From sequence record NZ_CP096708.1: a stretch of 64,000 bases of DNA. One strand, 5' to 3'. Positions 1-64,000 of this stretch are shown piece by piece; the stretch's first letter is position 1, and each line of letters begins with the position of its first letter. The position numbers were made by a program, and so were the translations under genes. The DNA comes from a plasmid. The notes under the pieces are model-generated. The model worked only from the letters and a program-made list of their open reading frames with translations, ran no database searches and was not told the DNA's origin.

Positions 1-78
1 TGCCACACTAAGATTTGCTTTTGAAGAGCTTGAAGATCATGTATTTAATAATACATTAGTCAAAATACACGACAATTT

Positions 79-720
79 TTGCAGAATCTGCCAGCCAATG
101 ATGTTCTCCTTACTGGTTCACGCGGCACAGGAAAATCTTCAATTGTCCGTGCCCTTTTAACCGAGTATAAAGATCAAGGATTACGTTTAATTGAAATTGA
201 ACGTGATGATCTGTCCGATCTTCCTGAAATCCAGAAGCTCATCCAGAAGCGTCCGGAAAAGTTCATTGTCTACTGCGATGATCTGGCCTTTAATGCTGAA
301 GATGAAAACTATCGCAGCTTAAAAAGTGTACTTGATGGCTCATTACAGTCAGGTTCAAGTAATTTTATTATTTATGCAACCAGCAACCGTCGACATCTGT
401 TACCAGAATTTATGCATGAGAACACGCCAGTGACTCGTGTAGATGTACCGCAATATACCGAGTTGCATCCACAAGAAGCCATTGAGGAAAAAATTTCACT
501 CTCGGATCGTTTTGGAATGTGGCTTTCATTCTATCCAATGGATCAAAACCTGTATTTAACCATTGTAGAACACTATCTTGCTAAAACAGATATGCCAATG
601 AATGACGAAGCCCATGCTGAAGCCCTACGCTGGTGTCAGGCACGTGGTCAACGGTCAGGACGTGCCGCCTATCAGTTCTCTAAACACTGGATTGGATCAC
701 AACAACTAAAAGCACTGTAA
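79..720 (+). CDS. AAA-type ATPase (Tn2006-associated ATPase gene; an in-frame stop lies upstream at 22-24)
   Basis: Walker A P-loop LTGSRGTGKSS near the N-terminus. It converges on blaOXA-23, as the ATPase gene does in Tn2006/Tn2008-type modules. Confidence 0.6.
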   Translation: MQNLPANDVLLTGSRGTGKSSIVRALLTEYKDQGLRLIEIERDDLSDLPEIQKLIQKRPEKFIVYCDDLAFNAEDENYRSLKSVLDGSLQSGSSNFIIYATSNRRHLLPEFMHENTPVTRVDVPQYTELHPQEAIEEKISLSDRFGMWLSFYPMDQNLYLTIVEHYLAKTDMPMNDEAHAEALRWCQARGQRSGRAAYQFSKHWIGSQQLKAL

Positions 721-767
721 AATTTTAAACTAGAAAAATTAACAGGTTTCATTATTAGTCAGATTAT

Positions 768-798
768 AAAAGGCCCATTTATCTCAAATGGGCTTTTT
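768..798. terminator. Bidirectional intrinsic terminator between the ATPase gene and blaOXA-23
   Basis: GCCCATTT-ATCTC-AAATGGGC flanked by an A-run and a T-run. Confidence 0.65.
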
Positions 799-824
799 AT
801 AAAATTAGAGTTTCTGTCAAGCTC

Positions 825-1740
<916 letters not shown>

Positions 1741-1751
1741 CGACGAATACT

Positions 1752-2321
1752 ATGACACATCTCAATGAGTTATATCTTATCTTAAACAAATATCTAAAAT
1801 GGAACAAGTCACATTTAAAGTGCTTTGCGCTCATCATGCTTGTGATTATTTTAAAGCAAACATGTAATCTTTCTTCTGCATCTAAAGCCTTGCCCATCAA
1901 GTGCTTACCACAATCATTTTATCGACGTATGCAGCGCTTCTTTGCAGGTCAGTATTTTGATTATCGTCAAATTTCTCAGTTGATTTTCAATATGTTTTCA
2001 TTCGACCAAGTGCAACTGACTTTAGATAGAACCAATTGGAAATGGGGAAAACGAAATATTAATATCCTGATGCTCGCAATCGTTTATCGTGGAATAGCGA
2101 TACCTATCCTTTGGACATTGCTTAATAAACGTGGAAATTCAGATACGAAAGAGCGTATTGCTTTGATTCAACGCTTTATAGCCATTTTTGGTAAAGACCG
2201 TATTGTGAATGTGTTCGCAGACAGAGAGTTTATCGGTGAGCAGTGGTTTACATGGTTAATTGAACAAGACATCAACTTCTGCATTCGTGTTAAAAAAACT
2301 TCATTGTCACCAATCATTTAG
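1752..2321 (+). CDS. ISAba1 transposase orfA (189 aa)
   Basis: A 189-aa ORF lying inside the IS boundaries. Confidence 0.85.
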   Translation: MTHLNELYLILNKYLKWNKSHLKCFALIMLVIILKQTCNLSSASKALPIKCLPQSFYRRMQRFFAGQYFDYRQISQLIFNMFSFDQVQLTLDRTNWKWGKRNINILMLAIVYRGIAIPILWTLLNKRGNSDTKERIALIQRFIAIFGKDRIVNVFADREFIGEQWFTWLIEQDINFCIRVKKTSLSPII

Positions 2322-2395
2322 GAAAGAATCATAAAATTAGTGATTTATTTCGCCATCTTAAAGTTGGTCAAATTGAATGTCGTAAACGACGGATT

Positions 2396-2842
2396 TTGGT
2401 TGGTCGGGTGAAACTATATATAAGTGCACTACAGTTAGAAAATGGAGAGCTTTTACTCGTCGTTTCTCCTCAGTTTAATGCCAATGCTATTCAGGATTAT
2501 GCATTACGCTGGGAAATTGAAACCTTATTCAGTTGTCTCAAAGGACGCGGGTTTAATCTTGAAAATACGCGCTTGACAGACCCTAGACGAGTGAAAAAAT
2601 TGATTGCGGTGTTAGCTATAAGCTTCTGTTGGTGTTACTTAACGGGTGAATGGCAACATGATCAAAAAAAAGCGATAAAAATAAAGAAGCATGGACGACT
2701 CTCAATGAGTTTATTTCGCTATGGTTTAGACTATGTTCAAATGGCGATTCAGCGTTTAATTGGTTTTGGGAAAAAAGAAGAGTTTAAGGAAATTTTGGCA
2801 ATTTTAAGAAGGCAGAATCCTGATAGGATAAGGGTTCTGTGA
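2396..2842 (+). CDS. ISAba1 transposase orfB (DDE catalytic part; start probably further upstream at a non-ATG codon)
   Basis: Second ORF inside the IS, ending 18 bp before the IRR. Confidence 0.7.
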   Translation: MVGRVKLYISALQLENGELLLVVSPQFNANAIQDYALRWEIETLFSCLKGRGFNLENTRLTDPRRVKKLIAVLAISFCWCYLTGEWQHDQKKAIKIKKHGRLSMSLFRYGLDYVQMAIQRLIGFGKKEEFKEILAILRRQNPDRIRVL

Positions 2843-2845
2843 AAT

Positions 2846-3325
2846 TTGTCGTGTACAGAGGAACATCTAGATGAAATACTAGAATCATTTAAAAAACGAG
2901 TTGAGGAGGGGAAGTTTATTGCAATGCCTGATCTTCAACGAAGTATTGAAATGCGCGAATGTGACCACCTAATTGATCTTCACGAGAATAATATTTCATA
3001 TTATCCGAACCTCATTAGTAAAGTGGATCATTCTTATAATTTTAATGGCAACATAAAACCTAATCAGAAACATGTAACTTGTGTTTTAGGGAAATTACTC
3101 AACTCAGCAGTTCCTGAAAACTATCTAAACAATTTTGCTTTCTCACTTTATAGAGAAAAAATTACCAGTGCCGATTACAAAGAGTTTGTTAAAACAATAA
3201 ATGCTGATGGTGTTGTTACTTATTCCGAAGCTATCGAATTATATAATCGGATTCACAAAAGAGAGAGTGAAAAAAGATCAACAGAATCATTGTCAGATAA
3301 AGTAGCGAGATTTTTTAATGAATAA
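2846..3325 (+). CDS. Hypothetical protein; the called start lies inside the ISAba1 IRR, so this may be a 5'-disrupted gene or start at the ATG at 2921
   Basis: The ORF is continuous. The 9-bp flanks of the IS (aaaaaagag and gaacatcta) are not a target duplication. Confidence 0.35.
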   Translation: MSCTEEHLDEILESFKKRVEEGKFIAMPDLQRSIEMRECDHLIDLHENNISYYPNLISKVDHSYNFNGNIKPNQKHVTCVLGKLLNSAVPENYLNNFAFSLYREKITSADYKEFVKTINADGVVTYSEAIELYNRIHKRESEKRSTESLSDKVARFFNE

Positions 3326-3755
3326 TGAAATTCATAATCTCCTAGCTAAGTCGGATAGTGAAATTTCGAATCTAGCTAAAAAACCTGTATTGCATACTGA
3401 ATTTAAAAGATTTCAAAAACAGCTAGAAATGATACTGTTATATTTCCATGTTCTACCTGAATCAATTCAATGGAATTTTGAAAAAGGTATTATGTTTCCT
3501 GAATTTAATGGCGAAATCATGATTCATAGTTCTGGATATGGCTATGGTGATGCTGGCTATTTCTTTGCTCTTGTAGATAAATTTCAGTTAGCAATGTTTA
3601 TCAATCTATATTTTTGGCAGACCAGCAGAGATCATTATAACGAGCTGTATTTGGATGAATTACATAATTTATGTTGTTCTGTCGTTGATTATCTCCAAGA
3701 TTTTATCAAGCAAAATAATATTGATTTAACAAGTTGTATCATAACTGATCATTAG
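3318..3755 (+). CDS. Hypothetical protein
   Basis: A 145-aa ORF overlapping the previous ORF by 8 bp, which suggests translational coupling. Confidence 0.4.
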   Translation: MNNEIHNLLAKSDSEISNLAKKPVLHTEFKRFQKQLEMILLYFHVLPESIQWNFEKGIMFPEFNGEIMIHSSGYGYGDAGYFFALVDKFQLAMFINLYFWQTSRDHYNELYLDELHNLCCSVVDYLQDFIKQNNIDLTSCIITDH

Positions 3756-3944
3756 GGCGTTCCCTTCGGGACAGGCTTGTTGGCTTCGCTCGAACTCAAA
3801 CCTAAAACGTTGGTCACAGTGTTTAAAATCTAGTTTCATGCATAGCATGAACCTGATTTTAATACACCGCAGAACCAACGTTTTTTTACGCTTTGATTTC
3901 GCCCCTTCGGGCAACATCCCTAACGCCAATATCGAATACCTATT
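3755..3944. repeat. Repeat element A, copy 1: structured element of about 190 bp
   Basis: About 97% identical to 6832-7018. It has two CCCTTCGGG (UUCG-loop) mini-hairpins at its ends and a long imperfect central hairpin: AAAACGTTGGT ... ACCAACGTTTT, an inner TTAAAATC/GATTTTAA stem, and an apical CATGCATAGCATG palindrome. Confidence 0.8.
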
Positions 3945-4062
3945 GCTAAATCTGTTCTGACTAGGATCACTGCTGTACTCTCTATTCGTGCTTAAAACGC
4001 AAATGAGGCCCTTCTGGACGCATTCTATGTGGGATCCCGTATTCTATCCATTCCATGCAGAG

Positions 4063-4252
4063 CAGCTGCCATAGATAGATGCATCTATGTAATCAGGAAC
4101 TAGGGCTTTGTAAGAGTGGCCATCATAGATAAAAACGTCTATGGCCGTGGCAAACTTAGCTTCAGTATAGATAAATATGTCTATGCTCGATTTACCTGGA
4201 AACATAGTCAAGTCTATCTATGCGCTTATGCTTTCTAGTGCGGATCCGCAAC
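4063..4252 (+). repeat. Repeat element B, copy 1: four 18-bp inverted-repeat operator-like sites plus a terminal palindrome
   Basis: Sites of the form ATAGAT-N6-RTCTAT lie at 4071-4088, 4125-4142, 4167-4184 and 4204-4221. The block ends with TGCGGATCCGCAAC. It is nearly identical to 45994-46183 and 61501-61700. Confidence 0.8.
4239..4252. repeat. Palindrome family copy (TGCGGATCCGCAAC)
   Basis: At the end of repeat B copy 1. Confidence 0.9.
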
Positions 4253-4442
4253 CTGGAGTCGCAACTCTGCGAGATTGCTCTGTAAAGGCCGTGTAGTGCC
4301 AAATAAAGGCAGTTGCGTTGCTGCGGTCAGCTCGACTTAATCACAGATTAAGTCGGCTTCGCTTGCAACCTGCAACGGTAATCAAGGAGGGAAGATACTT
4401 GAATTTCACCAGTTCGCAACGTAGACACGTTGCTCTGTTTAT
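4253..4442 (+). repeat. Repeat element C, copy 1: possible small RNA unit
   Basis: Contains a 10-bp-stem hairpin CGACTTAATC-ACA-GATTAAGTCG, an AAGGAGGG Shine-Dalgarno-like motif, and a terminal hairpin GCAACGT-AGAC-ACGTTGC followed by a T-rich tract. Near-identical copies lie at 7067-7247 and 61701-61878. A diverged inverted copy lies at 45779-45906. Confidence 0.75.
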
Positions 4443-4520
4443 TATGGTGAAATAGCCTTAAAGCAAAATACATGACCCTAGCATAAGCTAGGGGTTTTGT
4501 TATTTTCCAATCTTAGTATC

Positions 4521-4775
4521 CTATACTTTTCCAAGTACATTGGATGCTATCTTTTCTAGTAAGGCGCTATGTTGATCAGAAATATCTTCGATATACATTT
4601 TATATTCATTAAGATCAATGACATTAGCAAGACCCAAACCAGTCACTAACCCTTTTGCATAATGCATTGTTTCATTCAGTTGACGCTGTTGATTAAATTT
4701 TGAGTCTAATGATAAAGCATCTTCCATGTTTTTTATGGAACTCTCAATTTGATTAATTATGAAATCTTTATACAT
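4521..4775 (-). CDS. Hypothetical protein (84 aa)
   Basis: A minus-strand ORF between repeat blocks with no recognisable motif. Confidence 0.3.
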   Translation of the reverse strand: MYKDFIINQIESSIKNMEDALSLDSKFNQQRQLNETMHYAKGLVTGLGLANVIDLNEYKMYIEDISDQHSALLEKIASNVLGKV

Positions 4776-4880
4776 GTTGCTGGATCCTGCACTTTAATTA
4801 ATATGCTATCAAAACCATATAATTATTTTACCACTAATTTAAATAAAATAACAATTAATTTACTTATAATTTTAAAAATA

Positions 4881-4948
4881 GGTTATAATATTTTCATGGA
4901 ATCGGATAGGCTGATTCCTATTAGAGCCGTGAGGCTTAAGGTGAAGAA
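4881..4948 (+). promoter_or_regulatory. Conserved promoter-leader-RBS module (full form)
   Basis: -10 box TTATAAT at 4883-4889. Hairpin 1 GGAATC-GGATAGGCT-GATTCC at 4898-4918. Hairpin 2 AGCC-GTGA-GGCT at 4925-4936. Shine-Dalgarno TAAGGTG at 4937-4943. ATG at 4949. Confidence 0.7.
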
Positions 4949-5392
4949 ATGAAAAATGATTTAGTTTTAAGTTATACCCTTTCTAATGGTGAAACTCATT
5001 TTTATGGCTATTTTATACATCGCAATGATGGTTCGCTTACATCTGGTTTCAATCAAACACCAGAGGAAGTTATTGAAGGGCTTAAACAACGTTATGGCGA
5101 GCGATTAGTCTCAACATCACTAGATGATGAAATTGAATATTTCAAAAAGGAGTTAGAGTTTTTAATTCCAAAGCAAATTGACGAAGAAGAATATAAAAGT
5201 AAATTCAATATATTACCTCCTGCAAAAATGTATAAGAGTGAGTCGGTAGAAGCATTCATGTGTACAGAGCCGTTAGCTATCAATCTGTATACCCATTTCG
5301 TTAATTTTCCTAAGCATAAAAAGGCTTTCCAGATCGTAGCGTTTGGAAATACGCCAATAACAGACGTTATCAAACAAGCAGAACATTTTTGA
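4949..5392 (+). CDS. Hypothetical protein (147 aa)
   Basis: The ORF sits directly behind a conserved leader module. Confidence 0.55.
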   Translation: MKNDLVLSYTLSNGETHFYGYFIHRNDGSLTSGFNQTPEEVIEGLKQRYGERLVSTSLDDEIEYFKKELEFLIPKQIDEEEYKSKFNILPPAKMYKSESVEAFMCTEPLAINLYTHFVNFPKHKKAFQIVAFGNTPITDVIKQAEHF

Positions 5393-5399
5393 TTTTCAT

Positions 5400-5454
5400 G
5401 GGGTAGAAATACCCCAATTTTAATTAATGAGCTGAAAAGCTTAAGGTGAAATTT
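5400..5454 (+). promoter_or_regulatory. Conserved leader-RBS module (variant)
   Basis: Hairpin GGGGTA-GAAA-TACCCC at 5400-5415. Hairpin 2 AGCT-GAAA-AGCT at 5430-5441. Shine-Dalgarno AAGGTG at 5443-5448. ATG at 5455. Confidence 0.65.
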
Positions 5455-6507
5455 ATGAAAAATATTACTGATTCAATTATTCAAAAACTAGGTCTAATTA
5501 CGTTTGAAGAGTTAGAAAAAGGCGATTTAGAAATATTTACTAACTTTGATACGTGTAAGGTAATTATCAAGGAAATTAAAAAAAATTGGAGTGAAGAAAA
5601 AGTATTTAAAATTTTGTTCGATGCTCTTAACGGCGACTTTATCTATTGTAACTCACAACAAGAATTACAAGCATTTATTAAGTACTTCAAGACTACTAAT
5701 AAACAATCGAATAAAGCTGAGCAACATTTCTTTGTACAGCCAACTAAACCCTACATGGTTGATCCCAAAAAACGCTATTTCATTGCCAATCTAGCAGTTC
5801 CCAATCTTCAAATTGAAAACTTAAAGGATGTTGATAATTTAACGAGTCGAGAAGTGGAATTTATAAATAAAGTTAAAGATGGTTTTGCAAATCCTGACAT
5901 TGACAAGTCTTTCCTAAACTTTTTAGAGGACTATAAAAAAATAGTTGCAGCAGAGTACCAGAGGAAAACAAACCAAAATAAAAAAGCAATGGATGAAATT
6001 GAATGGTTCATTGGCAATGGCTTTTTTATTCCTGAGCAAATTCTCAAGTACGAAGATAAAAACAAAATCCTCGATATCATTGTGTACTGCAATATTGCAG
6101 CTTTGAATTGGTTGTTGATCCCAAGTAACTTGTCTAAATATGAAAATATTCATCAAAACGACTTGTTAGCTTTAACCAAATATTTGTACCTGATGCAAAC
6201 AATATTGGCAGAAACTGAAATCACAAAATTAAGAAGTGGCGATGTAGAGGAATATTGTTTTAGGAAAAAAGGATATTATTTTTTAGATGAATTAAGTAGT
6301 GAAGAGATTGATCATTATTGTGAGGGAGAAGATTATGAAGTCTGGATTGTAAAATCTAAAGATAATGAAATCGAACCTGAAACCGCAGAAAAAGCCTATG
6401 ATGCATATGGAAATAGTTACGCATACGACTTAAAAGAACTAAAGGATACTTTGCAAAAATTTATATCCTTAAATGAAGTGCAGTTTTTACTTTACAAAAA
6501 GATTTAA
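5455..6507 (+). CDS. Hypothetical protein (about 350 aa)
   Basis: A long ORF. Start taken as the ATG at 5455 behind the Shine-Dalgarno; the track uses a GTG at 5446. Confidence 0.55.
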   Translation: MKNITDSIIQKLGLITFEELEKGDLEIFTNFDTCKVIIKEIKKNWSEEKVFKILFDALNGDFIYCNSQQELQAFIKYFKTTNKQSNKAEQHFFVQPTKPYMVDPKKRYFIANLAVPNLQIENLKDVDNLTSREVEFINKVKDGFANPDIDKSFLNFLEDYKKIVAAEYQRKTNQNKKAMDEIEWFIGNGFFIPEQILKYEDKNKILDIIVYCNIAALNWLLIPSNLSKYENIHQNDLLALTKYLYLMQTILAETEITKLRSGDVEEYCFRKKGYYFLDELSSEEIDHYCEGEDYEVWIVKSKDNEIEPETAEKAYDAYGNSYAYDLKELKDTLQKFISLNEVQFLLYKKI

Positions 6508-6568
6508 GACGCATAAAGGTCACATCATTTGATTGGTGTGACCACAATTATTTCAGGGTAGAGCACGA

Positions 6569-6766
6569 ATGAAAAATGAATATTCTGATTCAGAACTAGA
6601 AAAACTGTGGTGTGAATTAAGCAAAATAGCTATTGCGGTAAATGAAAATTTTATTGAACAAGACTTCATATTTTTTGAAGCAGGTACAGACATAATTGAA
6701 ATTTGGATTTGGTTCGATCAGTTACATTCAAAAGGGGTTAAATGGCTGCAAGATAATATTGATTAG
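6569..6766 (+). CDS. Hypothetical small acidic protein (65 aa)
   Basis: A short ORF followed by a palindrome plus T-run terminator. Confidence 0.35.
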   Translation: MKNEYSDSELEKLWCELSKIAIAVNENFIEQDFIFFEAGTDIIEIWIWFDQLHSKGVKWLQDNID

Positions 6767-6804
6767 CAAGATCTAGTTGCGGATCCGCAACTATTTTTTA
6801 AATT

Positions 6805-6828
6805 AATATTTTTTTCTTTATCTTTCTT
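6805..6828 (+). terminator. Intrinsic terminator formed by palindrome copy GTTGCGGATCCGCAAC plus T-run
   Basis: A perfect 16-bp palindrome at 6805-6820 followed by TATTTTTT. Confidence 0.5.
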
Positions 6829-6831
6829 TAT

Positions 6832-7018
6832 GGGCGTTCCCTTCGGGACAGGCTTGTTGGCTTCGCTCGAACTCAAACCTAAAACGTTGGTCACAGTGTT
6901 TAAAATCTAGTTTCATGCATGGCATGAACCTGATTTTAATACACCGCAAAACCAACGTTTTTTACGCTTTGATTTCGCCCCTTCGGGCAACATCCCTAAC
7001 GCTATAATCAAATACCTG
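6832..7018. repeat. Repeat element A, copy 2
   Basis: Near-identical to 3755-3944. Confidence 0.8.
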
Positions 7019-7066
7019 GTACGAATTTTATGCCTATTTGAAGCATAATTTTATATCAATAATATT

Positions 7067-7247
7067 GAGTCGCAACTCTGCGAGATTGCTCTGTAAAGGG
7101 CGTGTAGTGCCAAATAAAGGCAGTTGCGTTGCTGCGGTCAGCTCGACTTAATCACAGATTAAGTCGGCTTCGCTTGCAACCTGCAACGGTAATCAAGGAG
7201 GGAAGATACTTGAATTTCATCAGTTCGCAACGTAGACACGTTGCTCT
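7067..7247 (+). repeat. Repeat element C, copy 2
   Basis: Near-identical to 4259-4439. Here it is not preceded by block B. Confidence 0.75.
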
Positions 7248-7356
7248 AGATTTTATGTCAAAAATTCACAAATATAAGTCTCTGTTTTTACTGGTTTTAT
7301 TTATTTATAAAATGCCTATAATATTGTTTTTTATGCTTTTTTTATTTATCTGATGT

Positions 7357-7425
7357 GATATAATTAGAATTAAGAAATTGGATAGGCTAATTTCTTAATA
7401 GAGCTGAAAAGCTTAAGGTGAAAAT
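7357..7425 (+). promoter_or_regulatory. Conserved promoter-leader-RBS module (full form)
   Basis: -10 box GATATAAT at 7357-7364. Hairpin 1 GAAATT-GGATAGGCT-AATTTC at 7374-7394, with both arms changed in a compensatory way relative to other copies. Hairpin 2 AGCT-GAAA-AGCT at 7402-7413. Shine-Dalgarno AAGGTG. ATG at 7426. Confidence 0.7.
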
Positions 7426-7737
7426 ATGAATACTTATACAAAAATTGCAATCAATTACTTCAAAAATTTGCTATCCGTTAGCGAACAAAATAACGGATTG
7501 AAATATTCAGAATCAATGCAAAACCCGAAGCACATAGCCTGTAATGAAACTACTTTTTTCATAACTCAAATTGAAAATTCAATTGTAATTATCGACTGTG
7601 ATCATGAAAGTTTTTTGCCGTATTCGATTGATGCCTGTTTAGATTTTACGTCTAACAGCGTTAAAGAAGCAGCAGAGAAAGCGATTGATTATTATTGTCA
7701 AATTCGTGATCACTATTTTGAATTAATTAATCAATAA
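7426..7737 (+). CDS. Hypothetical protein (103 aa)
   Basis: The ORF sits behind a leader module. Confidence 0.5.
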   Translation: MNTYTKIAINYFKNLLSVSEQNNGLKYSESMQNPKHIACNETTFFITQIENSIVIIDCDHESFLPYSIDACLDFTSNSVKEAAEKAIDYYCQIRDHYFELINQ

Positions 7738-7746
7738 GTTTATTTA

Positions 7747-7769
7747 GAGCCGACAGGCTTAAGGAGTTA
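7747..7769 (+). promoter_or_regulatory. Conserved leader-RBS module (hairpin 2 only)
   Basis: AGCC-GACA-GGCT at 7747-7758. AAGGAG at 7761-7766. ATG at 7770. Confidence 0.6.
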
Positions 7770-8270
7770 ATGATGAAAAACTGGTTCAGTACAGCAGTAA
7801 AAAGTCTTGATGATTTAAAAAAAGAATATCGTAAATTATGCTTTAAGCATCATCCCGATATGGGTGGAACAACTGAAGATATGCAGGCCATAAATTCAGA
7901 ATACGAGCAACTTTTAAAAAAATTAATTAATCAAAAAGCTGATAGTAACTATTCGGATAAATCAACATTTTCAAACCGAGAGGAAGAGATAGAAGCAGAA
8001 ATTAAGCTAAGAGAAGTTTTAGAAAAAATTGAAATTTTAGAGGGCTTAGAAATCGAGAAAATTGGATTATGGTTATATGTTTCTGGCAACACAAAAGCTC
8101 ATAAAGACAAGTTAAAAGAAGCAGGATTAAAATGGAACCATACGAGGAAACTATGGGTATATGTAGGTACAGAAGCAAGAGGACGTGGTACAAAAGATAT
8201 GGATGAGCTAAGAGCAAAATATGGAAATGAAAAATTTAAAACTCGATCAAAAATAAAGAAAATTGCTTAA
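7770..8270 (+). CDS. J-domain (DnaJ-like) protein
   Basis: HPD tripeptide in the context YRKLCFKHHPDMGG, typical of J domains. Confidence 0.65.
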   Translation: MMKNWFSTAVKSLDDLKKEYRKLCFKHHPDMGGTTEDMQAINSEYEQLLKKLINQKADSNYSDKSTFSNREEEIEAEIKLREVLEKIEILEGLEIEKIGLWLYVSGNTKAHKDKLKEAGLKWNHTRKLWVYVGTEARGRGTKDMDELRAKYGNEKFKTRSKIKKIA

Positions 8271-8342
8271 CTATTTTCTACAAAAGAAGTCGTTTTAAAC
8301 GGCTTTTTTTGTATCAAACTGATTGAAAAAAATAGGGAAAAT

Positions 8343-8414
8343 GTTATAATTTAATCAGGAAATCGGATAGGCTGATTTCTTATTTATGAGCTGAAAAGCT
8401 TAAGGAGTTTTAAA
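8343..8414 (+). promoter_or_regulatory. Conserved promoter-leader-RBS module (full form)
   Basis: -10 box TTATAAT at 8344-8350. Hairpin 1 GAAATC-GGATAGGCT-GATTTC at 8359-8379. Hairpin 2 AGCT-GAAA-AGCT at 8389-8400. AAGGAG at 8402-8407. ATG at 8415. Confidence 0.7.
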
Positions 8415-8723
8415 ATGTCACTTGGTACTTCAATGACTGAAATAAAAGCATTATTTCAAAAATTCACTAACTCAACTCTTAATGATGAAGAAAAAATTTA
8501 TCTGAATACCACAGATAAAAAGGTTATCTTTACAGCATCAAAAATCATTACTCTTCAAATTTCAAAAAATCGTATTGCTTATACAGAGTACGATATTTCA
8601 AATAAAGAAAAAATGAGAATTGTTGCAAAAGAGACTTTAAGTTTTAGTACATCACTAAGCTTTTTAGTGAAATTTCATTTTGCCAAAGTACATGCTGAAA
8701 CAATAATCCAAGCAGCACAATAA
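8415..8723 (+). CDS. Hypothetical protein (102 aa)
   Basis: The ORF sits behind a leader module. Confidence 0.5.
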   Translation: MSLGTSMTEIKALFQKFTNSTLNDEEKIYLNTTDKKVIFTASKIITLQISKNRIAYTEYDISNKEKMRIVAKETLSFSTSLSFLVKFHFAKVHAETIIQAAQ

Positions 8724-8734
8724 TAGGAGTAGAT

Positions 8735-8768
8735 AAAAATGGCTAGTAAATACTAGCCATTTTTTTTA
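8735..8768. terminator. Bidirectional intrinsic terminator
   Basis: A 10-bp perfect stem ATGGCTAGTA/TACTAGCCAT flanked by an A-run and a T-run, between convergent genes. Confidence 0.7.
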
Positions 8769-9143
8769 TTGCTTAAATATTTTTACAACTTCACTAATTT
8801 TAGATTTCCAAACTTTCGGGCTAACATCTAACAAGCCATTTTTTTCAAGAATAGAAACTACTGAATCAACAGTTTTTTTACGTGCTTCTTTGATTTCCTC
8901 TTCTAATGCCTGCTCCAATAATTCGATTTCTTTAACCAAACTTTGTTTTTTATTTAGCAGTTTTTGAGCTTTAGGCGAAAGGTAACTATGTTCTATTTTT
9001 TCAGCTTCATCCTGTTTATTGCTGGTCTTATTTTCTTCAATATTAGAAGTAGCATTGTCAGCAGATTGACTTACAGAATTTTGTGAATCCTGTGGATTTG
9101 TAGCAGTGACTGTATTCATATTTTTTCCATCAAGTTGATACAA
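8766..9143 (-). CDS. Hypothetical coiled-coil protein (125 aa)
   Basis: A Lys/Glu-rich, heptad-like ORF. It is the first gene of the leading region and lies on the opposite strand. Confidence 0.4.
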   Translation of the reverse strand: MYQLDGKNMNTVTATNPQDSQNSVSQSADNATSNIEENKTSNKQDEAEKIEHSYLSPKAQKLLNKKQSLVKEIELLEQALEEEIKEARKKTVDSVVSILEKNGLLDVSPKVWKSKISEVVKIFKQ

Positions 9144-9239
9144 AAATCATTATAAGCATAATCCAAAATTCTATTTTTTGTATAGAGCTAAAATTCTTGC
9201 ACCGTAGCAACATACAATTTTTAAAATTTCGAATATTAA

Positions 9240-9300
9240 TAAATGGGCGGGACAACCCGCAAAAAAAAGCGTCACACACCACGCACCTATCGGTGCTTCG
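9240..9300 (-). promoter_or_regulatory. Candidate oriT: relaxase-binding hairpin plus nic region, with the transferred strand inferred to be the minus strand
   Basis: Read on the minus strand, the sequence is GCACCGATAGGTGC, a 5-bp-stem hairpin (plus-strand coordinates 9282-9295), followed by GTGGTGTGTGAC. This closely parallels the R388 MOBF oriT IR2-nic sequence GCACCGAAAGGTGCGTATTGTCT/AT as recalled. AT-rich repeats TATACGTAAAACGTATA and ATAGCGT-type motifs lie at 9350-9575. The site is immediately upstream of the RHH accessory, traD and traI genes. Confidence 0.5.
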
Positions 9301-9696
9301 GCTCAAGCCTATGCTGTACAAGGGTTATAGGCTAAAAAAGAGTAAAAGATCTGTGTATACGTAAAACGTATAATTAAATAGCTATGTATATGAAACGTAG
9401 GAGATTATAGCGTATACAAACTATGGTTTAGATGTTTACCAAAATAACTAAAAACTATAAGTAACTGATTGATAATAATAATTTAATCATGTAAACAGAT
9501 AATGCAACTCTAAATATTATTTTTATGATCTTAAGTATTTGTAAAATAAAGAGAATATAGCGTTTACGCATATCTTCTTATGAAGCTCACATTTTTTTCT
9601 CAGTTTAATCTTTGCTAATATTAAAAAATCAATCAAAGTGATACAAAAAATATTATTTATTTTTTGTTTTTTATCTCAAAAAAAGAGGTCAAATTT

Positions 9697-10167
9697 ATGT
9701 CTAAAGATGAACTTGTTCCAATGGGTACAAGAGTGCCCCCAGGCATTAAGAAAGCATATATAGAAGCAGCGAGAAACAGTGGTTTAACGCCAGCAGAATT
9801 TCATAGAAATGTTCTTATAAATAATCTTTCTTTAGAGAGAGTCAAGTTACTAACAGATGAGTTATCACATCAAATCTCTTCAATGATGGAATATATGGAT
9901 AACTCATTTAAAACACATCTAGAAAAGATTGATCAACGACTAGAAGTCTATGAATCATCCATAAAACAAACAGTAATTGATAATGCGAGTTCTGAACATT
10001 CAGAAGTAATACTGACTTGCTTATTTCTTCTAGCAGCAACTCATTACAGGAATTTAGATACAGTTCTTGATTTCAATAAGAGACAAGTTGCAGGCCAAAC
10101 ACTCTTTGACTCAATTCATTCAGAAGCCAAACAAACCGTTAAGAAAAAAACCAAGACGGCTGCTTAA
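9697..10167 (+). CDS. Putative relaxosome accessory protein (ribbon-helix-helix-like N-terminus)
   Basis: Positioned between oriT and traD. Shine-Dalgarno AAGAGG lies 7 nt before the ATG at 9697. The fold is not verified. Confidence 0.45.
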   Translation: MSKDELVPMGTRVPPGIKKAYIEAARNSGLTPAEFHRNVLINNLSLERVKLLTDELSHQISSMMEYMDNSFKTHLEKIDQRLEVYESSIKQTVIDNASSEHSEVILTCLFLLAATHYRNLDTVLDFNKRQVAGQTLFDSIHSEAKQTVKKKTKTAA

Positions 10168-10185
10168 AAAGCTGGAGTAGAATAC

Positions 10186-12318
10186 ATGAAAGCAAAAAAT
10201 AATAACGGCCTTATAGAATTTACTCGTGGATCCGAAATATGGATTCATCAGTTCAAGATGTTCATTTCAAGTGTAATGAATGTGATTCTTTTTGGCGTGT
10301 GTGCAACACTTTGTATCGTTGCTTTATACCTCTATCTAAAATTAGATCAATCACATTTAGTGGCCGTTAGTGTCCAATGGGATATTCTAATACGACACGT
10401 GTTTTCTAATACTGAATCAAAGATCCCCCTTAAAATTAATGGTGCTATGCATGAGTACACCATCCAAGAAGCTCAGAGAATAATTGATCCATATTTTGCA
10501 CAATTCAAGTCCTATGTTTTCAAGTCACTTCTACTTGGTTTACTAAGTAGTGTCATGTTAATTGTTGGATTAATTTATTACTGGTTTTCCTATGGAAAAC
10601 AGGTAATGGCAGATGAACAGATACGAGGATCTGAGCTAAAATCAAATCAAGAATTGATTAATAAAATTAGAGATAATGGTGGATTTAGCCCATATAAATT
10701 AACTGGCGTACCACTTAAAAAAAATACTGAAGGAACAAATATTGGTGTAATTGGATCGCCTGGTTCTGGTAAGTCACAAGTCTTCCGTGATGTGATTTCT
10801 CAAGTAAGAAGTCGTCAAAGAAAGGCAATTATTTATGACCCTTCTGGTGAATTTACTCAGGAATTTTATCGACCTGGAGTAGATATAATTCTAAATCCTT
10901 TTGATGCACGAATGCCTTTTTGGAGTCCTTATCTTGAAGTTGAGCATGAAGAGCATTTTGATAGTATTGCAAAAGCATTCATCCCTGTAGTTTCGAAAGA
11001 ACCTTATTTTGAATCTGCTGCACAAGCTGTTTTTTCTGAGATTATGCGTGAACTTTATAATCAAGGTGATAAAACAAATAGATCTATTTATGACACAGTT
11101 TCTTTATCTACAGTTAGCGAAATTCACTCTCTGTTAGAAGGTACACCAGCAGCTAAGCATGTCGATCCTAAAAATGAAAAAACAGTGCTTGGCGTACTTT
11201 CAACAGTTCAAACTAAACTTGCTGTATTTCGTTATTTACCAGACTCAGGAGAGCCTTTTTCTATACGCCAATGGGTAAAAAAATCTGAAGAGGATTCATG
11301 TATATTTTTATCTATTCGAGAAGAACAAAAGACAACAATTGAGCCATTAATTGCTCTTTGGTTTTCGGTCTTTATTAAATCCGTTATGAACTTGCCAGCA
11401 ATACACAAAGAGTTACTTTGGTTGTTTTGTGATGAGATTCCAACTTTGCCACGGATGGATGACATACCAATGTCATTAACGAATACTCGAAAATACGGCT
11501 TATGTCATATGCTTGGCTTTCAGGATTTGCCACAGCTCGATAGTAAGTATGGCGATAAGATTGCTCAGTCAATGTTATCTGCATTACAGACAAAAATATT
11601 TATGCGTGTTAATGAAAACAATACTGCTAAACGTATGTCTGAAATATTGGGACAAATGGAAGTAGCAGAAAAAAATCAATCACGGTCTATGGGTATTGAA
11701 TCTAGTAGAGATGGAGATAGTTTTATTACACAAAGACGCGAACGTTTCATTGTGATGCCATCGGAAATTATGCGACTTCCTGACCTTAAAGGTTACTTAA
11801 GAATCCCTGGAGATTTTCCAGTAACTTTAGTTCAACAAACCTATCACCCACATACAAAAAATCAACCTCCACTTGTTCTGCGTGAGAGTCTAAGTGCTAT
11901 GGCAATTCTTACAAGTAACGATGATGTAGAGGAAGAAATAGATCATTCTAGTAATGGTATTTATGATCAAGTTTTAAGTCAAAATAATGATTTTTTAGCT
12001 CAGGATTCATCATACGATCATAGGCAAGAAGCTGATTATCTAGAGCCAGAATCTCAAGATGTCTATCAAGAAACATCCAATGAACAAAATGTATCTCAAT
12101 CAGTTCATGACGATAAAACTGGTGAATATGAAGATCAAAATTATCATGATGAGCTTGATGAAAAAAAGAAAGATACGAGTAGATTAGCTTCATTTAAAAA
12201 GTATGAAAATGAGGATAGTTCCAGCCAAGTTGATACATCATCACAGTCAACAAGTGAGTCAACTAATAACTCCAATGGTGACTTATTTTCAAACTACTTT
12301 GGCGACAACAATAATTAA
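10186..12318 (+). CDS. traD: Type IV coupling protein (TraD/VirD4 family)
   Basis: N-terminal transmembrane segments, Walker A GSPGSGKSQ, and an acidic Ser/Asp-rich C-terminal tail. Confidence 0.85.
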   Translation: MKAKNNNGLIEFTRGSEIWIHQFKMFISSVMNVILFGVCATLCIVALYLYLKLDQSHLVAVSVQWDILIRHVFSNTESKIPLKINGAMHEYTIQEAQRIIDPYFAQFKSYVFKSLLLGLLSSVMLIVGLIYYWFSYGKQVMADEQIRGSELKSNQELINKIRDNGGFSPYKLTGVPLKKNTEGTNIGVIGSPGSGKSQVFRDVISQVRSRQRKAIIYDPSGEFTQEFYRPGVDIILNPFDARMPFWSPYLEVEHEEHFDSIAKAFIPVVSKEPYFESAAQAVFSEIMRELYNQGDKTNRSIYDTVSLSTVSEIHSLLEGTPAAKHVDPKNEKTVLGVLSTVQTKLAVFRYLPDSGEPFSIRQWVKKSEEDSCIFLSIREEQKTTIEPLIALWFSVFIKSVMNLPAIHKELLWLFCDEIPTLPRMDDIPMSLTNTRKYGLCHMLGFQDLPQLDSKYGDKIAQSMLSALQTKIFMRVNENNTAKRMSEILGQMEVAEKNQSRSMGIESSRDGDSFITQRRERFIVMPSEIMRLPDLKGYLRIPGDFPVTLVQQTYHPHTKNQPPLVLRESLSAMAILTSNDDVEEEIDHSSNGIYDQVLSQNNDFLAQDSSYDHRQEADYLEPESQDVYQETSNEQNVSQSVHDDKTGEYEDQNYHDELDEKKKDTSRLASFKKYENEDSSSQVDTSSQSTSESTNNSNGDLFSNYFGDNNN

Positions 12319-12330
12319 AGCGAGGGAAAT

Positions 12331-15300
12331 ATGATAGGTGTCAATAATGTTTCTGAGACAGGACAAGCGTTAAAATATTATCAACTTGATAACTATTATA
12401 CGAATAGTCAGCAGGCTTTAGATCAGACTGAATGGTATGGTCAAGGAGCGCAGATACTTGGTATTGAAGGAGAGCAAGTTGATTCTAAAACGTTTGCAGA
12501 TCTTCTAAATGGAAAGATTGATGATCAGCAGTTAGGCAGAGTTAGAGTCGATGATCAAGGTAATAAATACATAGAGCACAGAGCAGCTATGGATATTACT
12601 TTTAGTGCACCGAAGTCAGTATCTATTCTTGCTGAAGTTTATCAAAATCAGGATGTTTTAGAAGCACATCAAAATGCAGTCAAAGAAACATTATCGACTA
12701 TTGAGGAGAATTTTGTTCAGACAAGATTAAGTGAAGATGGACAAAAACAAAAAGTTGATAGTGATAATTTAATAGTTGCTCTCTTTAATCATAATACTAG
12801 TCGTGCATTGGATCCTCAAACTCATACCCATGCTGTAGTTATGAATGCAACATTTAATGATAAAGATACTTGGTCAAGTATAAGTAATGAAGCAATTTAT
12901 GCAAATCAGTCAGTAATTGGTTCAATTTACAATGCTAACTTGGCTAATAATTTAAAGGAATTAGGTCTAGATCTTGAAGTAAAAGATAACAAAGGTAATT
13001 TTGAAATTGCGGGATTTTCTCCTGAAGTATTAGAAGAATTTTCGCAACGTAGAAAACAAATTATTGATAGCCTCAGTGATCGTGGTATTGATATTGGAGA
13101 CGCACCAGCCAGCTTACGTGAACAGGCAGCACTAAAAACGAGAGATCGAAAGAAAGGGTTTGATGAGCAAGAGCTTAGAGAAAGCTGGAAATCTAGAGCT
13201 AGTGAACTTGGGATTTCTGATAAATTTATTGACGACATTAGATTACAAATTAGAGAAAATAAGTTAATTGCGGATCCGCAACTAGGAAAAGAAACTCAAC
13301 CTGAAGAAGTTCAGGATCCACAGAAAATACCACAGACGAGAGATAATCAACTGGATCAACCTGAAGTAGCTCAAGATCCACAGAAAGTACCACAGACGAG
13401 AGATAATCAACTGGATCAACCTGAAGTAGCTCAAGATCCACAGAAAGTACCACAGATGAGAGATAATCAACTGGATCAGCCTGAAGTAGCTCAAGATCCA
13501 CAGAAAGTACTACAGACGAGAGATAATCAACTGGATCAGCCTAAATCAACCCAAGAACCAGAAAATCAAAAACCTAATAGAGTACGTCCACCTAAAAGAG
13601 ATAAACCACCAATTGTGATTTCCGAAAAAACCAAGGAAGCAGTTTTTTATTCTATTGGGCATCACACAGAACGTGAAATGATGATTAATGAAAATAAGAT
13701 CATAGATACAGCAATGAAAGTTGCTGTAGGTGAAACAGACTTTTTGCAAGTTAAAGCTGAACTGGATAGGTTGAAGAAAGCCAATATTATTATTCAGGTA
13801 GGAAATAGGATAACAACAAAAAAACTAGCTACTGATGAAGTATGGTCACTTGAACACATAAAATCAGAGAAAGGGAGTATGAGTCCAATACTCAATGAGA
13901 AAGCTATTAAGGACAGAATTAACCAGGAAGAAAAACTTAGAGGGAAGCAGTACACAGCAGGACAAAGAGATAGTATTGAGACGATTTTAACTTCTGACAG
14001 TAGATATGTTGCAGTAGATGGATTAGCAGGTACGGGTAAAACTACTCTCTTACATACTATTAATAAAATTGCGAGTGAAAACGGATTTATAGTAAGAGGA
14101 ATGGCAGCTACTGGTGTTGCAGCAAAGAACTTGGAAATGGAGACAGGAATAGAGTCTAAAACAATTGCCATGTTCCAATTTAAAGCTAATGATCTACTTA
14201 AACAGGCAATGGAGCAAGGCGTTGAAAATCGCAAACCTGAAATCTGGATTATAGATGAATCAAGTTTTGTTGGTCAGAATAGCTTTAAGGAAATTTTGAG
14301 CTTATCAAAACAACTAAATACAAGAGTTGTATTTTTAGGCGATAAAAACCAGTTACAAGCAATTAATGCAGGTAAACCTTTTGAATTAGCTCAAAATACA
14401 AATTCTATAGACTTGGCAAAAATGCATAATATTTTGCGTCAAAAGAATCAGGAATTAAAAGATGTTGTAACGTTGGTAGTAGCTAAAAATGATAAAGGAG
14501 AAATTGATCTTAGTAAAAATGCTGAAGCATTTGACTTATTGGATTCGCAAAAAAGAATACATGAATTTGGAAGTGTTCAATCTGGTAAAAATAAAGGGGT
14601 AAAAAGTCAGCTAAATGATAATGAAGATATACATCTTGTTCACAAAGAATTAATTAAAAGCTATATGTCAAATGATGCTAAAGGACGACAAGAAAGTTTA
14701 ATTATTACTCCATTTAACTCGGATCGTGTTGTTTTGAATGCATTGGTAAGAGAGGAAATGAGGAAGGCAAATGAACTTCATGGGCCTGATAGTGAATTTT
14801 CCATTCTTATCAATACAAATTACACAGAACCTCAAAGAAGTTTACAAGCAAACTATGAGCGAGGAATGGTAGTTAGATTTCAAAAAAACTATGCAGATAA
14901 AGATGGTCAAAATAAAATCTTTAAAGGCCAATATTTAAAAGTTTTGATGAAAAATAAAGACGGTACTCTAACATTGGAAGATAAAGACAAGAATCAGTTT
15001 CAATGGAATCCAAAGAAAAAGAGTAATAGTGTAGAAGTGTATAAAGAAGAAAATCGCAAGGTAGCAATTGGAGATACAGTCAGATTTACCAGAACTAAAG
15101 AAGAAGAAGATATAAAAAATGGTGAACGTTATAAGATTAAAGGCTTAACCGAAGATCATGTGAAAATTGAAGATCAAGCGGGAAACGAAAAGCTAATAGA
15201 TAAAGGTGATTTTAAACACTGGGATTATGGTTACAGTAATACAGTATATTCATCACAAGGGTTAACAAAAGGCAATGTATTCTTATTGCTCAACAGTCGA

Positions 15301-15570
15301 AAAATCGCTAAAGATTTAAATGACGATAAGGCTGCTACTAAGGTGCTAGGTAAAGCTTTTGGTACACGTTCTTTCTATGTGGCGGTAACACGAGAAGAGC
15401 ATAACTTGCAAGTTTTTACTGATAACAAGAATGCATCACGACAGGCCATAACATTTAAACAAGATAAGTCTAGTTTTGTTGAAGCTATTCAAAAAGCAAA
15501 TATCGAAATTCCAACGCATTTGTTAGAAAATGAAGAATTGCAACAAGCAAAATATGAGATTGATAGATAG
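12331..15570 (+). CDS. traI: MOBF relaxase-helicase (TraI/TrwC family)
   Basis: A 1079-aa protein with an N-terminal relaxase region (HTHAVVMN histidine motif) and a C-terminal RecD-like helicase carrying Walker A GLAGTGKTT. Confidence 0.85.
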   Translation: MIGVNNVSETGQALKYYQLDNYYTNSQQALDQTEWYGQGAQILGIEGEQVDSKTFADLLNGKIDDQQLGRVRVDDQGNKYIEHRAAMDITFSAPKSVSILAEVYQNQDVLEAHQNAVKETLSTIEENFVQTRLSEDGQKQKVDSDNLIVALFNHNTSRALDPQTHTHAVVMNATFNDKDTWSSISNEAIYANQSVIGSIYNANLANNLKELGLDLEVKDNKGNFEIAGFSPEVLEEFSQRRKQIIDSLSDRGIDIGDAPASLREQAALKTRDRKKGFDEQELRESWKSRASELGISDKFIDDIRLQIRENKLIADPQLGKETQPEEVQDPQKIPQTRDNQLDQPEVAQDPQKVPQTRDNQLDQPEVAQDPQKVPQMRDNQLDQPEVAQDPQKVLQTRDNQLDQPKSTQEPENQKPNRVRPPKRDKPPIVISEKTKEAVFYSIGHHTEREMMINENKIIDTAMKVAVGETDFLQVKAELDRLKKANIIIQVGNRITTKKLATDEVWSLEHIKSEKGSMSPILNEKAIKDRINQEEKLRGKQYTAGQRDSIETILTSDSRYVAVDGLAGTGKTTLLHTINKIASENGFIVRGMAATGVAAKNLEMETGIESKTIAMFQFKANDLLKQAMEQGVENRKPEIWIIDESSFVGQNSFKEILSLSKQLNTRVVFLGDKNQLQAINAGKPFELAQNTNSIDLAKMHNILRQKNQELKDVVTLVVAKNDKGEIDLSKNAEAFDLLDSQKRIHEFGSVQSGKNKGVKSQLNDNEDIHLVHKELIKSYMSNDAKGRQESLIITPFNSDRVVLNALVREEMRKANELHGPDSEFSILINTNYTEPQRSLQANYERGMVVRFQKNYADKDGQNKIFKGQYLKVLMKNKDGTLTLEDKDKNQFQWNPKKKSNSVEVYKEENRKVAIGDTVRFTRTKEEEDIKNGERYKIKGLTEDHVKIEDQAGNEKLIDKGDFKHWDYGYSNTVYSSQGLTKGNVFLLLNSRKIAKDLNDDKAATKVLGKAFGTRSFYVAVTREEHNLQVFTDNKNASRQAITFKQDKSSFVEAIQKANIEIPTHLLENEELQQAKYEIDR
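13268..13282. repeat. Palindrome family copy (TTGCGGATCCGCAAC) inside the traI CDS
   Basis: Encodes ADPQ and lies immediately before the 60-bp tandem repeats. Confidence 0.9.
13301..13556 (+). repeat. In-frame 60-bp tandem repeat (about 4.3 copies) inside traI
   Basis: Units start at 13301, 13361, 13421 and 13481. They encode PEVAQDPQKVPQTRDNQLDQ four times in the linker between the relaxase and helicase domains. Confidence 0.9.
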
Positions 15571-15649
15571 CAAAAAGGCGGTAGGTTTTTGTTATCTCTC
15601 GAAAAGTGGTATAGTTGGATTACGATTTTTCATATTGAGGTAGGCAAAC

Positions 15650-16084
15650 ATGACGGTTACGGAAAATGCAACCATGAAAAATGTTAGCAATCGTATCTAT
15701 GAAGATCGGGAAGCTATACAACTTTTGATCAATCCAACTTACAAGTATTTGCTAACAGTATATTCAAGGAAAAAGGAATTACCTTTTAATTATGTACTCA
15801 GTTATCTCGTTGGTAATGCTGTGAATGATCCTGATTTATTGTCGGAAATAAAACGCATCCAGCCCCAATTCAAAGGTGTTAAAGGGAAAAACACACCTTT
15901 TAGATTAGATACTGAGATAGCTAAACGCTTCAAAGAAGTTGCAAAAACTCAAAAAGGTGACTTGTATTCAAGCTTTGTGAACGCAGCTATTTATTATTTT
16001 CTAAAGCATGGTGATTTTGAAAAAATGCCAGAGCTACAGGCTTTGATCAATAACGAGATCAACACTGAAGAAAAGCCTAGTTAA
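15650..16084 (+). CDS. Hypothetical protein (144 aa)
   Basis: A clean ORF with no recognisable motif. Confidence 0.4.
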   Translation: MTVTENATMKNVSNRIYEDREAIQLLINPTYKYLLTVYSRKKELPFNYVLSYLVGNAVNDPDLLSEIKRIQPQFKGVKGKNTPFRLDTEIAKRFKEVAKTQKGDLYSSFVNAAIYYFLKHGDFEKMPELQALINNEINTEEKPS

Positions 16085-16088
16085 TAGG
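16061..16088 (+). terminator. Intrinsic terminator
   Basis: Stem AGCCTA/TAGGCT followed by TTTTTTT. Confidence 0.6.
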
Positions 16089-16124
16089 CTTTTTTTCTAA
16101 CTCAATTTCATAATCCCAGGTTGT

Positions 16125-17144
16125 TTGATGACTACAAATAAAACGATTGTATTTGTCTTTTTGTCAATATTCGCTTTAATTATCTCTATTGCACTTCTAG
16201 TTGCTTTATCAATTTATATAAGATCAAGCTATATAGTTTTAAGTGCTGCCGTATTAAGCCTAATTGGTTCCTCTTTATTTTTGATCAGATTTCTATACAG
16301 AACATTCATTAATGAAACATCAACCTATAAAGAAAAATATACTTTTTGGGTTATGTCTTATTCAATGTTCATCGTTGTAGTTTTTACAATCCCATTGGGT
16401 TATTTTATTAATGTTTATGACCAAAAAAGATATACAAAAAATTTTTTGGATTTATTAAATAGTGTTGAGTTCAAATCAATTCTAAAACTAGGAACAGAAA
16501 ATGATGTGTATGTTCAACTAGGAAATACAAATACTGGTTGGAGTAAAACACGTTTAGTTCTGCCTGAATCCTCTAATGCTTCAATGTACTTAAACAATGG
16601 ATATTGTGGCTTAAATTATGATGATGACTCATCTACTTCTATGAAGAAAAGCATTTCAAAATATCTTGACAAAGATAGACTGAAAAATAATCAAATAGAT
16701 TTAGCAAAGTTGTCAATAATGGTGCATGAATTTGGGCACTGTCTTGATATGAAAAGAGATTTTATAAGCTTTAATACAAAACTAATTCCAGAAAAAAATA
16801 CATTGATAATTGGAAAAAATGCAATAGTTCCTAAAATGAGATCCAAAGCTAAGGATATTGAAAGTTATTTACTTTTGGCACAAGACTCTACGTTGTGGAA
16901 AGAAGTATTTGCAGATGTATATGCATCAGGTTATATGTTTGTCAATCATCCGAATGAAGCTTTTCAAATAACAAAAGGTTTACAAGAGTATCGGTTAAAA
17001 AACAAAAAAGATGATCCAGAGCACAATTCATCCTGTTATCTAAATGTTGTACTAACTTCTACTAAGCCAAAATCAAATGAAGAACTAATCAAGTGGAGTG
17101 ATAAAATTCGTGAAGATAAAAAATGTAATAGCGGGTTTTACTAG
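16125..17144 (+). CDS. Membrane protein with an HExxH zinc-metallopeptidase-like motif
   Basis: Several N-terminal hydrophobic helices. The motif MVHEFGHCLD lies in the C-terminal domain. Confidence 0.5.
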   Translation: MMTTNKTIVFVFLSIFALIISIALLVALSIYIRSSYIVLSAAVLSLIGSSLFLIRFLYRTFINETSTYKEKYTFWVMSYSMFIVVVFTIPLGYFINVYDQKRYTKNFLDLLNSVEFKSILKLGTENDVYVQLGNTNTGWSKTRLVLPESSNASMYLNNGYCGLNYDDDSSTSMKKSISKYLDKDRLKNNQIDLAKLSIMVHEFGHCLDMKRDFISFNTKLIPEKNTLIIGKNAIVPKMRSKAKDIESYLLLAQDSTLWKEVFADVYASGYMFVNHPNEAFQITKGLQEYRLKNKKDDPEHNSSCYLNVVLTSTKPKSNEELIKWSDKIREDKKCNSGFY

Positions 17145-17224
17145 ATTTTTGAGGTTCTAATCACAGATATTATAAATAAACCTTAATCCAACCAGAAAAA
17201 GAAAAAACCACTATAAACGTAAAA

Positions 17225-17249
17225 TAGGGCCTTTCTAGGCCCTTTGTTT
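17225..17249. terminator. Bidirectional intrinsic terminator
   Basis: GGGCC-TTTCTA-GGCCC followed by TTTGTTT, between convergent genes. Confidence 0.6.
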
Positions 17250-17291
17250 AGGTACTTTATTCGTGAGAAGTAACTAGGTATTCAGGCTATC

Positions 17292-17373
17292 TAAGAGTGG
17301 CCATCATAGATAAAAACGTCTATGGCCGTGGCAAACTTAGCTTCAGTATAGATAAATATGTCTATGCTCGATT
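17292..17373 (+). repeat. Repeat element B, partial copy (sites 2 and 3 only)
   Basis: Matches 4094-4188 and includes ATAGATAAAAACGTCTAT and ATAGATAAATATGTCTAT. Confidence 0.7.
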
Positions 17374-17929
17374 ATTTGGTTAAATAGTTGCCAATTTTAT
17401 CAATATATTTATTTGACAATTCTTTATTAAACTTAGAAGTTTTTTCTTTAACTTGTGATTCAGGAAGTTGGGCTAATACTCGATCTGTAGTAATGATTGG
17501 CGATTTATAGTTAAAGCGACCCTTTGTACAATACATAATTTGACTTGGATAAACTTTAAATCCTAGAACCTGTTTTGTTGTTCTATCAAAAATAGGAGTT
17601 CCTTTAATAATAGAACCGTTATCGTTTATTGTTAGTATGGCAATTTTACCATTCCCATCTTTTTTAACAGTAACATTGTCAAAGTAACAATCATTTTTAG
17701 AGCCTAAAGAATTTGTATAATTAATAATATCAACATCAGTTAGGCTTTTATTCAATTGTCTTCCTTTATATATCATGAATGATAAGACTAGAATTACAAT
17801 CAAAAGCAAAGGAATTGCTTGGAAGATAGTTTTTAATTCAAGTACTTGAGGGTGATTGTTGTGATTATTAAAACTCATCTTTTGTTTAATACCTTTATTT
17901 AAAATGAAATGCATATGGTTGTAAATCAA
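17372..17929 (-). CDS. Hypothetical membrane-anchored, probably periplasmic protein
   Basis: A single N-terminal hydrophobic helix. It is the last gene of the minus-strand accessory cluster. Confidence 0.4.
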   Translation of the reverse strand: MIYNHMHFILNKGIKQKMSFNNHNNHPQVLELKTIFQAIPLLLIVILVLSFMIYKGRQLNKSLTDVDIINYTNSLGSKNDCYFDNVTVKKDGNGKIAILTINDNGSIIKGTPIFDRTTKQVLGFKVYPSQIMYCTKGRFNYKSPIITTDRVLAQLPESQVKEKTSKFNKELSNKYIDKIGNYLTK

Positions 17930-18512
17930 TAGGATTCCATTGCTTTAGTTTAATATCTGATATTATTGATTCTTCATTTCCAAACAAAAACCAAAATTCA
18001 TCATTAAGATAAATATCTCCATATGAATCGTATTCATCTATTTCAAGGCTTACTGTATACAAATTACTATCTTGGCCTTGATTTGAAATTCTTAAGACAA
18101 CTTGAGCATACGCATTCTTAAGTAGGGTAATATGATCAGGATCATCCCAATGGTTTGTATCACCTACCTCTATATTTAAAACGTCGAAAAGGTTTAGAGC
18201 CAATATTTTACGAGTGATATCTCTCATTTTCTGTACCTTAATTTGTAAATTTACCTTATTACTATCTTGAACTGTTACACAAGAAGCGTTCTCAAATACC
18301 CACATAGATAAATCGGTATTCGGAAAAGCCTGATTAGTTAATTTACGGAAAGCTATATCAAAAACTTCATTCTGTTCTGCGTTTCTTTTGGCCCAAACTT
18401 TAATATTTCCATTGTATAGATTCGGGATCCAAGGTATTGAACTTACTTTAACATCCCACTCTACAAGATCAGTTGAATTAATAATTTTTAAATCATCATC
18501 CTTTAATGTCAT
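17895..18512 (-). CDS. Hypothetical protein (205 aa)
   Basis: Overlaps both the methyltransferase gene and the next gene, which suggests coupled translation. Confidence 0.4.
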   Translation of the reverse strand: MTLKDDDLKIINSTDLVEWDVKVSSIPWIPNLYNGNIKVWAKRNAEQNEVFDIAFRKLTNQAFPNTDLSMWVFENASCVTVQDSNKVNLQIKVQKMRDITRKILALNLFDVLNIEVGDTNHWDDPDHITLLKNAYAQVVLRISNQGQDSNLYTVSLEIDEYDSYGDIYLNDEFWFLFGNEESIISDIKLKQWNPIDLQPYAFHFK

Positions 18513-19218
18513 TTAAGTAATCCTCAGCATTAGAAACAGAAAGTATGGAAGCAAGAATAGCTTGACGTTCAGCGCATGGAAGATCTTTGAAGTTATTTGC
18601 CCACCTTTCAGCTTTACGTTTAATTCTTTGTCGGTCAGTAAAATCTTTACCTGCATAAGTATGATAATGAATGGTATTTGGAAAAAAATTACACCAAACT
18701 GTCTCAGTCCGAACACCACCCCTTGTCATAGCCTGGAAATCTATAGACCACCAGTCCGCAATAAGTTCATCGTAAATTCTATTTCTATAACCAGATAAAA
18801 GAACAAAACAATTTTCAGGCAATTTCTTTAGGAGTTGAATTAGTTTCAGATGGTCTTCATCATTAAATTCATATTTGTAGCGCTTTTTACTTGATCTGGT
18901 TTCGAGTAAGTAAGGTGGATCACAATATAAAACTGTTCGGCCAGATTGGGAAAAATCAAACTCATTTAAGAAATTTAAAGAATCAGTATGATAAAGCTCA
19001 ACATCATTTTCGGGTGAAATAAAAGATTCAATACAATCAATATTTAAATCTATTCCAATTTGTCTAGATGACTTAGCTTTTTTAGATAAAATTGATCCAG
19101 TGCCTAAGAATAGTTCTATGTAGGTATCATGTGGTGGAATTAAGTTAATAATAGCTTGATAAACACCACTTCCTGATTTTGCACCTAAGTAGTTATTTAA
19201 AATAGAATTCATCTTCAT
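18496..19218 (-). CDS. Dam-like (D12 class) N6-adenine DNA methyltransferase
   Basis: NYLGAK, FLGTGS (motif I) and YCDPPY (motif IV), in the same order as in E. coli Dam. Confidence 0.8.
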   Translation of the reverse strand: MKMNSILNNYLGAKSGSGVYQAIINLIPPHDTYIELFLGTGSILSKKAKSSRQIGIDLNIDCIESFISPENDVELYHTDSLNFLNEFDFSQSGRTVLYCDPPYLLETRSSKKRYKYEFNDEDHLKLIQLLKKLPENCFVLLSGYRNRIYDELIADWWSIDFQAMTRGGVRTETVWCNFFPNTIHYHTYAGKDFTDRQRIKRKAERWANNFKDLPCAERQAILASILSVSNAEDYLNDIKG

Positions 19219-19233
19219 ACCTATTTTAATTGT

Positions 19234-19491
19234 TTACTTTGGACAGCTTTTTGAATATTGAATATCTTTAGAACATTCATTTTTTGTTTTTAATTTAGGT
19301 AAATCTATACTGAAAACGATTACATTGAGAAAAAAGAATATGCCAATGTAAAATATATTTTTTCCAGTTTCTCTTACCCATAAATCTGAGCGATATTTTT
19401 TTGAATAAATCCAATACAACCCAGGTATAATCATACATAAGGATAAAATCAAAAGTATGATAGATGGAGTTGAAAGTTTAAAATAGTCCAT
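19234..19491 (-). CDS. Small membrane protein (85 aa)
   Basis: Two hydrophobic helices. Confidence 0.3.
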   Translation of the reverse strand: MDYFKLSTPSIILLILSLCMIIPGLYWIYSKKYRSDLWVRETGKNIFYIGIFFFLNVIVFSIDLPKLKTKNECSKDIQYSKSCPK

Positions 19492-19505
19492 ATTTAATTC
19501 TCCAT

Positions 19506-20063
19506 CTATACTTTATTAACCAGAGAAATGAAGTTTTTTTTGATTGTACAGAGATTAATATCTTTATTAGACGGTTGATAGGATTTAAGATATTCAGGTA
19601 TAAGCAACTGTTGAAAGTCAAAACAAGTAATGGTTCCTTTTCTAAATTCCATAATTTCTTTAACTTTTAGTTTAACCGTTTCATTTCTATCAATAATTTC
19701 TTTTAATGTTAAATAGTCGATTTCTGAAATCTCATTAAATAAAAATGTAGTGGATAAGAAATTTAAGTTTTGTTGATTTAAAAAACGTGAATTTCTTTTA
19801 GATAAATACTTATATAAGATTCTTATACTAAGAATCATTATTGATGAAAAAGATATAGCAACTAAAAAATTAATTCTTAAGTTGAAACTAAAAATCCAAC
19901 AAAGATAAAATCCATAAAAACAGAATAGAAATTGTGACAATATAAATGCATGAATAATGACATTTGTTATAAAGTCAAAATTAGAAAAGGCAGATTGATA
20001 CTGTTCCTTAGAAATAGGTTTGTAATTAGATATTCTGATATCTAACATTTCAATAGTTTGCAT
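19506..20063 (-). CDS. Membrane protein, paralog B of the 21560-22165 ORF
   Basis: Shares an N-terminal region and a C-terminal motif KVKEIMEFRKGTITCFDF with the paralog, which has KVKEILKNRDGIITGFDF. The central part is hydrophobic. Confidence 0.5.
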   Translation of the reverse strand: MQTIEMLDIRISNYKPISKEQYQSAFSNFDFITNVIIHAFILSQFLFCFYGFYLCWIFSFNLRINFLVAISFSSIMILSIRILYKYLSKRNSRFLNQQNLNFLSTTFLFNEISEIDYLTLKEIIDRNETVKLKVKEIMEFRKGTITCFDFQQLLIPEYLKSYQPSNKDINLCTIKKNFISLVNKV

Positions 20064-20092
20064 ATTAACACCTTAAGCTTAGCAGCTCGTAT

Positions 20093-20108
20093 GTTGCGGA
20101 TCCGCAAC
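20093..20108. repeat. Palindrome family copy (GTTGCGGATCCGCAAC)
   Basis: Intergenic, 30 bp upstream of the paralog B start, and followed by an A-run. Confidence 0.9.
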
Positions 20109-20140
20109 CAAAAATAATAATTAAAGCTTAAACAGAAAAC

Positions 20141-20365
20141 TTATTTGAATTTCTGTAAAGCGGTTAAAACCTTTTTTAAGCCTAGTAATCCAAGTCCAAT
20201 ACTAAACAAAATAATTGTACTTAACCCCAAATCAATTTTACCTTTTAGGATAATGGTATATAGGTTAACCAATATGAGGATTGTAACTTGAATAATAATA
20301 AATATCTTGGTTTTCCTCAATTGGCTTTCATGATATTCTTTATTTCCAGTCTTAAGTTCAAACAT
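20141..20365 (-). CDS. Small membrane protein (74 aa)
   Basis: Hydrophobic ORF. Confidence 0.3.
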   Translation of the reverse strand: MFELKTGNKEYHESQLRKTKIFIIIQVTILILVNLYTIILKGKIDLGLSTIILFSIGLGLLGLKKVLTALQKFK

Positions 20366-20379
20366 ACTTAAAATCCTTC

Positions 20380-20883
20380 TTATTTGAACAGCATAGTCTC
20401 TAGCTCATCTCTGTTTTCATCTATATACTCATCAATATAAGTGGAAACCTCTGTATCACTATAGCCCCAACTAATTATTTGTCCGATTAAGTAATCATCA
20501 AAATACATAAATAGGGTTTTTAACTGGTCAATAGTGGGATCTACATTTTCAAAAAATTCGAAATGGTTTATTAGGGAATACTTTAGAGTATCTAAAAAGA
20601 AACTTTCATCTTTAGAATGACTCCAATAGCATTCTTTTATAGAAAGCAATCGCTGTTCATCTTTCAAATTTTTCAATCGTTGAGATTCTTTTTGTTTTGC
20701 AATGTCATCTTCAGTGGCTTCTATAAAGATAATATTAGGATGATCTTTAAGTTCTTCTTGGAACAAGGATTTTCCTTTATTTTTATTAGTACAGCCCATA
20801 ATAAATGTATGTTCACCACTGGCTTTATTAGGGAATTTAAATGCAGTTAGTAATTTGGTTGCGTCATATATTTCATTTGTCAT
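20380..20883 (-). CDS. Hypothetical protein (167 aa)
   Basis: Overlaps the nuclease-like gene by 11 bp. A non-canonical GCTNKNKGKS glycine-rich motif is present. Confidence 0.4.
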   Translation of the reverse strand: MTNEIYDATKLLTAFKFPNKASGEHTFIMGCTNKNKGKSLFQEELKDHPNIIFIEATEDDIAKQKESQRLKNLKDEQRLLSIKECYWSHSKDESFFLDTLKYSLINHFEFFENVDPTIDQLKTLFMYFDDYLIGQIISWGYSDTEVSTYIDEYIDENRDELETMLFK

Positions 20884-21352
20884 TAGACATTCTCCTAAGT
20901 AAAATTGAATATAGAAATGATCTTTCCTTTTCTATATCTGATAGATGAAAAAACGGATCCCTTTGTTTATAAATATCTTGGCTATTATTACTTGAATAAA
21001 TATTACCTGTTCTGAACCTCTCTATTGTAACTTTGCCGTTTGAACTGACCTCGATCAGCCCCCATGAGTCAGGAACTTTGTTGATTTCAATCAATCCTTT
21101 AGGTGCACAATAGATTCTATAGTTACCGACACCCATTAATTGACCGTTACGTTCAGGCTTTTTAAAATCCTTTCTAAAGTCTGCTAAACTTGTCTTGCAT
21201 TCAACAATCAAGCTTGTATTTGATCTAAATGCCAAAATATCAGGTATTTCTCTACTTCCAATACACTTAAGCTCTGTTTCAATAATTGGGAATTTTAAGT
21301 AACTCTTAACCCATTTTGCTGCTATTTGAACAAGTTCTGAATGAGATAACAT
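20873..21352 (-). CDS. PD-(D/E)xK nuclease-like protein (159 aa)
   Basis: D...ECK arrangement in DILAFRSNTSLIVECKTS. The size is similar to small type II restriction endonucleases. Confidence 0.45.
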   Translation of the reverse strand: MLSHSELVQIAAKWVKSYLKFPIIETELKCIGSREIPDILAFRSNTSLIVECKTSLADFRKDFKKPERNGQLMGVGNYRIYCAPKGLIEINKVPDSWGLIEVSSNGKVTIERFRTGNIYSSNNSQDIYKQRDPFFHLSDIEKERSFLYSILLRRMSNDK

Positions 21353-21363
21353 GAGTACACCTG

Positions 21364-21588
21364 CTAGTCCGATTCATATTTAACTTTTTTCAGTTTAATG
21401 AGGTGATATTGTTCAATAAAAAAAGTTATTAAAGAGAAAATAACGAAAATAACACCATTTGAAAATAGTAAAATACATACCCAAATTATTGATATTTGCA
21501 GTGCTGTAAGGTTGTCAATTGGCAACATTTGATTCACTTTATCAATATATTCCATATAATTAATCATTATTTTTATCTCCATTATCAT
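21364..21588 (-). CDS. Small membrane protein (74 aa)
   Basis: Hydrophobic ORF. Confidence 0.3.
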   Translation of the reverse strand: MIMEIKIMINYMEYIDKVNQMLPIDNLTALQISIIWVCILLFSNGVIFVIFSLITFFIEQYHLIKLKKVKYESD

Positions 21589-22165
21589 TGAACAGGTCAG
21601 TGAGGATTAAGTCTCTTTTTTTGTTAGACTCATTAATTGACTCTTGTTCTTTTAATAGACTTAATAATTTTATAACATTAAGATTTATAAAATCGAAGCC
21701 TGTAATAATTCCATCTCTATTTTTTAGAATTTCTTTTACTTTATTTTTAAATTCTGGAATAGTGTTAGAAACATCGCTAATCATTTGATAACTATCTGAA
21801 TCAATTTCATCAAAACTATCAATTGAACATAAACTTATCAAATTATTTTTATTAAGTAAATTATCATTAACTGAAAACATTTTTCTTGTTGAGAAAGCTG
21901 ATATTATAAAAAATGTTAGTGATGTTAGAAATATCATTTTCCCATAATTGAAAACAGGTACTTCTGGAATTAACAAATCCATTAATGATATAAATGCTAT
22001 AACAAAAAAAATAATCATTAAAATTAATAATAACCTTATTATTATGGTATAGCGTTCAGACTTACGGTAAATCGGAATATATTGTTTCTGTGTAAGAGGT
22101 TTATATTCTTTGATTTCCTTAATACACAAATCAATAACTTCTTGTGTCTTGACAATTTCATTCAT
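21560..22165 (-). CDS. Membrane protein, paralog A
   Basis: Start taken as the ATG at 22163-22165 (MNEIVKTQ...), which is preceded by a minus-strand leader module. The track start at 22255 would read through the palindrome. Confidence 0.5.
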   Translation of the reverse strand: MNEIVKTQEVIDLCIKEIKEYKPLTQKQYIPIYRKSERYTIIIRLLLILMIIFFVIAFISLMDLLIPEVPVFNYGKMIFLTSLTFFIISAFSTRKMFSVNDNLLNKNNLISLCSIDSFDEIDSDSYQMISDVSNTIPEFKNKVKEILKNRDGIITGFDFINLNVIKLLSLLKEQESINESNKKRDLILTDLFNDNGDKNND

Positions 22166-22190
22166 ATATACACCATAAGCCTTTCGGCTC
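22166..22190 (-). promoter_or_regulatory. Conserved leader-RBS module (hairpin 2 only), minus strand
   Basis: The reverse complement reads AGCC-GAAA-GGCT TATGGTG tatat ATG. Confidence 0.55.
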
Positions 22191-22194
22191 GTTA

Positions 22195-22210
22195 GTTGCG
22201 GATCCGCAAC
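22195..22210. repeat. Palindrome family copy
   Basis: Intergenic, 30 bp upstream of the paralog A start, in the divergent region shared with the resolvase gene. Confidence 0.9.
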
Positions 22211-22214
22211 AAAA

Positions 22215-22345
22215 AAATTAGTTGCATAGCCATTTAGGATAGCTAATAATAACATGGCTATTTTAGATGCTGCAATATCTAAAATAGCCTACCCTTTTAC
22301 ACGGCTTTTTTGACTATGCCCAAAATGGCTATCAAATTGATATAT
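22215..22345. promoter_or_regulatory. Putative res/resolvase-binding region
   Basis: A 13-bp perfect inverted repeat GGCTATTTTAGAT ... ATCTAAAATAGCC at 22253-22290, plus further GGCTAT half-sites, immediately upstream of the serine recombinase gene. Confidence 0.4.
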
Positions 22346-22365
22346 TTTACTAGAGAGCTTGTTTT

Positions 22366-23004
22366 TTGACCATTGCTAAAGTTGCAAGAGTGTACTTGCG
22401 CGTGAGTACAGATTCCCAAAGTCTTGAACGCCAAGAAAAGGTTATTTCTGATGCTAGGTCGGCAGGATATTACATTGCTGCTGTTTATAAGGAAAAAGCT
22501 TCAGGTGCAACTATCGACAGACCTGAGCTTCAGAGAATGATTAATGATTTACAATCAGGCGAAGTTGTAATTGCAGAAAAATTAGACCGTATTAGTCGTC
22601 TACCTTTAAAAGAAGCCGAAAATTTAATTGAATCAATTAGATCTAAAGGTGCTAGATTAGCTATTCCTGGTTTAGTTGATCTTTCAGAGATAAGTAAAGA
22701 CTTATCAGGAATGAGCAAGATTATTGTTGATACGATTCAAGAGCTATTATTAAAAATTGCATTACAGATGGCTCATGAAGACTATGAACTTAGACGTGAG
22801 CGTCAGAGACAGGGCCAAAAAATACTTAAAGATAAAAGATTGTATAAAGGCCGAAAACCAAATGAGAAGGTTAATCTAGAAATTATCAAACTTAGGAAAA
22901 AGGGCTTGTCGATTAGTGAAACAGCAAAAGGAGCTAAATGCTCAATAGCCCAAGTTAAAAAAATCTGGCGTGAATATAATGATCAATTAAGTGAGGATGA
23001 CTAG
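22366..23004 (+). CDS. Serine recombinase (resolvase/invertase family)
   Basis: N-terminal catalytic motif YLRVSTDSQ and a C-terminal helix-turn-helix. Confidence 0.85.
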   Translation: MTIAKVARVYLRVSTDSQSLERQEKVISDARSAGYYIAAVYKEKASGATIDRPELQRMINDLQSGEVVIAEKLDRISRLPLKEAENLIESIRSKGARLAIPGLVDLSEISKDLSGMSKIIVDTIQELLLKIALQMAHEDYELRRERQRQGQKILKDKRLYKGRKPNEKVNLEIIKLRKKGLSISETAKGAKCSIAQVKKIWREYNDQLSEDD

Positions 23005-23267
23005 AGTTCTAGACCCCTACTCTACTTTTAAACTAAATTTTTTTTCTAATTTTATCGTATGTATAAATACATATAGGCATACTAGCTAAGATTCCGAGTA
23101 AACCATACAAGCCCATAAAACCTTGTAAGATTTCATATGTAAAATTTACGAACAATAAGCTAATTAATAAACGTAATTGAAAGTTGATTGTGAAAAAGTA
23201 TATTAAATATTTTTCTATCAAGTTGAAGTCCTTCATTCTCTGGATTCTTATTAGTTAGACAATTAAG

Positions 23268-23777
23268 TTATTGTTTTTTGTTTAAACTCATACCTACATG
23301 TAATGCTATAAATAGAAGCACACCAGTCAAGTAGAATGCTAAAGTTAATGGTATTAATTGCAGATATTTTTGAATGTTAATTGTATGATTTTGCACAGGA
23401 AAAAGTAAAGAATCTACTATATAGATTGCGGTGATTATTAGAGAAATTCTTAAAAAATATGGCGTAACTCTTTTGGTAAATCCATGACTATTTTGGTTAT
23501 ATTCTTTCCAATTGTTAGTCTGGAGTGCTTTTAATTGCTTATCTGATAAAGCACCAACCCAGTTAAGTTTTTTAAGTAACTTGTGTTTAACGAAAAGTGG
23601 GCAAAACAGAATCCAAAATACCATTGCTATGCCTGAAAATGCCAAAATATTCTCAACACCTGAAATTGATGATTTATATATAACAGGTTGAAAGATAACG
23701 TATCCAGCAGGAATAAAAGTGATAGCTAGACATTGACTGAAAGAAATTTTTTTCATGTATATTTTCTTATATCCCAA
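23268..23777 (-). CDS. Membrane protein (169 aa)
   Basis: Multiple hydrophobic helices. Confidence 0.4.
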   Translation of the reverse strand: MGYKKIYMKKISFSQCLAITFIPAGYVIFQPVIYKSSISGVENILAFSGIAMVFWILFCPLFVKHKLLKKLNWVGALSDKQLKALQTNNWKEYNQNSHGFTKRVTPYFLRISLIITAIYIVDSLLFPVQNHTINIQKYLQLIPLTLAFYLTGVLLFIALHVGMSLNKKQ

Positions 23778-23827
23778 AAATAAAAAACCATTAATGCCTA
23801 TAGAGACATTAATGACCTTATGTAGTT

Positions 23828-23843
23828 GTTGCGGATCCGCAAC
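23828..23843. repeat. Palindrome family copy (extended form TTGTTGCGGATCCGCAACAA)
   Basis: Intergenic between two minus-strand genes. Confidence 0.9.
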
Positions 23844-23852
23844 AAAAAATTC

Positions 23853-24149
23853 TTATAAGAATATTTGTTCTACATTTTTCACTGATTCATCACTAAATCT
23901 ATTTTCGCAATCTTTACATTCAAATGAAATGCTATGAAAGATGTTTACAGCATTGTGTTGTTTGAAGTCTAAATCACCATTATTAAAGTGAATTACATCT
24001 GAAATCTTTTTGTTTATAAAAAGTATTAGATTTCGACTTTCACATTTGGGGCATTTAACACTTTCATTCAATGCTAACGGTGGAGTGTCCATTTTGAGTG
24101 CAGGAATTTCAGTTTTTAGGATTTGAGATGCGTCTAAATATTCGCTCAT
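23853..24149 (-). CDS. Zinc-ribbon protein (98 aa)
   Basis: CPKC ... CKDC cysteine pairs. Confidence 0.4.
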   Translation of the reverse strand: MSEYLDASQILKTEIPALKMDTPPLALNESVKCPKCESRNLILFINKKISDVIHFNNGDLDFKQHNAVNIFHSISFECKDCENRFSDESVKNVEQIFL

Positions 24150-24388
24150 TTTTCTTCTCTAGTTAACAAGAAATAAACATTACTATAACTTGCGAGGATA
24201 AATAACACGTATACAAGGGTGTCTATTGTATAGGTTTTGTAACTGAATGGCATTAGAAAACATTCCTATATTCGTAAGTAAATGATTTACTTAGAGAAAT
24301 ATACAGATCTGTCTGTTTTCAAAAATGTATCAAAGTGATTGTTTTTTTTAGTATGATACGGACATATTTAGAAGAGTAAAGTTGTCCT

Positions 24389-24994
24389 ATGCAAACAACT
24401 CAAATAATAACAGTAAAGAAAGCAATCATTCCAATTAATGTGATGGCTTTGGCAATTGTCATTAGTTGTTCGGCAAATGCTACTTGTTGGAATGAGGCTG
24501 CCGCAACTTACGGCCAAGATCCATATCTTCTTAAGGCTATCGCTTGGAAAGAGAGTAAGGGTTATGTCGGTGCAGTAGGTTCGTTATTGAAAGACGGCAA
24601 TAGAGCACTTGGTCTAATGCAGGTTAATACGATCCATTTAAATAGGCTTAGCAAAATTGGAGTTAGACGAGAGGATTTATTTGATCCTTGCGTTTCTCAA
24701 AAAGTAGGCGCTTGGGTGCTTGCTGAATGTATGGATAAATTCAAAGAAGTGTGGCGCTCGGTTGGATGTTATTACGGTGGCCCATATTCAAGAGCTTACA
24801 CCGCAATGAATCTCTACGCTCAAGACGTTAAGCGTTATTACGAACAATATAAGCGCAAAGCTGGTCTGCCACTCGAATACACGCCTATTTATCAAAATAA
24901 GTTCAATCAACAATGGCCTTCTGTGACTGCAACTACAGAAGAAAAGCCAAAGATCAAAAATACAAATACAACTTTTGAAATTATCCAATTTTAA
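24389..24994 (+). CDS. Lytic transglycosylase (SLT domain), first gene of the MPF operon
   Basis: Signal peptide, with an SLT-like core around ESKGYVGAV and LGLMQVN. Confidence 0.65.
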   Translation: MQTTQIITVKKAIIPINVMALAIVISCSANATCWNEAAATYGQDPYLLKAIAWKESKGYVGAVGSLLKDGNRALGLMQVNTIHLNRLSKIGVRREDLFDPCVSQKVGAWVLAECMDKFKEVWRSVGCYYGGPYSRAYTAMNLYAQDVKRYYEQYKRKAGLPLEYTPIYQNKFNQQWPSVTATTEEKPKIKNTNTTFEIIQF

Positions 24995-25007
24995 AGAGGA
25001 GATAGAG

Positions 25008-25238
25008 GTGAATAAGAAATTAAGCGTATTAATCCTATGTTGCGGATCCGCAACTGGAGTATTCGCAAAAGATGAAAAGAGTGCATCTCTGAATGAAGTT
25101 AATCCAATTACCCGTTATGTGAATGTTTGTCAGCAACCAGGGGGTAACGAAAAGAAGTTCGTTCTTTGTGACTCAAAAGATAAAAGCTGTGCACAACCTG
25201 AAGACCGCACAGTAAAGCATTTGGCAACAGCCAAATAA
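25008..25238 (+). CDS. Small secreted Cys-containing protein
   Basis: GTG start behind AGGAGATAGAG. The signal peptide KKLSVLILCCGSATGVFA is partly encoded by a palindrome copy. Confidence 0.35.
   Translation: MNKKLSVLILCCGSATGVFAKDEKSASLNEVNPITRYVNVCQQPGGNEKKFVLCDSKDKSCAQPEDRTVKHLATAK
25039..25054. repeat. Palindrome family copy inside a CDS
   Basis: Encodes CCGSAT in the signal peptide of the 25008-25238 ORF. Confidence 0.9.
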
Positions 25239-25287
25239 TAGAGCCTACGGGCAAAATCAAAAAAACCTTAATAAGAGGAAAAAAACT

Positions 25288-25638
25288 ATGGAATTAACTG
25301 TTCCTAATCCAGTTCAAAAATTAAACGTTCTAGCTAAATACGAGCGTCCTTTATTAGTTGCATTTGTTGTTATGGCAGCAATGCTTCTTTGGATGGGGTT
25401 ATCAACTGCTGGTACTGCAACAGGTGTTGGTTCGCAATTCGGTACTTGGGCAACAACTCTTGAGGGCTGGATTAAAGGCCCTTACGGGAAGATGACCATG
25501 TTATTCGCATTGCTTATTGCAATTGGTGCGTTTGCTTGGACTCGTGACTTGAAAGTAATTGTGATTCCTGTTGTTGGTGCAATTGCGATTGGTCTTGTCG
25601 TTTCTTTAATCACAGGATCATTCACAGCATTGATCTAA
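25288..25638 (+). CDS. Pilin (TraA/TrbC-like propilin)
   Basis: A 116-aa protein with two long hydrophobic segments, positioned before traL. Confidence 0.5.
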   Translation: MELTVPNPVQKLNVLAKYERPLLVAFVVMAAMLLWMGLSTAGTATGVGSQFGTWATTLEGWIKGPYGKMTMLFALLIAIGAFAWTRDLKVIVIPVVGAIAIGLVVSLITGSFTALI

Positions 25639-25655
25639 CGTTTTAAGGGGGGAGT

Positions 25656-25949
25656 ATGGCTTCAGGAATTGAGTTATTACATTACGTACCGAGCAAAATT
25701 GATGCAAAGGGGAAATTCTTTGTTTGGGATCAAGATGTTGCTTTTGCAGCTTTTGCGATGTTCCTTACAGGGTTTTATTTTGGTCAAGCTATGCTTGGTG
25801 GGTTATTAGGCTTAGGCATTGCTTATTACTATAACAAAGCTAAAGCTGGCTTACATCCTGATTACATACTCCACCTATCTTATTGGATAGGTAATTCACC
25901 AAAATTCAAAGAATTACCTGAATCACATAACCGTCATTTTTATGGTTGA
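25656..25949 (+). CDS. traL: TraL-like pilus assembly protein
   Basis: Size matches, and the C-terminal YW...HRH pattern matches F TraL as recalled. Confidence 0.55.
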   Translation: MASGIELLHYVPSKIDAKGKFFVWDQDVAFAAFAMFLTGFYFGQAMLGGLLGLGIAYYYNKAKAGLHPDYILHLSYWIGNSPKFKELPESHNRHFYG

Positions 25950-26533
25950 GATTTATGGATGCTGAAAGTGGTAATAAAACTATCAATTCAATGCAGGCAA
26001 GAAATAGATCACAAACAGTTGTGATCTTTTCTTTAGTGGGTGTGATTATTGGACTAATAATCGTTTTGGGTATAGCACTTACTAACAATAAAACAATCCT
26101 ACAGTTCCCAGGTAAAGATTCTCAATCATTTATTGTAGGAAATACAACCGCAAACCAAGAATACTTTGTTAATGCTGCTGATTACTTCGTAAACAAGCTA
26201 TACAACGTTACACCTATCAATGCTCGTAAAAACTTTGACTCAATTCTAGTAGCTACTGATCAAAGAACATACCCACAAATTAAAAAAATGCTTAACGAAA
26301 CTGAATCAAGAATTGTTAAGCAGGGCATTACAAGTGTGTGGTCGTCAAGTGGGGCTTTTACCTATCAGGAATCTGAAAAAACTGTAACGGTCGAGGGGAT
26401 GTTAAAGACCTACCTTGCTGATCGCCTAGTTTCTGAAGAACCTAAAAAACTTAACATTAAATTCTCAATGAATAAGGGAACTATTGCTCTTTATTCAATG
26501 GGTGAGGTGAGAGAAAATAATGGTACTCAATAA
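25946..26533 (+). CDS. traE: TraE-like
   Basis: Single N-terminal transmembrane segment plus a periplasmic domain. Gene order and size match. Confidence 0.6.
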   Translation: MRFMDAESGNKTINSMQARNRSQTVVIFSLVGVIIGLIIVLGIALTNNKTILQFPGKDSQSFIVGNTTANQEYFVNAADYFVNKLYNVTPINARKNFDSILVATDQRTYPQIKKMLNETESRIVKQGITSVWSSSGAFTYQESEKTVTVEGMLKTYLADRLVSEEPKKLNIKFSMNKGTIALYSMGEVRENNGTQ

Positions 26534-27239
26534 ATTAGCTGTCTTTACAGCAAGCTTAATTATTTCAGCTTCTGCCTATTGTACTCAACATATTACTAAA
26601 GCTGATAAACAATCCGTATCCGTTGCAGTTTCAAATAAAGATCTCAATGTTTTATATGTTGATGGTCGGAAAATGGTTACAGCTACACCAAGCAATTCAA
26701 ATGCTCTTGAATATCAAAAAGACAAAAATCAAGGTGCGCTCTATTTCAAAATTAACCCTGCATTTCAAAACACAACGATACCAGTTTTCGTCACTGATGA
26801 TTATGGAACTCGATACAAAATCGAGCTTCAACCTAAAAATATGCCTGGTGAAGATGTTGTGCTTGTACCACCAGCAGAAAGCGAAACGAGTGTAGGGAAA
26901 CGAAATCAGTCATATCAACAACAAATCAAAGAGTTGATTTATACAATGGGAGATGATGCGGATAGCCCACGGGATGAGTTAGCAATAGACGGGATTTCAA
27001 GAAGTTATATTGGTGCAGATATACCACTATGGAAAGAAGCAAGTCTTAAGCTTTTAAGAAGATATGATGCTGATAGTGGCATGTATGGGGAACTATACCA
27101 AATTAAAAATATCTCTTATAAGCCTTTAAACATGCTTGAGCAGGAGTTTTATAGAAAAGGCGTAGCAGCAGTTTCAGTGGAAAACCTTACTTTGCAACCA
27201 GGAGCTACAACATTCTTATATGTAGTTCGAGAGCAGTAG
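26520..27239 (+). CDS. traK: TraK-like (secretin-like periplasmic protein)
   Basis: Signal peptide. Order and size match. Confidence 0.6.
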   Translation: MVLNKLAVFTASLIISASAYCTQHITKADKQSVSVAVSNKDLNVLYVDGRKMVTATPSNSNALEYQKDKNQGALYFKINPAFQNTTIPVFVTDDYGTRYKIELQPKNMPGEDVVLVPPAESETSVGKRNQSYQQQIKELIYTMGDDADSPRDELAIDGISRSYIGADIPLWKEASLKLLRRYDADSGMYGELYQIKNISYKPLNMLEQEFYRKGVAAVSVENLTLQPGATTFLYVVREQ

Positions 27240-27248
27240 GAGATTGCC

Positions 27249-28571
27249 ATGACTGATTCTTTAGAAACAAACCCAAACGATCAAACAAAGAAAAAACAGT
27301 TTCGAATTATTATGGCTGTTCTTATGGTTGTCTTTGTTGGGATAGCAGCATTCTTATTTATGGGAGATGATGCACCAAAACAAGAAACAACAATAGAAAC
27401 AGGAAATGCTGCTGATGTTCCTATGCCTGGAGATTCTTCTGCCCAAGATGAATGGAGAATGACCGCAGCACAAGATGCTGAGCAAACGAAGCAACAAGTA
27501 AATGATTTGAAAACTCTTGTAGAAGCACAAACGGCTCAGAATCAACAATTGCAAAACCAATTGAATGAAACTAACCAAAAATTATCTGAAGTCGCTACAA
27601 CTAAAGCTTCAAGAGTTGAAACACAGCCTACAAATACGACTCCACCAAGCATCGGCTCAAGTGGTTCAGCCAATTACCCTAACAAACAGGGGCTTCATGG
27701 TAACTCAATTTTATCAGATCCAAACGGAACTTCTGTAGACCCCTCTACTGGTCAAATCATTCCACTAGCAAATCAGAATATGAATGAGTCTTATAAATCA
27801 TTCAATGTTATTGATTTTACTAAATCTGATGATGGTGAAGATGCAACTAGTGCTTCAACTGGAAATACTGCACCAACACAACCGAAAGGCTCTACGACAT
27901 TTATTCCTGATGGTTCTTTCGTTCGAGTTGTCATGATCAATGGTGTTGATGCGCCTACTGGTGGGCAAGCCCAAAGCGACCCTATTCCAGTTGTATTCCA
28001 GACAGTTGGCAAAATTGACATGCCTAATAGCTACAAAATGAATATTAAGGGATGTCGCTTTGTTGGGTTGGCTTGGGGTGAACTTTCAAGTGAGCGTGTT
28101 AAAGCACGTATTGAAAGTGGTAACTGCATTATTAATGGACAGACCGTACAGATCGGAATTAAAGGGCAGATCGTAGGAGAAGACGGTAAGACTGGCATCC
28201 GTGGTCGTGTAGTTAGTAAACAAGGGCAAATACTGGCTAAAGCGGCTCTAGCAAGTGCTATGGAAGCAGTAGGTGGTTTATATGGACAGACTGTTGGTAC
28301 GTCAAGTCAATCAGCGTTAGGAACAGTACGAACAATTACAGGAAGTGAGTTAAAGCAAGCTGCTGTAGGCGGTGCAATTTCTGGTGGTGCTGAAAAACTT
28401 TCTGACTTCTATATGCAAAGAGCAAATGACATATTCCCGATTGTCGAGGTTGGAGCTGGCCGTACTTTAGAAATTATGGTGCAAAAGGGCGCTACGGTGG
28501 AAAACAAGTTTTTGATTTCCTCTAAAGCAAGTAATTCGGGCGCAAAAAAACGAATCTTAATGGATGACTAA
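27249..28571 (+). CDS. traB: TraB-like (VirB10 family)
   Basis: N-terminal transmembrane segment, a Gln-rich coiled region, and a Gly-rich C-terminal domain. Confidence 0.7.
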   Translation: MTDSLETNPNDQTKKKQFRIIMAVLMVVFVGIAAFLFMGDDAPKQETTIETGNAADVPMPGDSSAQDEWRMTAAQDAEQTKQQVNDLKTLVEAQTAQNQQLQNQLNETNQKLSEVATTKASRVETQPTNTTPPSIGSSGSANYPNKQGLHGNSILSDPNGTSVDPSTGQIIPLANQNMNESYKSFNVIDFTKSDDGEDATSASTGNTAPTQPKGSTTFIPDGSFVRVVMINGVDAPTGGQAQSDPIPVVFQTVGKIDMPNSYKMNIKGCRFVGLAWGELSSERVKARIESGNCIINGQTVQIGIKGQIVGEDGKTGIRGRVVSKQGQILAKAALASAMEAVGGLYGQTVGTSSQSALGTVRTITGSELKQAAVGGAISGGAEKLSDFYMQRANDIFPIVEVGAGRTLEIMVQKGATVENKFLISSKASNSGAKKRILMDD

Positions 28572-28573
28572 TA

Positions 28574-29311
28574 ATGAATAAATTAAATCTATCTATCGGT
28601 ATCTTATTAGCAATTGCAACATCACTAACTCATGCAACTAAGACTGATGATGTTAAAGCCAAAGTGTTACAAAACTATCCAGCAACAACAGTATCTCAAG
28701 TAAACGAAACGCCACTGAAGAATATCTTTGAAGTCGTTATGGGTAAAAATGTTGCCTATACGGACGAAGAAGCAAGATATTTTATCTTTGGCAACTTGTT
28801 TGACATGAAGACACAGACTGATTTAACAACTACTCCTAGCAATAAAATTGAAATAGGGTTCCCATCTAAAGAACGTCTAAAAGATGCCGTCAAAACTGTT
28901 AAAGGGAATGGAAAAAGAAAATTAGCTGTTTTCAGTGATCCAGATTGCCCGTATTGCCAACAGCTTGAGCATAACCTGCAATCAATTACTGATGTAACAA
29001 TTTACACGTTCCTTTTCCCTCTTGAGAGCTTACATCCGCGTGCTAAAGGAACTGCAATTTCAATATGGTGCGCTAAAGATCAATCAAAAGCCTATCACGA
29101 ATACATGCTTAACAATAAGCAACCTCAAGTTAAGTCATGTGAAAACCCAATTGATCGCAATATTCAGTTTGGGGGAAGTATGGGAATTCAAGGCACACCT
29201 AGTGTGATCTTTGAAGATGGATCTCTCATCCCTGGCGCTATTAGTGCACCTGAATTAGAACGTCAATTGCAGGAAGCAAATAAGAAAGTAAATGGAGGGA
29301 TAAGCAAATGA
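28574..29311 (+). CDS. DsbC-like thiol:disulfide isomerase
   Basis: Signal peptide and a CPYC active site in DPDCPYCQQLE. Confidence 0.7.
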   Translation: MNKLNLSIGILLAIATSLTHATKTDDVKAKVLQNYPATTVSQVNETPLKNIFEVVMGKNVAYTDEEARYFIFGNLFDMKTQTDLTTTPSNKIEIGFPSKERLKDAVKTVKGNGKRKLAVFSDPDCPYCQQLEHNLQSITDVTIYTFLFPLESLHPRAKGTAISIWCAKDQSKAYHEYMLNNKQPQVKSCENPIDRNIQFGGSMGIQGTPSVIFEDGSLIPGAISAPELERQLQEANKKVNGGISK

Positions 29312-29940
29312 AAAAATCATTAACTCTTTCAGTTCTTATGTTATCTCTTAGCGGATGTGCAGTATTTAGTGGGGGTTTTGATGGCACTGGTGGGCAAAGC
29401 ACATTCTCATGTAAAGCCCCTGATGGAGTCATGTGCGATAGCATGACTGGTGTCATGGCAAATCTAAATGCTAATAACCTACCTTCACAGCAAGTTAAGC
29501 ATAAGCAAAATAAACAAAACGTACCTACGCAAAATCAAGCTCGAACAAGGGCGACTCAAGAAAATGCAATGCCTATTGCACCATATTCCCCAACTCCATT
29601 ATTGCGTCAACCAAAAACATTGCGGGTTTGGGTAGCACCATACGAATCTTCAGATCGAACTTTATTTGATCAGCAATATTTTTATATGGTTATTGATACT
29701 TGGAAATGGGGTATTGAGCATAATTCGAGACGTTTACAAGATGCTTATGCCCCTGTCGGTGCTCCAATCCTAAATTCCACAACTACAGTTGTTGCGGATC
29801 CGCAACATCAAGCGGTTGATAATGATGCTCCAATTCCAGTTTCAAATAGTAATACACCTACTAACGGTCAACTTACTAATGGCATCAATTCAGAGATCAA
29901 AGATCTTAATATTGATATTTCTAAATTTACTCGACAGTAA
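29308..29940 (+). CDS. traV: TraV-like lipoprotein
   Basis: Lipobox LSGCAVF. Positioned before traC. Confidence 0.55.
   Translation: MKKSLTLSVLMLSLSGCAVFSGGFDGTGGQSTFSCKAPDGVMCDSMTGVMANLNANNLPSQQVKHKQNKQNVPTQNQARTRATQENAMPIAPYSPTPLLRQPKTLRVWVAPYESSDRTLFDQQYFYMVIDTWKWGIEHNSRRLQDAYAPVGAPILNSTTTVVADPQHQAVDNDAPIPVSNSNTPTNGQLTNGINSEIKDLNIDISKFTRQ
29791..29806. repeat. Palindrome family copy inside the traV CDS
   Basis: Encodes VADPQ. Confidence 0.9.
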
Positions 29941-29956
29941 AGTGAGGATTTAGAAA

Positions 29957-32659
29957 ATGAATGCGAAAGTGAATTTCAAACAAATGGTTTTTAATTGGTG
30001 GCGTGTCAATGTACTTGGTGATGACCCTGATGGTAAAAGACCTACAAATGTAGATTTAGCAAATAAAATTTTAGATTCATACGGTATGTATCAGATTTTT
30101 AAGCTAGATATGTATGATGTGAAAAAGCAACTGTACTATAACGAAGGTTCAGTTGGGTTCGCACTTGAGTTATTACCTCAAACAGGATCAGATGAAGATT
30201 TTGTTTCTAGATTAGTAAACATTGTATCTAACTTTCCTGCTGAAACTGGTATCCAATTACTTCATATTGGTACTCCTGTTTTAGATGATGACTTGCAAGC
30301 ATATCTTGATATGCGTTCTAAATTGTTTATTGATAAGAAAGTAAATAATTTCGCAGTTGAATTTGCAAAAAATAGGATTAAGCATGTTCAATCTCGGAAA
30401 GGAAGACCGCAGTTTGGCCCTGATTCATATTATGTAATTAAACGACCGAAATTGGTTTTATCGGTAACTAGATCAGGCAACTATCAAGACAAAGCTCTTG
30501 TTTCACAAATGGAAAAAATGTGTAAAGCGGTTTCAAGCCAATTAACCCAGGCTAAACTACCTGCTCAAGTATTAACACCACGACTCCTATTAAAAATAAT
30601 AAAGCCGTTGTTAGATCCAGAGGGTATGTTTAGGAACTTACCTGCTGAGCATGAATTTGCTGTACCTAAGTCTTATCCTACAGTTCAATACAATCCACTC
30701 GATAGTATAAAAACTCAGTTAACACCTTTAGGTCATGTTGCTGAAGTAAGAACACGTGAAATTGTTTTTGGGCCAAAAGAGCAGATCAATATTCAAGAAA
30801 CATCCTCAAAAGTTGATAAACCTTTTTGGGAACAGGATGATGAAGATGAGAAAATTGTTGATAAAAGAATTGCTTTTAGAGCCTTTGGTATAACTGGATA
30901 TCCTAAGACAAAACAGCTATGGGAAATGAGCGATATTATTGGATTATTTAATGATAATTCTCAACAATATCCTTGCCCATTCATTATTTGTACGGGTATT
31001 TACATCCTAGATAAGAACTCTTCAGAAACAACTGCAAGGGTAAAACATGCACGTGCGAAGCAGAACGCAGAATCAAAAATGGCTAAGTGGCAGCCTGAAT
31101 ATGCAGAAATTTTTAATGATTGGGATGCAATTGTTCACCACCTTCATAAAAACGGAGCGATGTGTGAGCTATACAATACTGTAGGTATTTTTGCACCTTT
31201 AAATGAATTGGATAACTACTCCCAAAATGTAATTAATATTTGGAAGTCTAACCAATTTAATATCATGACCCTGAATCTCCTTCAGTTACCCCTTTATTAT
31301 ATTTCTATGCCGATGATCCTAAGCAAAAAAGCTAGGGATGATCTAAAAAAACTTCGCTATCTGAGCACTAAGACCACTATTAATGCTGTTGATATGATGC
31401 CTCTTATATCTGAGTGGCAAGGCTTTGGTCGTCCAGTCATTATGACTTTTGGTAGACGTGGAGTACCTTGTTTTTTTGACCTATTTTCTAACAAGGCTGG
31501 TAACTACAATTTTTATATCTGTGGTGTTTCAGGAGCAGGTAAATCGGTCTTCTCGTTAGAAATATTGGCAGCTTATAAGAGTCTCGGATATAAAATTTAT
31601 ATTCTTGATGTCGGTCGTTCATTTAAGAATTTCGTTGCATTGTCAAAAGGCCAAACTATCGACTTTGCCAAACGCGAACGAATTTGTATGAATCCTTTCT
31701 CTTGGCTTGAGGTAGTTGGGGAGGACGAAGATACAGAGGGTGATTTTACTTTAAATACATTCGCACAAGAAATGAAAATGCTTTTGCCAATGTATGCAAA
31801 GATGGCTTCTCCTGAAGCGCCACTTGATGCTTATGAAAAAGCTTTAATGTCAAAAGCAATCAAGCATACATGGGATGAGTTTGGTCAAAAAAATGGTGTT
31901 GATCAAATCTCTGATTACCTTAAAACCATTACTGATCACACTGGAAATATTGATCCTGTTGGTTGGCGTTTGGGAACTCAGCTTGAGAATTTCAAAACAA
32001 CGGGAATGTATGGTGCATATTTCAATGGCGAAGCCAACATTGATCTGAACAACGATACTATTTACTTAGAACTTGAAGAACTAAAAGATTCTCCAGAACT
32101 CAAAACCGTAGTTTTGTTTGGTGTAACGAACCGCATCATGCGAGACATGTACTTATCAAGAAAACAAGGCAAAGTCATGTTTATTGATGAGGCCTGGCAA
32201 TTACTTGATGATACTGCTGAAACTGCTGCATTTATTGAGGAGGGTTATCGTAGAGCACGTAAATACAATGGTAGTTTTGGTATGGGAACTCAAGGTATTG
32301 ACGATGCTTTTAAAAATGATGCGGCACGTGCAGCCTATAATTCAGCAGACTGGAAATTTTATCTACGTCAGGATTTAGAATCATTTGAAAAATTAATATC
32401 TGAGAAGAAGGCTAACTTCTCCGACAACATTGCACACCAAATTAGAAGTTTGGATACGCAAGGTGGGATGTATTCGGAAATCATGGTTACTTCACCAAAC
32501 GGCAAGCATATTGTACGTCATATCGCTGATCCATTTTCTCTTGCAATGGCATCTACTAATGCTGATGACTATGTATATATCGAAGAATGTATTAACAAAG
32601 GTATGAGCACCGTAGAAGCGGTATATGCGCTTATGTCACTTAAAGAGGAAGCAGCATAA
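29957..32659 (+). CDS. traC: TraC/VirB4-family ATPase
   Basis: A 900-aa protein with Walker A GVSGAGKS. Confidence 0.85.
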   Translation: MNAKVNFKQMVFNWWRVNVLGDDPDGKRPTNVDLANKILDSYGMYQIFKLDMYDVKKQLYYNEGSVGFALELLPQTGSDEDFVSRLVNIVSNFPAETGIQLLHIGTPVLDDDLQAYLDMRSKLFIDKKVNNFAVEFAKNRIKHVQSRKGRPQFGPDSYYVIKRPKLVLSVTRSGNYQDKALVSQMEKMCKAVSSQLTQAKLPAQVLTPRLLLKIIKPLLDPEGMFRNLPAEHEFAVPKSYPTVQYNPLDSIKTQLTPLGHVAEVRTREIVFGPKEQINIQETSSKVDKPFWEQDDEDEKIVDKRIAFRAFGITGYPKTKQLWEMSDIIGLFNDNSQQYPCPFIICTGIYILDKNSSETTARVKHARAKQNAESKMAKWQPEYAEIFNDWDAIVHHLHKNGAMCELYNTVGIFAPLNELDNYSQNVINIWKSNQFNIMTLNLLQLPLYYISMPMILSKKARDDLKKLRYLSTKTTINAVDMMPLISEWQGFGRPVIMTFGRRGVPCFFDLFSNKAGNYNFYICGVSGAGKSVFSLEILAAYKSLGYKIYILDVGRSFKNFVALSKGQTIDFAKRERICMNPFSWLEVVGEDEDTEGDFTLNTFAQEMKMLLPMYAKMASPEAPLDAYEKALMSKAIKHTWDEFGQKNGVDQISDYLKTITDHTGNIDPVGWRLGTQLENFKTTGMYGAYFNGEANIDLNNDTIYLELEELKDSPELKTVVLFGVTNRIMRDMYLSRKQGKVMFIDEAWQLLDDTAETAAFIEEGYRRARKYNGSFGMGTQGIDDAFKNDAARAAYNSADWKFYLRQDLESFEKLISEKKANFSDNIAHQIRSLDTQGGMYSEIMVTSPNGKHIVRHIADPFSLAMASTNADDYVYIEECINKGMSTVEAVYALMSLKEEAA

Positions 32660-33075
32660 TGGAAAATAAAGAACCAAAAACACGCAGCAACAGCATGATA
32701 GATAGACTTACATTTATTGCAAGTTCAGCACTAATTGCTTTGCTTGTTACAGCGCCACTTATTTTTTATATAGATTATCGTAAGGTCAAAATTGGAACAA
32801 TTAACGTTCAAAGTTTGGTTGTAGAGCATGAACGGAACTTAACTAATTTACTTTACCAGGGAGTAAAAAATACGGAAAGTGATCAAGTTGATTTGACGCA
32901 ACAAACAAAAATTGCTGAGGTTGAGAATCAAAGATTTGCAAAGAAACTTGATATTGCAGTTAAAAAGGTTAGTGAAGAATGCAATTGTATTCTAATCAAT
33001 AAAGCAGCTCTATTGGCTGATACAACTAGAGCAACTGATTATACCCAACAAGTTAAAAGTGCTTTGAAAGACTAA
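32659..33075 (+). CDS. TrbI-like inner-membrane protein
   Basis: N-terminal transmembrane segment. Positioned between traC and traW, as in F. Confidence 0.4.
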   Translation: MENKEPKTRSNSMIDRLTFIASSALIALLVTAPLIFYIDYRKVKIGTINVQSLVVEHERNLTNLLYQGVKNTESDQVDLTQQTKIAEVENQRFAKKLDIAVKKVSEECNCILINKAALLADTTRATDYTQQVKSALKD

Positions 33076-33108
33076 CCGTAGAACAAAAATAGTCTAAAAC
33101 TTTATAGA

Positions 33109-33137
33109 AGCTGAAAAGCTTAAGGTGTGAATTTTAT
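33109..33137 (+). promoter_or_regulatory. Conserved leader-RBS module (hairpin 2 only)
   Basis: AGCT-GAAA-AGCT at 33109-33120. AAGGTG at 33122-33127. ATG at 33138. Confidence 0.6.
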
Positions 33138-33635
33138 ATGCGTGAAATTAAACGATTCCGAGCTACACGAGTCATTCTTGTGACCATGTTTGCCTTTCTA
33201 TTACTCAGCCTTGCATTGTTCATCAGTACTAAATGGTACATCTATACGATCAATATGACGCAAAGTTTAAATGGCAGTATTTATGTCATCAAAAAAGGAG
33301 CACCAGTACAAAAAGGTGATTTGGTCGGTTTTAAATGGAATGGAAATATTAAATATCCTAAAGATGCCATTTTTGTAAAAGTTGTTTCAGGTGTAGAAAA
33401 CGATCACATCAAAGTTAATGGCCGTAGTGTATTTATCAATGATAAATACATTGGAAAAGCAAAAGAGTATAGCTCTGATGGGAAAATCAAATTAGATGTA
33501 ATTGAACCACACAAGATTGAGAAAGACGAAATATTCGTGAGCACACCACATAAGGACAGCTTGGATAGTCGTTATGCATTGGTAGGAACTATTAAAAAAG
33601 ACATTATATTGGGGAAAGCTTATGAAATTTTCTAA
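33138..33635 (+). CDS. Signal-peptidase-I-like conjugative peptidase (TraF/TrhF-type)
   Basis: N-terminal transmembrane segment followed by an S26-like fold. Positioned between traC and traW, as in H-type/ICE F-like systems. Confidence 0.55.
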   Translation: MREIKRFRATRVILVTMFAFLLLSLALFISTKWYIYTINMTQSLNGSIYVIKKGAPVQKGDLVGFKWNGNIKYPKDAIFVKVVSGVENDHIKVNGRSVFINDKYIGKAKEYSSDGKIKLDVIEPHKIEKDEIFVSTPHKDSLDSRYALVGTIKKDIILGKAYEIF

Positions 33636-34260
33636 AACCATTATCACTGCTTTATGTTGCGGATCCGCAACACTTATTAGTGCAAAAGACTTAGGAACGC
33701 ATGGAGCTGTCTACAAGATTCAGGAACCAGATGCCCTAGAACAGATCTACGATAAATTAAAGGCTATGGAGAAAACGGGAGCACTACAGAAAAAACAAAA
33801 GGAAGCTGTAGACCGTGCTTTAAATACTGCAAAAAATCCGAAGCCAGTTGAAAACATTCAAACAGCAACAACTCGTAGAGTCCGTATGTTTGATCCAACA
33901 ATGAGACTTTCTAATGACATTACTACTGATGAAGGCTTAGTGGTTGCGAGAGCAGGAACGAGCGTTAACCCTCTTGATACTGTGACAATGACTAAGACTC
34001 TTGTTTTTTTTAAAGGCTCAGATCCTGAGCAAGTAGCCGCAGTAAAAAAACTAGTAGATGCATATAAAAACCGTATTACACCTCTTTTAGTCGATGGTTC
34101 CTGGTACGACCTTACAAAATCATGGAAAAGACAAGTTTATTTTGATCAGCAAGGTTATATCAGCCGAAAACTTCAAATAACGACAGTACCTGCAATTGTG
34201 CGTCAAAACGGAAAACTTCTAGAGATATCAGAAGTACCAGCTAAGGAGCTTAAGCCATGA
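33622..34260 (+). CDS. traW: TraW-like
   Basis: Signal peptide. Size and order match. Confidence 0.6.
   Translation: MKFSKTIITALCCGSATLISAKDLGTHGAVYKIQEPDALEQIYDKLKAMEKTGALQKKQKEAVDRALNTAKNPKPVENIQTATTRRVRMFDPTMRLSNDITTDEGLVVARAGTSVNPLDTVTMTKTLVFFKGSDPEQVAAVKKLVDAYKNRITPLLVDGSWYDLTKSWKRQVYFDQQGYISRKLQITTVPAIVRQNGKLLEISEVPAKELKP
33656..33671. repeat. Palindrome family copy inside the traW CDS
   Basis: Encodes CCGSAT in the signal peptide. Confidence 0.9.
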
Positions 34261-35300
34261 TCAGACATTTACTAGCTGTTTTACTTCTAGTGTTTACAAG
34301 TTTTGCATTTGCCGCAGAAGATAACAATTCAGAATCAAATCAAACTAATCTGCGTTGTCCTGGTGAATTTGCAAATCCTATTACGGATATATGCTGGAGT
34401 TGCATTTTTCCTATTTCAATGGGTGGTATGCCTTTGTGGACTGGTGGACAGGAAGATAACAGGAATCCATCGCAATTATTTTGTAGCTGTGCAGTTCCTA
34501 GAATCTATTTAGGTATACAAACTGGATTCTGGGAGCCAGTAAGACGTGTTGATGTTACTCGGACGCCTTACTGTATGGTGTCTTTGGGTACTCAATTAGA
34601 TGTTGGCGTAACAGCGCCAGAAGGTGAAGTAAGACTCCATAGTGATAATGACCGCCATTCCTTTTATCAGGCACATTGGTATACCGATCCCATTATGATG
34701 TGGTTAGAAATCATATATGAACATCCATGCACAGAAACTGGTTACTTTGATATTGGATATATGACTGAACTAGATCCAATGTGGAATGATGATGAATTGT
34801 CAGCCATTCTTTCACCTGAAGCAGCTCTCTTTACAAATCCTGTCACACAGGCTGCATGTGCAGGAGATTGTGTTATGGCTTCAGCAGGATTTGGTTCTAA
34901 TGCTTTGTTTTGGTGTGCTGGATGTAACGGTTCTATTTACCCTCTAAATGGAAATGTTGGTGCTCATGTAAGTCATATTCAAGCATCCTCACTTATTGCA
35001 CAACGATTAGCAGCAAAAATGCACCGTCAGTTTCTTACATGGGGTACTAATGGTGAAGCAGGCTTATGTGGTGTCTACCCACAACCAGTAATGGACAAAA
35101 CTGCATATAAATATCAAATGCTATATCCAGTTCCACAAACAAAGAAAATCAATGGAAAGTGTTGTCAGCCTTTTGGACGGACGACAACCGTGTGGGGTGC
35201 AGGTAAATCATGGCCTGTCACGGGAGAGCATTTTTCTTATGAGCTATTTAGAAAGAAAAACTGCTGTCTAGGCCCTATTTCACCTTTTTATGTATATTGA
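34257..35300 (+). CDS. traU: TraU-like
   Basis: Signal peptide and a Cys-rich 347-aa protein. Order matches. Confidence 0.7.
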   Translation: MIRHLLAVLLLVFTSFAFAAEDNNSESNQTNLRCPGEFANPITDICWSCIFPISMGGMPLWTGGQEDNRNPSQLFCSCAVPRIYLGIQTGFWEPVRRVDVTRTPYCMVSLGTQLDVGVTAPEGEVRLHSDNDRHSFYQAHWYTDPIMMWLEIIYEHPCTETGYFDIGYMTELDPMWNDDELSAILSPEAALFTNPVTQAACAGDCVMASAGFGSNALFWCAGCNGSIYPLNGNVGAHVSHIQASSLIAQRLAAKMHRQFLTWGTNGEAGLCGVYPQPVMDKTAYKYQMLYPVPQTKKINGKCCQPFGRTTTVWGAGKSWPVTGEHFSYELFRKKNCCLGPISPFYVY

Positions 35301-36023
35301 TTGGAGCATATAACAATGAAAAAAATTCTGTTAGTTGGATTAATCTCTGTTTCTTTCAACGTATATAGTGCGGATTTTCCAAGTGACCAAGCTATTCAGC
35401 AAGAAATGCAAAAAGTGCAAAACCAAAAGTTTTCTCAACAAGATTGGGAAAAGGCTCAGCAAAAAGCTTTAGAGCAAATTGAGAAAACTAAGTCGGTAGA
35501 AGCACGGCCCAATAATTTTCCTAATGTCCAAGCAGTAAGACCAACAGGTATAGATATTGGCAATATTGCAGCAAGGTACAAACGTAAAGTTGAAACTAAT
35601 AAAAGCATTGATGGTGTTGTAGCATTTGCAAGCTTATCTATGCCAAAAGAATCACTTAAAAAATTAGTAATAGATGTATCAAATGTTGGAGGTGCAGTAG
35701 TCTTCAGAGGGTTTAAAGACGGGAATTATATGGAGATGGCAAAGGCTATCTCACAGATAGGAGTAAAGTCAGCCAATATACAAATAAACCCAACCGCTTT
35801 TAAACAATATAAAGTTGAAGCTGTGCCAGCAATTGTTTTGGTAAAACCTGGAGCTGGTGAAAGCCTTGATGAAGAGGGCTGTGTTCTTCCTGAAAACCAT
35901 ACTAAAGTTACTGGTGATGTATCTTTATTGCATGCACTTGAACTAATCGAAAAAGAAGATAAATCTTTTAGCTCAATAGCTCAACGTTACCTTTCTTTTA
36001 TAAGAGGAGGTAATTCAAAATGA
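35301..36023 (+). CDS. trbC: TrbC-like
   Basis: Signal peptide. Order matches. Confidence 0.55.
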   Translation: MEHITMKKILLVGLISVSFNVYSADFPSDQAIQQEMQKVQNQKFSQQDWEKAQQKALEQIEKTKSVEARPNNFPNVQAVRPTGIDIGNIAARYKRKVETNKSIDGVVAFASLSMPKESLKKLVIDVSNVGGAVVFRGFKDGNYMEMAKAISQIGVKSANIQINPTAFKQYKVEAVPAIVLVKPGAGESLDEEGCVLPENHTKVTGDVSLLHALELIEKEDKSFSSIAQRYLSFIRGGNSK

Positions 36024-38695
36024 AAAGATTAATTTCTGCAATCCTGATTACTTCAGCATTTTTAAATCCAGTTTTTGCTCAAACTGCTGAGCAAGAAGGG
36101 ATAGATTTTGGGCGTAATTCAATTCAAGGTACTTCAGAATTGGTAAATACTAACTCAGGCCAAAATACAGTTCCGAGATATTCTACAGATGCACCCGAAT
36201 CAAGTTATTTTCAAAACGGTCTAGGGAATATTAATGCTGTAGGAAACAATAAAGTTAATAATTGTTTAAATGGTCAGGCGGGTACGAACGATCAAAACTT
36301 GGAATGTGAAGCTATTAATTTAGTAAATAAAAGTGCTACTTCTAGACCTATATACAGTATTGATCCTAAGAAAGATGAGGTTATACAGTCTAGTCAAAAG
36401 ATTACTAAAGAAGCACCTAAAAATCTTGAAAATGGTCAAACTTGTTTTGTCAAAGAAGTAAAAGTCAAACCTGTCTATGAAGAGCAACAATGTATGCAGG
36501 GGCAAGCTTTCTCACAAGCGCAATGCTTAGAGCAGACAGTTAATGATGTTTGTCCTGTAAGTGTAGACGGGAATATTTGTAATGGTGACACGGGTATTGA
36601 TGCAAAGCAAATCTCAACAAGTGGTCAAAATAACGCCTATATTAGATATCAAAACAATAAAATATACATGGGTTTAGGCTTAGAAAATACAAAGCGTCCT
36701 TTAGGTAGCTACAGTGCAACTTATAAAATAACAGTAAGAGAAAAGTCTAAACTTGGATATGTAAAGTTAGTTCGTAGTATTTACGATGATGGTTATATAT
36801 TAAGAATTAATGGTTCAGAAGCCTTAGCTGTCAATGTCAATGGAGAGGGCAATAACGTAGAATGGACGACTGACAAAGATCTAAGTCCTTATTTTAAAGA
36901 AGGTGAAAATACACTTGAGTTGATTGTATTTAATACCGTAGATAACAGTCAGTACCGAGCTGATCTCGAAATTAATATTCCTCTATATTGTGAATGTACC
37001 AAAAAGAAAACAAACACTTGTAATGATGAAATTACCAAAAACCCTTCTTGTGGTATTCAAAGTAATGTTTGCCAGGAAAAGGATTGGAAAGGTAATTGCG
37101 TTGTAAATTTGCAGAATTATGTTTGTCGAGACAGCAACTTCTATCAACAGAGAAAAAGTTGTGAAACAACAAAATTAGTGCAATGTAGAAACCCATCTGG
37201 TGTTGTAAAGGACATCTCTACTTGTGATCAAGGCGTTGATTACGAAACATTGCAAATGACACAGAATGAAGGTAATGGGAGCTTTAATAAATCACCGACT
37301 TCCTTCTCCCTAAGTACAAGTGGCGATGATGGTAGAGGAAGATCAAGCCGTAGAAACTATGCAGTTACCTTTAATATTAAGGATGTTAATTCTACAAACA
37401 TGGTGTTGAAACAAGTTCATTACGACAATAGAGGAATCGTGTACGTAAATAATTCTGAAGTTTTCAATCGGTCTACAAATACAAATCAAACTGACAATGT
37501 CAGTATTAATTTACGCCCTTATCTAAGAAACGGATCAAATACAATCAGATTGTATATAGATAACTGGGATGGGCCTTGGTCTGGAAGCATTAATGTAGAA
37601 ACAAATTACCAATGTTCATGCCAACAACAAGAAATTAGTTCTTGTAATGTTAGCAATACTTGTAAAGTAGTTTCTGAAACATGTACTGATTCAGCCCCAA
37701 GAAATATCAATGGAGTAATAGTTAATGGATGTTGGAAATCACAAAAAACATATAGTTGTGAACAAGGTGGAACAACACTTAGTGATTGCCAACAGTTTGT
37801 TAATAAAGGATGTGAACAAATCGGTAGTGTTTGTACAGCAAAAGATTCTAATGGGAAATGTTTAAGTTACAGTCAAACTTATCGCTGCGAAAAAACACCA
37901 GCACGTACAGAAAACCAAACCATTTGTGTGCAAGCTAATTGTATTGATGGAAAGTGTTATCAAGAATCAAACGAACCAGATACCGATTTTGGTCAAGCAG
38001 TGGCAATGATGGAGGTTGCACGTGAAGCAGGTGTATATGGCGAAGTAGATGCTACTAAGACCATGAAAGTATTCAATGGTGAAGGTGGAACATGCACCGT
38101 TAAATTATTAGCAGGCCATAATATTATGAGCTGTTGTAAAGAAATAAAAGTGAATGTAGACAAGGCTAGTAATAACTCAACTAATAGTAAGCAATCACAA
38201 GCAATGGGAAATAATCCAGATCAGCCTGCCCAGCAAACTGAAGGATCCACCTATCAATATGATGATCTCTACAATGATGATTCAAAAACAATGACAAGTC
38301 TTCAAGGTGATTTAACTCTTGGATGGCTTGAATGTACTGAAGAAGAGAGAGGATTGGCGGTTAAGCGGGGTGGGAGTTTGTGTTCTCATGCTAAAACTTG
38401 GTGTTCAAAGAGTTTGCCTTTAATTGGTTGTACTGAAGAAAGTAGAAGCTACTGCTGTTTTAAAAGCATCTTAGCAAAAATCATTAACCGTGAAGGTCGT
38501 AAGCAACTCGGCTTATCTCTGGAAACTTGTGAGGGTATTTCAGTTGAGCAGCTTCAGAAGCTAGATTTTTCTAAAATTGATATGACTGAATTTACTGAAT
38601 CAGTTGTACCAAAAAATATAGATCTAGGTGATCGAGCTGAAAAAATTAAACAACGAGTTGAAAAGCAAAGTGTTGGGGGATATTACAGTGAATAA
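36020..38695 (+). CDS. traN: TraN-like mating-pair stabilisation protein
   Basis: An 891-aa secreted protein, very Cys-rich. Confidence 0.7.
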   Translation: MKRLISAILITSAFLNPVFAQTAEQEGIDFGRNSIQGTSELVNTNSGQNTVPRYSTDAPESSYFQNGLGNINAVGNNKVNNCLNGQAGTNDQNLECEAINLVNKSATSRPIYSIDPKKDEVIQSSQKITKEAPKNLENGQTCFVKEVKVKPVYEEQQCMQGQAFSQAQCLEQTVNDVCPVSVDGNICNGDTGIDAKQISTSGQNNAYIRYQNNKIYMGLGLENTKRPLGSYSATYKITVREKSKLGYVKLVRSIYDDGYILRINGSEALAVNVNGEGNNVEWTTDKDLSPYFKEGENTLELIVFNTVDNSQYRADLEINIPLYCECTKKKTNTCNDEITKNPSCGIQSNVCQEKDWKGNCVVNLQNYVCRDSNFYQQRKSCETTKLVQCRNPSGVVKDISTCDQGVDYETLQMTQNEGNGSFNKSPTSFSLSTSGDDGRGRSSRRNYAVTFNIKDVNSTNMVLKQVHYDNRGIVYVNNSEVFNRSTNTNQTDNVSINLRPYLRNGSNTIRLYIDNWDGPWSGSINVETNYQCSCQQQEISSCNVSNTCKVVSETCTDSAPRNINGVIVNGCWKSQKTYSCEQGGTTLSDCQQFVNKGCEQIGSVCTAKDSNGKCLSYSQTYRCEKTPARTENQTICVQANCIDGKCYQESNEPDTDFGQAVAMMEVAREAGVYGEVDATKTMKVFNGEGGTCTVKLLAGHNIMSCCKEIKVNVDKASNNSTNSKQSQAMGNNPDQPAQQTEGSTYQYDDLYNDDSKTMTSLQGDLTLGWLECTEEERGLAVKRGGSLCSHAKTWCSKSLPLIGCTEESRSYCCFKSILAKIINREGRKQLGLSLETCEGISVEQLQKLDFSKIDMTEFTESVVPKNIDLGDRAEKIKQRVEKQSVGGYYSE

Positions 38696-39497
38696 GTTAC
38701 TTGCTGTGGTTGTGGCTTTAAGTGCATTTAATCTCAATGCTAAATCTGCATTAGATTACGATTCTGTATGGAAATGCGACAACAAAAAAATGAACTGGTA
38801 CTGTGATGAAAAGCCACAGAAAAAAACTTCACCGTTGGTAATGAAAAGACCAGTTGCGGATCCGCAACTTAGCACAACACCTTTGTTCAAAGATTTAAAT
38901 AAATTAAAGACGGTCGAAGAATTAAAAGCTGAAGTACAAAATCGGTTGAACATTGCAACAATGAATCCATCTCCGCAAAATGTAGAAAGATATATTGAAG
39001 CAAATCAATTTATGCTGGATAAATCGACTGTTTTTGCTGATCAATGGCGAAGAGTTGTATATCAGAAACCGCAGTACGATTACTCGTTAAAAAGTCCAAG
39101 TAATAACTCAGCAATACGTGTACAGAACCAGGTCAAAACAGATCAAATGGATAATTACCTAAAAAGTCTGAGTAAGGAACAAGGGTTAATTTTCTTTTTC
39201 CGCAGTGATTGTCCATACTGTCACAAGATGGCACCGACTTTAAGAATGCTATCTGATAAATATGGAATTGAAGTGCTTGGTGTAACTATTGACGGAGGGG
39301 GATTACCTGATTTCCCAAACCCTGTTGATGGTAGAGCCGTAGCACAGAATTGGGGTATTGATAAAGTACCTGCAACGTTTATTGCATCTAAGAAAACAAA
39401 AGAGCATGCCCCGATAGGTTTTGGAGTTATGTCTCTAAATGAAGTGATCGAACGAATCTGGATATTAACTAATACTAAACCAGGTCAAGATTTCTAA
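38688..39497 (+). CDS. traF: TraF-like thioredoxin-fold protein
   Basis: GTG start at 38688 gives the signal peptide MNKLLAVVVALSA. CPYC lies in FFRSDCPYCHKM. Confidence 0.65.
   Translation: MNKLLAVVVALSAFNLNAKSALDYDSVWKCDNKKMNWYCDEKPQKKTSPLVMKRPVADPQLSTTPLFKDLNKLKTVEELKAEVQNRLNIATMNPSPQNVERYIEANQFMLDKSTVFADQWRRVVYQKPQYDYSLKSPSNNSAIRVQNQVKTDQMDNYLKSLSKEQGLIFFFRSDCPYCHKMAPTLRMLSDKYGIEVLGVTIDGGGLPDFPNPVDGRAVAQNWGIDKVPATFIASKKTKEHAPIGFGVMSLNEVIERIWILTNTKPGQDF
38853..38868. repeat. Palindrome family copy inside the traF CDS
   Basis: Encodes VADPQ. Confidence 0.9.
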
Positions 39498-39508
39498 AAT
39501 TCTAACGG

Positions 39509-39533
39509 AGCCGATAGGCTTATGGTGTTAAAA
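39509..39533 (+). promoter_or_regulatory. Conserved leader-RBS module (hairpin 2 only)
   Basis: AGCC-GATA-GGCT TATGGTG ttaaaa ATG. The 33-nt stretch is identical to 57150-57178. Confidence 0.6.
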
Positions 39534-40961
39534 ATGAAACTAAGAACAATATGTTTAGCTTTATTCTGTATATCTATCTCTACTGTTGATGCTGCTTCAG
39601 GTACTTCAATGAATGAAGTATTTGACCAGATCAATGCTACAGGAAATGTTACGACCCCTACCGCAATTCAAGGGCAGACGATGAACTACACCACAGGCGG
39701 TAGTTTATTTATGCGTATGCCAAATACGACCTATAACCTAGCTGCAATTACACCCCCATCGGCGAATGCGGGATGCGGCGGGATTGATCTATATATGGGG
39801 GGATTCAGCTATGTAAATAAAGAGCAATTTGTAGCAATGTTAAAGAATATTGGTTCAAATGCTCTTGGATATGGATTTAAGTTAGCACTTCAAAATCTTT
39901 GTCCGACTTGCGATAACGTAATGCAAGCATTACAAGCTGTATCCCAACAGGTGAACAGACTCAATATTGACTCATGTGAAGCTGCAAAAGGGATTGTTAA
40001 TGCAGCATTACCTACTAGCGTTCAACGTGGCCGTGAACAATCATCAATGAGTTGGGGAAATATTAAAAATATCTTCAGCGATATGAGTGAAGGCTGGGGC
40101 AAGGTTAAAGGTAATGACCAAGCTACAAATAATACTTTGGAACAAATCAAAGGATCTGATCCAGTAATTAAAGATCAAATTCCAGAAGGGAATTTAACAT
40201 GGAGAGCGTTGTCAAAAATTTCTGCATTACCCAATGAACAAAAATATCTTGTGATGGCAATGATAGGAACAATTGTAATTGACACTAAAAACGGTGCACC
40301 AAAGATTGTTGCCTATCCAAGACGAATTGATAATATCTCAACATTAATCGGGACTAATACAGCAACAAATAAACAGTTTCCTGTTTGGCGTTGTGTTGAC
40401 GGTACTGCTGAAGATGAATGTCGTGAGTTGGTTCAAGATAATTTAACAACTAATGAGACTTTCTATACCCTTGTTGACAAAAAAATGCGTTTATTGGCCG
40501 ATGCAATTACCCAAAGACGACCAATAGGGGATCAGAATAGTATTATTCAATTTATTAACTTAACTGACATACCAATCTATAAAATTATTGCTCTTAATAC
40601 ACGTTATGGTGGTGATAGCACAGCAGCAATGGCAGCAATGGAGCAGTATAAAGAATTAATTGCAGCTAAATACGCTTTAGCGTATTTCGAAATCACAAGT
40701 AAGATGGTTGAAGCTGCATTAAGTAATATTGTTGCAGGAACTTCGGATCCGATGACATCCCAAGAAATTATTAAAATTCGTGAAACATTAGATAAAACAA
40801 GATCAGATTTAAATCAAAGTGTTCAAACGGCATATTCAAGATCAAATGTATCATGGAATATTGCACAAGAAGTGCAGCACATGGAGAGAACACTCCATTC
40901 AAACTTAACACCAGCATTACGACAATCAATTGTCTTTGCTAACACCTTGAATAAAAAATAA
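39534..40961 (+). CDS. traH: TraH-like
   Basis: Signal peptide. Size and order match. Confidence 0.7.
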   Translation: MKLRTICLALFCISISTVDAASGTSMNEVFDQINATGNVTTPTAIQGQTMNYTTGGSLFMRMPNTTYNLAAITPPSANAGCGGIDLYMGGFSYVNKEQFVAMLKNIGSNALGYGFKLALQNLCPTCDNVMQALQAVSQQVNRLNIDSCEAAKGIVNAALPTSVQRGREQSSMSWGNIKNIFSDMSEGWGKVKGNDQATNNTLEQIKGSDPVIKDQIPEGNLTWRALSKISALPNEQKYLVMAMIGTIVIDTKNGAPKIVAYPRRIDNISTLIGTNTATNKQFPVWRCVDGTAEDECRELVQDNLTTNETFYTLVDKKMRLLADAITQRRPIGDQNSIIQFINLTDIPIYKIIALNTRYGGDSTAAMAAMEQYKELIAAKYALAYFEITSKMVEAALSNIVAGTSDPMTSQEIIKIRETLDKTRSDLNQSVQTAYSRSNVSWNIAQEVQHMERTLHSNLTPALRQSIVFANTLNKK

Positions 40962-40971
40962 GGGGGTTATC

Positions 40972-43900
40972 ATGGATTTTGTGATTGAAACGTACTGGAA
41001 TGTTGAGTCCACATATTTAACTTTAAATTTTATAGCGGCTTTCATGGGTGGCAGTGGATGGTTAGGTCTACTTAAATTTGTATTTTTGTGCGCCTTGATG
41101 ACCGCAATGCTTAAGTTTGCCTATGACCGAGATATTGGTGATTTACTTAAATGGTTTGCACAAGCATATTTATTAGTTGTTGTTTTTATGGCCCCTGTAA
41201 GCTCAGTGGCAGTAGTAGATAAGTTGAATCAAGAACCTCCAAAAGTGGTAGGTAATGTTCCCTGGTTGATAGCAGGCACATCTTGGGCAATAAACACTGT
41301 TACTGGATGGTTGGCAGTAGAGTATGAAAAGCTTGCAAATGTTCCTGGAAGTTTAAGACTAACTTCAACAGGGGATATGGGATTCGGTCAAGCTTTAATT
41401 AGAAATACAAATCAAATCACGATTACAAATCCATATTTACGTGCAGACTTGATGCAATATATTAAGGAGTGTGCACTTTATGATATGCAAGATGGAGTTT
41501 TAAGTGTTGATGATTTAATGAATAAAACTAATTCATGGTCACTTATGTTCTCTAAAACTAATCCAGCTCGGTTTGTAACTCTTGGTACAGTTAAGGGTGA
41601 TCCGAAAACTTATTCCTGTGTTGATGCTGCAAGTATTTTAGATACCAATGTAACTTCAGGCGTAGAAGCAGCTATGCGTTACTATGGAAAAAATGCATTC
41701 AATAATTTTAATCCTAATGTTGCATACAATATGTATGTTGGGGCATTAGGTCAAAGCTATTCATGGATCTTAGGTGCTAATCAAAATGCATCTGATGCGG
41801 TTAAACAAGCTATGTTTAACAATATTATGCGTTCAGCAAATTCAGAGTTACCAGCTTTAATAAATGATCCAACACGCATACAAGAAATTATTGCTTCAGG
41901 TGGAGCTGCAATGGCTGCTGAACAATCAAAGGGCAGTGCAAATGTAGTTTCTAAATTAGCTTTTGAAGCAATTCCAACTATTCGAAATTGGTTAGAATCT
42001 GTTTTATACAGCTTATTTCCTATATGTGTTTTATGGCTAGTAATAGCACGGCCAAATAATACACTGAATATCCTATCTGCCTATTTAAGTAGCTTTATCG
42101 GTCTAGGTCTTATACCAGTATTTTATACAAGCCTTAATCACCTTTCGATGGTTTATCTAAAAAAACAAGCTGAAGCTATGGAGCTTGCTCAAGGTGTTCC
42201 TTTTTCTAAGTTATCAGTACTAGACAGCACTGTGATTGATGAGCAAGCTATGTTGGGATTCTTTGTCCTAATTATTTTGCTGTTAGCTGCATGGGCAGCA
42301 AGGGCATTTAATGGCGGGATATTGAGTGTTGCACCACGCTTATTATCTTCTATGACCTCAGCAGGTTCTTCAGTTGGTGGAAGCTTAGCGATGGGTAATA
42401 CATCGCTAGGGGAAACTGCTTTAGACACTAAAACAGTAAATAACACGTCAATGAATAAGTATGATGGAAACTTAAGCATGAGCCGTGGTTTGTCAACTTA
42501 TACAAATGAATCAGGAACGTCACACACTATAACGCCTAACGGATTAATGAATACTCAAAAACTTGAGGACGTTGTACCGCATTCTTTGCATACAGGACAA
42601 TCAATCAATAGATCCAATGAGCAACGTTATAGTCAATCTACAGATTCAAGTTTCACACGATCAACAGATCAAAATGTTGTAAGTGGCTCTACAACTTCAG
42701 ATAGTTTCTCTAGAACACAGAATTATGGTACTGAGCAAACAACAGGAGTTTCAAATTCTGTTAATAGAGGTACAAACGTTTCTAATCAATATGATAGTGG
42801 TATTAATGAAAATAATACTAACTCGACAGGCCATACTTTAGAGGATGGTCGTACTGTTTATACTGCTTTAAGTACTGGTATTTCAGGACATGGAGGAATC
42901 GGAGCTGCTGGTGGCGTTGGTGGTGATAACGGTCAACGTGTAGCAGGATCGCCTACTAATCCAGGTCAAACTATGCCTACAGGTAATAATGCCAATGCAT
43001 CAAATGGTGCTTCAGGAGGAACTGGAGGAAAAGGTGGTAAAGGTGGTAAAGCAGGCTTCAATGTTGGTGCGGATGTTAATGCTCAAGGTCAAATGGGTGT
43101 TAATTACAATGCAAACCAATCTGATTCAAAATCTAGTACAAATGCTGTTGATCAATACCGTAGCATTTCAAGAGGTATTGGTACACATGCTGGAACTGAC
43201 TATTCAAGAACAGATACTGGATCTGTAAACTCTTCAACAGGTCATGGCTTTGAAACAAGTGCATCAAGATTTACCAATACATCACATACTGATGGTCAAA
43301 ATGCATCTATTTCTGACCGTAATGGATATGATCAAAGTACTGCCTACTCATCTTCTCATCAACTTGAGCAAGGCTATAATCTTGCTGCAAGCCCTGAATT
43401 CAAACGCGATGTTGCGAAGCATTTTGAAATGGATCAACTTCAATTCAGTAATTTACCTGCCGATGAGCAAATCCGCTTAATGAAGCAGTATAGAGATGAA
43501 GAAGTTAATGCAATTCAAACCACTCCAAGTAGCTATGAGAATGGACAGCCGATTGCTTTCAATCTTCCAAAAGACTTTAATCTAAATCAAAGTAAAGTCG
43601 GCTCTACTAAGGAAATTGATAGTGATTTTCAGAAAAATGCAAATCGTATCGGTACAAATATAGAGCGTGTGAATGCTGATACAAAAGCACCTGAGAGTTT
43701 ATCAAGAACGAATAGTACGCTAGAGGATGTAAACGGTGAAATGAATCGACTCAACAGTAGTAAAGCTGAAGAGACGAGAGAAGCAAGTAATAAAAAGGCC
43801 GAGCTTAAAGACAGAGTTGATGCACGTGCACGTGAAGATGTAAAAGATGCTGCTTATAATTTAGCTAGTTCATTAAGCCCTAAACAAATTTGGAAAGATA

Positions 43901-44022
43901 CCAAAGCTGCATGGAATGATGTGACAGGTAATTCTGATAAAAACTCAGATAACAGTACACAGATAAACAATAATGGTGCAAGTATCGGACAATGGAGCAA
44001 AAAAGACGTTGACCCAAAGTAA
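40972..44022 (+). CDS. traG: TraG-like (VirB6 N-terminus plus mating-pair stabilisation C-terminus)
   Basis: A 1016-aa protein with an N-terminal polytopic membrane domain and a long Ser/Thr/Gly-rich C-terminus. Confidence 0.75.
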   Translation: MDFVIETYWNVESTYLTLNFIAAFMGGSGWLGLLKFVFLCALMTAMLKFAYDRDIGDLLKWFAQAYLLVVVFMAPVSSVAVVDKLNQEPPKVVGNVPWLIAGTSWAINTVTGWLAVEYEKLANVPGSLRLTSTGDMGFGQALIRNTNQITITNPYLRADLMQYIKECALYDMQDGVLSVDDLMNKTNSWSLMFSKTNPARFVTLGTVKGDPKTYSCVDAASILDTNVTSGVEAAMRYYGKNAFNNFNPNVAYNMYVGALGQSYSWILGANQNASDAVKQAMFNNIMRSANSELPALINDPTRIQEIIASGGAAMAAEQSKGSANVVSKLAFEAIPTIRNWLESVLYSLFPICVLWLVIARPNNTLNILSAYLSSFIGLGLIPVFYTSLNHLSMVYLKKQAEAMELAQGVPFSKLSVLDSTVIDEQAMLGFFVLIILLLAAWAARAFNGGILSVAPRLLSSMTSAGSSVGGSLAMGNTSLGETALDTKTVNNTSMNKYDGNLSMSRGLSTYTNESGTSHTITPNGLMNTQKLEDVVPHSLHTGQSINRSNEQRYSQSTDSSFTRSTDQNVVSGSTTSDSFSRTQNYGTEQTTGVSNSVNRGTNVSNQYDSGINENNTNSTGHTLEDGRTVYTALSTGISGHGGIGAAGGVGGDNGQRVAGSPTNPGQTMPTGNNANASNGASGGTGGKGGKGGKAGFNVGADVNAQGQMGVNYNANQSDSKSSTNAVDQYRSISRGIGTHAGTDYSRTDTGSVNSSTGHGFETSASRFTNTSHTDGQNASISDRNGYDQSTAYSSSHQLEQGYNLAASPEFKRDVAKHFEMDQLQFSNLPADEQIRLMKQYRDEEVNAIQTTPSSYENGQPIAFNLPKDFNLNQSKVGSTKEIDSDFQKNANRIGTNIERVNADTKAPESLSRTNSTLEDVNGEMNRLNSSKAEETREASNKKAELKDRVDARAREDVKDAAYNLASSLSPKQIWKDTKAAWNDVTGNSDKNSDNSTQINNNGASIGQWSKKDVDPK

Positions 44023-44036
44023 GAGACCCTCAACTT

Positions 44037-44606
44037 GTGAAGCAGTTTGAAAAGCATGGTAATCAGCTTATTAGAGCTGCTCGTGAGGTGGGGGTTGATC
44101 CACAAAAGGTCATTTTAATTTCAGGCCTGGAGAGTTCGTTTATTGCTAATAATGTTTCTGAATCAGGTGCAACTGGGTTAGGTCAATTTACTAATGGTAC
44201 GTTTATGGACAGAATTAAAGCTTCAAAACACCCTGAACTACAAGCACTGAAGGGAAAAAGTAGAAGTGAAATTTTAAGTTACCGTAGTAATCCAAGAATT
44301 GCATCTTTAGCTCTAGCTGAACACATCAAAGATGCTGAGGAGAGAGTAAAAAAATCTTTTAGAGCAAATGGGATCAACTCACCAGTTACATTAGCTGATA
44401 TTTATACAGTTCATAACATTGGCAATCCTTCAATGGCTGTTGCAGCAAGAAGAGAGCAATTGGCTATTGCAGGTGTAAGTGTAAAAGCCCTGAAGCTTAA
44501 TAGTGGTCTTTATAAAAAAGGGTTGAATACAACAGCAAGGGAGTATATGGAAACCGTTGATCGTAAATTTAAGATTCTGGATACTAAGTTAAAGAATGGC
44601 AACTAA
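44037..44606 (+). CDS. SLT-domain protein (second lytic transglycosylase)
   Basis: GTG start. Motif GLESSF...GLGQFT. Confidence 0.55.
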   Translation: MKQFEKHGNQLIRAAREVGVDPQKVILISGLESSFIANNVSESGATGLGQFTNGTFMDRIKASKHPELQALKGKSRSEILSYRSNPRIASLALAEHIKDAEERVKKSFRANGINSPVTLADIYTVHNIGNPSMAVAARREQLAIAGVSVKALKLNSGLYKKGLNTTAREYMETVDRKFKILDTKLKNGN

Positions 44607-44725
44607 AGATTGGACAAAATCAATCAATAGTATTATACTGACCCTGTAGCCTATTAAAGCCAGTGTCATTGACACAAACTATTTACCCAGGTGCGTAATT
44701 AGTGGTATTTATTAGCAAAGACATC

Positions 44726-44759
44726 GAAAAAAGCCATTCTGAAAAGAATGGCTTTTTTC
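44726..44759. terminator. Bidirectional intrinsic terminator
   Basis: AGCCATTCT-GAAA-AGAATGGCT with an A-run before and a T-run after, between convergent genes. Confidence 0.7.
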
Positions 44760-44766
44760 ATATCTG

Positions 44767-45558
44767 TTATAAAACTAATGAGTCTAAGCCAGATTTTGTA
44801 CATAAATTATGCAATCTACGGTATGAATTAGTATTAATGTAATGGGCATGCGTATCTTGGCAAATCCAGCCAAGAAAGACTATAGCCCAATTTATTTCTT
44901 TATTAAGCCGATCTAATGCAGTAGTTTCATCTACAGGTGCAGGAATCACGGAATTGTTAAATACTTTTGCTTCAAACTTCCAAACAGGTTCTAGATGAGC
45001 AACCCGATTTCTTAGCTTAGAAATTTCGGTTAATCGCTCTAAAATCATATTCCTGTTTCTTTTATTGTGATTTGCGAATTGTGGAAAAACCAAAGGAAAT
45101 AAGCTGTTCCAATCAATAGCAGAGCCTGAACGTCCACGTGGATCTTTATAAGTTTTAGTTAAAAGTACATACTTCCATTTTCCAAACTCTAAATTACAAA
45201 TAATATTGTGTGGATGTGGTGGTTTACTTTTTTGAATTAAGTCTCTTTTGACCTTTTTAATTGCGGATCCTAAAACTGTATCAATAGTTTTGTGAGGATT
45301 TTGAGGATCTGGCTTTAATAAGTACAGTCTATCAAACCATGCGAAATTTAAAGATTGTTGTTGGCTTGCATCGTTGCTAAGAACTTCATGAATCTTGTTT
45401 CTTAGACAGATTTCAATATTATGAAGCAAGATATAAATTTCGGCTGAAATGGCTTGATTCCAGTAATAATATTTTAACGCATCATGATCAGTAGGGCAGT
45501 TAAAGATTTTTTTATAGTGAGTTAAACGAAAAGTACTGATTGAATTGATGTTGGTCAT
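44767..45558 (-). CDS. Abi-like protein (AbiD/AbiF, Abi_2-type)
   Basis: RNRVAHLEPVW matches the RNxxAH signature of Abi_2 proteins as recalled. Confidence 0.5.
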   Translation of the reverse strand: MTNINSISTFRLTHYKKIFNCPTDHDALKYYYWNQAISAEIYILLHNIEICLRNKIHEVLSNDASQQQSLNFAWFDRLYLLKPDPQNPHKTIDTVLGSAIKKVKRDLIQKSKPPHPHNIICNLEFGKWKYVLLTKTYKDPRGRSGSAIDWNSLFPLVFPQFANHNKRNRNMILERLTEISKLRNRVAHLEPVWKFEAKVFNNSVIPAPVDETTALDRLNKEINWAIVFLGWICQDTHAHYINTNSYRRLHNLCTKSGLDSLVL

Positions 45559-45778
45559 TTAAAAAATTAAAAGCTAAGTGAGCAAGAAAATATAATAATA
45601 CGAATGGTATATAAATTGTGAAATTTAAATCATATTTATATTGGCAAAATATACCATTACAAGCAGCTCCTGAAGACATTGGCCAAAAAAACGGTCGATA
45701 AATTAAGTTGATGATTTATATAGATTCAGTTGTTTTGATTAGATAAATTGAATTGGCAAAATATTACGCAAAACGAAT

Positions 45779-45906
45779 AAGAGCAACGTGTCTACGTTGC
45801 GAACTGATGAAATTCGAGCATACCCATCTTTGATTACCGTTGCAGGTTGCAAGTGAAGCCGGCTTAATCTGTGATTAAGTCGAGCTGACCGCAGCAACGC
45901 AACTGC
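45779..45906 (-). repeat. Repeat element C, partial diverged inverted copy
   Basis: Reverse complement of about 4310-4439 with substitutions. The AAGGAGGG motif is lost. Confidence 0.7.
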
Positions 45907-45993
45907 TTTACTTGATCCTCGATGTAATCAACTAAGTATTCATGCAGATTTACGACATGTACTGTGCTTGCCATAATCTACATTTATCCAATG

Positions 45994-46183
45994 CAGCTGC
46001 CATAGATAGATGCATCTATGTAATCAGGAACTAGGGCTTTGTAAGAGTGGCCATCATAGATAAAAACGTCTATGGCCGTTGCAAACTTAGCTTCAGTATA
46101 GATAAATATGTCTATGCTCGATTTACCTGGAAACATAGTCAAGTCTATCTATGCGCTTATGCTTTCTAGTGCGGATCCGCAAC
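45994..46183 (+). repeat. Repeat element B, copy 3
   Basis: Near-identical to 4063-4252. Confidence 0.8.
46170..46183. repeat. Palindrome family copy (end of repeat B copy 3)
   Basis: TGCGGATCCGCAAC. Confidence 0.9.
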
Positions 46184-46306
46184 TTATATGTATAAAATTT
46201 CATCATAAAAAATGTCTTATTGATTATTAAGAGAATTTAAATTTGAATTTAAGCAATTAATTTTTTTAATATGTATCTTGAATATGTAACGTTTTCAAGA
46301 TGGAAA

Positions 46307-47596
46307 ATGTCAAATAAAATCATATTTTTGATAGATATCAACAATGCTTATTGCTCCTTTGAAAGAGTATTTAATCCTAAACTCAATGATCGTGCTGTAA
46401 TTGTTACTAGCAATGGAGACGGTTGCATAGTAGCTCGTTCAGCAGAAGCAAAGGCGCTTAATATTCCGATGGGTGCACCACTATTTAAAGTCATTGATAT
46501 TGTGAAAAGGCACAATGTAATTGTTTTATCAAGCAATTATGCTTTATATGGAGAGATGAGTAGAAGGTTTCATAACATATTACGAGATTACGTAACTTAT
46601 GAGGAACATGAAGAATATTCAATTGATGAAGCCTGGATTGATTTAACTTCTTATGTTCAAAATTATGACTTAAATAATATAGCAAAAGAAATACTTCAGC
46701 GTTTAAAACAGTGGCTTGGAGTGCCCTGCTGCATAGGAATTGGGAAAAGTAAGACAGAAGCAAAAATTTCAAATCACATCGCAAAAAAAAACCCACAATT
46801 CAAAGGTATATGTAATCTAGTTGATATGGATCCCTGTGATATAGAAGAACTATATTCTGGTATAGATGTTTCTGAAGTATGGGGAGTGGGCCGTAAATAC
46901 TCAAAGCGGTTAAATGAAATAGGTATATTTACCGTGTTTGATCTTGCATGTGCTAATCCATTTGAGATGAAAAATAAATTTGGGGTAGTTATGCAAAGAA
47001 CTATACTCGAACTTCAAGGTCAAGCTTGCATTCCTCTAGAACCAAAACCCCCAGCAAAGAAGCAAATAATTTCATCACGCTCATTTGGTCAAAAAATAAA
47101 TAACTTGCAGGATCTTAAGGAGGCAGCAACTCTCTTTACGCAAAATGCAGTAAGAAGACTCAGAGCTGATGAACAACTATGCGGTGAAATCACTGGTTTT
47201 GTTCAATCTAACCCTTTTAGTAAAACTGAAAAATATTATAGTAAAGCAGTGGTATATAGGTTTCCAGAACCAACAGATTGTGTTTTGGATATAGTTAAAA
47301 TTTCGACTGCTTTAATGAATCAAGCATATATGCCAAATATAAATTTTAAAAAATGTGGGGTTGTATTATCAAATTTAGAACCAAAGAATAAACATATTTA
47401 TGATTTACTGACAGATATGCAAAATATTGAAAAGAAAGAAAAATTCATGAAATCATATGAGCTGATCCAAAGTAAATTCGGAAAGAAAAAATTAGCGGTC
47501 GGTGCTTGTAATTTACCAGGAAGAAATTGGTCTATGAAACAAGAACGTCTTAGTAATAACCCTTTTACTTGGAGTGGGTTGTTAAAAGTAAACTAA
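46307..47596 (+). CDS. umuC: UmuC-like Y-family (translesion) DNA polymerase subunit
   Basis: IVTSNGDGCIVARSAEAKALNIPMG parallels the E. coli UmuC N-terminus. No umuD ORF is present upstream. Confidence 0.8.
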   Translation: MSNKIIFLIDINNAYCSFERVFNPKLNDRAVIVTSNGDGCIVARSAEAKALNIPMGAPLFKVIDIVKRHNVIVLSSNYALYGEMSRRFHNILRDYVTYEEHEEYSIDEAWIDLTSYVQNYDLNNIAKEILQRLKQWLGVPCCIGIGKSKTEAKISNHIAKKNPQFKGICNLVDMDPCDIEELYSGIDVSEVWGVGRKYSKRLNEIGIFTVFDLACANPFEMKNKFGVVMQRTILELQGQACIPLEPKPPAKKQIISSRSFGQKINNLQDLKEAATLFTQNAVRRLRADEQLCGEITGFVQSNPFSKTEKYYSKAVVYRFPEPTDCVLDIVKISTALMNQAYMPNINFKKCGVVLSNLEPKNKHIYDLLTDMQNIEKKEKFMKSYELIQSKFGKKKLAVGACNLPGRNWSMKQERLSNNPFTWSGLLKVN

Positions 47597-47924
47597 AGGC
47601 AAAATAAGTTTGTGACTTAGAGTTTTTAAGTACATTCATTTTGAATGTACTTAAAAAATTAGCGGCTAGACGTAAAAAAAGGAGGAGTGAAGGGAGCTAT
47701 ATTTGAATGGCTTTTTGAATATGGAACATAGTGAAACTTTACTGAACTAATTCCTGGATCTTTGGCCCATAAACCCCAAAGAACAAGAGTTAGGATCAAG
47801 AAAAATCCATTATCTAAAAAATAAGATACAAAATAGCCTAAGCCAGCACAGAGAATAAAAGTTAAGAATTTTTTCATCACTTTACCTCTTTAAATATAAG
47901 CTTCAGCCTTTTCGGCTTCAGAAG

Positions 47925-48173
47925 CTATTGTTGTTCAATGATAATCATGTGAGCAGGGCTTGTCGGAATAGGTGCACGATAAGCTACTACTCTATATCCA
48001 GAATTGTATAAATCTTCAACTGAGAAGCGTTGCTTAGCATTAAGGAAAGAACAAGTATATTGTTCTCCGTTATTCATTGAATAGCACGTACCACCTTTTT
48101 TTGCAGCTAATGCAACTTGTGAAGCCGAAACAGAAGCCAAAGCAAGCAAAAATGGAACAAGAATTTTTTTCAT
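47925..48173 (-). CDS. Small secreted protein (82 aa)
   Basis: A signal peptide ending in ALA. Confidence 0.3.
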   Translation of the reverse strand: MKKILVPFLLALASVSASQVALAAKKGGTCYSMNNGEQYTCSFLNAKQRFSVEDLYNSGYRVVAYRAPIPTSPAHMIIIEQQ

Positions 48174-48676
48174 TTATTTTCCCTCTATTGGAATTATTAA
48201 ACTAAAATAATATGACTTGATCATATAATAGTCTAAAAAAATGGAAAAGTTAATATGAAAATGGTAATTGTGATTTTACTATCAATTTTGTACATAACAG
48301 GTTGTACAACCATACCTTACGACACGTATTACTCAACTCCAAGTCAATGTACAAACAGCACGTACTAATTAGATTTGTGATAAAAAATAAATTTAAAATT
48401 GTGGATAACTAGGGTTAGATATGATATAAAATATTCTAAGTTGTAGCACTTTGATTGAAAAATTTAATTTTTGGTAAAAATGAGACAGCTAAAAAGCAGA
48501 AAGACCGAACGTTGGCGCGTTCAGTCTCTCGGATGTTAATAAAAGTTGGGCACGTTTATTAACTGGGTTATATGTATAACGTAGATTCATAGTACATCTA
48601 CTTCTTATCTTTTGCAAGCAAAAAGATACCTATAATTGCAGTCAAAGTGTGTCCAATTAATACGTTGGGCACGTAC

Positions 48677-49840
48677 ATGATAACTAGCAATATCTTTGCT
48701 ACTGATAATAAATCTATATTAATCAGTAGGTTGTATGAAAATCTACCACGAAAACCATATTGTACCAATGATTTCTTTGGGTTACGGATTCGTGAAAAAA
48801 AATCTGCAATATCACACTCGCACATACAATTTAATCACCCAAGCTTTAAACGCTACATCGTAATTGATGCTGATTATGCTGGGGCTGCTACAGCTTGGCG
48901 CTATGAATTCGCAGAAAATATACCTGTTCCAAATCTAATAGTCACAAATCCTGAAAACAGTCACTGCCATTTTTATTATGAATTAAGTGCTCCAGTAAGT
49001 TTTACAGACTCATCGAGTAAAAAAGCACAAGAATTTTATAATGCTGTTAGTAAAAAGCTTACTGAAGTACTAAGAGGGGATACAAATTACACAGGACTGA
49101 TAGCAAAAAACCCTGCTCATGAAAAGTGGATTGTTGAAGCCCCTAGAATTGAAACATACAGCCTACATGAGCTTGTAGAGCATTTAGAGCTACATCCTCA
49201 CGAATATCGGTCAATACCAGGTCAAAATAGCAAGCAAGAGCAAGTACAATGTATAAATGGCCGCAATGACCATCTTTTTCATACAGTAAGAGTTAAAGCC
49301 TATGTTGATGTTAGAGACTTCAGATCAAAAACCTATCCACAATGGGAAGAACATGTAAGACAATTGCTGGTAGATCATAATTTAGAGTTAAATAACCCAT
49401 TACCTTATTCAGAAATTAAAGCAACGGCCAAGTCGATAGCAAAATATTGTTGGAAAAAAGACGGCTATTGCTATCAAGAGTTTTGTGATCGCCAAATATC
49501 TAAAGCAAAGAAAGGTGGTCAAGCTAAAGCAGATAAATATATAGAATTAAGAAAAAAAGCAGTGGCTTTGCTTAGAAAGGGGAAAAATAAAAGATTAATA
49601 GCTCAACTTCTAAAAGTTTCCTACAGATCAGTTCTACGTTGGCTTTATAACGTCAAACTAGCGGCGGCCATAATGCATCTTAGAGACTTAAAGAACATGT
49701 GTGACAATGCCCAAAATCAGATATTAGCCGCTTTTGTTGCCAGCTTAGCTGTCTTATTCCTTGATGAGTTTATTTATGACTTTACTCAAGATGATATTTT
49801 AACAATTAACTTAACTTTTAATATTAAGATGCTTATTTAG
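48677..49840 (+). CDS. Plasmid replication initiation protein (Replicase/PriCT-type; RepAci6-like from memory)
   Basis: A primase-like Rep architecture of about 387 aa. The upstream AT-rich region has two GTTGGGCACGT repeats at 48545-48555 and 48664-48674. Confidence 0.6.
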   Translation: MITSNIFATDNKSILISRLYENLPRKPYCTNDFFGLRIREKKSAISHSHIQFNHPSFKRYIVIDADYAGAATAWRYEFAENIPVPNLIVTNPENSHCHFYYELSAPVSFTDSSSKKAQEFYNAVSKKLTEVLRGDTNYTGLIAKNPAHEKWIVEAPRIETYSLHELVEHLELHPHEYRSIPGQNSKQEQVQCINGRNDHLFHTVRVKAYVDVRDFRSKTYPQWEEHVRQLLVDHNLELNNPLPYSEIKATAKSIAKYCWKKDGYCYQEFCDRQISKAKKGGQAKADKYIELRKKAVALLRKGKNKRLIAQLLKVSYRSVLRWLYNVKLAAAIMHLRDLKNMCDNAQNQILAAFVASLAVLFLDEFIYDFTQDDILTINLTFNIKMLI

Positions 49841-50136
49841 TATCACTTTGATTGATTTTTTTTGTAGAATAGTATGACTTAGTTCTACTCATGAAAGGTC
49901 ATTACACTTGAATGAATTATTTTTATTTGACAGTAAGTATAGGATTTTACGAAATATTAGTAGTCTGCTTAGGCTAATTGTTATTACTCAACTAAGCGAA
50001 CATGATAGTTCAGAGAATAAAAACTTACAATCACTTATTCAGATCTTAAATACTGGTTGTTTCTATAATTGGGAAGCTTCGAAGTTAATAAGTTTTGAGA
50101 ATGCTCTTAAAGATTATTATAAGGAAAATATTAACC

Positions 50137-51222
50137 ATGAATTATAGTCAAGTTTTAAGTAAATACTTCGATATCTCAAAAGAAAACGCTATTGCACAAG
50201 AACACCCCGTGGCAATAATAACGATTGGCGCTGAAAATACAGGTAAAGAAGTTATCACTGCACAAGCACAAAATGAATTAAGTCATCGAGGAGGATCAAT
50301 TCTATTAGATAAAGACCTAATTTCTGTTGCGGATCCGCAACAAACTGAACATGAAAAATATAATACTTTTAAAGACTTATTAGAAAAGGCGAGTAATGAG
50401 AAATTTAATTTAGTTGTAAATCAAGATTTTAAGAGTGAATCTGAGTTTAAAGATATATCTAAAAATTTACAAAGTAAGGGATATGAAATTGAAGTTAGAA
50501 CGATTGCAAGCCCTAATGAAATCAATCAAAAACGTCAAGAGGAACATGAACTTTTAAATTTAAATCTTAAAGGTTTAGAAAAAATAGCAAGTGTTCCTTT
50601 TAAAGAAGATTCTACTGAAAAAATTTTAAGCCAAATAGATAAAGAAGACATTGTTGATAAAGTTAAAATTTATGATCGAGTAGGTAATGAAGTTTACTCA
50701 AATGAGAAAAATCCAGATGGCGAAACATGGGTAAAACAAAAAGAAGCTTATAATGTATATAACTTTGAGACTAATAAACCATTAGCTAAGTCTGAAGCTG
50801 AGTACCTTCTATTAGCTCAACATCAATTAAAAGAATTAAAAGACTCACATACAATGATAAATGAACAATTTAAAGAGATTGATCAAAATAAAGGTATAGA
50901 AATTAAAAAGTTAGAATTAACTTTAGAGAAACCAAAATATATTAGGCAAGCTAAAAATTTCAAAGATGTACAAAGAGGAATAGTGGTTGAAACTTCCCAA
51001 GATAAATTAATTCTAAAACTAAATGATAAAGTTGGCATTGAATACGATATGAAACAATTACAAAAAGAACAGAAAGAATTTACTAACTTGAGACTCGGCC
51101 AAGAATTACATATTAACCATTCAGGAAATACACCAGAGATGATGAATGAACAAGAAATTATGGATTATCACATAACTCAGAATGATCAATCTCATGAAAT
51201 TGGTTTAGATCAGAGCCGTTGA
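50137..51222 (+). CDS. P-loop-like protein with a variant Walker A (GAENTGKE) and a long charged C-terminus
   Basis: IITIGAENTGKEV fits GxxxxGK but has Glu where Ser/Thr is expected. Start taken at MNYSQ behind AAGGA. Confidence 0.4.
   Translation: MNYSQVLSKYFDISKENAIAQEHPVAIITIGAENTGKEVITAQAQNELSHRGGSILLDKDLISVADPQQTEHEKYNTFKDLLEKASNEKFNLVVNQDFKSESEFKDISKNLQSKGYEIEVRTIASPNEINQKRQEEHELLNLNLKGLEKIASVPFKEDSTEKILSQIDKEDIVDKVKIYDRVGNEVYSNEKNPDGETWVKQKEAYNVYNFETNKPLAKSEAEYLLLAQHQLKELKDSHTMINEQFKEIDQNKGIEIKKLELTLEKPKYIRQAKNFKDVQRGIVVETSQDKLILKLNDKVGIEYDMKQLQKEQKEFTNLRLGQELHINHSGNTPEMMNEQEIMDYHITQNDQSHEIGLDQSR
50326..50341. repeat. Palindrome family copy inside the 50137-51222 CDS
   Basis: Encodes VADPQ. 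Confidence 0.9.
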
Positions 51223-51235
51223 AAAGGAATACAGT

Positions 51236-52447
51236 ATGAAGTATCAATTTGGAAATGATGTTATTGATGGAAACTTTTCTGGTTTACAACAAATTCTTAA
51301 ACAATTTTATGAAAGAAAAAGAAGACCATTATGCCTTTGTACGGAACCAGGCATTGAGCTATATATAGCAAAGGTTAATGACAGTTACATTCTTAAAAGA
51401 ATGCCAAAGACGGGTGGGCTACATTCACCGATTTGTATGAGTTTTGAACCACCAGAAGAGCTATCTGGACTTGGTGAAGTGCAAGGACAAGCAATACAAG
51501 AAAATTTAGAAGACGGTACAACAAATTTAAAACTTGACTTCAGCCTAACAAAAATTCCTGGGAAAGCACCACCAGCTCCTAGTGGCGCAGATAGTGATTC
51601 CGTTAGAACTGATGGAAAAAAATTAACATTGCGTGGACTTTTACACTATTTATTTGAAGAAGCAAGATTAAATTATTGGAATCCTGATATTCCTAGACGT
51701 AATTGGTACAACGTAAGAAAAGCATTACTCAATGCAAGCGACTCAAAAATTGCAAAACGAGCTTCATTAACGGATAATTTATATATACCTGAATTATTTG
51801 ATGATAAAAAAATTAGAGAAATAACTTCAAGAAGAAATGAGAAGTTAGCTCATATGAATACTGGTAAAAATAGCCAGAGCTTAATGATATTAATTGGTAT
51901 TGTTAAAGAAATAAGCGAAGCTCGTTACGATTACAAAATGGTGGTTAAACATTGCCCCGATTTTCATTTTATGATGAATAAAGATTTACATAAAAGAATA
52001 TATAAAAGATTTCAAGAAGATCTGGAATTATGGGGGATAAATGAATCATCACAGCTTATAACAATTTCCACTTTCACGCGGGGAACTTCAGGTGTAGCAA
52101 ATCTTGAAGAAGTAAGTTTAATGGTTGTTAATGAGCAATGGATACCTTACGAAAATATTTATGAATTTCAATTGATTTCTGAAATGATTGCCGAAAACAG
52201 GCCATTCATTAAAGGATTGAGATACAACCTGGATAGAAAAAAACCTTTATCAAGTTTAGTAGATCTTAATACTTTGCCAGAACCGACAGCAATGTATATT
52301 ATTCCCCCTGCACAATCACATACTTACAGAGAAAGTGTTGATAATCTGATTCAACAAAGTGATTATTTAGGGTGGATCTGGGAAGCTGAAATGGCAATGC
52401 CTGAGCTACCAATTCACAAAACTCAAATAGAGGAAAAGGATGAGTAG
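51236..52447 (+). CDS. Hypothetical protein (403 aa)
   Basis: No recognisable motif. Confidence 0.45.
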   Translation: MKYQFGNDVIDGNFSGLQQILKQFYERKRRPLCLCTEPGIELYIAKVNDSYILKRMPKTGGLHSPICMSFEPPEELSGLGEVQGQAIQENLEDGTTNLKLDFSLTKIPGKAPPAPSGADSDSVRTDGKKLTLRGLLHYLFEEARLNYWNPDIPRRNWYNVRKALLNASDSKIAKRASLTDNLYIPELFDDKKIREITSRRNEKLAHMNTGKNSQSLMILIGIVKEISEARYDYKMVVKHCPDFHFMMNKDLHKRIYKRFQEDLELWGINESSQLITISTFTRGTSGVANLEEVSLMVVNEQWIPYENIYEFQLISEMIAENRPFIKGLRYNLDRKKPLSSLVDLNTLPEPTAMYIIPPAQSHTYRESVDNLIQQSDYLGWIWEAEMAMPELPIHKTQIEEKDE

Positions 52448-52970
52448 TTATTCTATACAGGTCGGGCAAATTAAAGGTCTATATGATATTTTTGTCGAAA
52501 CTTCAGTAGCTAAAACTGATCCAAATTATAGTGAATATAAAAGAATAGGAGATACTTTTCTAAAGTATATTATGACTGAAGATCCTGATTATCATTCTAG
52601 TCAAGTTTATTCTATTCTTTCTGAAGTAAAAGAATTATCTATAGCAAATAGGTTGAAACGGTTAGAAGCGAAAGTCAGAAATAAAAATTTTGACATGCAT
52701 TATCTTGCTTGGGATTATATTAACCGAGGTATAGTTCAAGAGAAAAATGATTATTTAGCTGCACTTCAATTGAATAAAATTTATGCAGAATCGAAGGTTC
52801 AGTATAAAAGAATACATGGTGAAGAAAATGAACTAACTAGCAAAATTTATGCTGAAATGCTTAAAACAAAGCCTGAGAATTTAAGACGTATGTTAAATCA
52901 TAATAGAGAAGTAGATCTATATCTTTTAGAGCCTGCTAAAAAAATTCTTTCACAACTTTCTAGTACATGA
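52440..52970 (+). CDS. Hypothetical protein (176 aa)
   Basis: Overlaps the upstream gene by 8 bp. Confidence 0.4.
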   Translation: MSSYSIQVGQIKGLYDIFVETSVAKTDPNYSEYKRIGDTFLKYIMTEDPDYHSSQVYSILSEVKELSIANRLKRLEAKVRNKNFDMHYLAWDYINRGIVQEKNDYLAALQLNKIYAESKVQYKRIHGEENELTSKIYAEMLKTKPENLRRMLNHNREVDLYLLEPAKKILSQLSST

Positions 52971-53014
52971 TCAATTTGATATGATTCACTCATATACGGA
53001 ACTTTCGAGCTAAC

Positions 53015-53389
53015 ATGATTGATCAATCTATATTAGTACCAGTAAAGATATTAAAACAAAATGATATTTATTACTTGAGTAACAAAGAATTAGATATACT
53101 GGAGCAAAGTAGCAACTTGTATATTGCCATTTCAAACTTCAAAAAACTCTTAATTCAAAAGTATGTTGCTTATGCAATTAATGAAATTGAACCTCCTAAA
53201 TTTGATCTTGATAAGAGTCTCAAAAATGGTGGTATCTTAATTGAAGTTTCTGATGAGTGTTTTGATAGTGATGTTGAACGAGTCACGATGACTATTCCGA
53301 AAAATATTATTAAAGGTATTGATGCTATTTCGGAGAATAGAAGTGCAACATTTACTCAACTAGGTAAACAATTAATCGGTAAGCCCTAA
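53015..53389 (+). CDS. Hypothetical protein (124 aa)
   Basis: A palindrome plus T-run lies 9 bp after the stop. Confidence 0.4.
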   Translation: MIDQSILVPVKILKQNDIYYLSNKELDILEQSSNLYIAISNFKKLLIQKYVAYAINEIEPPKFDLDKSLKNGGILIEVSDECFDSDVERVTMTIPKNIIKGIDAISENRSATFTQLGKQLIGKP

Positions 53390-53397
53390 AAACTACT

Positions 53398-53413
53398 GTT
53401 GCGGATCCGCAAC
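53398..53413. repeat. Palindrome family copy (extended 22-bp form ACTGTTGCGGATCCGCAACAGT)
   Basis: Intergenic, flanked by an A-run and a T-run, so it is likely to act as a terminator. Confidence 0.9.
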
Positions 53414-53496
53414 AGTTTTTTTAAAAAAATAATATACAGAATAGTCTTTTTAATTGATAATGATATGACTAAGTAATACAATTAAGTCTCAAAATG

Positions 53497-53520
53497 AGCC
53501 TAGCGGCTTAAGGAGTCAAA
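53497..53520 (+). promoter_or_regulatory. Conserved leader-RBS module (hairpin 2 only)
   Basis: AGCC-TAGC-GGCT at 53497-53508. AAGGAG at 53510-53515. ATG at 53521. Confidence 0.6.
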
Positions 53521-53898
53521 ATGGTAAAAACCAAGCAATTTATTGCATTTCCAGACAACGTTATTAATGTTTCAAGTAGCTTTGATTTTGAGGCTCTTAT
53601 TTGTGATTTGCCAGAGCAAGTCATAAATGACCTTGATAACGCTATTTTAAAACTTCAATCATTTGAAACGTCATTATATGCAGCCTATAGAGTTGCAAAT
53701 TTCAATTTAAAATCTTTTGTTGATCTTAAACTGCTTAATTTCTATCAAGAAATTGAGATTGAGGATGTGTTTTTATTTATTAATAAAGATGGTCTTTATG
53801 CTCAACTTTCTGCACTAGTCAATAACCAACATAATTTTTGGTTTGTACAGCTAAAAATGTATAAGAACGGGAGTCTGACTGATGAAAATAGCAATTAG
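53521..53898 (+). CDS. Hypothetical protein (125 aa)
   Basis: The ORF sits behind a leader module. Confidence 0.5.
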   Translation: MVKTKQFIAFPDNVINVSSSFDFEALICDLPEQVINDLDNAILKLQSFETSLYAAYRVANFNLKSFVDLKLLNFYQEIEIEDVFLFINKDGLYAQLSALVNNQHNFWFVQLKMYKNGSLTDENSN

Positions 53899-54073
53899 AG
53901 AAATCAAGAATCAGAATTTTAAATTGTTTAAACAATTCAATGGGAAGAAAACTACATATTTCGTGAAATGCAATAAACGAATTATAAAGCTTAATTCATC
54001 TTTGTATACCCATCTTTTTAAATGGATGAGTGTGCATGGAAAATTGTCATAATCGCATTGTCACGGAGAAAAA

Positions 54074-54598
54074 ATGAGTAATATTTTTTACCTAACCAAG
54101 TACGATGATAAGGCACTTAATCAAATTTCCTTTGATTTAAATATTGCCCGTAAAACAATATTTAAATATATGGGAATGGTTGGATTTGTTTTTATTGTTG
54201 CAATCATAGCGATGATTAAAACAACAGATTCAAATTTAAATTTCTTTTTTAGTACTGGAATATTTGTTTGCTTTGTAGTGTTGTCGGTTCTAACAGTAAG
54301 ATTTTTTAGAAATTCAGCAATGCGAAGATCGTTATTTCAGTTGCAATTAAACTCTAATGAAATAGATAGATATCTTTTTAGTGATTGCAAAGCACAAAAA
54401 GAAAGAGCATTAGTGGGATTAATTGCACCTGGACAGATCTGCATTGTTGCAAGTAATGATTTAGGTCAATTCTTTACTGCTATCGGTAATCCAGATTCGA
54501 TACATACAAGTCAAATTAATATCAATCCGAATGAAGTCAATGATTTTAATTTTGTAATTCAAAACAATGACTTCTATGCAATCAATGAAAATTGGTAG
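54074..54598 (+). CDS. Membrane protein (174 aa)
   Basis: Two transmembrane helices. Confidence 0.4.
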   Translation: MSNIFYLTKYDDKALNQISFDLNIARKTIFKYMGMVGFVFIVAIIAMIKTTDSNLNFFFSTGIFVCFVVLSVLTVRFFRNSAMRRSLFQLQLNSNEIDRYLFSDCKAQKERALVGLIAPGQICIVASNDLGQFFTAIGNPDSIHTSQININPNEVNDFNFVIQNNDFYAINENW

Positions 54599-54620
54599 AG
54601 AAGAAAGAAAGGAGAGAGGT

Positions 54621-54827
54621 ATGAGTGAAGCATTAATTGTTTTTCCTAGAAGATGCAGTATTTGCGATGCCGAAAAAGCTGAGCATCTGATTGATGCAAA
54701 TGGCTTTTCTGCAATGGATGAAGTGATGTGTGAGTATTGTTATCAAGCATTTCAACAGATTCAAGCTAACACTCTTGCTAAACAAAATCGTCAGATGAGA
54801 TTAAGTAAATTAAGGATCGTTCAATGA
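54621..54827 (+). CDS. Small zinc-finger protein
   Basis: CSIC...CEYC. Shine-Dalgarno GGAGAGAGG before the ATG at 54621. Confidence 0.45.
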   Translation: MSEALIVFPRRCSICDAEKAEHLIDANGFSAMDEVMCEYCYQAFQQIQANTLAKQNRQMRLSKLRIVQ

Positions 54828-55294
54828 ATTATCTAGCTTTAATACCTCTTCTTGTATCACTTTCAAACTATTGTCATGCTGATTTTGTTGCAAAAGTAGT
54901 GGGTGTAACGGATGGCGACACAATAACTGTTTTGGATGCTCAAAAAAATCAGGTAAGAATAAGACTGGCTAATATAGATGCGCCAGAAAAAAATCAACCT
55001 TTTGGCTCACGTTCAAAACAAGCACTATCAGACTTAGTTTTTAATAAATATGTTTATATTAAAGAGAGCGGTTTTGATAAACATAATAGAATGATAGCAA
55101 CAGTAATGAAAGGTAATGATCCAATTAATAGAATCATGGTTAAAGATGGTTTTGCCTGGGCATACAAAGAGTATCTAAACGATCCAATTATTTTAAATCT
55201 GGAAACATACGCAAAGAAAAATCGGGTGGGATTGTGGCAAGATCCTAATCCAATATATCCGAGCCAATGGCGCAGGATGCAAACACAAAAATAA
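54824..55294 (+). CDS. Secreted thermonuclease (SNase/Nuc family)
   Basis: Signal peptide, then DGDTITV...RLANIDAPE, matching the SNase catalytic core. Confidence 0.75.
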   Translation: MNYLALIPLLVSLSNYCHADFVAKVVGVTDGDTITVLDAQKNQVRIRLANIDAPEKNQPFGSRSKQALSDLVFNKYVYIKESGFDKHNRMIATVMKGNDPINRIMVKDGFAWAYKEYLNDPIILNLETYAKKNRVGLWQDPNPIYPSQWRRMQTQK

Positions 55295-55421
55295 GTTAGA
55301 TAAAGCTAACTGGTGAGCCGCATGGCTTATGGTGTGTATATGAAAAGCCAAATTAATGAGAATACCTACATTTTGATTGTAGAACTCTCAAATATTTTAA
55401 AAATTAAACAAGGATTTAATT

Positions 55422-55919
55422 ATGAGAATAATTAGTAAATTTTCATTATTAATTATCTTAGCGGCAACGGCTGGGCAAGTATTTTCCGCATCGGAGAAAG
55501 ATAGTTCAATAATGTCATCTGAGCAAATTGAGTTATTTCAGAAAAATGCTCTATTTATGAAAATTCCAAAATTACAGGATCGTCAAGATTCAAGTGGATT
55601 TATACTAAAGAAGGCTATGGAAAAGCTTGATACGCTAAAGACCTCTGAAGATAAGCTATCTTATGCAATTGCAATGAATCAGCAGTTAGATAGTGGATTT
55701 CATGTTAATGACAATTACTTTCCTCTACAGTGGAGTAAAGATAAAGAATATTTTGATGCTTTTTATATGGGGCTTTTATTTTCGATAAATGAAGAAATCA
55801 AAGCTGGAAAGAAAGATACCAATTCCATAGTCAAGGAGTATGAAAATAATTTTCCATTTAAGATTTACGACTCTGATTTGCTAAAAATCAAAGAGTACGA
55901 AGAAAATTTACAGCGATAA
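55422..55919 (+). CDS. Secreted hypothetical protein (165 aa)
   Basis: Signal peptide. Confidence 0.45.
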   Translation: MRIISKFSLLIILAATAGQVFSASEKDSSIMSSEQIELFQKNALFMKIPKLQDRQDSSGFILKKAMEKLDTLKTSEDKLSYAIAMNQQLDSGFHVNDNYFPLQWSKDKEYFDAFYMGLLFSINEEIKAGKKDTNSIVKEYENNFPFKIYDSDLLKIKEYEENLQR

Positions 55920-55987
55920 AGTTTATTTAATTTTAAAAAGAGTATGGAAAACATCAATTTAAAATATGTTTTCAAACTTAATTGAGG

Positions 55988-56011
55988 AGCTGAAAGGCTT
56001 ATGGAGTGTTT
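55988..56011 (+). promoter_or_regulatory. Conserved leader-RBS module (hairpin 2 only)
   Basis: AGCT-GAAA-GGCT TATGGAG, with the ATG at 56012. Confidence 0.55.
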
Positions 56012-56305
56012 ATGAAAATCAAATCTGCACTAATTAAACTATTTGTATTAGTTTCAATAATATCACTTGCGGGATGTACACCAATGCGTCCTGAAGACGG
56101 ATATTTTTTATCAAAAGCCTATAATATATTTTTTTCAATAGGTTACATAATATTACTTGGTGTATTTATAAAAAGTGTGAGAGGAGCAGCACTTGGTATT
56201 GGAATTATCTTATTAATATCAGCGTATATAGCATGGGTATTAACGACGGCTATGTATCCTCCGATGAATTTAGTCATCACTCTACCGTACAAATGGTGGG
56301 TATAA
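56012..56305 (+). CDS. Small membrane protein
   Basis: Lipoprotein-like LAGC and two transmembrane helices. Confidence 0.4.
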   Translation: MKIKSALIKLFVLVSIISLAGCTPMRPEDGYFLSKAYNIFFSIGYIILLGVFIKSVRGAALGIGIILLISAYIAWVLTTAMYPPMNLVITLPYKWWV

Positions 56306-56369
56306 AGAAAGCTAAAACAACGTAAAAGTTGTTTAAATTTTACTATTTAGGCAATATCACAATGAAACT

Positions 56370-56385
56370 GTTGCGGATCCGCAAC
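56370..56385. repeat. Palindrome family copy upstream of the H-NS-like gene
   Basis: Lies 28 bp before the ATG. Confidence 0.9.
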
Positions 56386-56412
56386 ATAAATTAATCCAGA
56401 GAAGAGAAAGCT

Positions 56413-56736
56413 ATGAAAGACATAGAAAACTACACAGTACCTGAACTTGAAAGTTTACGTGTAAGAGCAGGTGAACTTATCGAGCTAAAAAAAGAGCAAG
56501 CTATTGATGATGCGTATGAAAAACTACTCGAAATAGCTGAATCAGTGGGCTATAAGGTTGAAGACTTATTAGCTTATGGTGAACAGAAAAAAAAGAAAAA
56601 AACACGTAAATCTGTAGAACCAAAATATCGTAATAAACTGAATAATGATGAAACTTGGACAGGACGTGGAAAACCACCACGATGGTTAGTTGCACAACTA
56701 GAAAAAGGTGCGAAGCTAAACGATTTCCTTATCTAA
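56413..56736 (+). CDS. H-NS-family nucleoid-associated protein
   Basis: C-terminal TWTGRGKPPRW matches the H-NS DNA-binding motif. A palindrome copy lies 28 bp upstream of the ATG. Confidence 0.7.
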   Translation: MKDIENYTVPELESLRVRAGELIELKKEQAIDDAYEKLLEIAESVGYKVEDLLAYGEQKKKKKTRKSVEPKYRNKLNNDETWTGRGKPPRWLVAQLEKGAKLNDFLI

Positions 56737-56809
56737 ACACATACCCTTATTTTATTGCCCCGTTTTTTTCAGTACTGAAAAAAAGCCAAGCCAATATAAT
56801 AAGGGTTTT

Positions 56810-57010
56810 TTATACCCCTGATTTTTCTTTTTTTAAATTCTGCATTGTGATTATAATTTCTTCCAAAGTAAGGTCATCAAGTCCCTTGTCAACTAGTGCA
56901 TGAACAATATCAGACTCTTTAATTGTTATGTTGTGCTCAAAAGATAGTTTACGAGCTAGATCCTCAACTTGTTCAGCTTGACGATCTCTAAGACGAATAC
57001 TTTTAGCCAT
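56810..57010 (-). CDS. Small hypothetical protein (possible RHH/CopG-like)
   Basis: A 66-aa ORF, the only minus-strand ORF in this block. Confidence 0.3.
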   Translation of the reverse strand: MAKSIRLRDRQAEQVEDLARKLSFEHNITIKESDIVHALVDKGLDDLTLEEIIITMQNLKKEKSGV

Positions 57011-57150
57011 TCAAAAAACCTCTAGTTTTATAATTTATTATAAATCATTTTTTAAACTGTTCTGTAGAAAATACTATATTTATTTTGTACCTATTCGAAA
57101 AAAGTATATAATATCATCGTGAAATAATATGTCTTAAACATACTTTTTAG

Positions 57151-57175
57151 AGCCGATAGGCTTATGGTGTTAAAA
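57151..57175 (+). promoter_or_regulatory. Conserved leader-RBS module (hairpin 2 only)
   Basis: AGCC-GATA-GGCT TATGGTG ttaaaa ATG. Confidence 0.6.
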
Positions 57176-57907
57176 ATGAAAAATACACAAGGTAAAGAAC
57201 TAAACTTAATTCTTGGCGACCGTTATGCATCAGTACAAGAAGTATTGGATAGTAAAACTAATTTGAATGGTACTGTAGCGTCTTGGAATCTCAAAGCTTT
57301 GGACTCTATTCATGTAATAGATTCAATAAATGATGATCAAAAACGTAATGAAATTGCTTTTAAAAGAAAGCGTAAAAACAATGTAATAACATGGGCACTG
57401 ATTGGCGGAGTATTGGATGCTTCATCTGGAGAAGACAGTATTTTAGATGGTGTTTTATTAGGTGGATTATTCGGCTATGCATCCAGTGGCAGTGTAGAAA
57501 AACCTGAAGCGAGCATTCTCTTAACTTTTACTAATGGCGATAAATTAGGACTTTATGTTAACCAAAACGAACTTCTAAAAATTATGGAAGTACAACAAGA
57601 GGACAATTTAATTGATGGAAAAAAGATTGGTAATTTAACAGTAGAACAGCAGCAGATCGTTATTGAATCTCGTAGAAATGATGAATTTTTCAATCAACTG
57701 CTTGCAGCAGTTATTATGTTAATCGGTATAGGTCTTTTTAACTTTTTGTTCGGAGAGGACGTGAAGCAAGAAGTTACACATGGCGCATTACTGTTATACA
57801 TAGCAAATATAGGCGGAATGCTGTGTTTTATATATGTAGTCTTATATGCAACAGGTGTGATAGGAAATAAAACTGATGAAGAGTTTAAGAAACCTAACGA
57901 AAAGTAA
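57176..57907 (+). CDS. Hypothetical protein with a C-terminal membrane segment
   Basis: Start taken at MKNTQ behind the leader module. Confidence 0.45.
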   Translation: MKNTQGKELNLILGDRYASVQEVLDSKTNLNGTVASWNLKALDSIHVIDSINDDQKRNEIAFKRKRKNNVITWALIGGVLDASSGEDSILDGVLLGGLFGYASSGSVEKPEASILLTFTNGDKLGLYVNQNELLKIMEVQQEDNLIDGKKIGNLTVEQQQIVIESRRNDEFFNQLLAAVIMLIGIGLFNFLFGEDVKQEVTHGALLLYIANIGGMLCFIYVVLYATGVIGNKTDEEFKKPNEK

Positions 57908-57938
57908 ATTTTAAAACGACTTAATCTCAAAAAATATT

Positions 57939-57964
57939 AGCTGAAAAGCTTAAGGAGCTTAAAT
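57939..57964 (+). promoter_or_regulatory. Conserved leader-RBS module (hairpin 2 only)
   Basis: AGCT-GAAA-AGCT at 57939-57950. AAGGAG at 57952-57957. ATG at 57965. Confidence 0.6.
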
Positions 57965-58540
57965 ATGAAAACCAGTGAAGACAGAGTGACTAATTTTTTT
58001 CTGATTTTATACGGGGTTGCTGAAACTTTTATATATAATGTTGTCTTTATAACACTAATGATTATTGGTTATTTCTTGTCAAATAAACTTGGTTATGACC
58101 ATAAAGGTTTTCTTCTGTTTTTCTTATGTTTTTTAAGTGTTCAGTCTATTGGTAAATCACTGTATTTATTTGGATTGTTGTTTTATTCTAAGAGTTTGGA
58201 TCAATTTCCCTTAAAAGAATTAGGTATCTTTATTTCAAATTGTATTATTACAATTCTCACTATTTTTTTCACTTTCTATGTTTTTGATTTAAGCCTTTCT
58301 GATAAAAATACTTTTGGTACGTTTAGTACATTGTGCTTATTTATCATGATAGATTTTATGCTTACACCTTATTCTTTTAATATTTTTAGAAATTATAATT
58401 TTATTAACCAACCTGATCCAATGATTGAAAATCCCATTGTTGTTGATAAAAAAAGCAAAGGCATATTTAATTTTATCTTTAGTTTTTCCTCGCTGACTTT
58501 GGGTATGATAGTAGTTGAGTATCTTAGTAATCAAATTTAA
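57965..58540 (+). CDS. Polytopic membrane protein (191 aa)
   Basis: Several hydrophobic helices. Confidence 0.4.
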   Translation: MKTSEDRVTNFFLILYGVAETFIYNVVFITLMIIGYFLSNKLGYDHKGFLLFFLCFLSVQSIGKSLYLFGLLFYSKSLDQFPLKELGIFISNCIITILTIFFTFYVFDLSLSDKNTFGTFSTLCLFIMIDFMLTPYSFNIFRNYNFINQPDPMIENPIVVDKKSKGIFNFIFSFSSLTLGMIVVEYLSNQI

Positions 58541-58572
58541 TTTTCTATTTTAGATTTACTATTTTTTAATGA

Positions 58573-58597
58573 ACTGAAAGGTTTAAGGAGTTAAATA
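58573..58597 (+). promoter_or_regulatory. Conserved leader-RBS module (hairpin 2 only)
   Basis: AACT-GAAA-GGTT at 58573-58584. AAGGAG at 58585-58590. ATG at 58598. Confidence 0.55.
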
Positions 58598-58918
58598 ATG
58601 TTTGACACAACAAACGATATAAAAGTGGAAGCCCAAAATGCATTTGGAGCCTATGCTCTCATAGCATCTTCACCAAACCGAGGGCAACTTTACACTTTTA
58701 AGGCGATTCAATACTCTGTACATAGGATAGATAAAAGTAAAACTTATGAATTAAGTATATTTACAGGCATGATAGTTTCAATCAAAAGTAACGAATCAGA
58801 TCCAACGTTGCTTGAGGTTCGCTATATAAATCCTAGTAATAAGTATTGCGAGATATTTGTAACTGATATGTCGATATCTGAGCTTGAAAGTTTAATCAAT
58901 TCAAATAAATCTACGTAA
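58598..58918 (+). CDS. Hypothetical protein (106 aa)
   Basis: The ORF sits behind a leader module. Confidence 0.45.
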   Translation: MFDTTNDIKVEAQNAFGAYALIASSPNRGQLYTFKAIQYSVHRIDKSKTYELSIFTGMIVSIKSNESDPTLLEVRYINPSNKYCEIFVTDMSISELESLINSNKST

Positions 58919-59013
58919 AATTAATCACAGGGTTTTATTAAGTTTGAAAAATTTCTAGCGTGCTTTCATTCTTTAGTTATGGTTTTTATTGAGTAAAGTA
59001 CGCTAATTCATAG

Positions 59014-59042
59014 AGCTGAAAAGCTTAAGGTGTTTTGAAAAT
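59014..59042 (+). promoter_or_regulatory. Conserved leader-RBS module (hairpin 2 only)
   Basis: AGCT-GAAA-AGCT at 59014-59025. AAGGTG at 59027-59032. ATG at 59043. Confidence 0.6.
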
Positions 59043-59132
59043 ATGAAAATTAGATATTTAAAATTGATCGTTCTCTTTTTATTTGTTCAGGCTTTAATTG
59101 CATGCCATCAAATAGCAGGAGGTGTAATTTGA
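59043..59132 (+). CDS. Possible 29-aa leader peptide ORF overlapping the methyltransferase start
   Basis: The ATG follows the module. The ORF contains AGGAGGTG four nt before an in-frame TTG (59129) of the methyltransferase reading frame. Confidence 0.25.
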   Translation: MKIRYLKLIVLFLFVQALIACHQIAGGVI

Positions 59133-60619
59133 CTAGTTTTACAGACTATACACAACCTTTTAATACGCAATATTCACTAAACTTTGATAAGAAAATTATT
59201 ATTGATTTTTTTGCAGGCGGTGGAGGGGCAAGTACTGGTTTAGAATCAGGATTAAATCGCATTGTATATGCTGCTGTTAACCATAACCCTAAATCTATAG
59301 CAATGCATGAAGCCAATCACCCCTATACAAAACATTATATTCAAGATGTTTTCGCTGTTGATCCTATTCAAATATGTAATGGATATTCAGTTGGATGGTT
59401 TCATGCTAGTCCAGACTGCACTCATCATAGCCAAGCAGCAGGTGGTCAACCTAGAAAAAAAGAAATACGTGACTTGAGTTGGGTTGTTTTAAAATTTGCG
59501 GGAAAGGTTAAACCCACTGTCATATCTTTAGAAAATGTTAAGCAGATTCTAGATTGGGGGCCACTAATAGCAAAGAGAGATAAATTAAGTGGCAGGGTAA
59601 TAACACTAGAAAAAATAGAAGTTAATGGAAAAATTATAAATAGAATTGCAGATCCTGGGGAAGTAGTCCCAAGACATAAGCAATTTTTAATTCCTGATCC
59701 AAAAAGAAAGGGTGAAACATGGCTTAGGTTTGTAAGTGAACTTAGGAAACTAGGTTATGTTGTGGATTGGAGAAAAGATATCGTTGCTGCTGACTATGGA
59801 GCTGGAACAATTAGAGAGCGATTATTTATGGTCGCTCGATGCGATAATAAACCTATTCTTTGGCCTGAACGATTATTTTCTAAATTACCTTCTTCTCAAC
59901 AAAACCGATGGATACCGACCGCAGTTTTTATTGATTGGGATGATTTAGGAAAGTCTATCTTTAATCGCTCAAGAGGGCCTTTAGCGGAAGCTACTCTAAA
60001 ACGTATAGCAAAGGGTTTAAAAAAATATGTTCTGGATGCTAAATATCCATACCTCATAAATCCAAAACACTATTCTGAAAAAATTGATGTTAATTCGACA
60101 CACGAATTTCTTAGCAAAGATTCATTCGAAGCTGATTTTTTTGCACCATACATTACCGAATTTGCAAATGCATCTCAGCAGCGTAATTGGTCAATAGATC
60201 AACCTTTATCTACAATATGTGCTCAAGTTAAAGGCGGTCACCACGGTTTAGTAACAGCAAAATTAAGTAAAAATAATTACGAAGGAGCGATGAGAGTTGC
60301 TGCATTCATAATTAATTACTATGGAAATGGGGATGCAAGAGATATACGTGCACCAATGGATACAATAACAACAAAAGATAGACTAGCACTGGTAACAGTT
60401 TGGATTCGCAATGAACCCTTTATGATTGTTGATATTTGCTTAAGGATGTTTAAACCTCGTGAACTTTTCCGTGCACAAGGGTTTCCAGATTCATACATTA
60501 TTAACCCCACATATGAAGGAAAGCCATTATCAATAAAGGATCAGGTACACATGGTGGGTAATTCAGTGTCTCCAATGCCAATGGCTGCAATAGCTAGAAT
60601 TAATAATCCATTTAATTAA
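59102..60619 (+). CDS. DNA (cytosine-5) methyltransferase, orphan
   Basis: Motif I FFAGGGG, a catalytic Cys in SPDCTHHSQ (a variant of the PCQ motif), and ENV motif VI. No restriction endonuclease gene is adjacent. Confidence 0.7.
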   Translation: MPSNSRRCNLTSFTDYTQPFNTQYSLNFDKKIIIDFFAGGGGASTGLESGLNRIVYAAVNHNPKSIAMHEANHPYTKHYIQDVFAVDPIQICNGYSVGWFHASPDCTHHSQAAGGQPRKKEIRDLSWVVLKFAGKVKPTVISLENVKQILDWGPLIAKRDKLSGRVITLEKIEVNGKIINRIADPGEVVPRHKQFLIPDPKRKGETWLRFVSELRKLGYVVDWRKDIVAADYGAGTIRERLFMVARCDNKPILWPERLFSKLPSSQQNRWIPTAVFIDWDDLGKSIFNRSRGPLAEATLKRIAKGLKKYVLDAKYPYLINPKHYSEKIDVNSTHEFLSKDSFEADFFAPYITEFANASQQRNWSIDQPLSTICAQVKGGHHGLVTAKLSKNNYEGAMRVAAFIINYYGNGDARDIRAPMDTITTKDRLALVTVWIRNEPFMIVDICLRMFKPRELFRAQGFPDSYIINPTYEGKPLSIKDQVHMVGNSVSPMPMAAIARINNPFN

Positions 60620-60633
60620 TTGAAATTTTATAG

Positions 60634-60657
60634 AGCCTAACGGCTTAAGGTGAAGAA
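60634..60657 (+). promoter_or_regulatory. Conserved leader-RBS module (hairpin 2 only)
   Basis: AGCC-TAAC-GGCT at 60634-60645. AAGGTG at 60647-60652. ATG at 60658. Confidence 0.6.
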
Positions 60658-61434
60658 ATGAAGAAATTTTATCAAATCAGTTTTAGTGGTGGACGTACTT
60701 CAGCATATTTAACCTATTACTTACTACGAAATTTTAGCCATCTTTATAACTTTATTGTGACTTTCGCAAACACAGGCATCGAGCATGAAAAAACTCTAGA
60801 ATTTGTGGACAATTGTGATAAATATTTTAACTTTAACACTGTTTGGTTAGAGCCAGTTATTAATCCACAAAAAAGAGTAGGCACAACACATAAAGTAGTA
60901 AGTTTTGAGACGGCAACGCGCAGTACAGACCTATTTGAGCAAATGATTGAAAAATACGGGATACCGAACAAAGTATATAAGCATTGCACACGTGAATTAA
61001 AAATACGTCCAATGGATTCATATATTCGAAGTCTTGGCTTAAAGCCGAAAGAAATACCAACTGCTATTGGCATACGTATTGATGAATCTCGGCGCTGTAC
61101 GAAGAAAGCAGAAGAGTATAATTTCAGATATCCATTGGTTACTGAACACCCAGTTGATAAGCAATTTATCTTAGATTGGTGGTCAAACCAAGAGTTTGAC
61201 TTAGATCTGGATGAGTGGGATGGTAATTGTAATATGTGTTTTGAAAAATCATTTCCTAAATTATTAAAGCAACTAGAAACAAATCCTAAAGCGCTAGATT
61301 TTCATCTGAGAATGGAAAGAATCCACGGCCAAACGAACAATCAACTCGGAATGCCAGATCGAGTTTTTTTCCGTCAAAATTACTCTGCTCTTGATATTTT
61401 AAAAATGAGTAGACAAGCTCTAGCAGCAGCTTAG
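60658..61434 (+). CDS. PAPS-reductase-family (PP-loop) protein
   Basis: PP-loop SFSGGRTS near the N-terminus. Positioned immediately after the C5 methyltransferase. Confidence 0.65.
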   Translation: MKKFYQISFSGGRTSAYLTYYLLRNFSHLYNFIVTFANTGIEHEKTLEFVDNCDKYFNFNTVWLEPVINPQKRVGTTHKVVSFETATRSTDLFEQMIEKYGIPNKVYKHCTRELKIRPMDSYIRSLGLKPKEIPTAIGIRIDESRRCTKKAEEYNFRYPLVTEHPVDKQFILDWWSNQEFDLDLDEWDGNCNMCFEKSFPKLLKQLETNPKALDFHLRMERIHGQTNNQLGMPDRVFFRQNYSALDILKMSRQALAAA

Positions 61435-61500
61435 CTACGTCCTTATTTCCCTTCAAATCCGAATGGTGAATATTCCCTATTCACTAAGTGTTTTAAATTA

Positions 61501-61700
61501 CAGCTGCCATAGATAGATGCATCTATGTAATCAGGAACTAGGGCTTTGTAAGAGTGGCCATCATAGATAAAAACGTCTATGGCCGTGGCAAACTTAGCTT
61601 CAGTATAGATAAATATGTCTATGCTCGATTTACCTGGAAACATAGTCAAGTCTATCTATGCGCTTATGCTTTCTAGTGCGGATCCGCAACCTGGAGTCGC
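61501..61700 (+). repeat. Repeat element B, copy 4
   Basis: Identical to 4063-4252. Confidence 0.8.
61687..61700. repeat. Palindrome family copy (end of repeat B copy 4)
   Basis: TGCGGATCCGCAAC. Confidence 0.9.
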
Positions 61701-61878
61701 AACTCTGCGAGATTGCTCTGTAAAGGCCGTGTAGTGCCAAATAAAGGCAGTTGCGTTGCTGCGGTCAGCTCGACTTAATCACAGATTAAGTCGGCTTCGC
61801 TTGCAACCTGCAACGGTAATCAAGGAGGGAAGATACTTGAATTTCATCAGTTCGCAACGTAGACACGTTGCTCTGTTT
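61701..61878 (+). repeat. Repeat element C, copy 4
   Basis: Identical to 4253-4439 apart from one substitution. Confidence 0.75.
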
Positions 61879-61881
61879 TTT
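61854..61881 (+). terminator. Intrinsic terminator at the 3' end of element C
   Basis: GCAACGT-AGAC-ACGTTGC followed by TCTGTTTTTT. Confidence 0.6.
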
Positions 61882-62464
61882 AATCATCGAGTTTAGATAA
61901 AGGTTGAAATGCCTTAAAAGAATATTTTTTAAATACAATATTTGTGTCCTGGTATCGGATCTTTCTCAGGTCATTAATTTTATCTACTATATTTGAATAT
62001 TTTTCATACAGTTCTTTAATATCATTAGAATTGGCTCTATCTGCAAACATATTTTCAGCTTGTTTCTCTAACTTACTAATAGTTTGGTCTAAGCGTTGAA
62101 CTACTTGAATTGCTTCAGGAGCAGCTATTTCAGTTTTATTCAGGGTGAGATCAGATAGGATCTTATTATAATAATTTGATTTTTGCCTATCTTCATATTT
62201 AATGATGTAATCTCTACGATCAAATATGTCACAAGTAGGGTTTAAACGTTTTATTGATCGTTTAGCCTTGACGACATCATCTGCATTCCAGTAGCCCATA
62301 TCCCCATCTTGGGCGACTATAAACATATCTTCATTTAGAAAAACCAATACAACAGTTTTTAAAGTTAAATTTTCTCTTTCATACCGTACAAAGTAGATTT
62401 TACTGGCATCTTTTATATGTGATGAGCTTTCTTTGCTCAGCCTGGTATGGCGATTATTGGTCAT
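61880..62464 (-). CDS. Hypothetical protein (194 aa)
   Basis: A clean minus-strand ORF. Confidence 0.4.
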   Translation of the reverse strand: MTNNRHTRLSKESSSHIKDASKIYFVRYERENLTLKTVVLVFLNEDMFIVAQDGDMGYWNADDVVKAKRSIKRLNPTCDIFDRRDYIIKYEDRQKSNYYNKILSDLTLNKTEIAAPEAIQVVQRLDQTISKLEKQAENMFADRANSNDIKELYEKYSNIVDKINDLRKIRYQDTNIVFKKYSFKAFQPLSKLDD

Positions 62465-62547
62465 AGATATCCCCTCAAGATCTTAAATAAATATACCACT
62501 AATTTAAATAAAATAACAATTAATTTGTTTTTTTTATGTGTTTTTGA

Positions 62548-62614
62548 GTTATAATTAAACAGTGAAATCGGATAGGCTGATTTCTATTAGAGCCGAAAGG
62601 CTTATGGTGATTAT
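62548..62614 (+). promoter_or_regulatory. Conserved promoter-leader-RBS module (full form)
   Basis: -10 box TTATAAT at 62549-62555. Hairpin 1 GAAATC-GGATAGGCT-GATTTC at 62564-62584. Hairpin 2 AGCC-GAAA-GGCT at 62591-62602. TATGGTG. ATG at 62615. Confidence 0.7.
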
Positions 62615-63103
62615 ATGTATAATGTATTGATTATAGAGCAATTAAAACTATGTAAAATGGATAAGCCATCTTTTTGTGCTTGCCAGGTTGGTGAGATCTA
62701 TATTTGTGATCCAGTGATTGAATTTAATAATGGTTTAGAAGTACTTAAAACAAACATGTATGACTGTAAAGATTTTGATATTTACAGCATTGGTACTAAG
62801 GATCAGTTTAAAAAATTTATTTTTACTTTAGAAAAATTAGCGCAGATTCTGCATGGTTGCCCATTGCTAGATGGACTTAAAGCAACAATGAATTTTCAGG
62901 GCGCTTTTATTGTAGATTGTTTCTCATTCTTTCAAGCTAATTTAGATATTTTATTCAAACCTAGAATTCTAAGTGAGTTCACATCTAGTGAAGATGAAAT
63001 ATTAAATTTCCAGTTAATATACTTCAAACTTCTAGAAGTATTTAGAAAAGCTGGAGCAAATGGATTTATTCAATTCAATACCTATAAAACATTAAATAAA
63101 TAA
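62615..63103 (+). CDS. Hypothetical protein (162 aa)
   Basis: The ORF sits behind a full leader module. Confidence 0.45.
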   Translation: MYNVLIIEQLKLCKMDKPSFCACQVGEIYICDPVIEFNNGLEVLKTNMYDCKDFDIYSIGTKDQFKKFIFTLEKLAQILHGCPLLDGLKATMNFQGAFIVDCFSFFQANLDILFKPRILSEFTSSEDEILNFQLIYFKLLEVFRKAGANGFIQFNTYKTLNK

Positions 63104-63112
63104 TCTAAATAG

Positions 63113-63136
63113 AGCTGAAAAGCTTAAGGTGGAAAA
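63113..63136 (+). promoter_or_regulatory. Conserved leader-RBS module (hairpin 2 only)
   Basis: AGCT-GAAA-AGCT at 63113-63124. AAGGTG at 63126-63131. ATG at 63137. Confidence 0.6.
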
Positions 63137-63913
63137 ATGAAAAAATCAGATAAGTCATTATCTTATGATGAGTTGAAAAGTGAATTTATTTCAAAATTGA
63201 AAACAATAGATCAATCAAAACGACTATATGAAGTATTTCAAGATTTTGTATTTTTTTCTGCTGCATCATTGAGAAATTCTGTAGGCCAAATAGATAGCTC
63301 ATTTATGGATTTAGATCTTGAAAATGAGTATCTGAAAAGAATGCACGGATATGAAGATCTTAAAAGCAGACAGGCCTTTTGTGAGCTATTAGGAATGTTG
63401 GTAATGATGCATACAGTAAAACAAGTTCCATTTGATGTGCTAGGGCAAGTTTATATGGAACTTGAGATAGCAAACCAACATTTAGGTCAGTATTATACGC
63501 CTAGTGCAATTTCTGATGTGATGGCAAATATGACTTTACAGGGCTTTCAAGCCACTGTAAGAGACCAGGGTTTTATAACACTTTCAGACCCTGCATGTGG
63601 ATCAGGAGCAACACTCTTAAGTTGTGTGAAGTTATTTGTCGAAAATAATTATAGAGTTGAAAACACCTTGTATATTGAAGCTACAGACATTGACCGTCAT
63701 GCTGCTTTGATGTGTTATGTTCAACTTAGCTTATGGGGAGTTCCCTGTAAAATTCATGTAGGGAATAGCTTAACAATGGAAATGCGTGAATCATGGTGTA
63801 GTTTTATGTATTTCATGAAAGGTTGGAAAATGAAATTAAATAGATTTATGCTTCAGCAACAAAGTAAGTCTGGTGAAAGTTATGTACCAAATTTTATATT
63901 AGTTGAAAGTTGA
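63137..63913 (+). CDS. N6-adenine methyltransferase-like protein lacking the catalytic NPPY/F motif
   Basis: GQYYTP (motif X) and LSDPACGSGATLL (motif I) are present. The ORF stops after IHVGNSL... with no (D/N)PP(Y/F). Confidence 0.5.
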   Translation: MKKSDKSLSYDELKSEFISKLKTIDQSKRLYEVFQDFVFFSAASLRNSVGQIDSSFMDLDLENEYLKRMHGYEDLKSRQAFCELLGMLVMMHTVKQVPFDVLGQVYMELEIANQHLGQYYTPSAISDVMANMTLQGFQATVRDQGFITLSDPACGSGATLLSCVKLFVENNYRVENTLYIEATDIDRHAALMCYVQLSLWGVPCKIHVGNSLTMEMRESWCSFMYFMKGWKMKLNRFMLQQQSKSGESYVPNFILVES

Positions 63914-63932
63914 TTCTTACCAATAGTGGAAA

Positions 63933-63958
63933 AAGTTGTTGCGGATCCGCAACAACTT
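63933..63958. repeat. Palindrome family copy (26-bp perfect palindrome AAGTTGTTGCGGATCCGCAACAACTT)
   Basis: Intergenic, 20 bp after the methyltransferase-like ORF. Confidence 0.9.
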
Positions 63959-64000
63959 AAAATAGTGGCAAATTTAAGTAAATTAGTTGTTAAAGTAATT

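Follow-up and report, generated by a model that had tools for sequence, protein, structure and literature searches.

An orphan C5-cytosine methyltransferase gene and a lambda NinC-family gene, adjacent but loosely linked, on a conjugative resistance plasmid of Acinetobacter baumannii

The window, a stretch of 64,000 nt in sequence record NZ_CP096708.1, came from a MOBF conjugative resistance plasmid (about 70 kb) of Acinetobacter baumannii, and it carried an orphan C5-cytosine DNA methyltransferase gene followed by a gene for a PP-loop protein of the lambda NinC family. With confidence slightly better than even, we read the two genes as independent, co-transcribed DNA-marking/anti-restriction cassettes in the plasmid establishment region, not as a two-enzyme machine. 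Across loci, the link between methyltransferase and NinC genes was real but loose, and a conserved pairing of this methyltransferase with the NinC-like gene was lacking. The features of the region were as follows (positions in the window):

57164..58918, plus strand: three genes (247, 191 and 106 aa), each behind a hairpin-plus-Shine-Dalgarno module or a variant of it
59013..59032, plus strand: hairpin-plus-Shine-Dalgarno module (5-bp stem, 4-nt loop, TAAGGTG), feeding ATG 59043
59043..59132, plus strand: 29-codon ORF with ATG at 59043, containing the Shine-Dalgarno sequence of the methyltransferase
59129..60619, plus strand: predicted orphan C5-cytosine DNA methyltransferase, 496 aa from the TTG
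60633..60652, plus strand: hairpin-plus-Shine-Dalgarno module, directly 5' of the NinC-like gene
60658..61434, plus strand: predicted lambda NinC-family, SspD-like PP-loop protein, 258 aa, with SGGRTS PP-loop
61661..61882, plus strand: structured non-coding repeat of about 220 nt, closing the operon

The methyltransferase matched Pfam PF00145 above the curated cut-off (E 9e-25; 88.2 bits versus a cut-off of 22) and phrog_116 (E 3.6e-86), and its score against the NCBIfam dcm superfamily model TIGR00675 was 71.7, under the cut-off of 100.65. It contained FFAGGGG, SPDC, ENV, RxR (RERLF) and GN (GNSV), none of which varied among the 28 homologues aligned; in that order, these correspond to motif I (FxGxG), motif IV (Pro-Cys, whose Cys is the nucleophile), motif VI (ENV), motif VIII (RxR) and motif X (GN). 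A sequence-only reading of this DNA had picked out FFAGGGG, ENV and the Cys in SPDC, all of which were present, but it had called the Cys context unusual, and this part did not stand: an Asp was located between Pro and Cys of motif IV throughout the subfamily, and SPDC was the rule in this large group. The family comprised 7604 proteins at E≤0.001 among the 7999 scored and was distributed in phages and prophages; the nearest named relative was the C5 methylase of Pseudomonas phage F116 (about 50% identical), itself flanked by two adenine methylases. The methyltransferase is an intact, phage-derived orphan with all catalytic motifs, and the strategy it exemplifies is a familiar one. That it had no partner endonuclease, as claimed earlier, agreed with the flanking ORFs at 57164, 57965, 58598, 61880 (minus strand) and 62615, in which no nuclease family was detected (Pfam; PHROGs and PADLOC where tested); the closest nuclease was a thermonuclease homologue 4 kb upstream. 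A type II restriction-modification system was rejected because no gene for a cognate endonuclease was found among these ORFs beside the methyltransferase. Nothing specific on the methylome or target of this methyltransferase was found in the literature.

In the public annotation, the methyltransferase starts at ATG 59102 (ORF 59102-60619; 505 aa), which is probably not the real start; TTG 59129, giving 496 aa, is almost certainly the real one. The strong Shine-Dalgarno sequence AGGAGGTG was located at 59117-59124, inside the 29-codon ORF and four bases 5' of this in-frame TTG; homologues aligned to the TTG with an N-terminal MTS or MNT, and the close homologues fetched (six of six) had the N-terminus MTS, MTT or MNN; and a 496-aa form of the methyltransferase was on record (P0144). 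The TGA of the 29-codon ORF (59130-59132) overlapped the TTG, making TTGA at 59129-59132, and all of the five chromosomal Acinetobacter homologues displayed an ATGA stop/start overlap with their upstream gene, at a start aligned to the TTG. The 29-aa ORF that overlaps the methyltransferase start, with its strong Shine-Dalgarno sequence in front of an in-frame TTG, had been described correctly by the sequence-only reading, and its suggestion of a TTG start coupled to a leader ORF fits these five homologues, as far as sequence comparison goes. The 29-codon ORF and the methyltransferase would accordingly be classed by their sequence as a translationally coupled pair, with a stop/start overlap that was kept in relatives.

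The module in front of the 29-codon ORF was one of many. Scanning of the window for hairpin-plus-Shine-Dalgarno sites gave 20, versus 1.24 ± 1.29 (maximum 6) in 100 shuffles; in the 20 aligned copies the stem cells were 99% paired and the loop-closing pair covaried (CG in 9, UA in 9 and UG in 2), and none of 500 shuffles attained the score of the real alignment. A leader module had been proposed for each of the two genes; both modules exist, but that at 59013 serves the 29-codon ORF and not the methyltransferase directly. In the proposed mechanism, this standard module of the plasmid would drive the 29-codon ORF, and ribosomes would translate it, terminate on the overlapping TGA and restart at TTG 59129. 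A different account has the 29-codon ORF as a recombination scar or a small lipopeptide gene and the methyltransferase translated from its own Shine-Dalgarno sequence without coupling. We give this account a sizeable minority share of belief: AGGAGGTG is strong enough alone; the ORF was recovered only in six identical plasmid records (distant blastn; tblastn against plasmids); its product, read by eye, looks like a signal peptide and includes LIAC, which resembles a lipobox; and the RNA fold of the region was as stable as that of shuffled sequence (z 0.07). The MAFFT alignment of the ORF with prophage upstream genes was also unconvincing; it supported only the last few codons, and the idea that the ORF is a relic of the C-terminus of such a gene was dropped. 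On the side of coupling, the Shine-Dalgarno sequence of the methyltransferase paired, in the minimum-energy fold, with a stretch inside the 29-codon ORF. Three observations argue against the uncoupled account and for coupled translation: the frame has been kept, with the stop overlapping the start exactly as in the five homologues; the standard translation module of the plasmid sits on the ORF; and a second module in the window likewise feeds a short ORF (55340-55435), and this ORF and the start of the gene behind it overlap.

The direct succession of the methyltransferase by a PP-loop protein was confirmed, since SGGRTS was found together with a match to PF01507 (E 4.5e-9; residues 7-70). The protein further matched phrog_424 (E 5.5e-46), and lambda NinC was 34% identical to it over 201 aa (E 1e-26). 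PADLOC gave SspD (E 5.6e-14) and a partial match to DndC (E 7.7e-6), the E value of a true Acinetobacter SspD on the same SspD model being about 1e-130; the DndC equivalog TIGR03183 reached 20.1 bits versus a cut-off of 290.4 and covered residues 99-155 only. With hhalign, an Acinetobacter SspD was aligned over 197 columns (probability 97.6%; E 2.9e-12). G11, G12, T14, S15, N190, C191 and C194 were invariant in 33 aligned sequences of the family, and the protein retained the PP-loop plus three conserved cysteines matching those of SspD; its AF2 model had a pLDDT of 94. On these comparisons, it is assigned to the lambda NinC family (phrog_424), as a homologue of the phosphorothioation enzyme SspD. 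Compared to the copy in RepAci6-type plasmids, dN/dS of the NinC-like gene was 0.059, and the gene is under strong purifying selection. The family included at least 7875 protein clusters, 504 phage records and 204 plasmid records; a biochemical function for it was not found in the literature.

The NinC-like protein and lambda NinC shared the SGGRTS PP-loop, GIRxDExxR and GNCxxC, but they differed in setting and at the C-terminus: lambda NinC is a phage protein of 290 aa ending in a CSESC pair, whereas the gene described here is on a conjugative plasmid and its product is without this pair. SspD and the NinC-like protein displayed the same order of motifs (PP-loop, TDTG-type, Cys-Thr, GIRADE and CxxC), but they were only 22-23% identical, and the C-terminal CxxC of SspD was missing in the plasmid protein. 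Lambda NinC, SspD and 75 of the 80 viral homologues all kept the cysteine pair at the C-terminus (CSESC or a variant); it was missing in the NinC-like protein, which had no Cys after C194, and in five others of the 33 aligned sequences. Because this pair is missing, the NinC-like protein may carry out a different chemistry or none. Unlike genes of Ssp and Dnd systems, the NinC-like gene was not accompanied by SspB, SspC, DndD or DndE genes (no PADLOC match to an Ssp/Dnd partner among six neighbouring proteins), and its match to the models was below full strength.

The reading of the PP-loop protein as a conventional CysH, carried as metabolic cargo, draws on the PF01507 match at residues 7-70 and on the presence of PAPS reductases among the best structural matches: the two share the PP-loop alpha/beta fold (VIA-align best Z 12.7, rmsd 4.0, 166 residues). 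In the fold search, Z was 11.5-12.7 for PAPS/APS reductases, 12.2 for LarE, 11.5 for NcsA, 11.4 for GMP synthetase, 10.9 for TilS and 9.7 for TtuA. Against the solved PAPS/APS reductases, identity was 11-21% and TM was 0.35-0.48; a sequence search of PDB chains gave a best E of 0.43; and the cysH model was absent among the NCBIfam matches at E≤0.01. The catalytic C-terminal Cys motif of CysH is of the ECGLH type, and the NinC-like protein ends without a Cys-bearing tail. The setting differs too, the NinC-like gene being on a mobile element and its family residing in phage DNA-metabolism modules. CysH identity was rejected on these grounds (cysH model unmatched, Cys tail absent, low identity and phage-module family) and is regarded as very improbable; the sequence-only reading had named a CysH orthologue as part of the case that would overturn it, and the generic fold match does not make the protein one.

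Another account keeps the PP-loop chemistry and moves it away from DNA: the NinC-like protein would act on RNA or nucleotides (tRNA thiolation, a lysidine-type reaction or a metabolite), and its position next to the methyltransferase would be incidental. It is favoured by the fold matches being tied across many PP-loop enzymes (NcsA, TtuA, TilS, GMP synthetase and LarE), and lambda NinC is described as non-essential and without known function. The nearest studied sequence relatives were, on the other side, the DNA-phosphorothioation enzymes SspD and DndC. The neighbourhood also argues against it: members of the lambda NinC family are typically found in the phage early/replication/nin region, and the neighbours in 80 viral loci belonged to DNA replication, recombination and modification, with PolA in 13, DUF2800/PD-(D/E)XK in 13, primase in 11 and NinG in 8 loci, plus methyltransferases. 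A further argument comes from Vibrio crassostreae phage 44E38.1: a preprint associates escape from Dnd with a PAPS-Dam fusion (p0018) that was transferred along with a gene beside it. The RNA/nucleotide account is judged quite unlikely. We prefer to place the NinC-like protein on DNA. It is read as a PP-loop ATP-pyrophosphatase from the lineage that includes lambda NinC, SspD and DndC, and on DNA it would most likely perform adenylation-dependent sulfur chemistry or interfere with such chemistry.

The relationship of the two genes was examined within the plasmid and across loci. In the window, 38 nt separated the methyltransferase stop from the NinC-like start, and the first predicted terminator was at 61854. 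Among 119 matching plasmid records, 113 had the NinC-like gene without this methyltransferase. Homology to RepAci6-type plasmids started at 60643, inside the module 60633..60652, and in pAbPK1b (the one RepAci6-type plasmid examined in full) a second, 363-aa PAPS-reductase-like gene replaced the methyltransferase. In Acinetobacter (pro)phages, the same flanking genes (49-50% and 41-44% identical) enclosed a slot holding either a methyltransferase (L179, L181 and L182) or a NinC-like gene (L008), and none of 10 methyltransferase loci contained a NinC-like gene. The earlier description of the two genes as a pair was not upheld by these plasmid records and slot alternatives. The accompanying claim, that neighbourhoods of methyltransferases and PAPS-reductase-like genes recur, was supported: a methyltransferase was located within three genes of a NinC gene in 31 of 153 loci, and methyltransferases were more frequent near NinC genes (35 of 795) than farther away (13 of 868; odds ratio 3.0, p 6e-4). 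Natural fusions were a 479-aa PAPS-Dam in a Vibrio phage and an N6_N4 methyltransferase domain in one of 21 long homologues. This enrichment, together with the fusions, makes some functional link possible.

The strongest form of such a link would be one pathway, in which the methyltransferase, or its module for DNA binding and base flipping, directs the PP-loop enzyme to specific sites, giving a modification beyond m5C, e.g., a thiolated or hypermodified base or a site-specific phosphorothioate. The adjacency of the genes with probable co-transcription, the occurrence of NinC-type/methyltransferase fusions in nature and the roughly threefold enrichment within three genes of NinC speak for it. 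Against it, (i) the partner methyltransferases were not conserved, those next to NinC genes being drawn from three or more classes that are unrelated (C5, N6_N4 and Dam); (ii) 122 of the 153 loci had no methyltransferase within three genes; (iii) the NinC-like gene did without this methyltransferase in the 113 plasmid records and in L008; and (iv) the genes were alternatives in one prophage slot. The pathway as a whole, together with its product, is considered unlikely. A natural parallel, the PAPS-Dam of Vibrio phage 75E35.1, is likewise carried by a mobile element and combines a NinC-type domain with a DNA methyltransferase, and its N-terminal domain was 33% identical to the NinC-like protein over residues 7-210; unlike the arrangement here, with two genes and a C5 methylase, its methylase is a Dam-type adenine enzyme within the same polypeptide, which retains CSESC. 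The role of such pairs had been left unsettled by the sequence-only reading, and this holds in part, since published work has dealt with how a PAPS-Dam fusion of a phage counters Dnd. Two independent cassettes in one transcript remain our preferred arrangement.

That transcript probably begins upstream of both genes. No terminator was predicted between the three genes at 57164..58918 and the methyltransferase, with which they probably share an operon; the three matched no Pfam family, and none was found in PHROGs or PADLOC where tested. The operon is closed by the structured repeat 61661..61882, which ends in a terminator-like hairpin (61854-61871). Further copies of this repeat were found at 4223-4444, 7067-7255 and 45780-45914, and two copies flanked the PAPS-reductase-like pair in pAbPK1b; its central hairpin displayed compensatory changes. 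Rfam gave no family over the whole window at gathering thresholds and none in 61550-61950 at E≤5.

On the plasmid, the genes that run from rep past parAB as far as the T4CP/MobF relaxase region all shared one strand, and the orientation of the methyltransferase and NinC-like genes fits a leading region, in which the transferred strand is the template. They lay beyond parAB, some 18-20 kb from the presumed oriT as estimated from gene maps. A leading-region position of both genes is plausible with the presumed oriT site, and the region that holds them probably enters the recipient early. A paper on leading regions places orphan methyltransferases among the most prominent functions there, and its supplement lists PAPS-reductase families under "other unknown leading families". 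Like those methyltransferases, the one described here is solitary, lies among many small genes and is encoded on the strand for which the transferred strand would be the template; it differs in its distance from the presumed oriT and in being tied to a short upstream ORF. A literature search on the oriT or methylase of RepAci6 plasmids gave nothing specific.

For the methyltransferase cassette, the proposed explanation is that the enzyme methylates its target sites in plasmid and host chromosomal DNA alike, and that cytosine-methylation-sensitive restriction enzymes of the new host would then fail to cut. For the NinC-like cassette, the effect would be escape from phosphorothioate-based defences, e.g., SspBCDE or Dnd. 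We infer the activity and target of the methyltransferase, the chemistry and anti-defence role of the NinC-like protein and expression early after transfer; a role of the NinC-like protein against SspBCDE in particular is a guess. A preprint puts the share of A. baumannii genomes with SspBCDE at 61.9% and reports an "sspD" in a common prophage. Among 101 Acinetobacter genomes, three had a NinC-like gene, five had SspD and one had both, so few positives that co-occurrence is hardly measurable. According to the literature, known phosphorothioation systems require a P-loop NTPase partner, and none was present beside the NinC-like gene. Rather tentatively, and with the chances against it, the NinC/SspD-like proteins without the Cys pair may form a distinct and strongly conserved clade on conjugative plasmids and prophages of Acinetobacter, and this clade may be a dedicated counter-measure to SspBCDE, a phosphorothioate-based defence reportedly dominant in A. 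baumannii. Such a protein might act in either of two ways: (i) it could mark incoming DNA by using the host's own Ssp proteins, or (ii) it could be a defective SspD look-alike that poisons the host complex.

Plasmids of this kind spread carbapenem resistance in Acinetobacter, and their passage through the defences of recipients is poorly known. The homology to SspD, the alternation with methyltransferases in a prophage slot and the loss of the tail in an Acinetobacter clade under selection make NinC function testable. If the counter-measure reading is true, a methyltransferase gene and a NinC-like gene would serve as "epigenetic passports" that can be exchanged for each other in one slot between conserved hairpin-plus-Shine-Dalgarno modules, and ninC, an orphan gene of lambda for 40 years, would gain a function.

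The locus was real and correctly described: the ORFs, motifs, and coordinates of the sequence-only reading were recovered as it gave them. The methyltransferase (59102-60619) matched PF00145 (88.2 bits, cut-off 22), phrog_116 (E 3.6e-86), and many PADLOC methyltransferase models, and its motifs FFAGGGG, SPDC, ENV, RERLF, and GNSV were all present; the sole PDB sequence match was the cytosine methyltransferase 3g7u (motifs I-VI, VIII, and IX-X aligned). The SPDCTHH context had been called unusual, but the SPDCxHHS block was invariant in an alignment of 28 methyltransferase homologues, and this context is thus the norm for the family. The label of orphan held, since no nuclease family was found by Pfam, PHROGs, and PADLOC in the ORFs flanking the methyltransferase and the PP-loop gene behind it. 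At least 7604 homologues were counted at E<=0.001 (7999 scored), and they were found in (i) Acinetobacter, chiefly chromosomal, with 55-72% identity, (ii) phages (186 records; F116 ~50% identical, its homologue sitting between two adenine methylases), and (iii) large Pseudomonas plasmids. Judged by these matches, the methyltransferase is a phage-type orphan C5 methylase of a known kind.

Features at the methyltransferase start
59117-59124, Shine-Dalgarno AGGAGGTG
59129-59131, TTG start candidate
59130-59132, stop codon of the 29-codon ORF

All six close database homologues examined (6/6) began at the position aligned with the TTG, one of them being the 496-aa form with 99% identity, and the Met-Thr-Ala/Ser start of the two closest named homologues (Pseudomonas koreensis plasmid and phage F116) aligned exactly with it. 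Matches at E<=1e-50 were present in 6/151 other Acinetobacter genomes, and the comparison took the five that included the N-terminus: in each (5/5), an ATG aligned with the window TTG, the TGA of the upstream gene overlapped the methyltransferase start as ATGA, and a purine-rich GG(N)GG stretch lay in the final codons of that gene. The same stop/start overlap geometry was kept in the window via the 29-codon ORF (59043-59132) behind a standard hairpin-SD module (a hairpin fused to a Shine-Dalgarno), which supported the earlier idea of leader-peptide-coupled translation of this small ORF and the methyltransferase. The minimum-energy RNA fold of 59000-59145 paired the Shine-Dalgarno with a pyrimidine stretch within the small ORF; because the stability of this fold did not exceed that of shuffled sequences (z 0.07), the predicted pairing is counted as only compatible with coupled translation. 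Beyond the identical plasmid records, the small ORF was not found elsewhere in the plasmid collection, and that it is a mere scar is a serious if somewhat less probable reading.

A scan for hairpin-SD modules gave 20 sites, and the module's sequence was common to 18 of them. The module, a 5-bp hairpin with a 4-nt loop fused to the Shine-Dalgarno, stood before most small genes, and its stem was backed by covariation (loop-closing pair CG in 9, UA in 9, and UG in 2). Sixteen of the 18 modules led into ORFs of 97-475 codons, and the other two into 29- and 31-codon ORFs; the latter (module and ORF at 55314-55435, ATG 55340) overlapped the start of the next gene (55422) by 14 nt. The homology of RepAci6-type plasmids to the window began at 60643, within a module, and so modules may also mark cassette boundaries.

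Examples of hairpin-SD modules, and all copies of the non-coding element, in the window
4924-4943, module
7401-7420, module
33108-33127, module
57150-57169, module
63112-63131, module
20069-20088 (minus strand), module
61661-61882, non-coding element
4223-4444, non-coding element
7067-7255, non-coding element
45780-45914 (minus strand), non-coding element

The structured non-coding element (~190-220 nt, four copies with 92-99% identity) ended in a terminator-like hairpin and contained a strong Shine-Dalgarno followed by a short ORF. In the RepAci6-type plasmid pAbPK1b, a pair of PAPS-reductase-like genes was flanked by two diverged copies (71-74% identical), which showed compensatory changes in the central hairpin. 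An Rfam search with the element gave no match; it could be a single-strand promoter/initiation site or a small RNA. A GC-rich palindrome with GGATCC, terminator-like in at least one orientation, was also repeated between gene blocks (53397-53414, 56369-56386, and 63937-63954; variant at 61674-61691).

The region 58900-61500 was 100% identical to six Acinetobacter baumannii plasmids of ~55-71 kb (e.g., NC_021727 and NZ_CP096733), which were typed as conjugative, MOBF, and MPF_F. The annotation of NZ_CP096733 displayed a single long array with all genes on the same strand.

Gene order of the array in NZ_CP096733
Part 1: rep, zeta-toxin family gene, DUF1173, small unknown genes, thermonuclease, H-NS
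Part 2: further small genes, cytosine methyltransferase, PP-loop gene, short N6-methylase-like gene
Part 3: parA, parB, then ~20 small genes
End: coupling protein and MobF relaxase genes (window 10186-15570)

In other MOBF plasmids, the coupling-protein operon has oriT immediately on its upstream side; if this holds here, the whole array points towards oriT, and the methyltransferase and PP-loop genes would be ~18-20 kb away on the leading side. The 258-aa 'N-6 DNA methylase' (63137-63913), kept 3' of the PP-loop gene in both plasmid lineages, contained no more than the N-terminal portion of a gamma-class methyltransferase, with motif I DPACGSG, no clear NPPY/F catalytic motif seen, and a match to phrog_5696 (unknown function; E 4.9e-63). 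A 194-aa minus-strand ORF without family match (61880-62464) was inserted DNA by comparison with pAbPK1b, where the interval measured 107 bp against 687 bp in the window.

The PP-loop protein (60658-61434, 258 aa, PP-loop SFSGGRTS) matched phrog_424 (E 5.5e-46), PADLOC SspD (E 5.6e-14), PADLOC DndC (E 7.7e-6), and, limited to residues 7-70, PF01507. NCBIfam gave weak partial matches including DndC and none to any cysH model; CysH was rejected, its probability being close to nil. A tblastn search against phages returned 504 records, lambda included, where the matched gene was ninC (pairwise 34% identity over 201 residues, E 1e-26), and the NinC family comprised at least 7875 members from many phyla at E<=0.001 (8000 candidates scored). 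The AlphaFold model (33-sequence input, pLDDT 94) displayed a generic PP-loop fold by Foldseek and VIA-align, PAPS/APS reductases, [4Fe-4S] LarE, NcsA, GMP synthetase, and TilS being tied at Z 10.7-12.7 with 11-20% identity. A non-DNA substrate for the NinC-like protein is judged unlikely. Bona fide SspD was present in 5/101 Acinetobacter genomes, and its motif order was that of the NinC family (PP-loop, T/N-T-G-x-E, Cys-Thr, GIRxDE, CxxC, and C-terminal Cys pair); it was 22-23% identical to the window protein (profile-profile probability 97.6%, E 2.9e-12), from which the C-terminal Cys pair was absent. By these sequence relationships, the PP-loop protein is NinC/SspD-type, a known kind.

A C-terminal tail of GGCSESCE type was present in 27/33 aligned sequences, and also in lambda NinC and a Vibrio phage fusion; besides the window protein, the tail was lacking in three named Acinetobacter proteins and two further sequences (six in all).

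C-terminal state among 80 viral NinC homologues
CxxxC, 50/80
CFC-type pair, 20/80
Other Cys pairs, 5/80
Truncated ORF calls, 3/80
Single Cys, 1/80
Full-length and tail-less (an Acinetobacter (pro)phage locus, L008; 80% identical to the window protein), 1/80

The dN/dS between the window and RepAci6-type copies was 0.059 (dN 0.097, dS 1.63), and thus the tail-less gene was not decaying; invariant residues, including C53, C110, C191, and C194, were kept. In related thiolation enzymes, [4Fe-4S] clusters held by three Cys, with one iron left free, are known, and NcsA and TtuA were among the fold matches; by this analogy, tail loss need not abolish catalysis. The tail-less Acinetobacter clade is a new point.

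The sequence-only reading had taken the two genes as a pair, which was not supported: among region-matching plasmid records, the methyltransferase was present in 6/119, while 113/119 matched in the NinC-like gene only, at ~80% identity. In pAbPK1b, the gene before NinC-like coded for 363 aa; its product matched PF01507 and phrog_424, and BLAST detected no similarity between it and the NinC-like protein. RepAci6-type plasmids carried two PAPS-reductase-like genes in tandem (pAbPK1b 4868-6790), the 363-aa protein having SGGKDS and a C-terminal Cys-Gly motif and its 257-aa partner being tail-less NinC-like; this might be a two-subunit arrangement. Both genes were broken into several ORFs in NZ_MT849274 (5869-7790), which could reflect frameshifts or sequencing errors. 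A slot in Acinetobacter (pro)phages, flanked by a ~100-aa gene (49-50% identical) and, on the other side, an HTH_36 replication-type gene (41-44%), held the methyltransferase in L179, L181, and L182 and the NinC-like gene in L008; none of the methyltransferase loci (0/10) contained a NinC-like gene. Alternation of the two genes in a shared slot, as suggested by these loci, is a second new point.

Around viral NinC genes, a methyltransferase lay within three called genes in 18/80 loci (adjacent in 7/80) by Pfam, and an independent seed-HMM scan with five methyltransferase classes again gave 18/80, together with 13/73 genome loci with a called NinC gene (called in 153/162 loci altogether). Methyltransferases made up 35/795 genes at distance 1-3 from NinC vs 13/868 at distance 4-10 (odds ratio 3.0, Fisher p 6e-4; loci not phylogenetically independent). 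They belonged to several classes (C5, N6_N4, and Dam); Vibrio phage 75E35.1 encoded a 479-aa PAPS-Dam fusion, and an N6_N4 domain was fused in 1/21 long NinC homologues. Intein/homing-endonuclease domains were found in another tally of these long homologues, 6/21 (metagenomic P0127-P0129, P0133, P0134, and P0142). Of the claim that such neighbourhoods recur, a looser methyltransferase-NinC link was favoured by the enrichment and fusions, while the 113/119 records and the shared slot spoke against an obligate pair; a true two-enzyme pathway is unlikely.

In a preprint (10.1101/2021.05.05.442762), two genes, one encoding a 479-aa PAPS-Dam fusion, were reported to let a sensitive phage infect Dnd-carrying Vibrio, and PAPS reductases in Aca-regulated operons were suggested to evade restriction or phosphorothioate (PT) systems (PMC13551039, NAR 2026). 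Orphan methyltransferases were described as a prominent leading-region function (PMC11541004, Nature 2024); its main text mentioned neither PAPS reductases nor Acinetobacter, and its supplementary file 6 placed five PAPS reductase families (73, 9, 7, 7, and 5 members) under 'Other unknown leading families'. Lambda ninC was tabulated as non-essential (PMC10695390), and a literature search for a biochemical function of NinC found no paper. In known PT systems, a P-loop NTPase was described as the partner of the PAPS-domain protein (PMC12914056, PMC12707154). SspBCDE was reported as highly prevalent (PMC11723918); a preprint (10.1101/2024.10.26.620419) put its frequency at 61.9% for A. baumannii genomes overall and at 96% within the ST2 group, and also proposed that 'sspD' (HMM E 1.3e-14) of the common prophage DgiS1 marks phage DNA; since this E-value resembles that of the NinC-like protein against SspD, the DgiS1 gene may belong to the same family.

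In the proposed working, one transcript would span the genes between ~57150 and a terminator-like hairpin (61854-61871), with a hairpin-SD module before each gene (for the methyltransferase, before the small ORF), and ribosomes terminating on the small ORF would reinitiate to make the methyltransferase. Its action would keep methylation-sensitive restriction enzymes from cutting the plasmid. For the NinC-like enzyme, either of two routes would blunt PT-based defence: ATP-dependent adenylation of a DNA-linked substrate, with sulfur chemistry at an Fe-S cluster, or competition with host SspD. A possible link of the NinC-like gene to SspBCDE is, together with the tail-less clade and the shared-slot alternation, new and testable.
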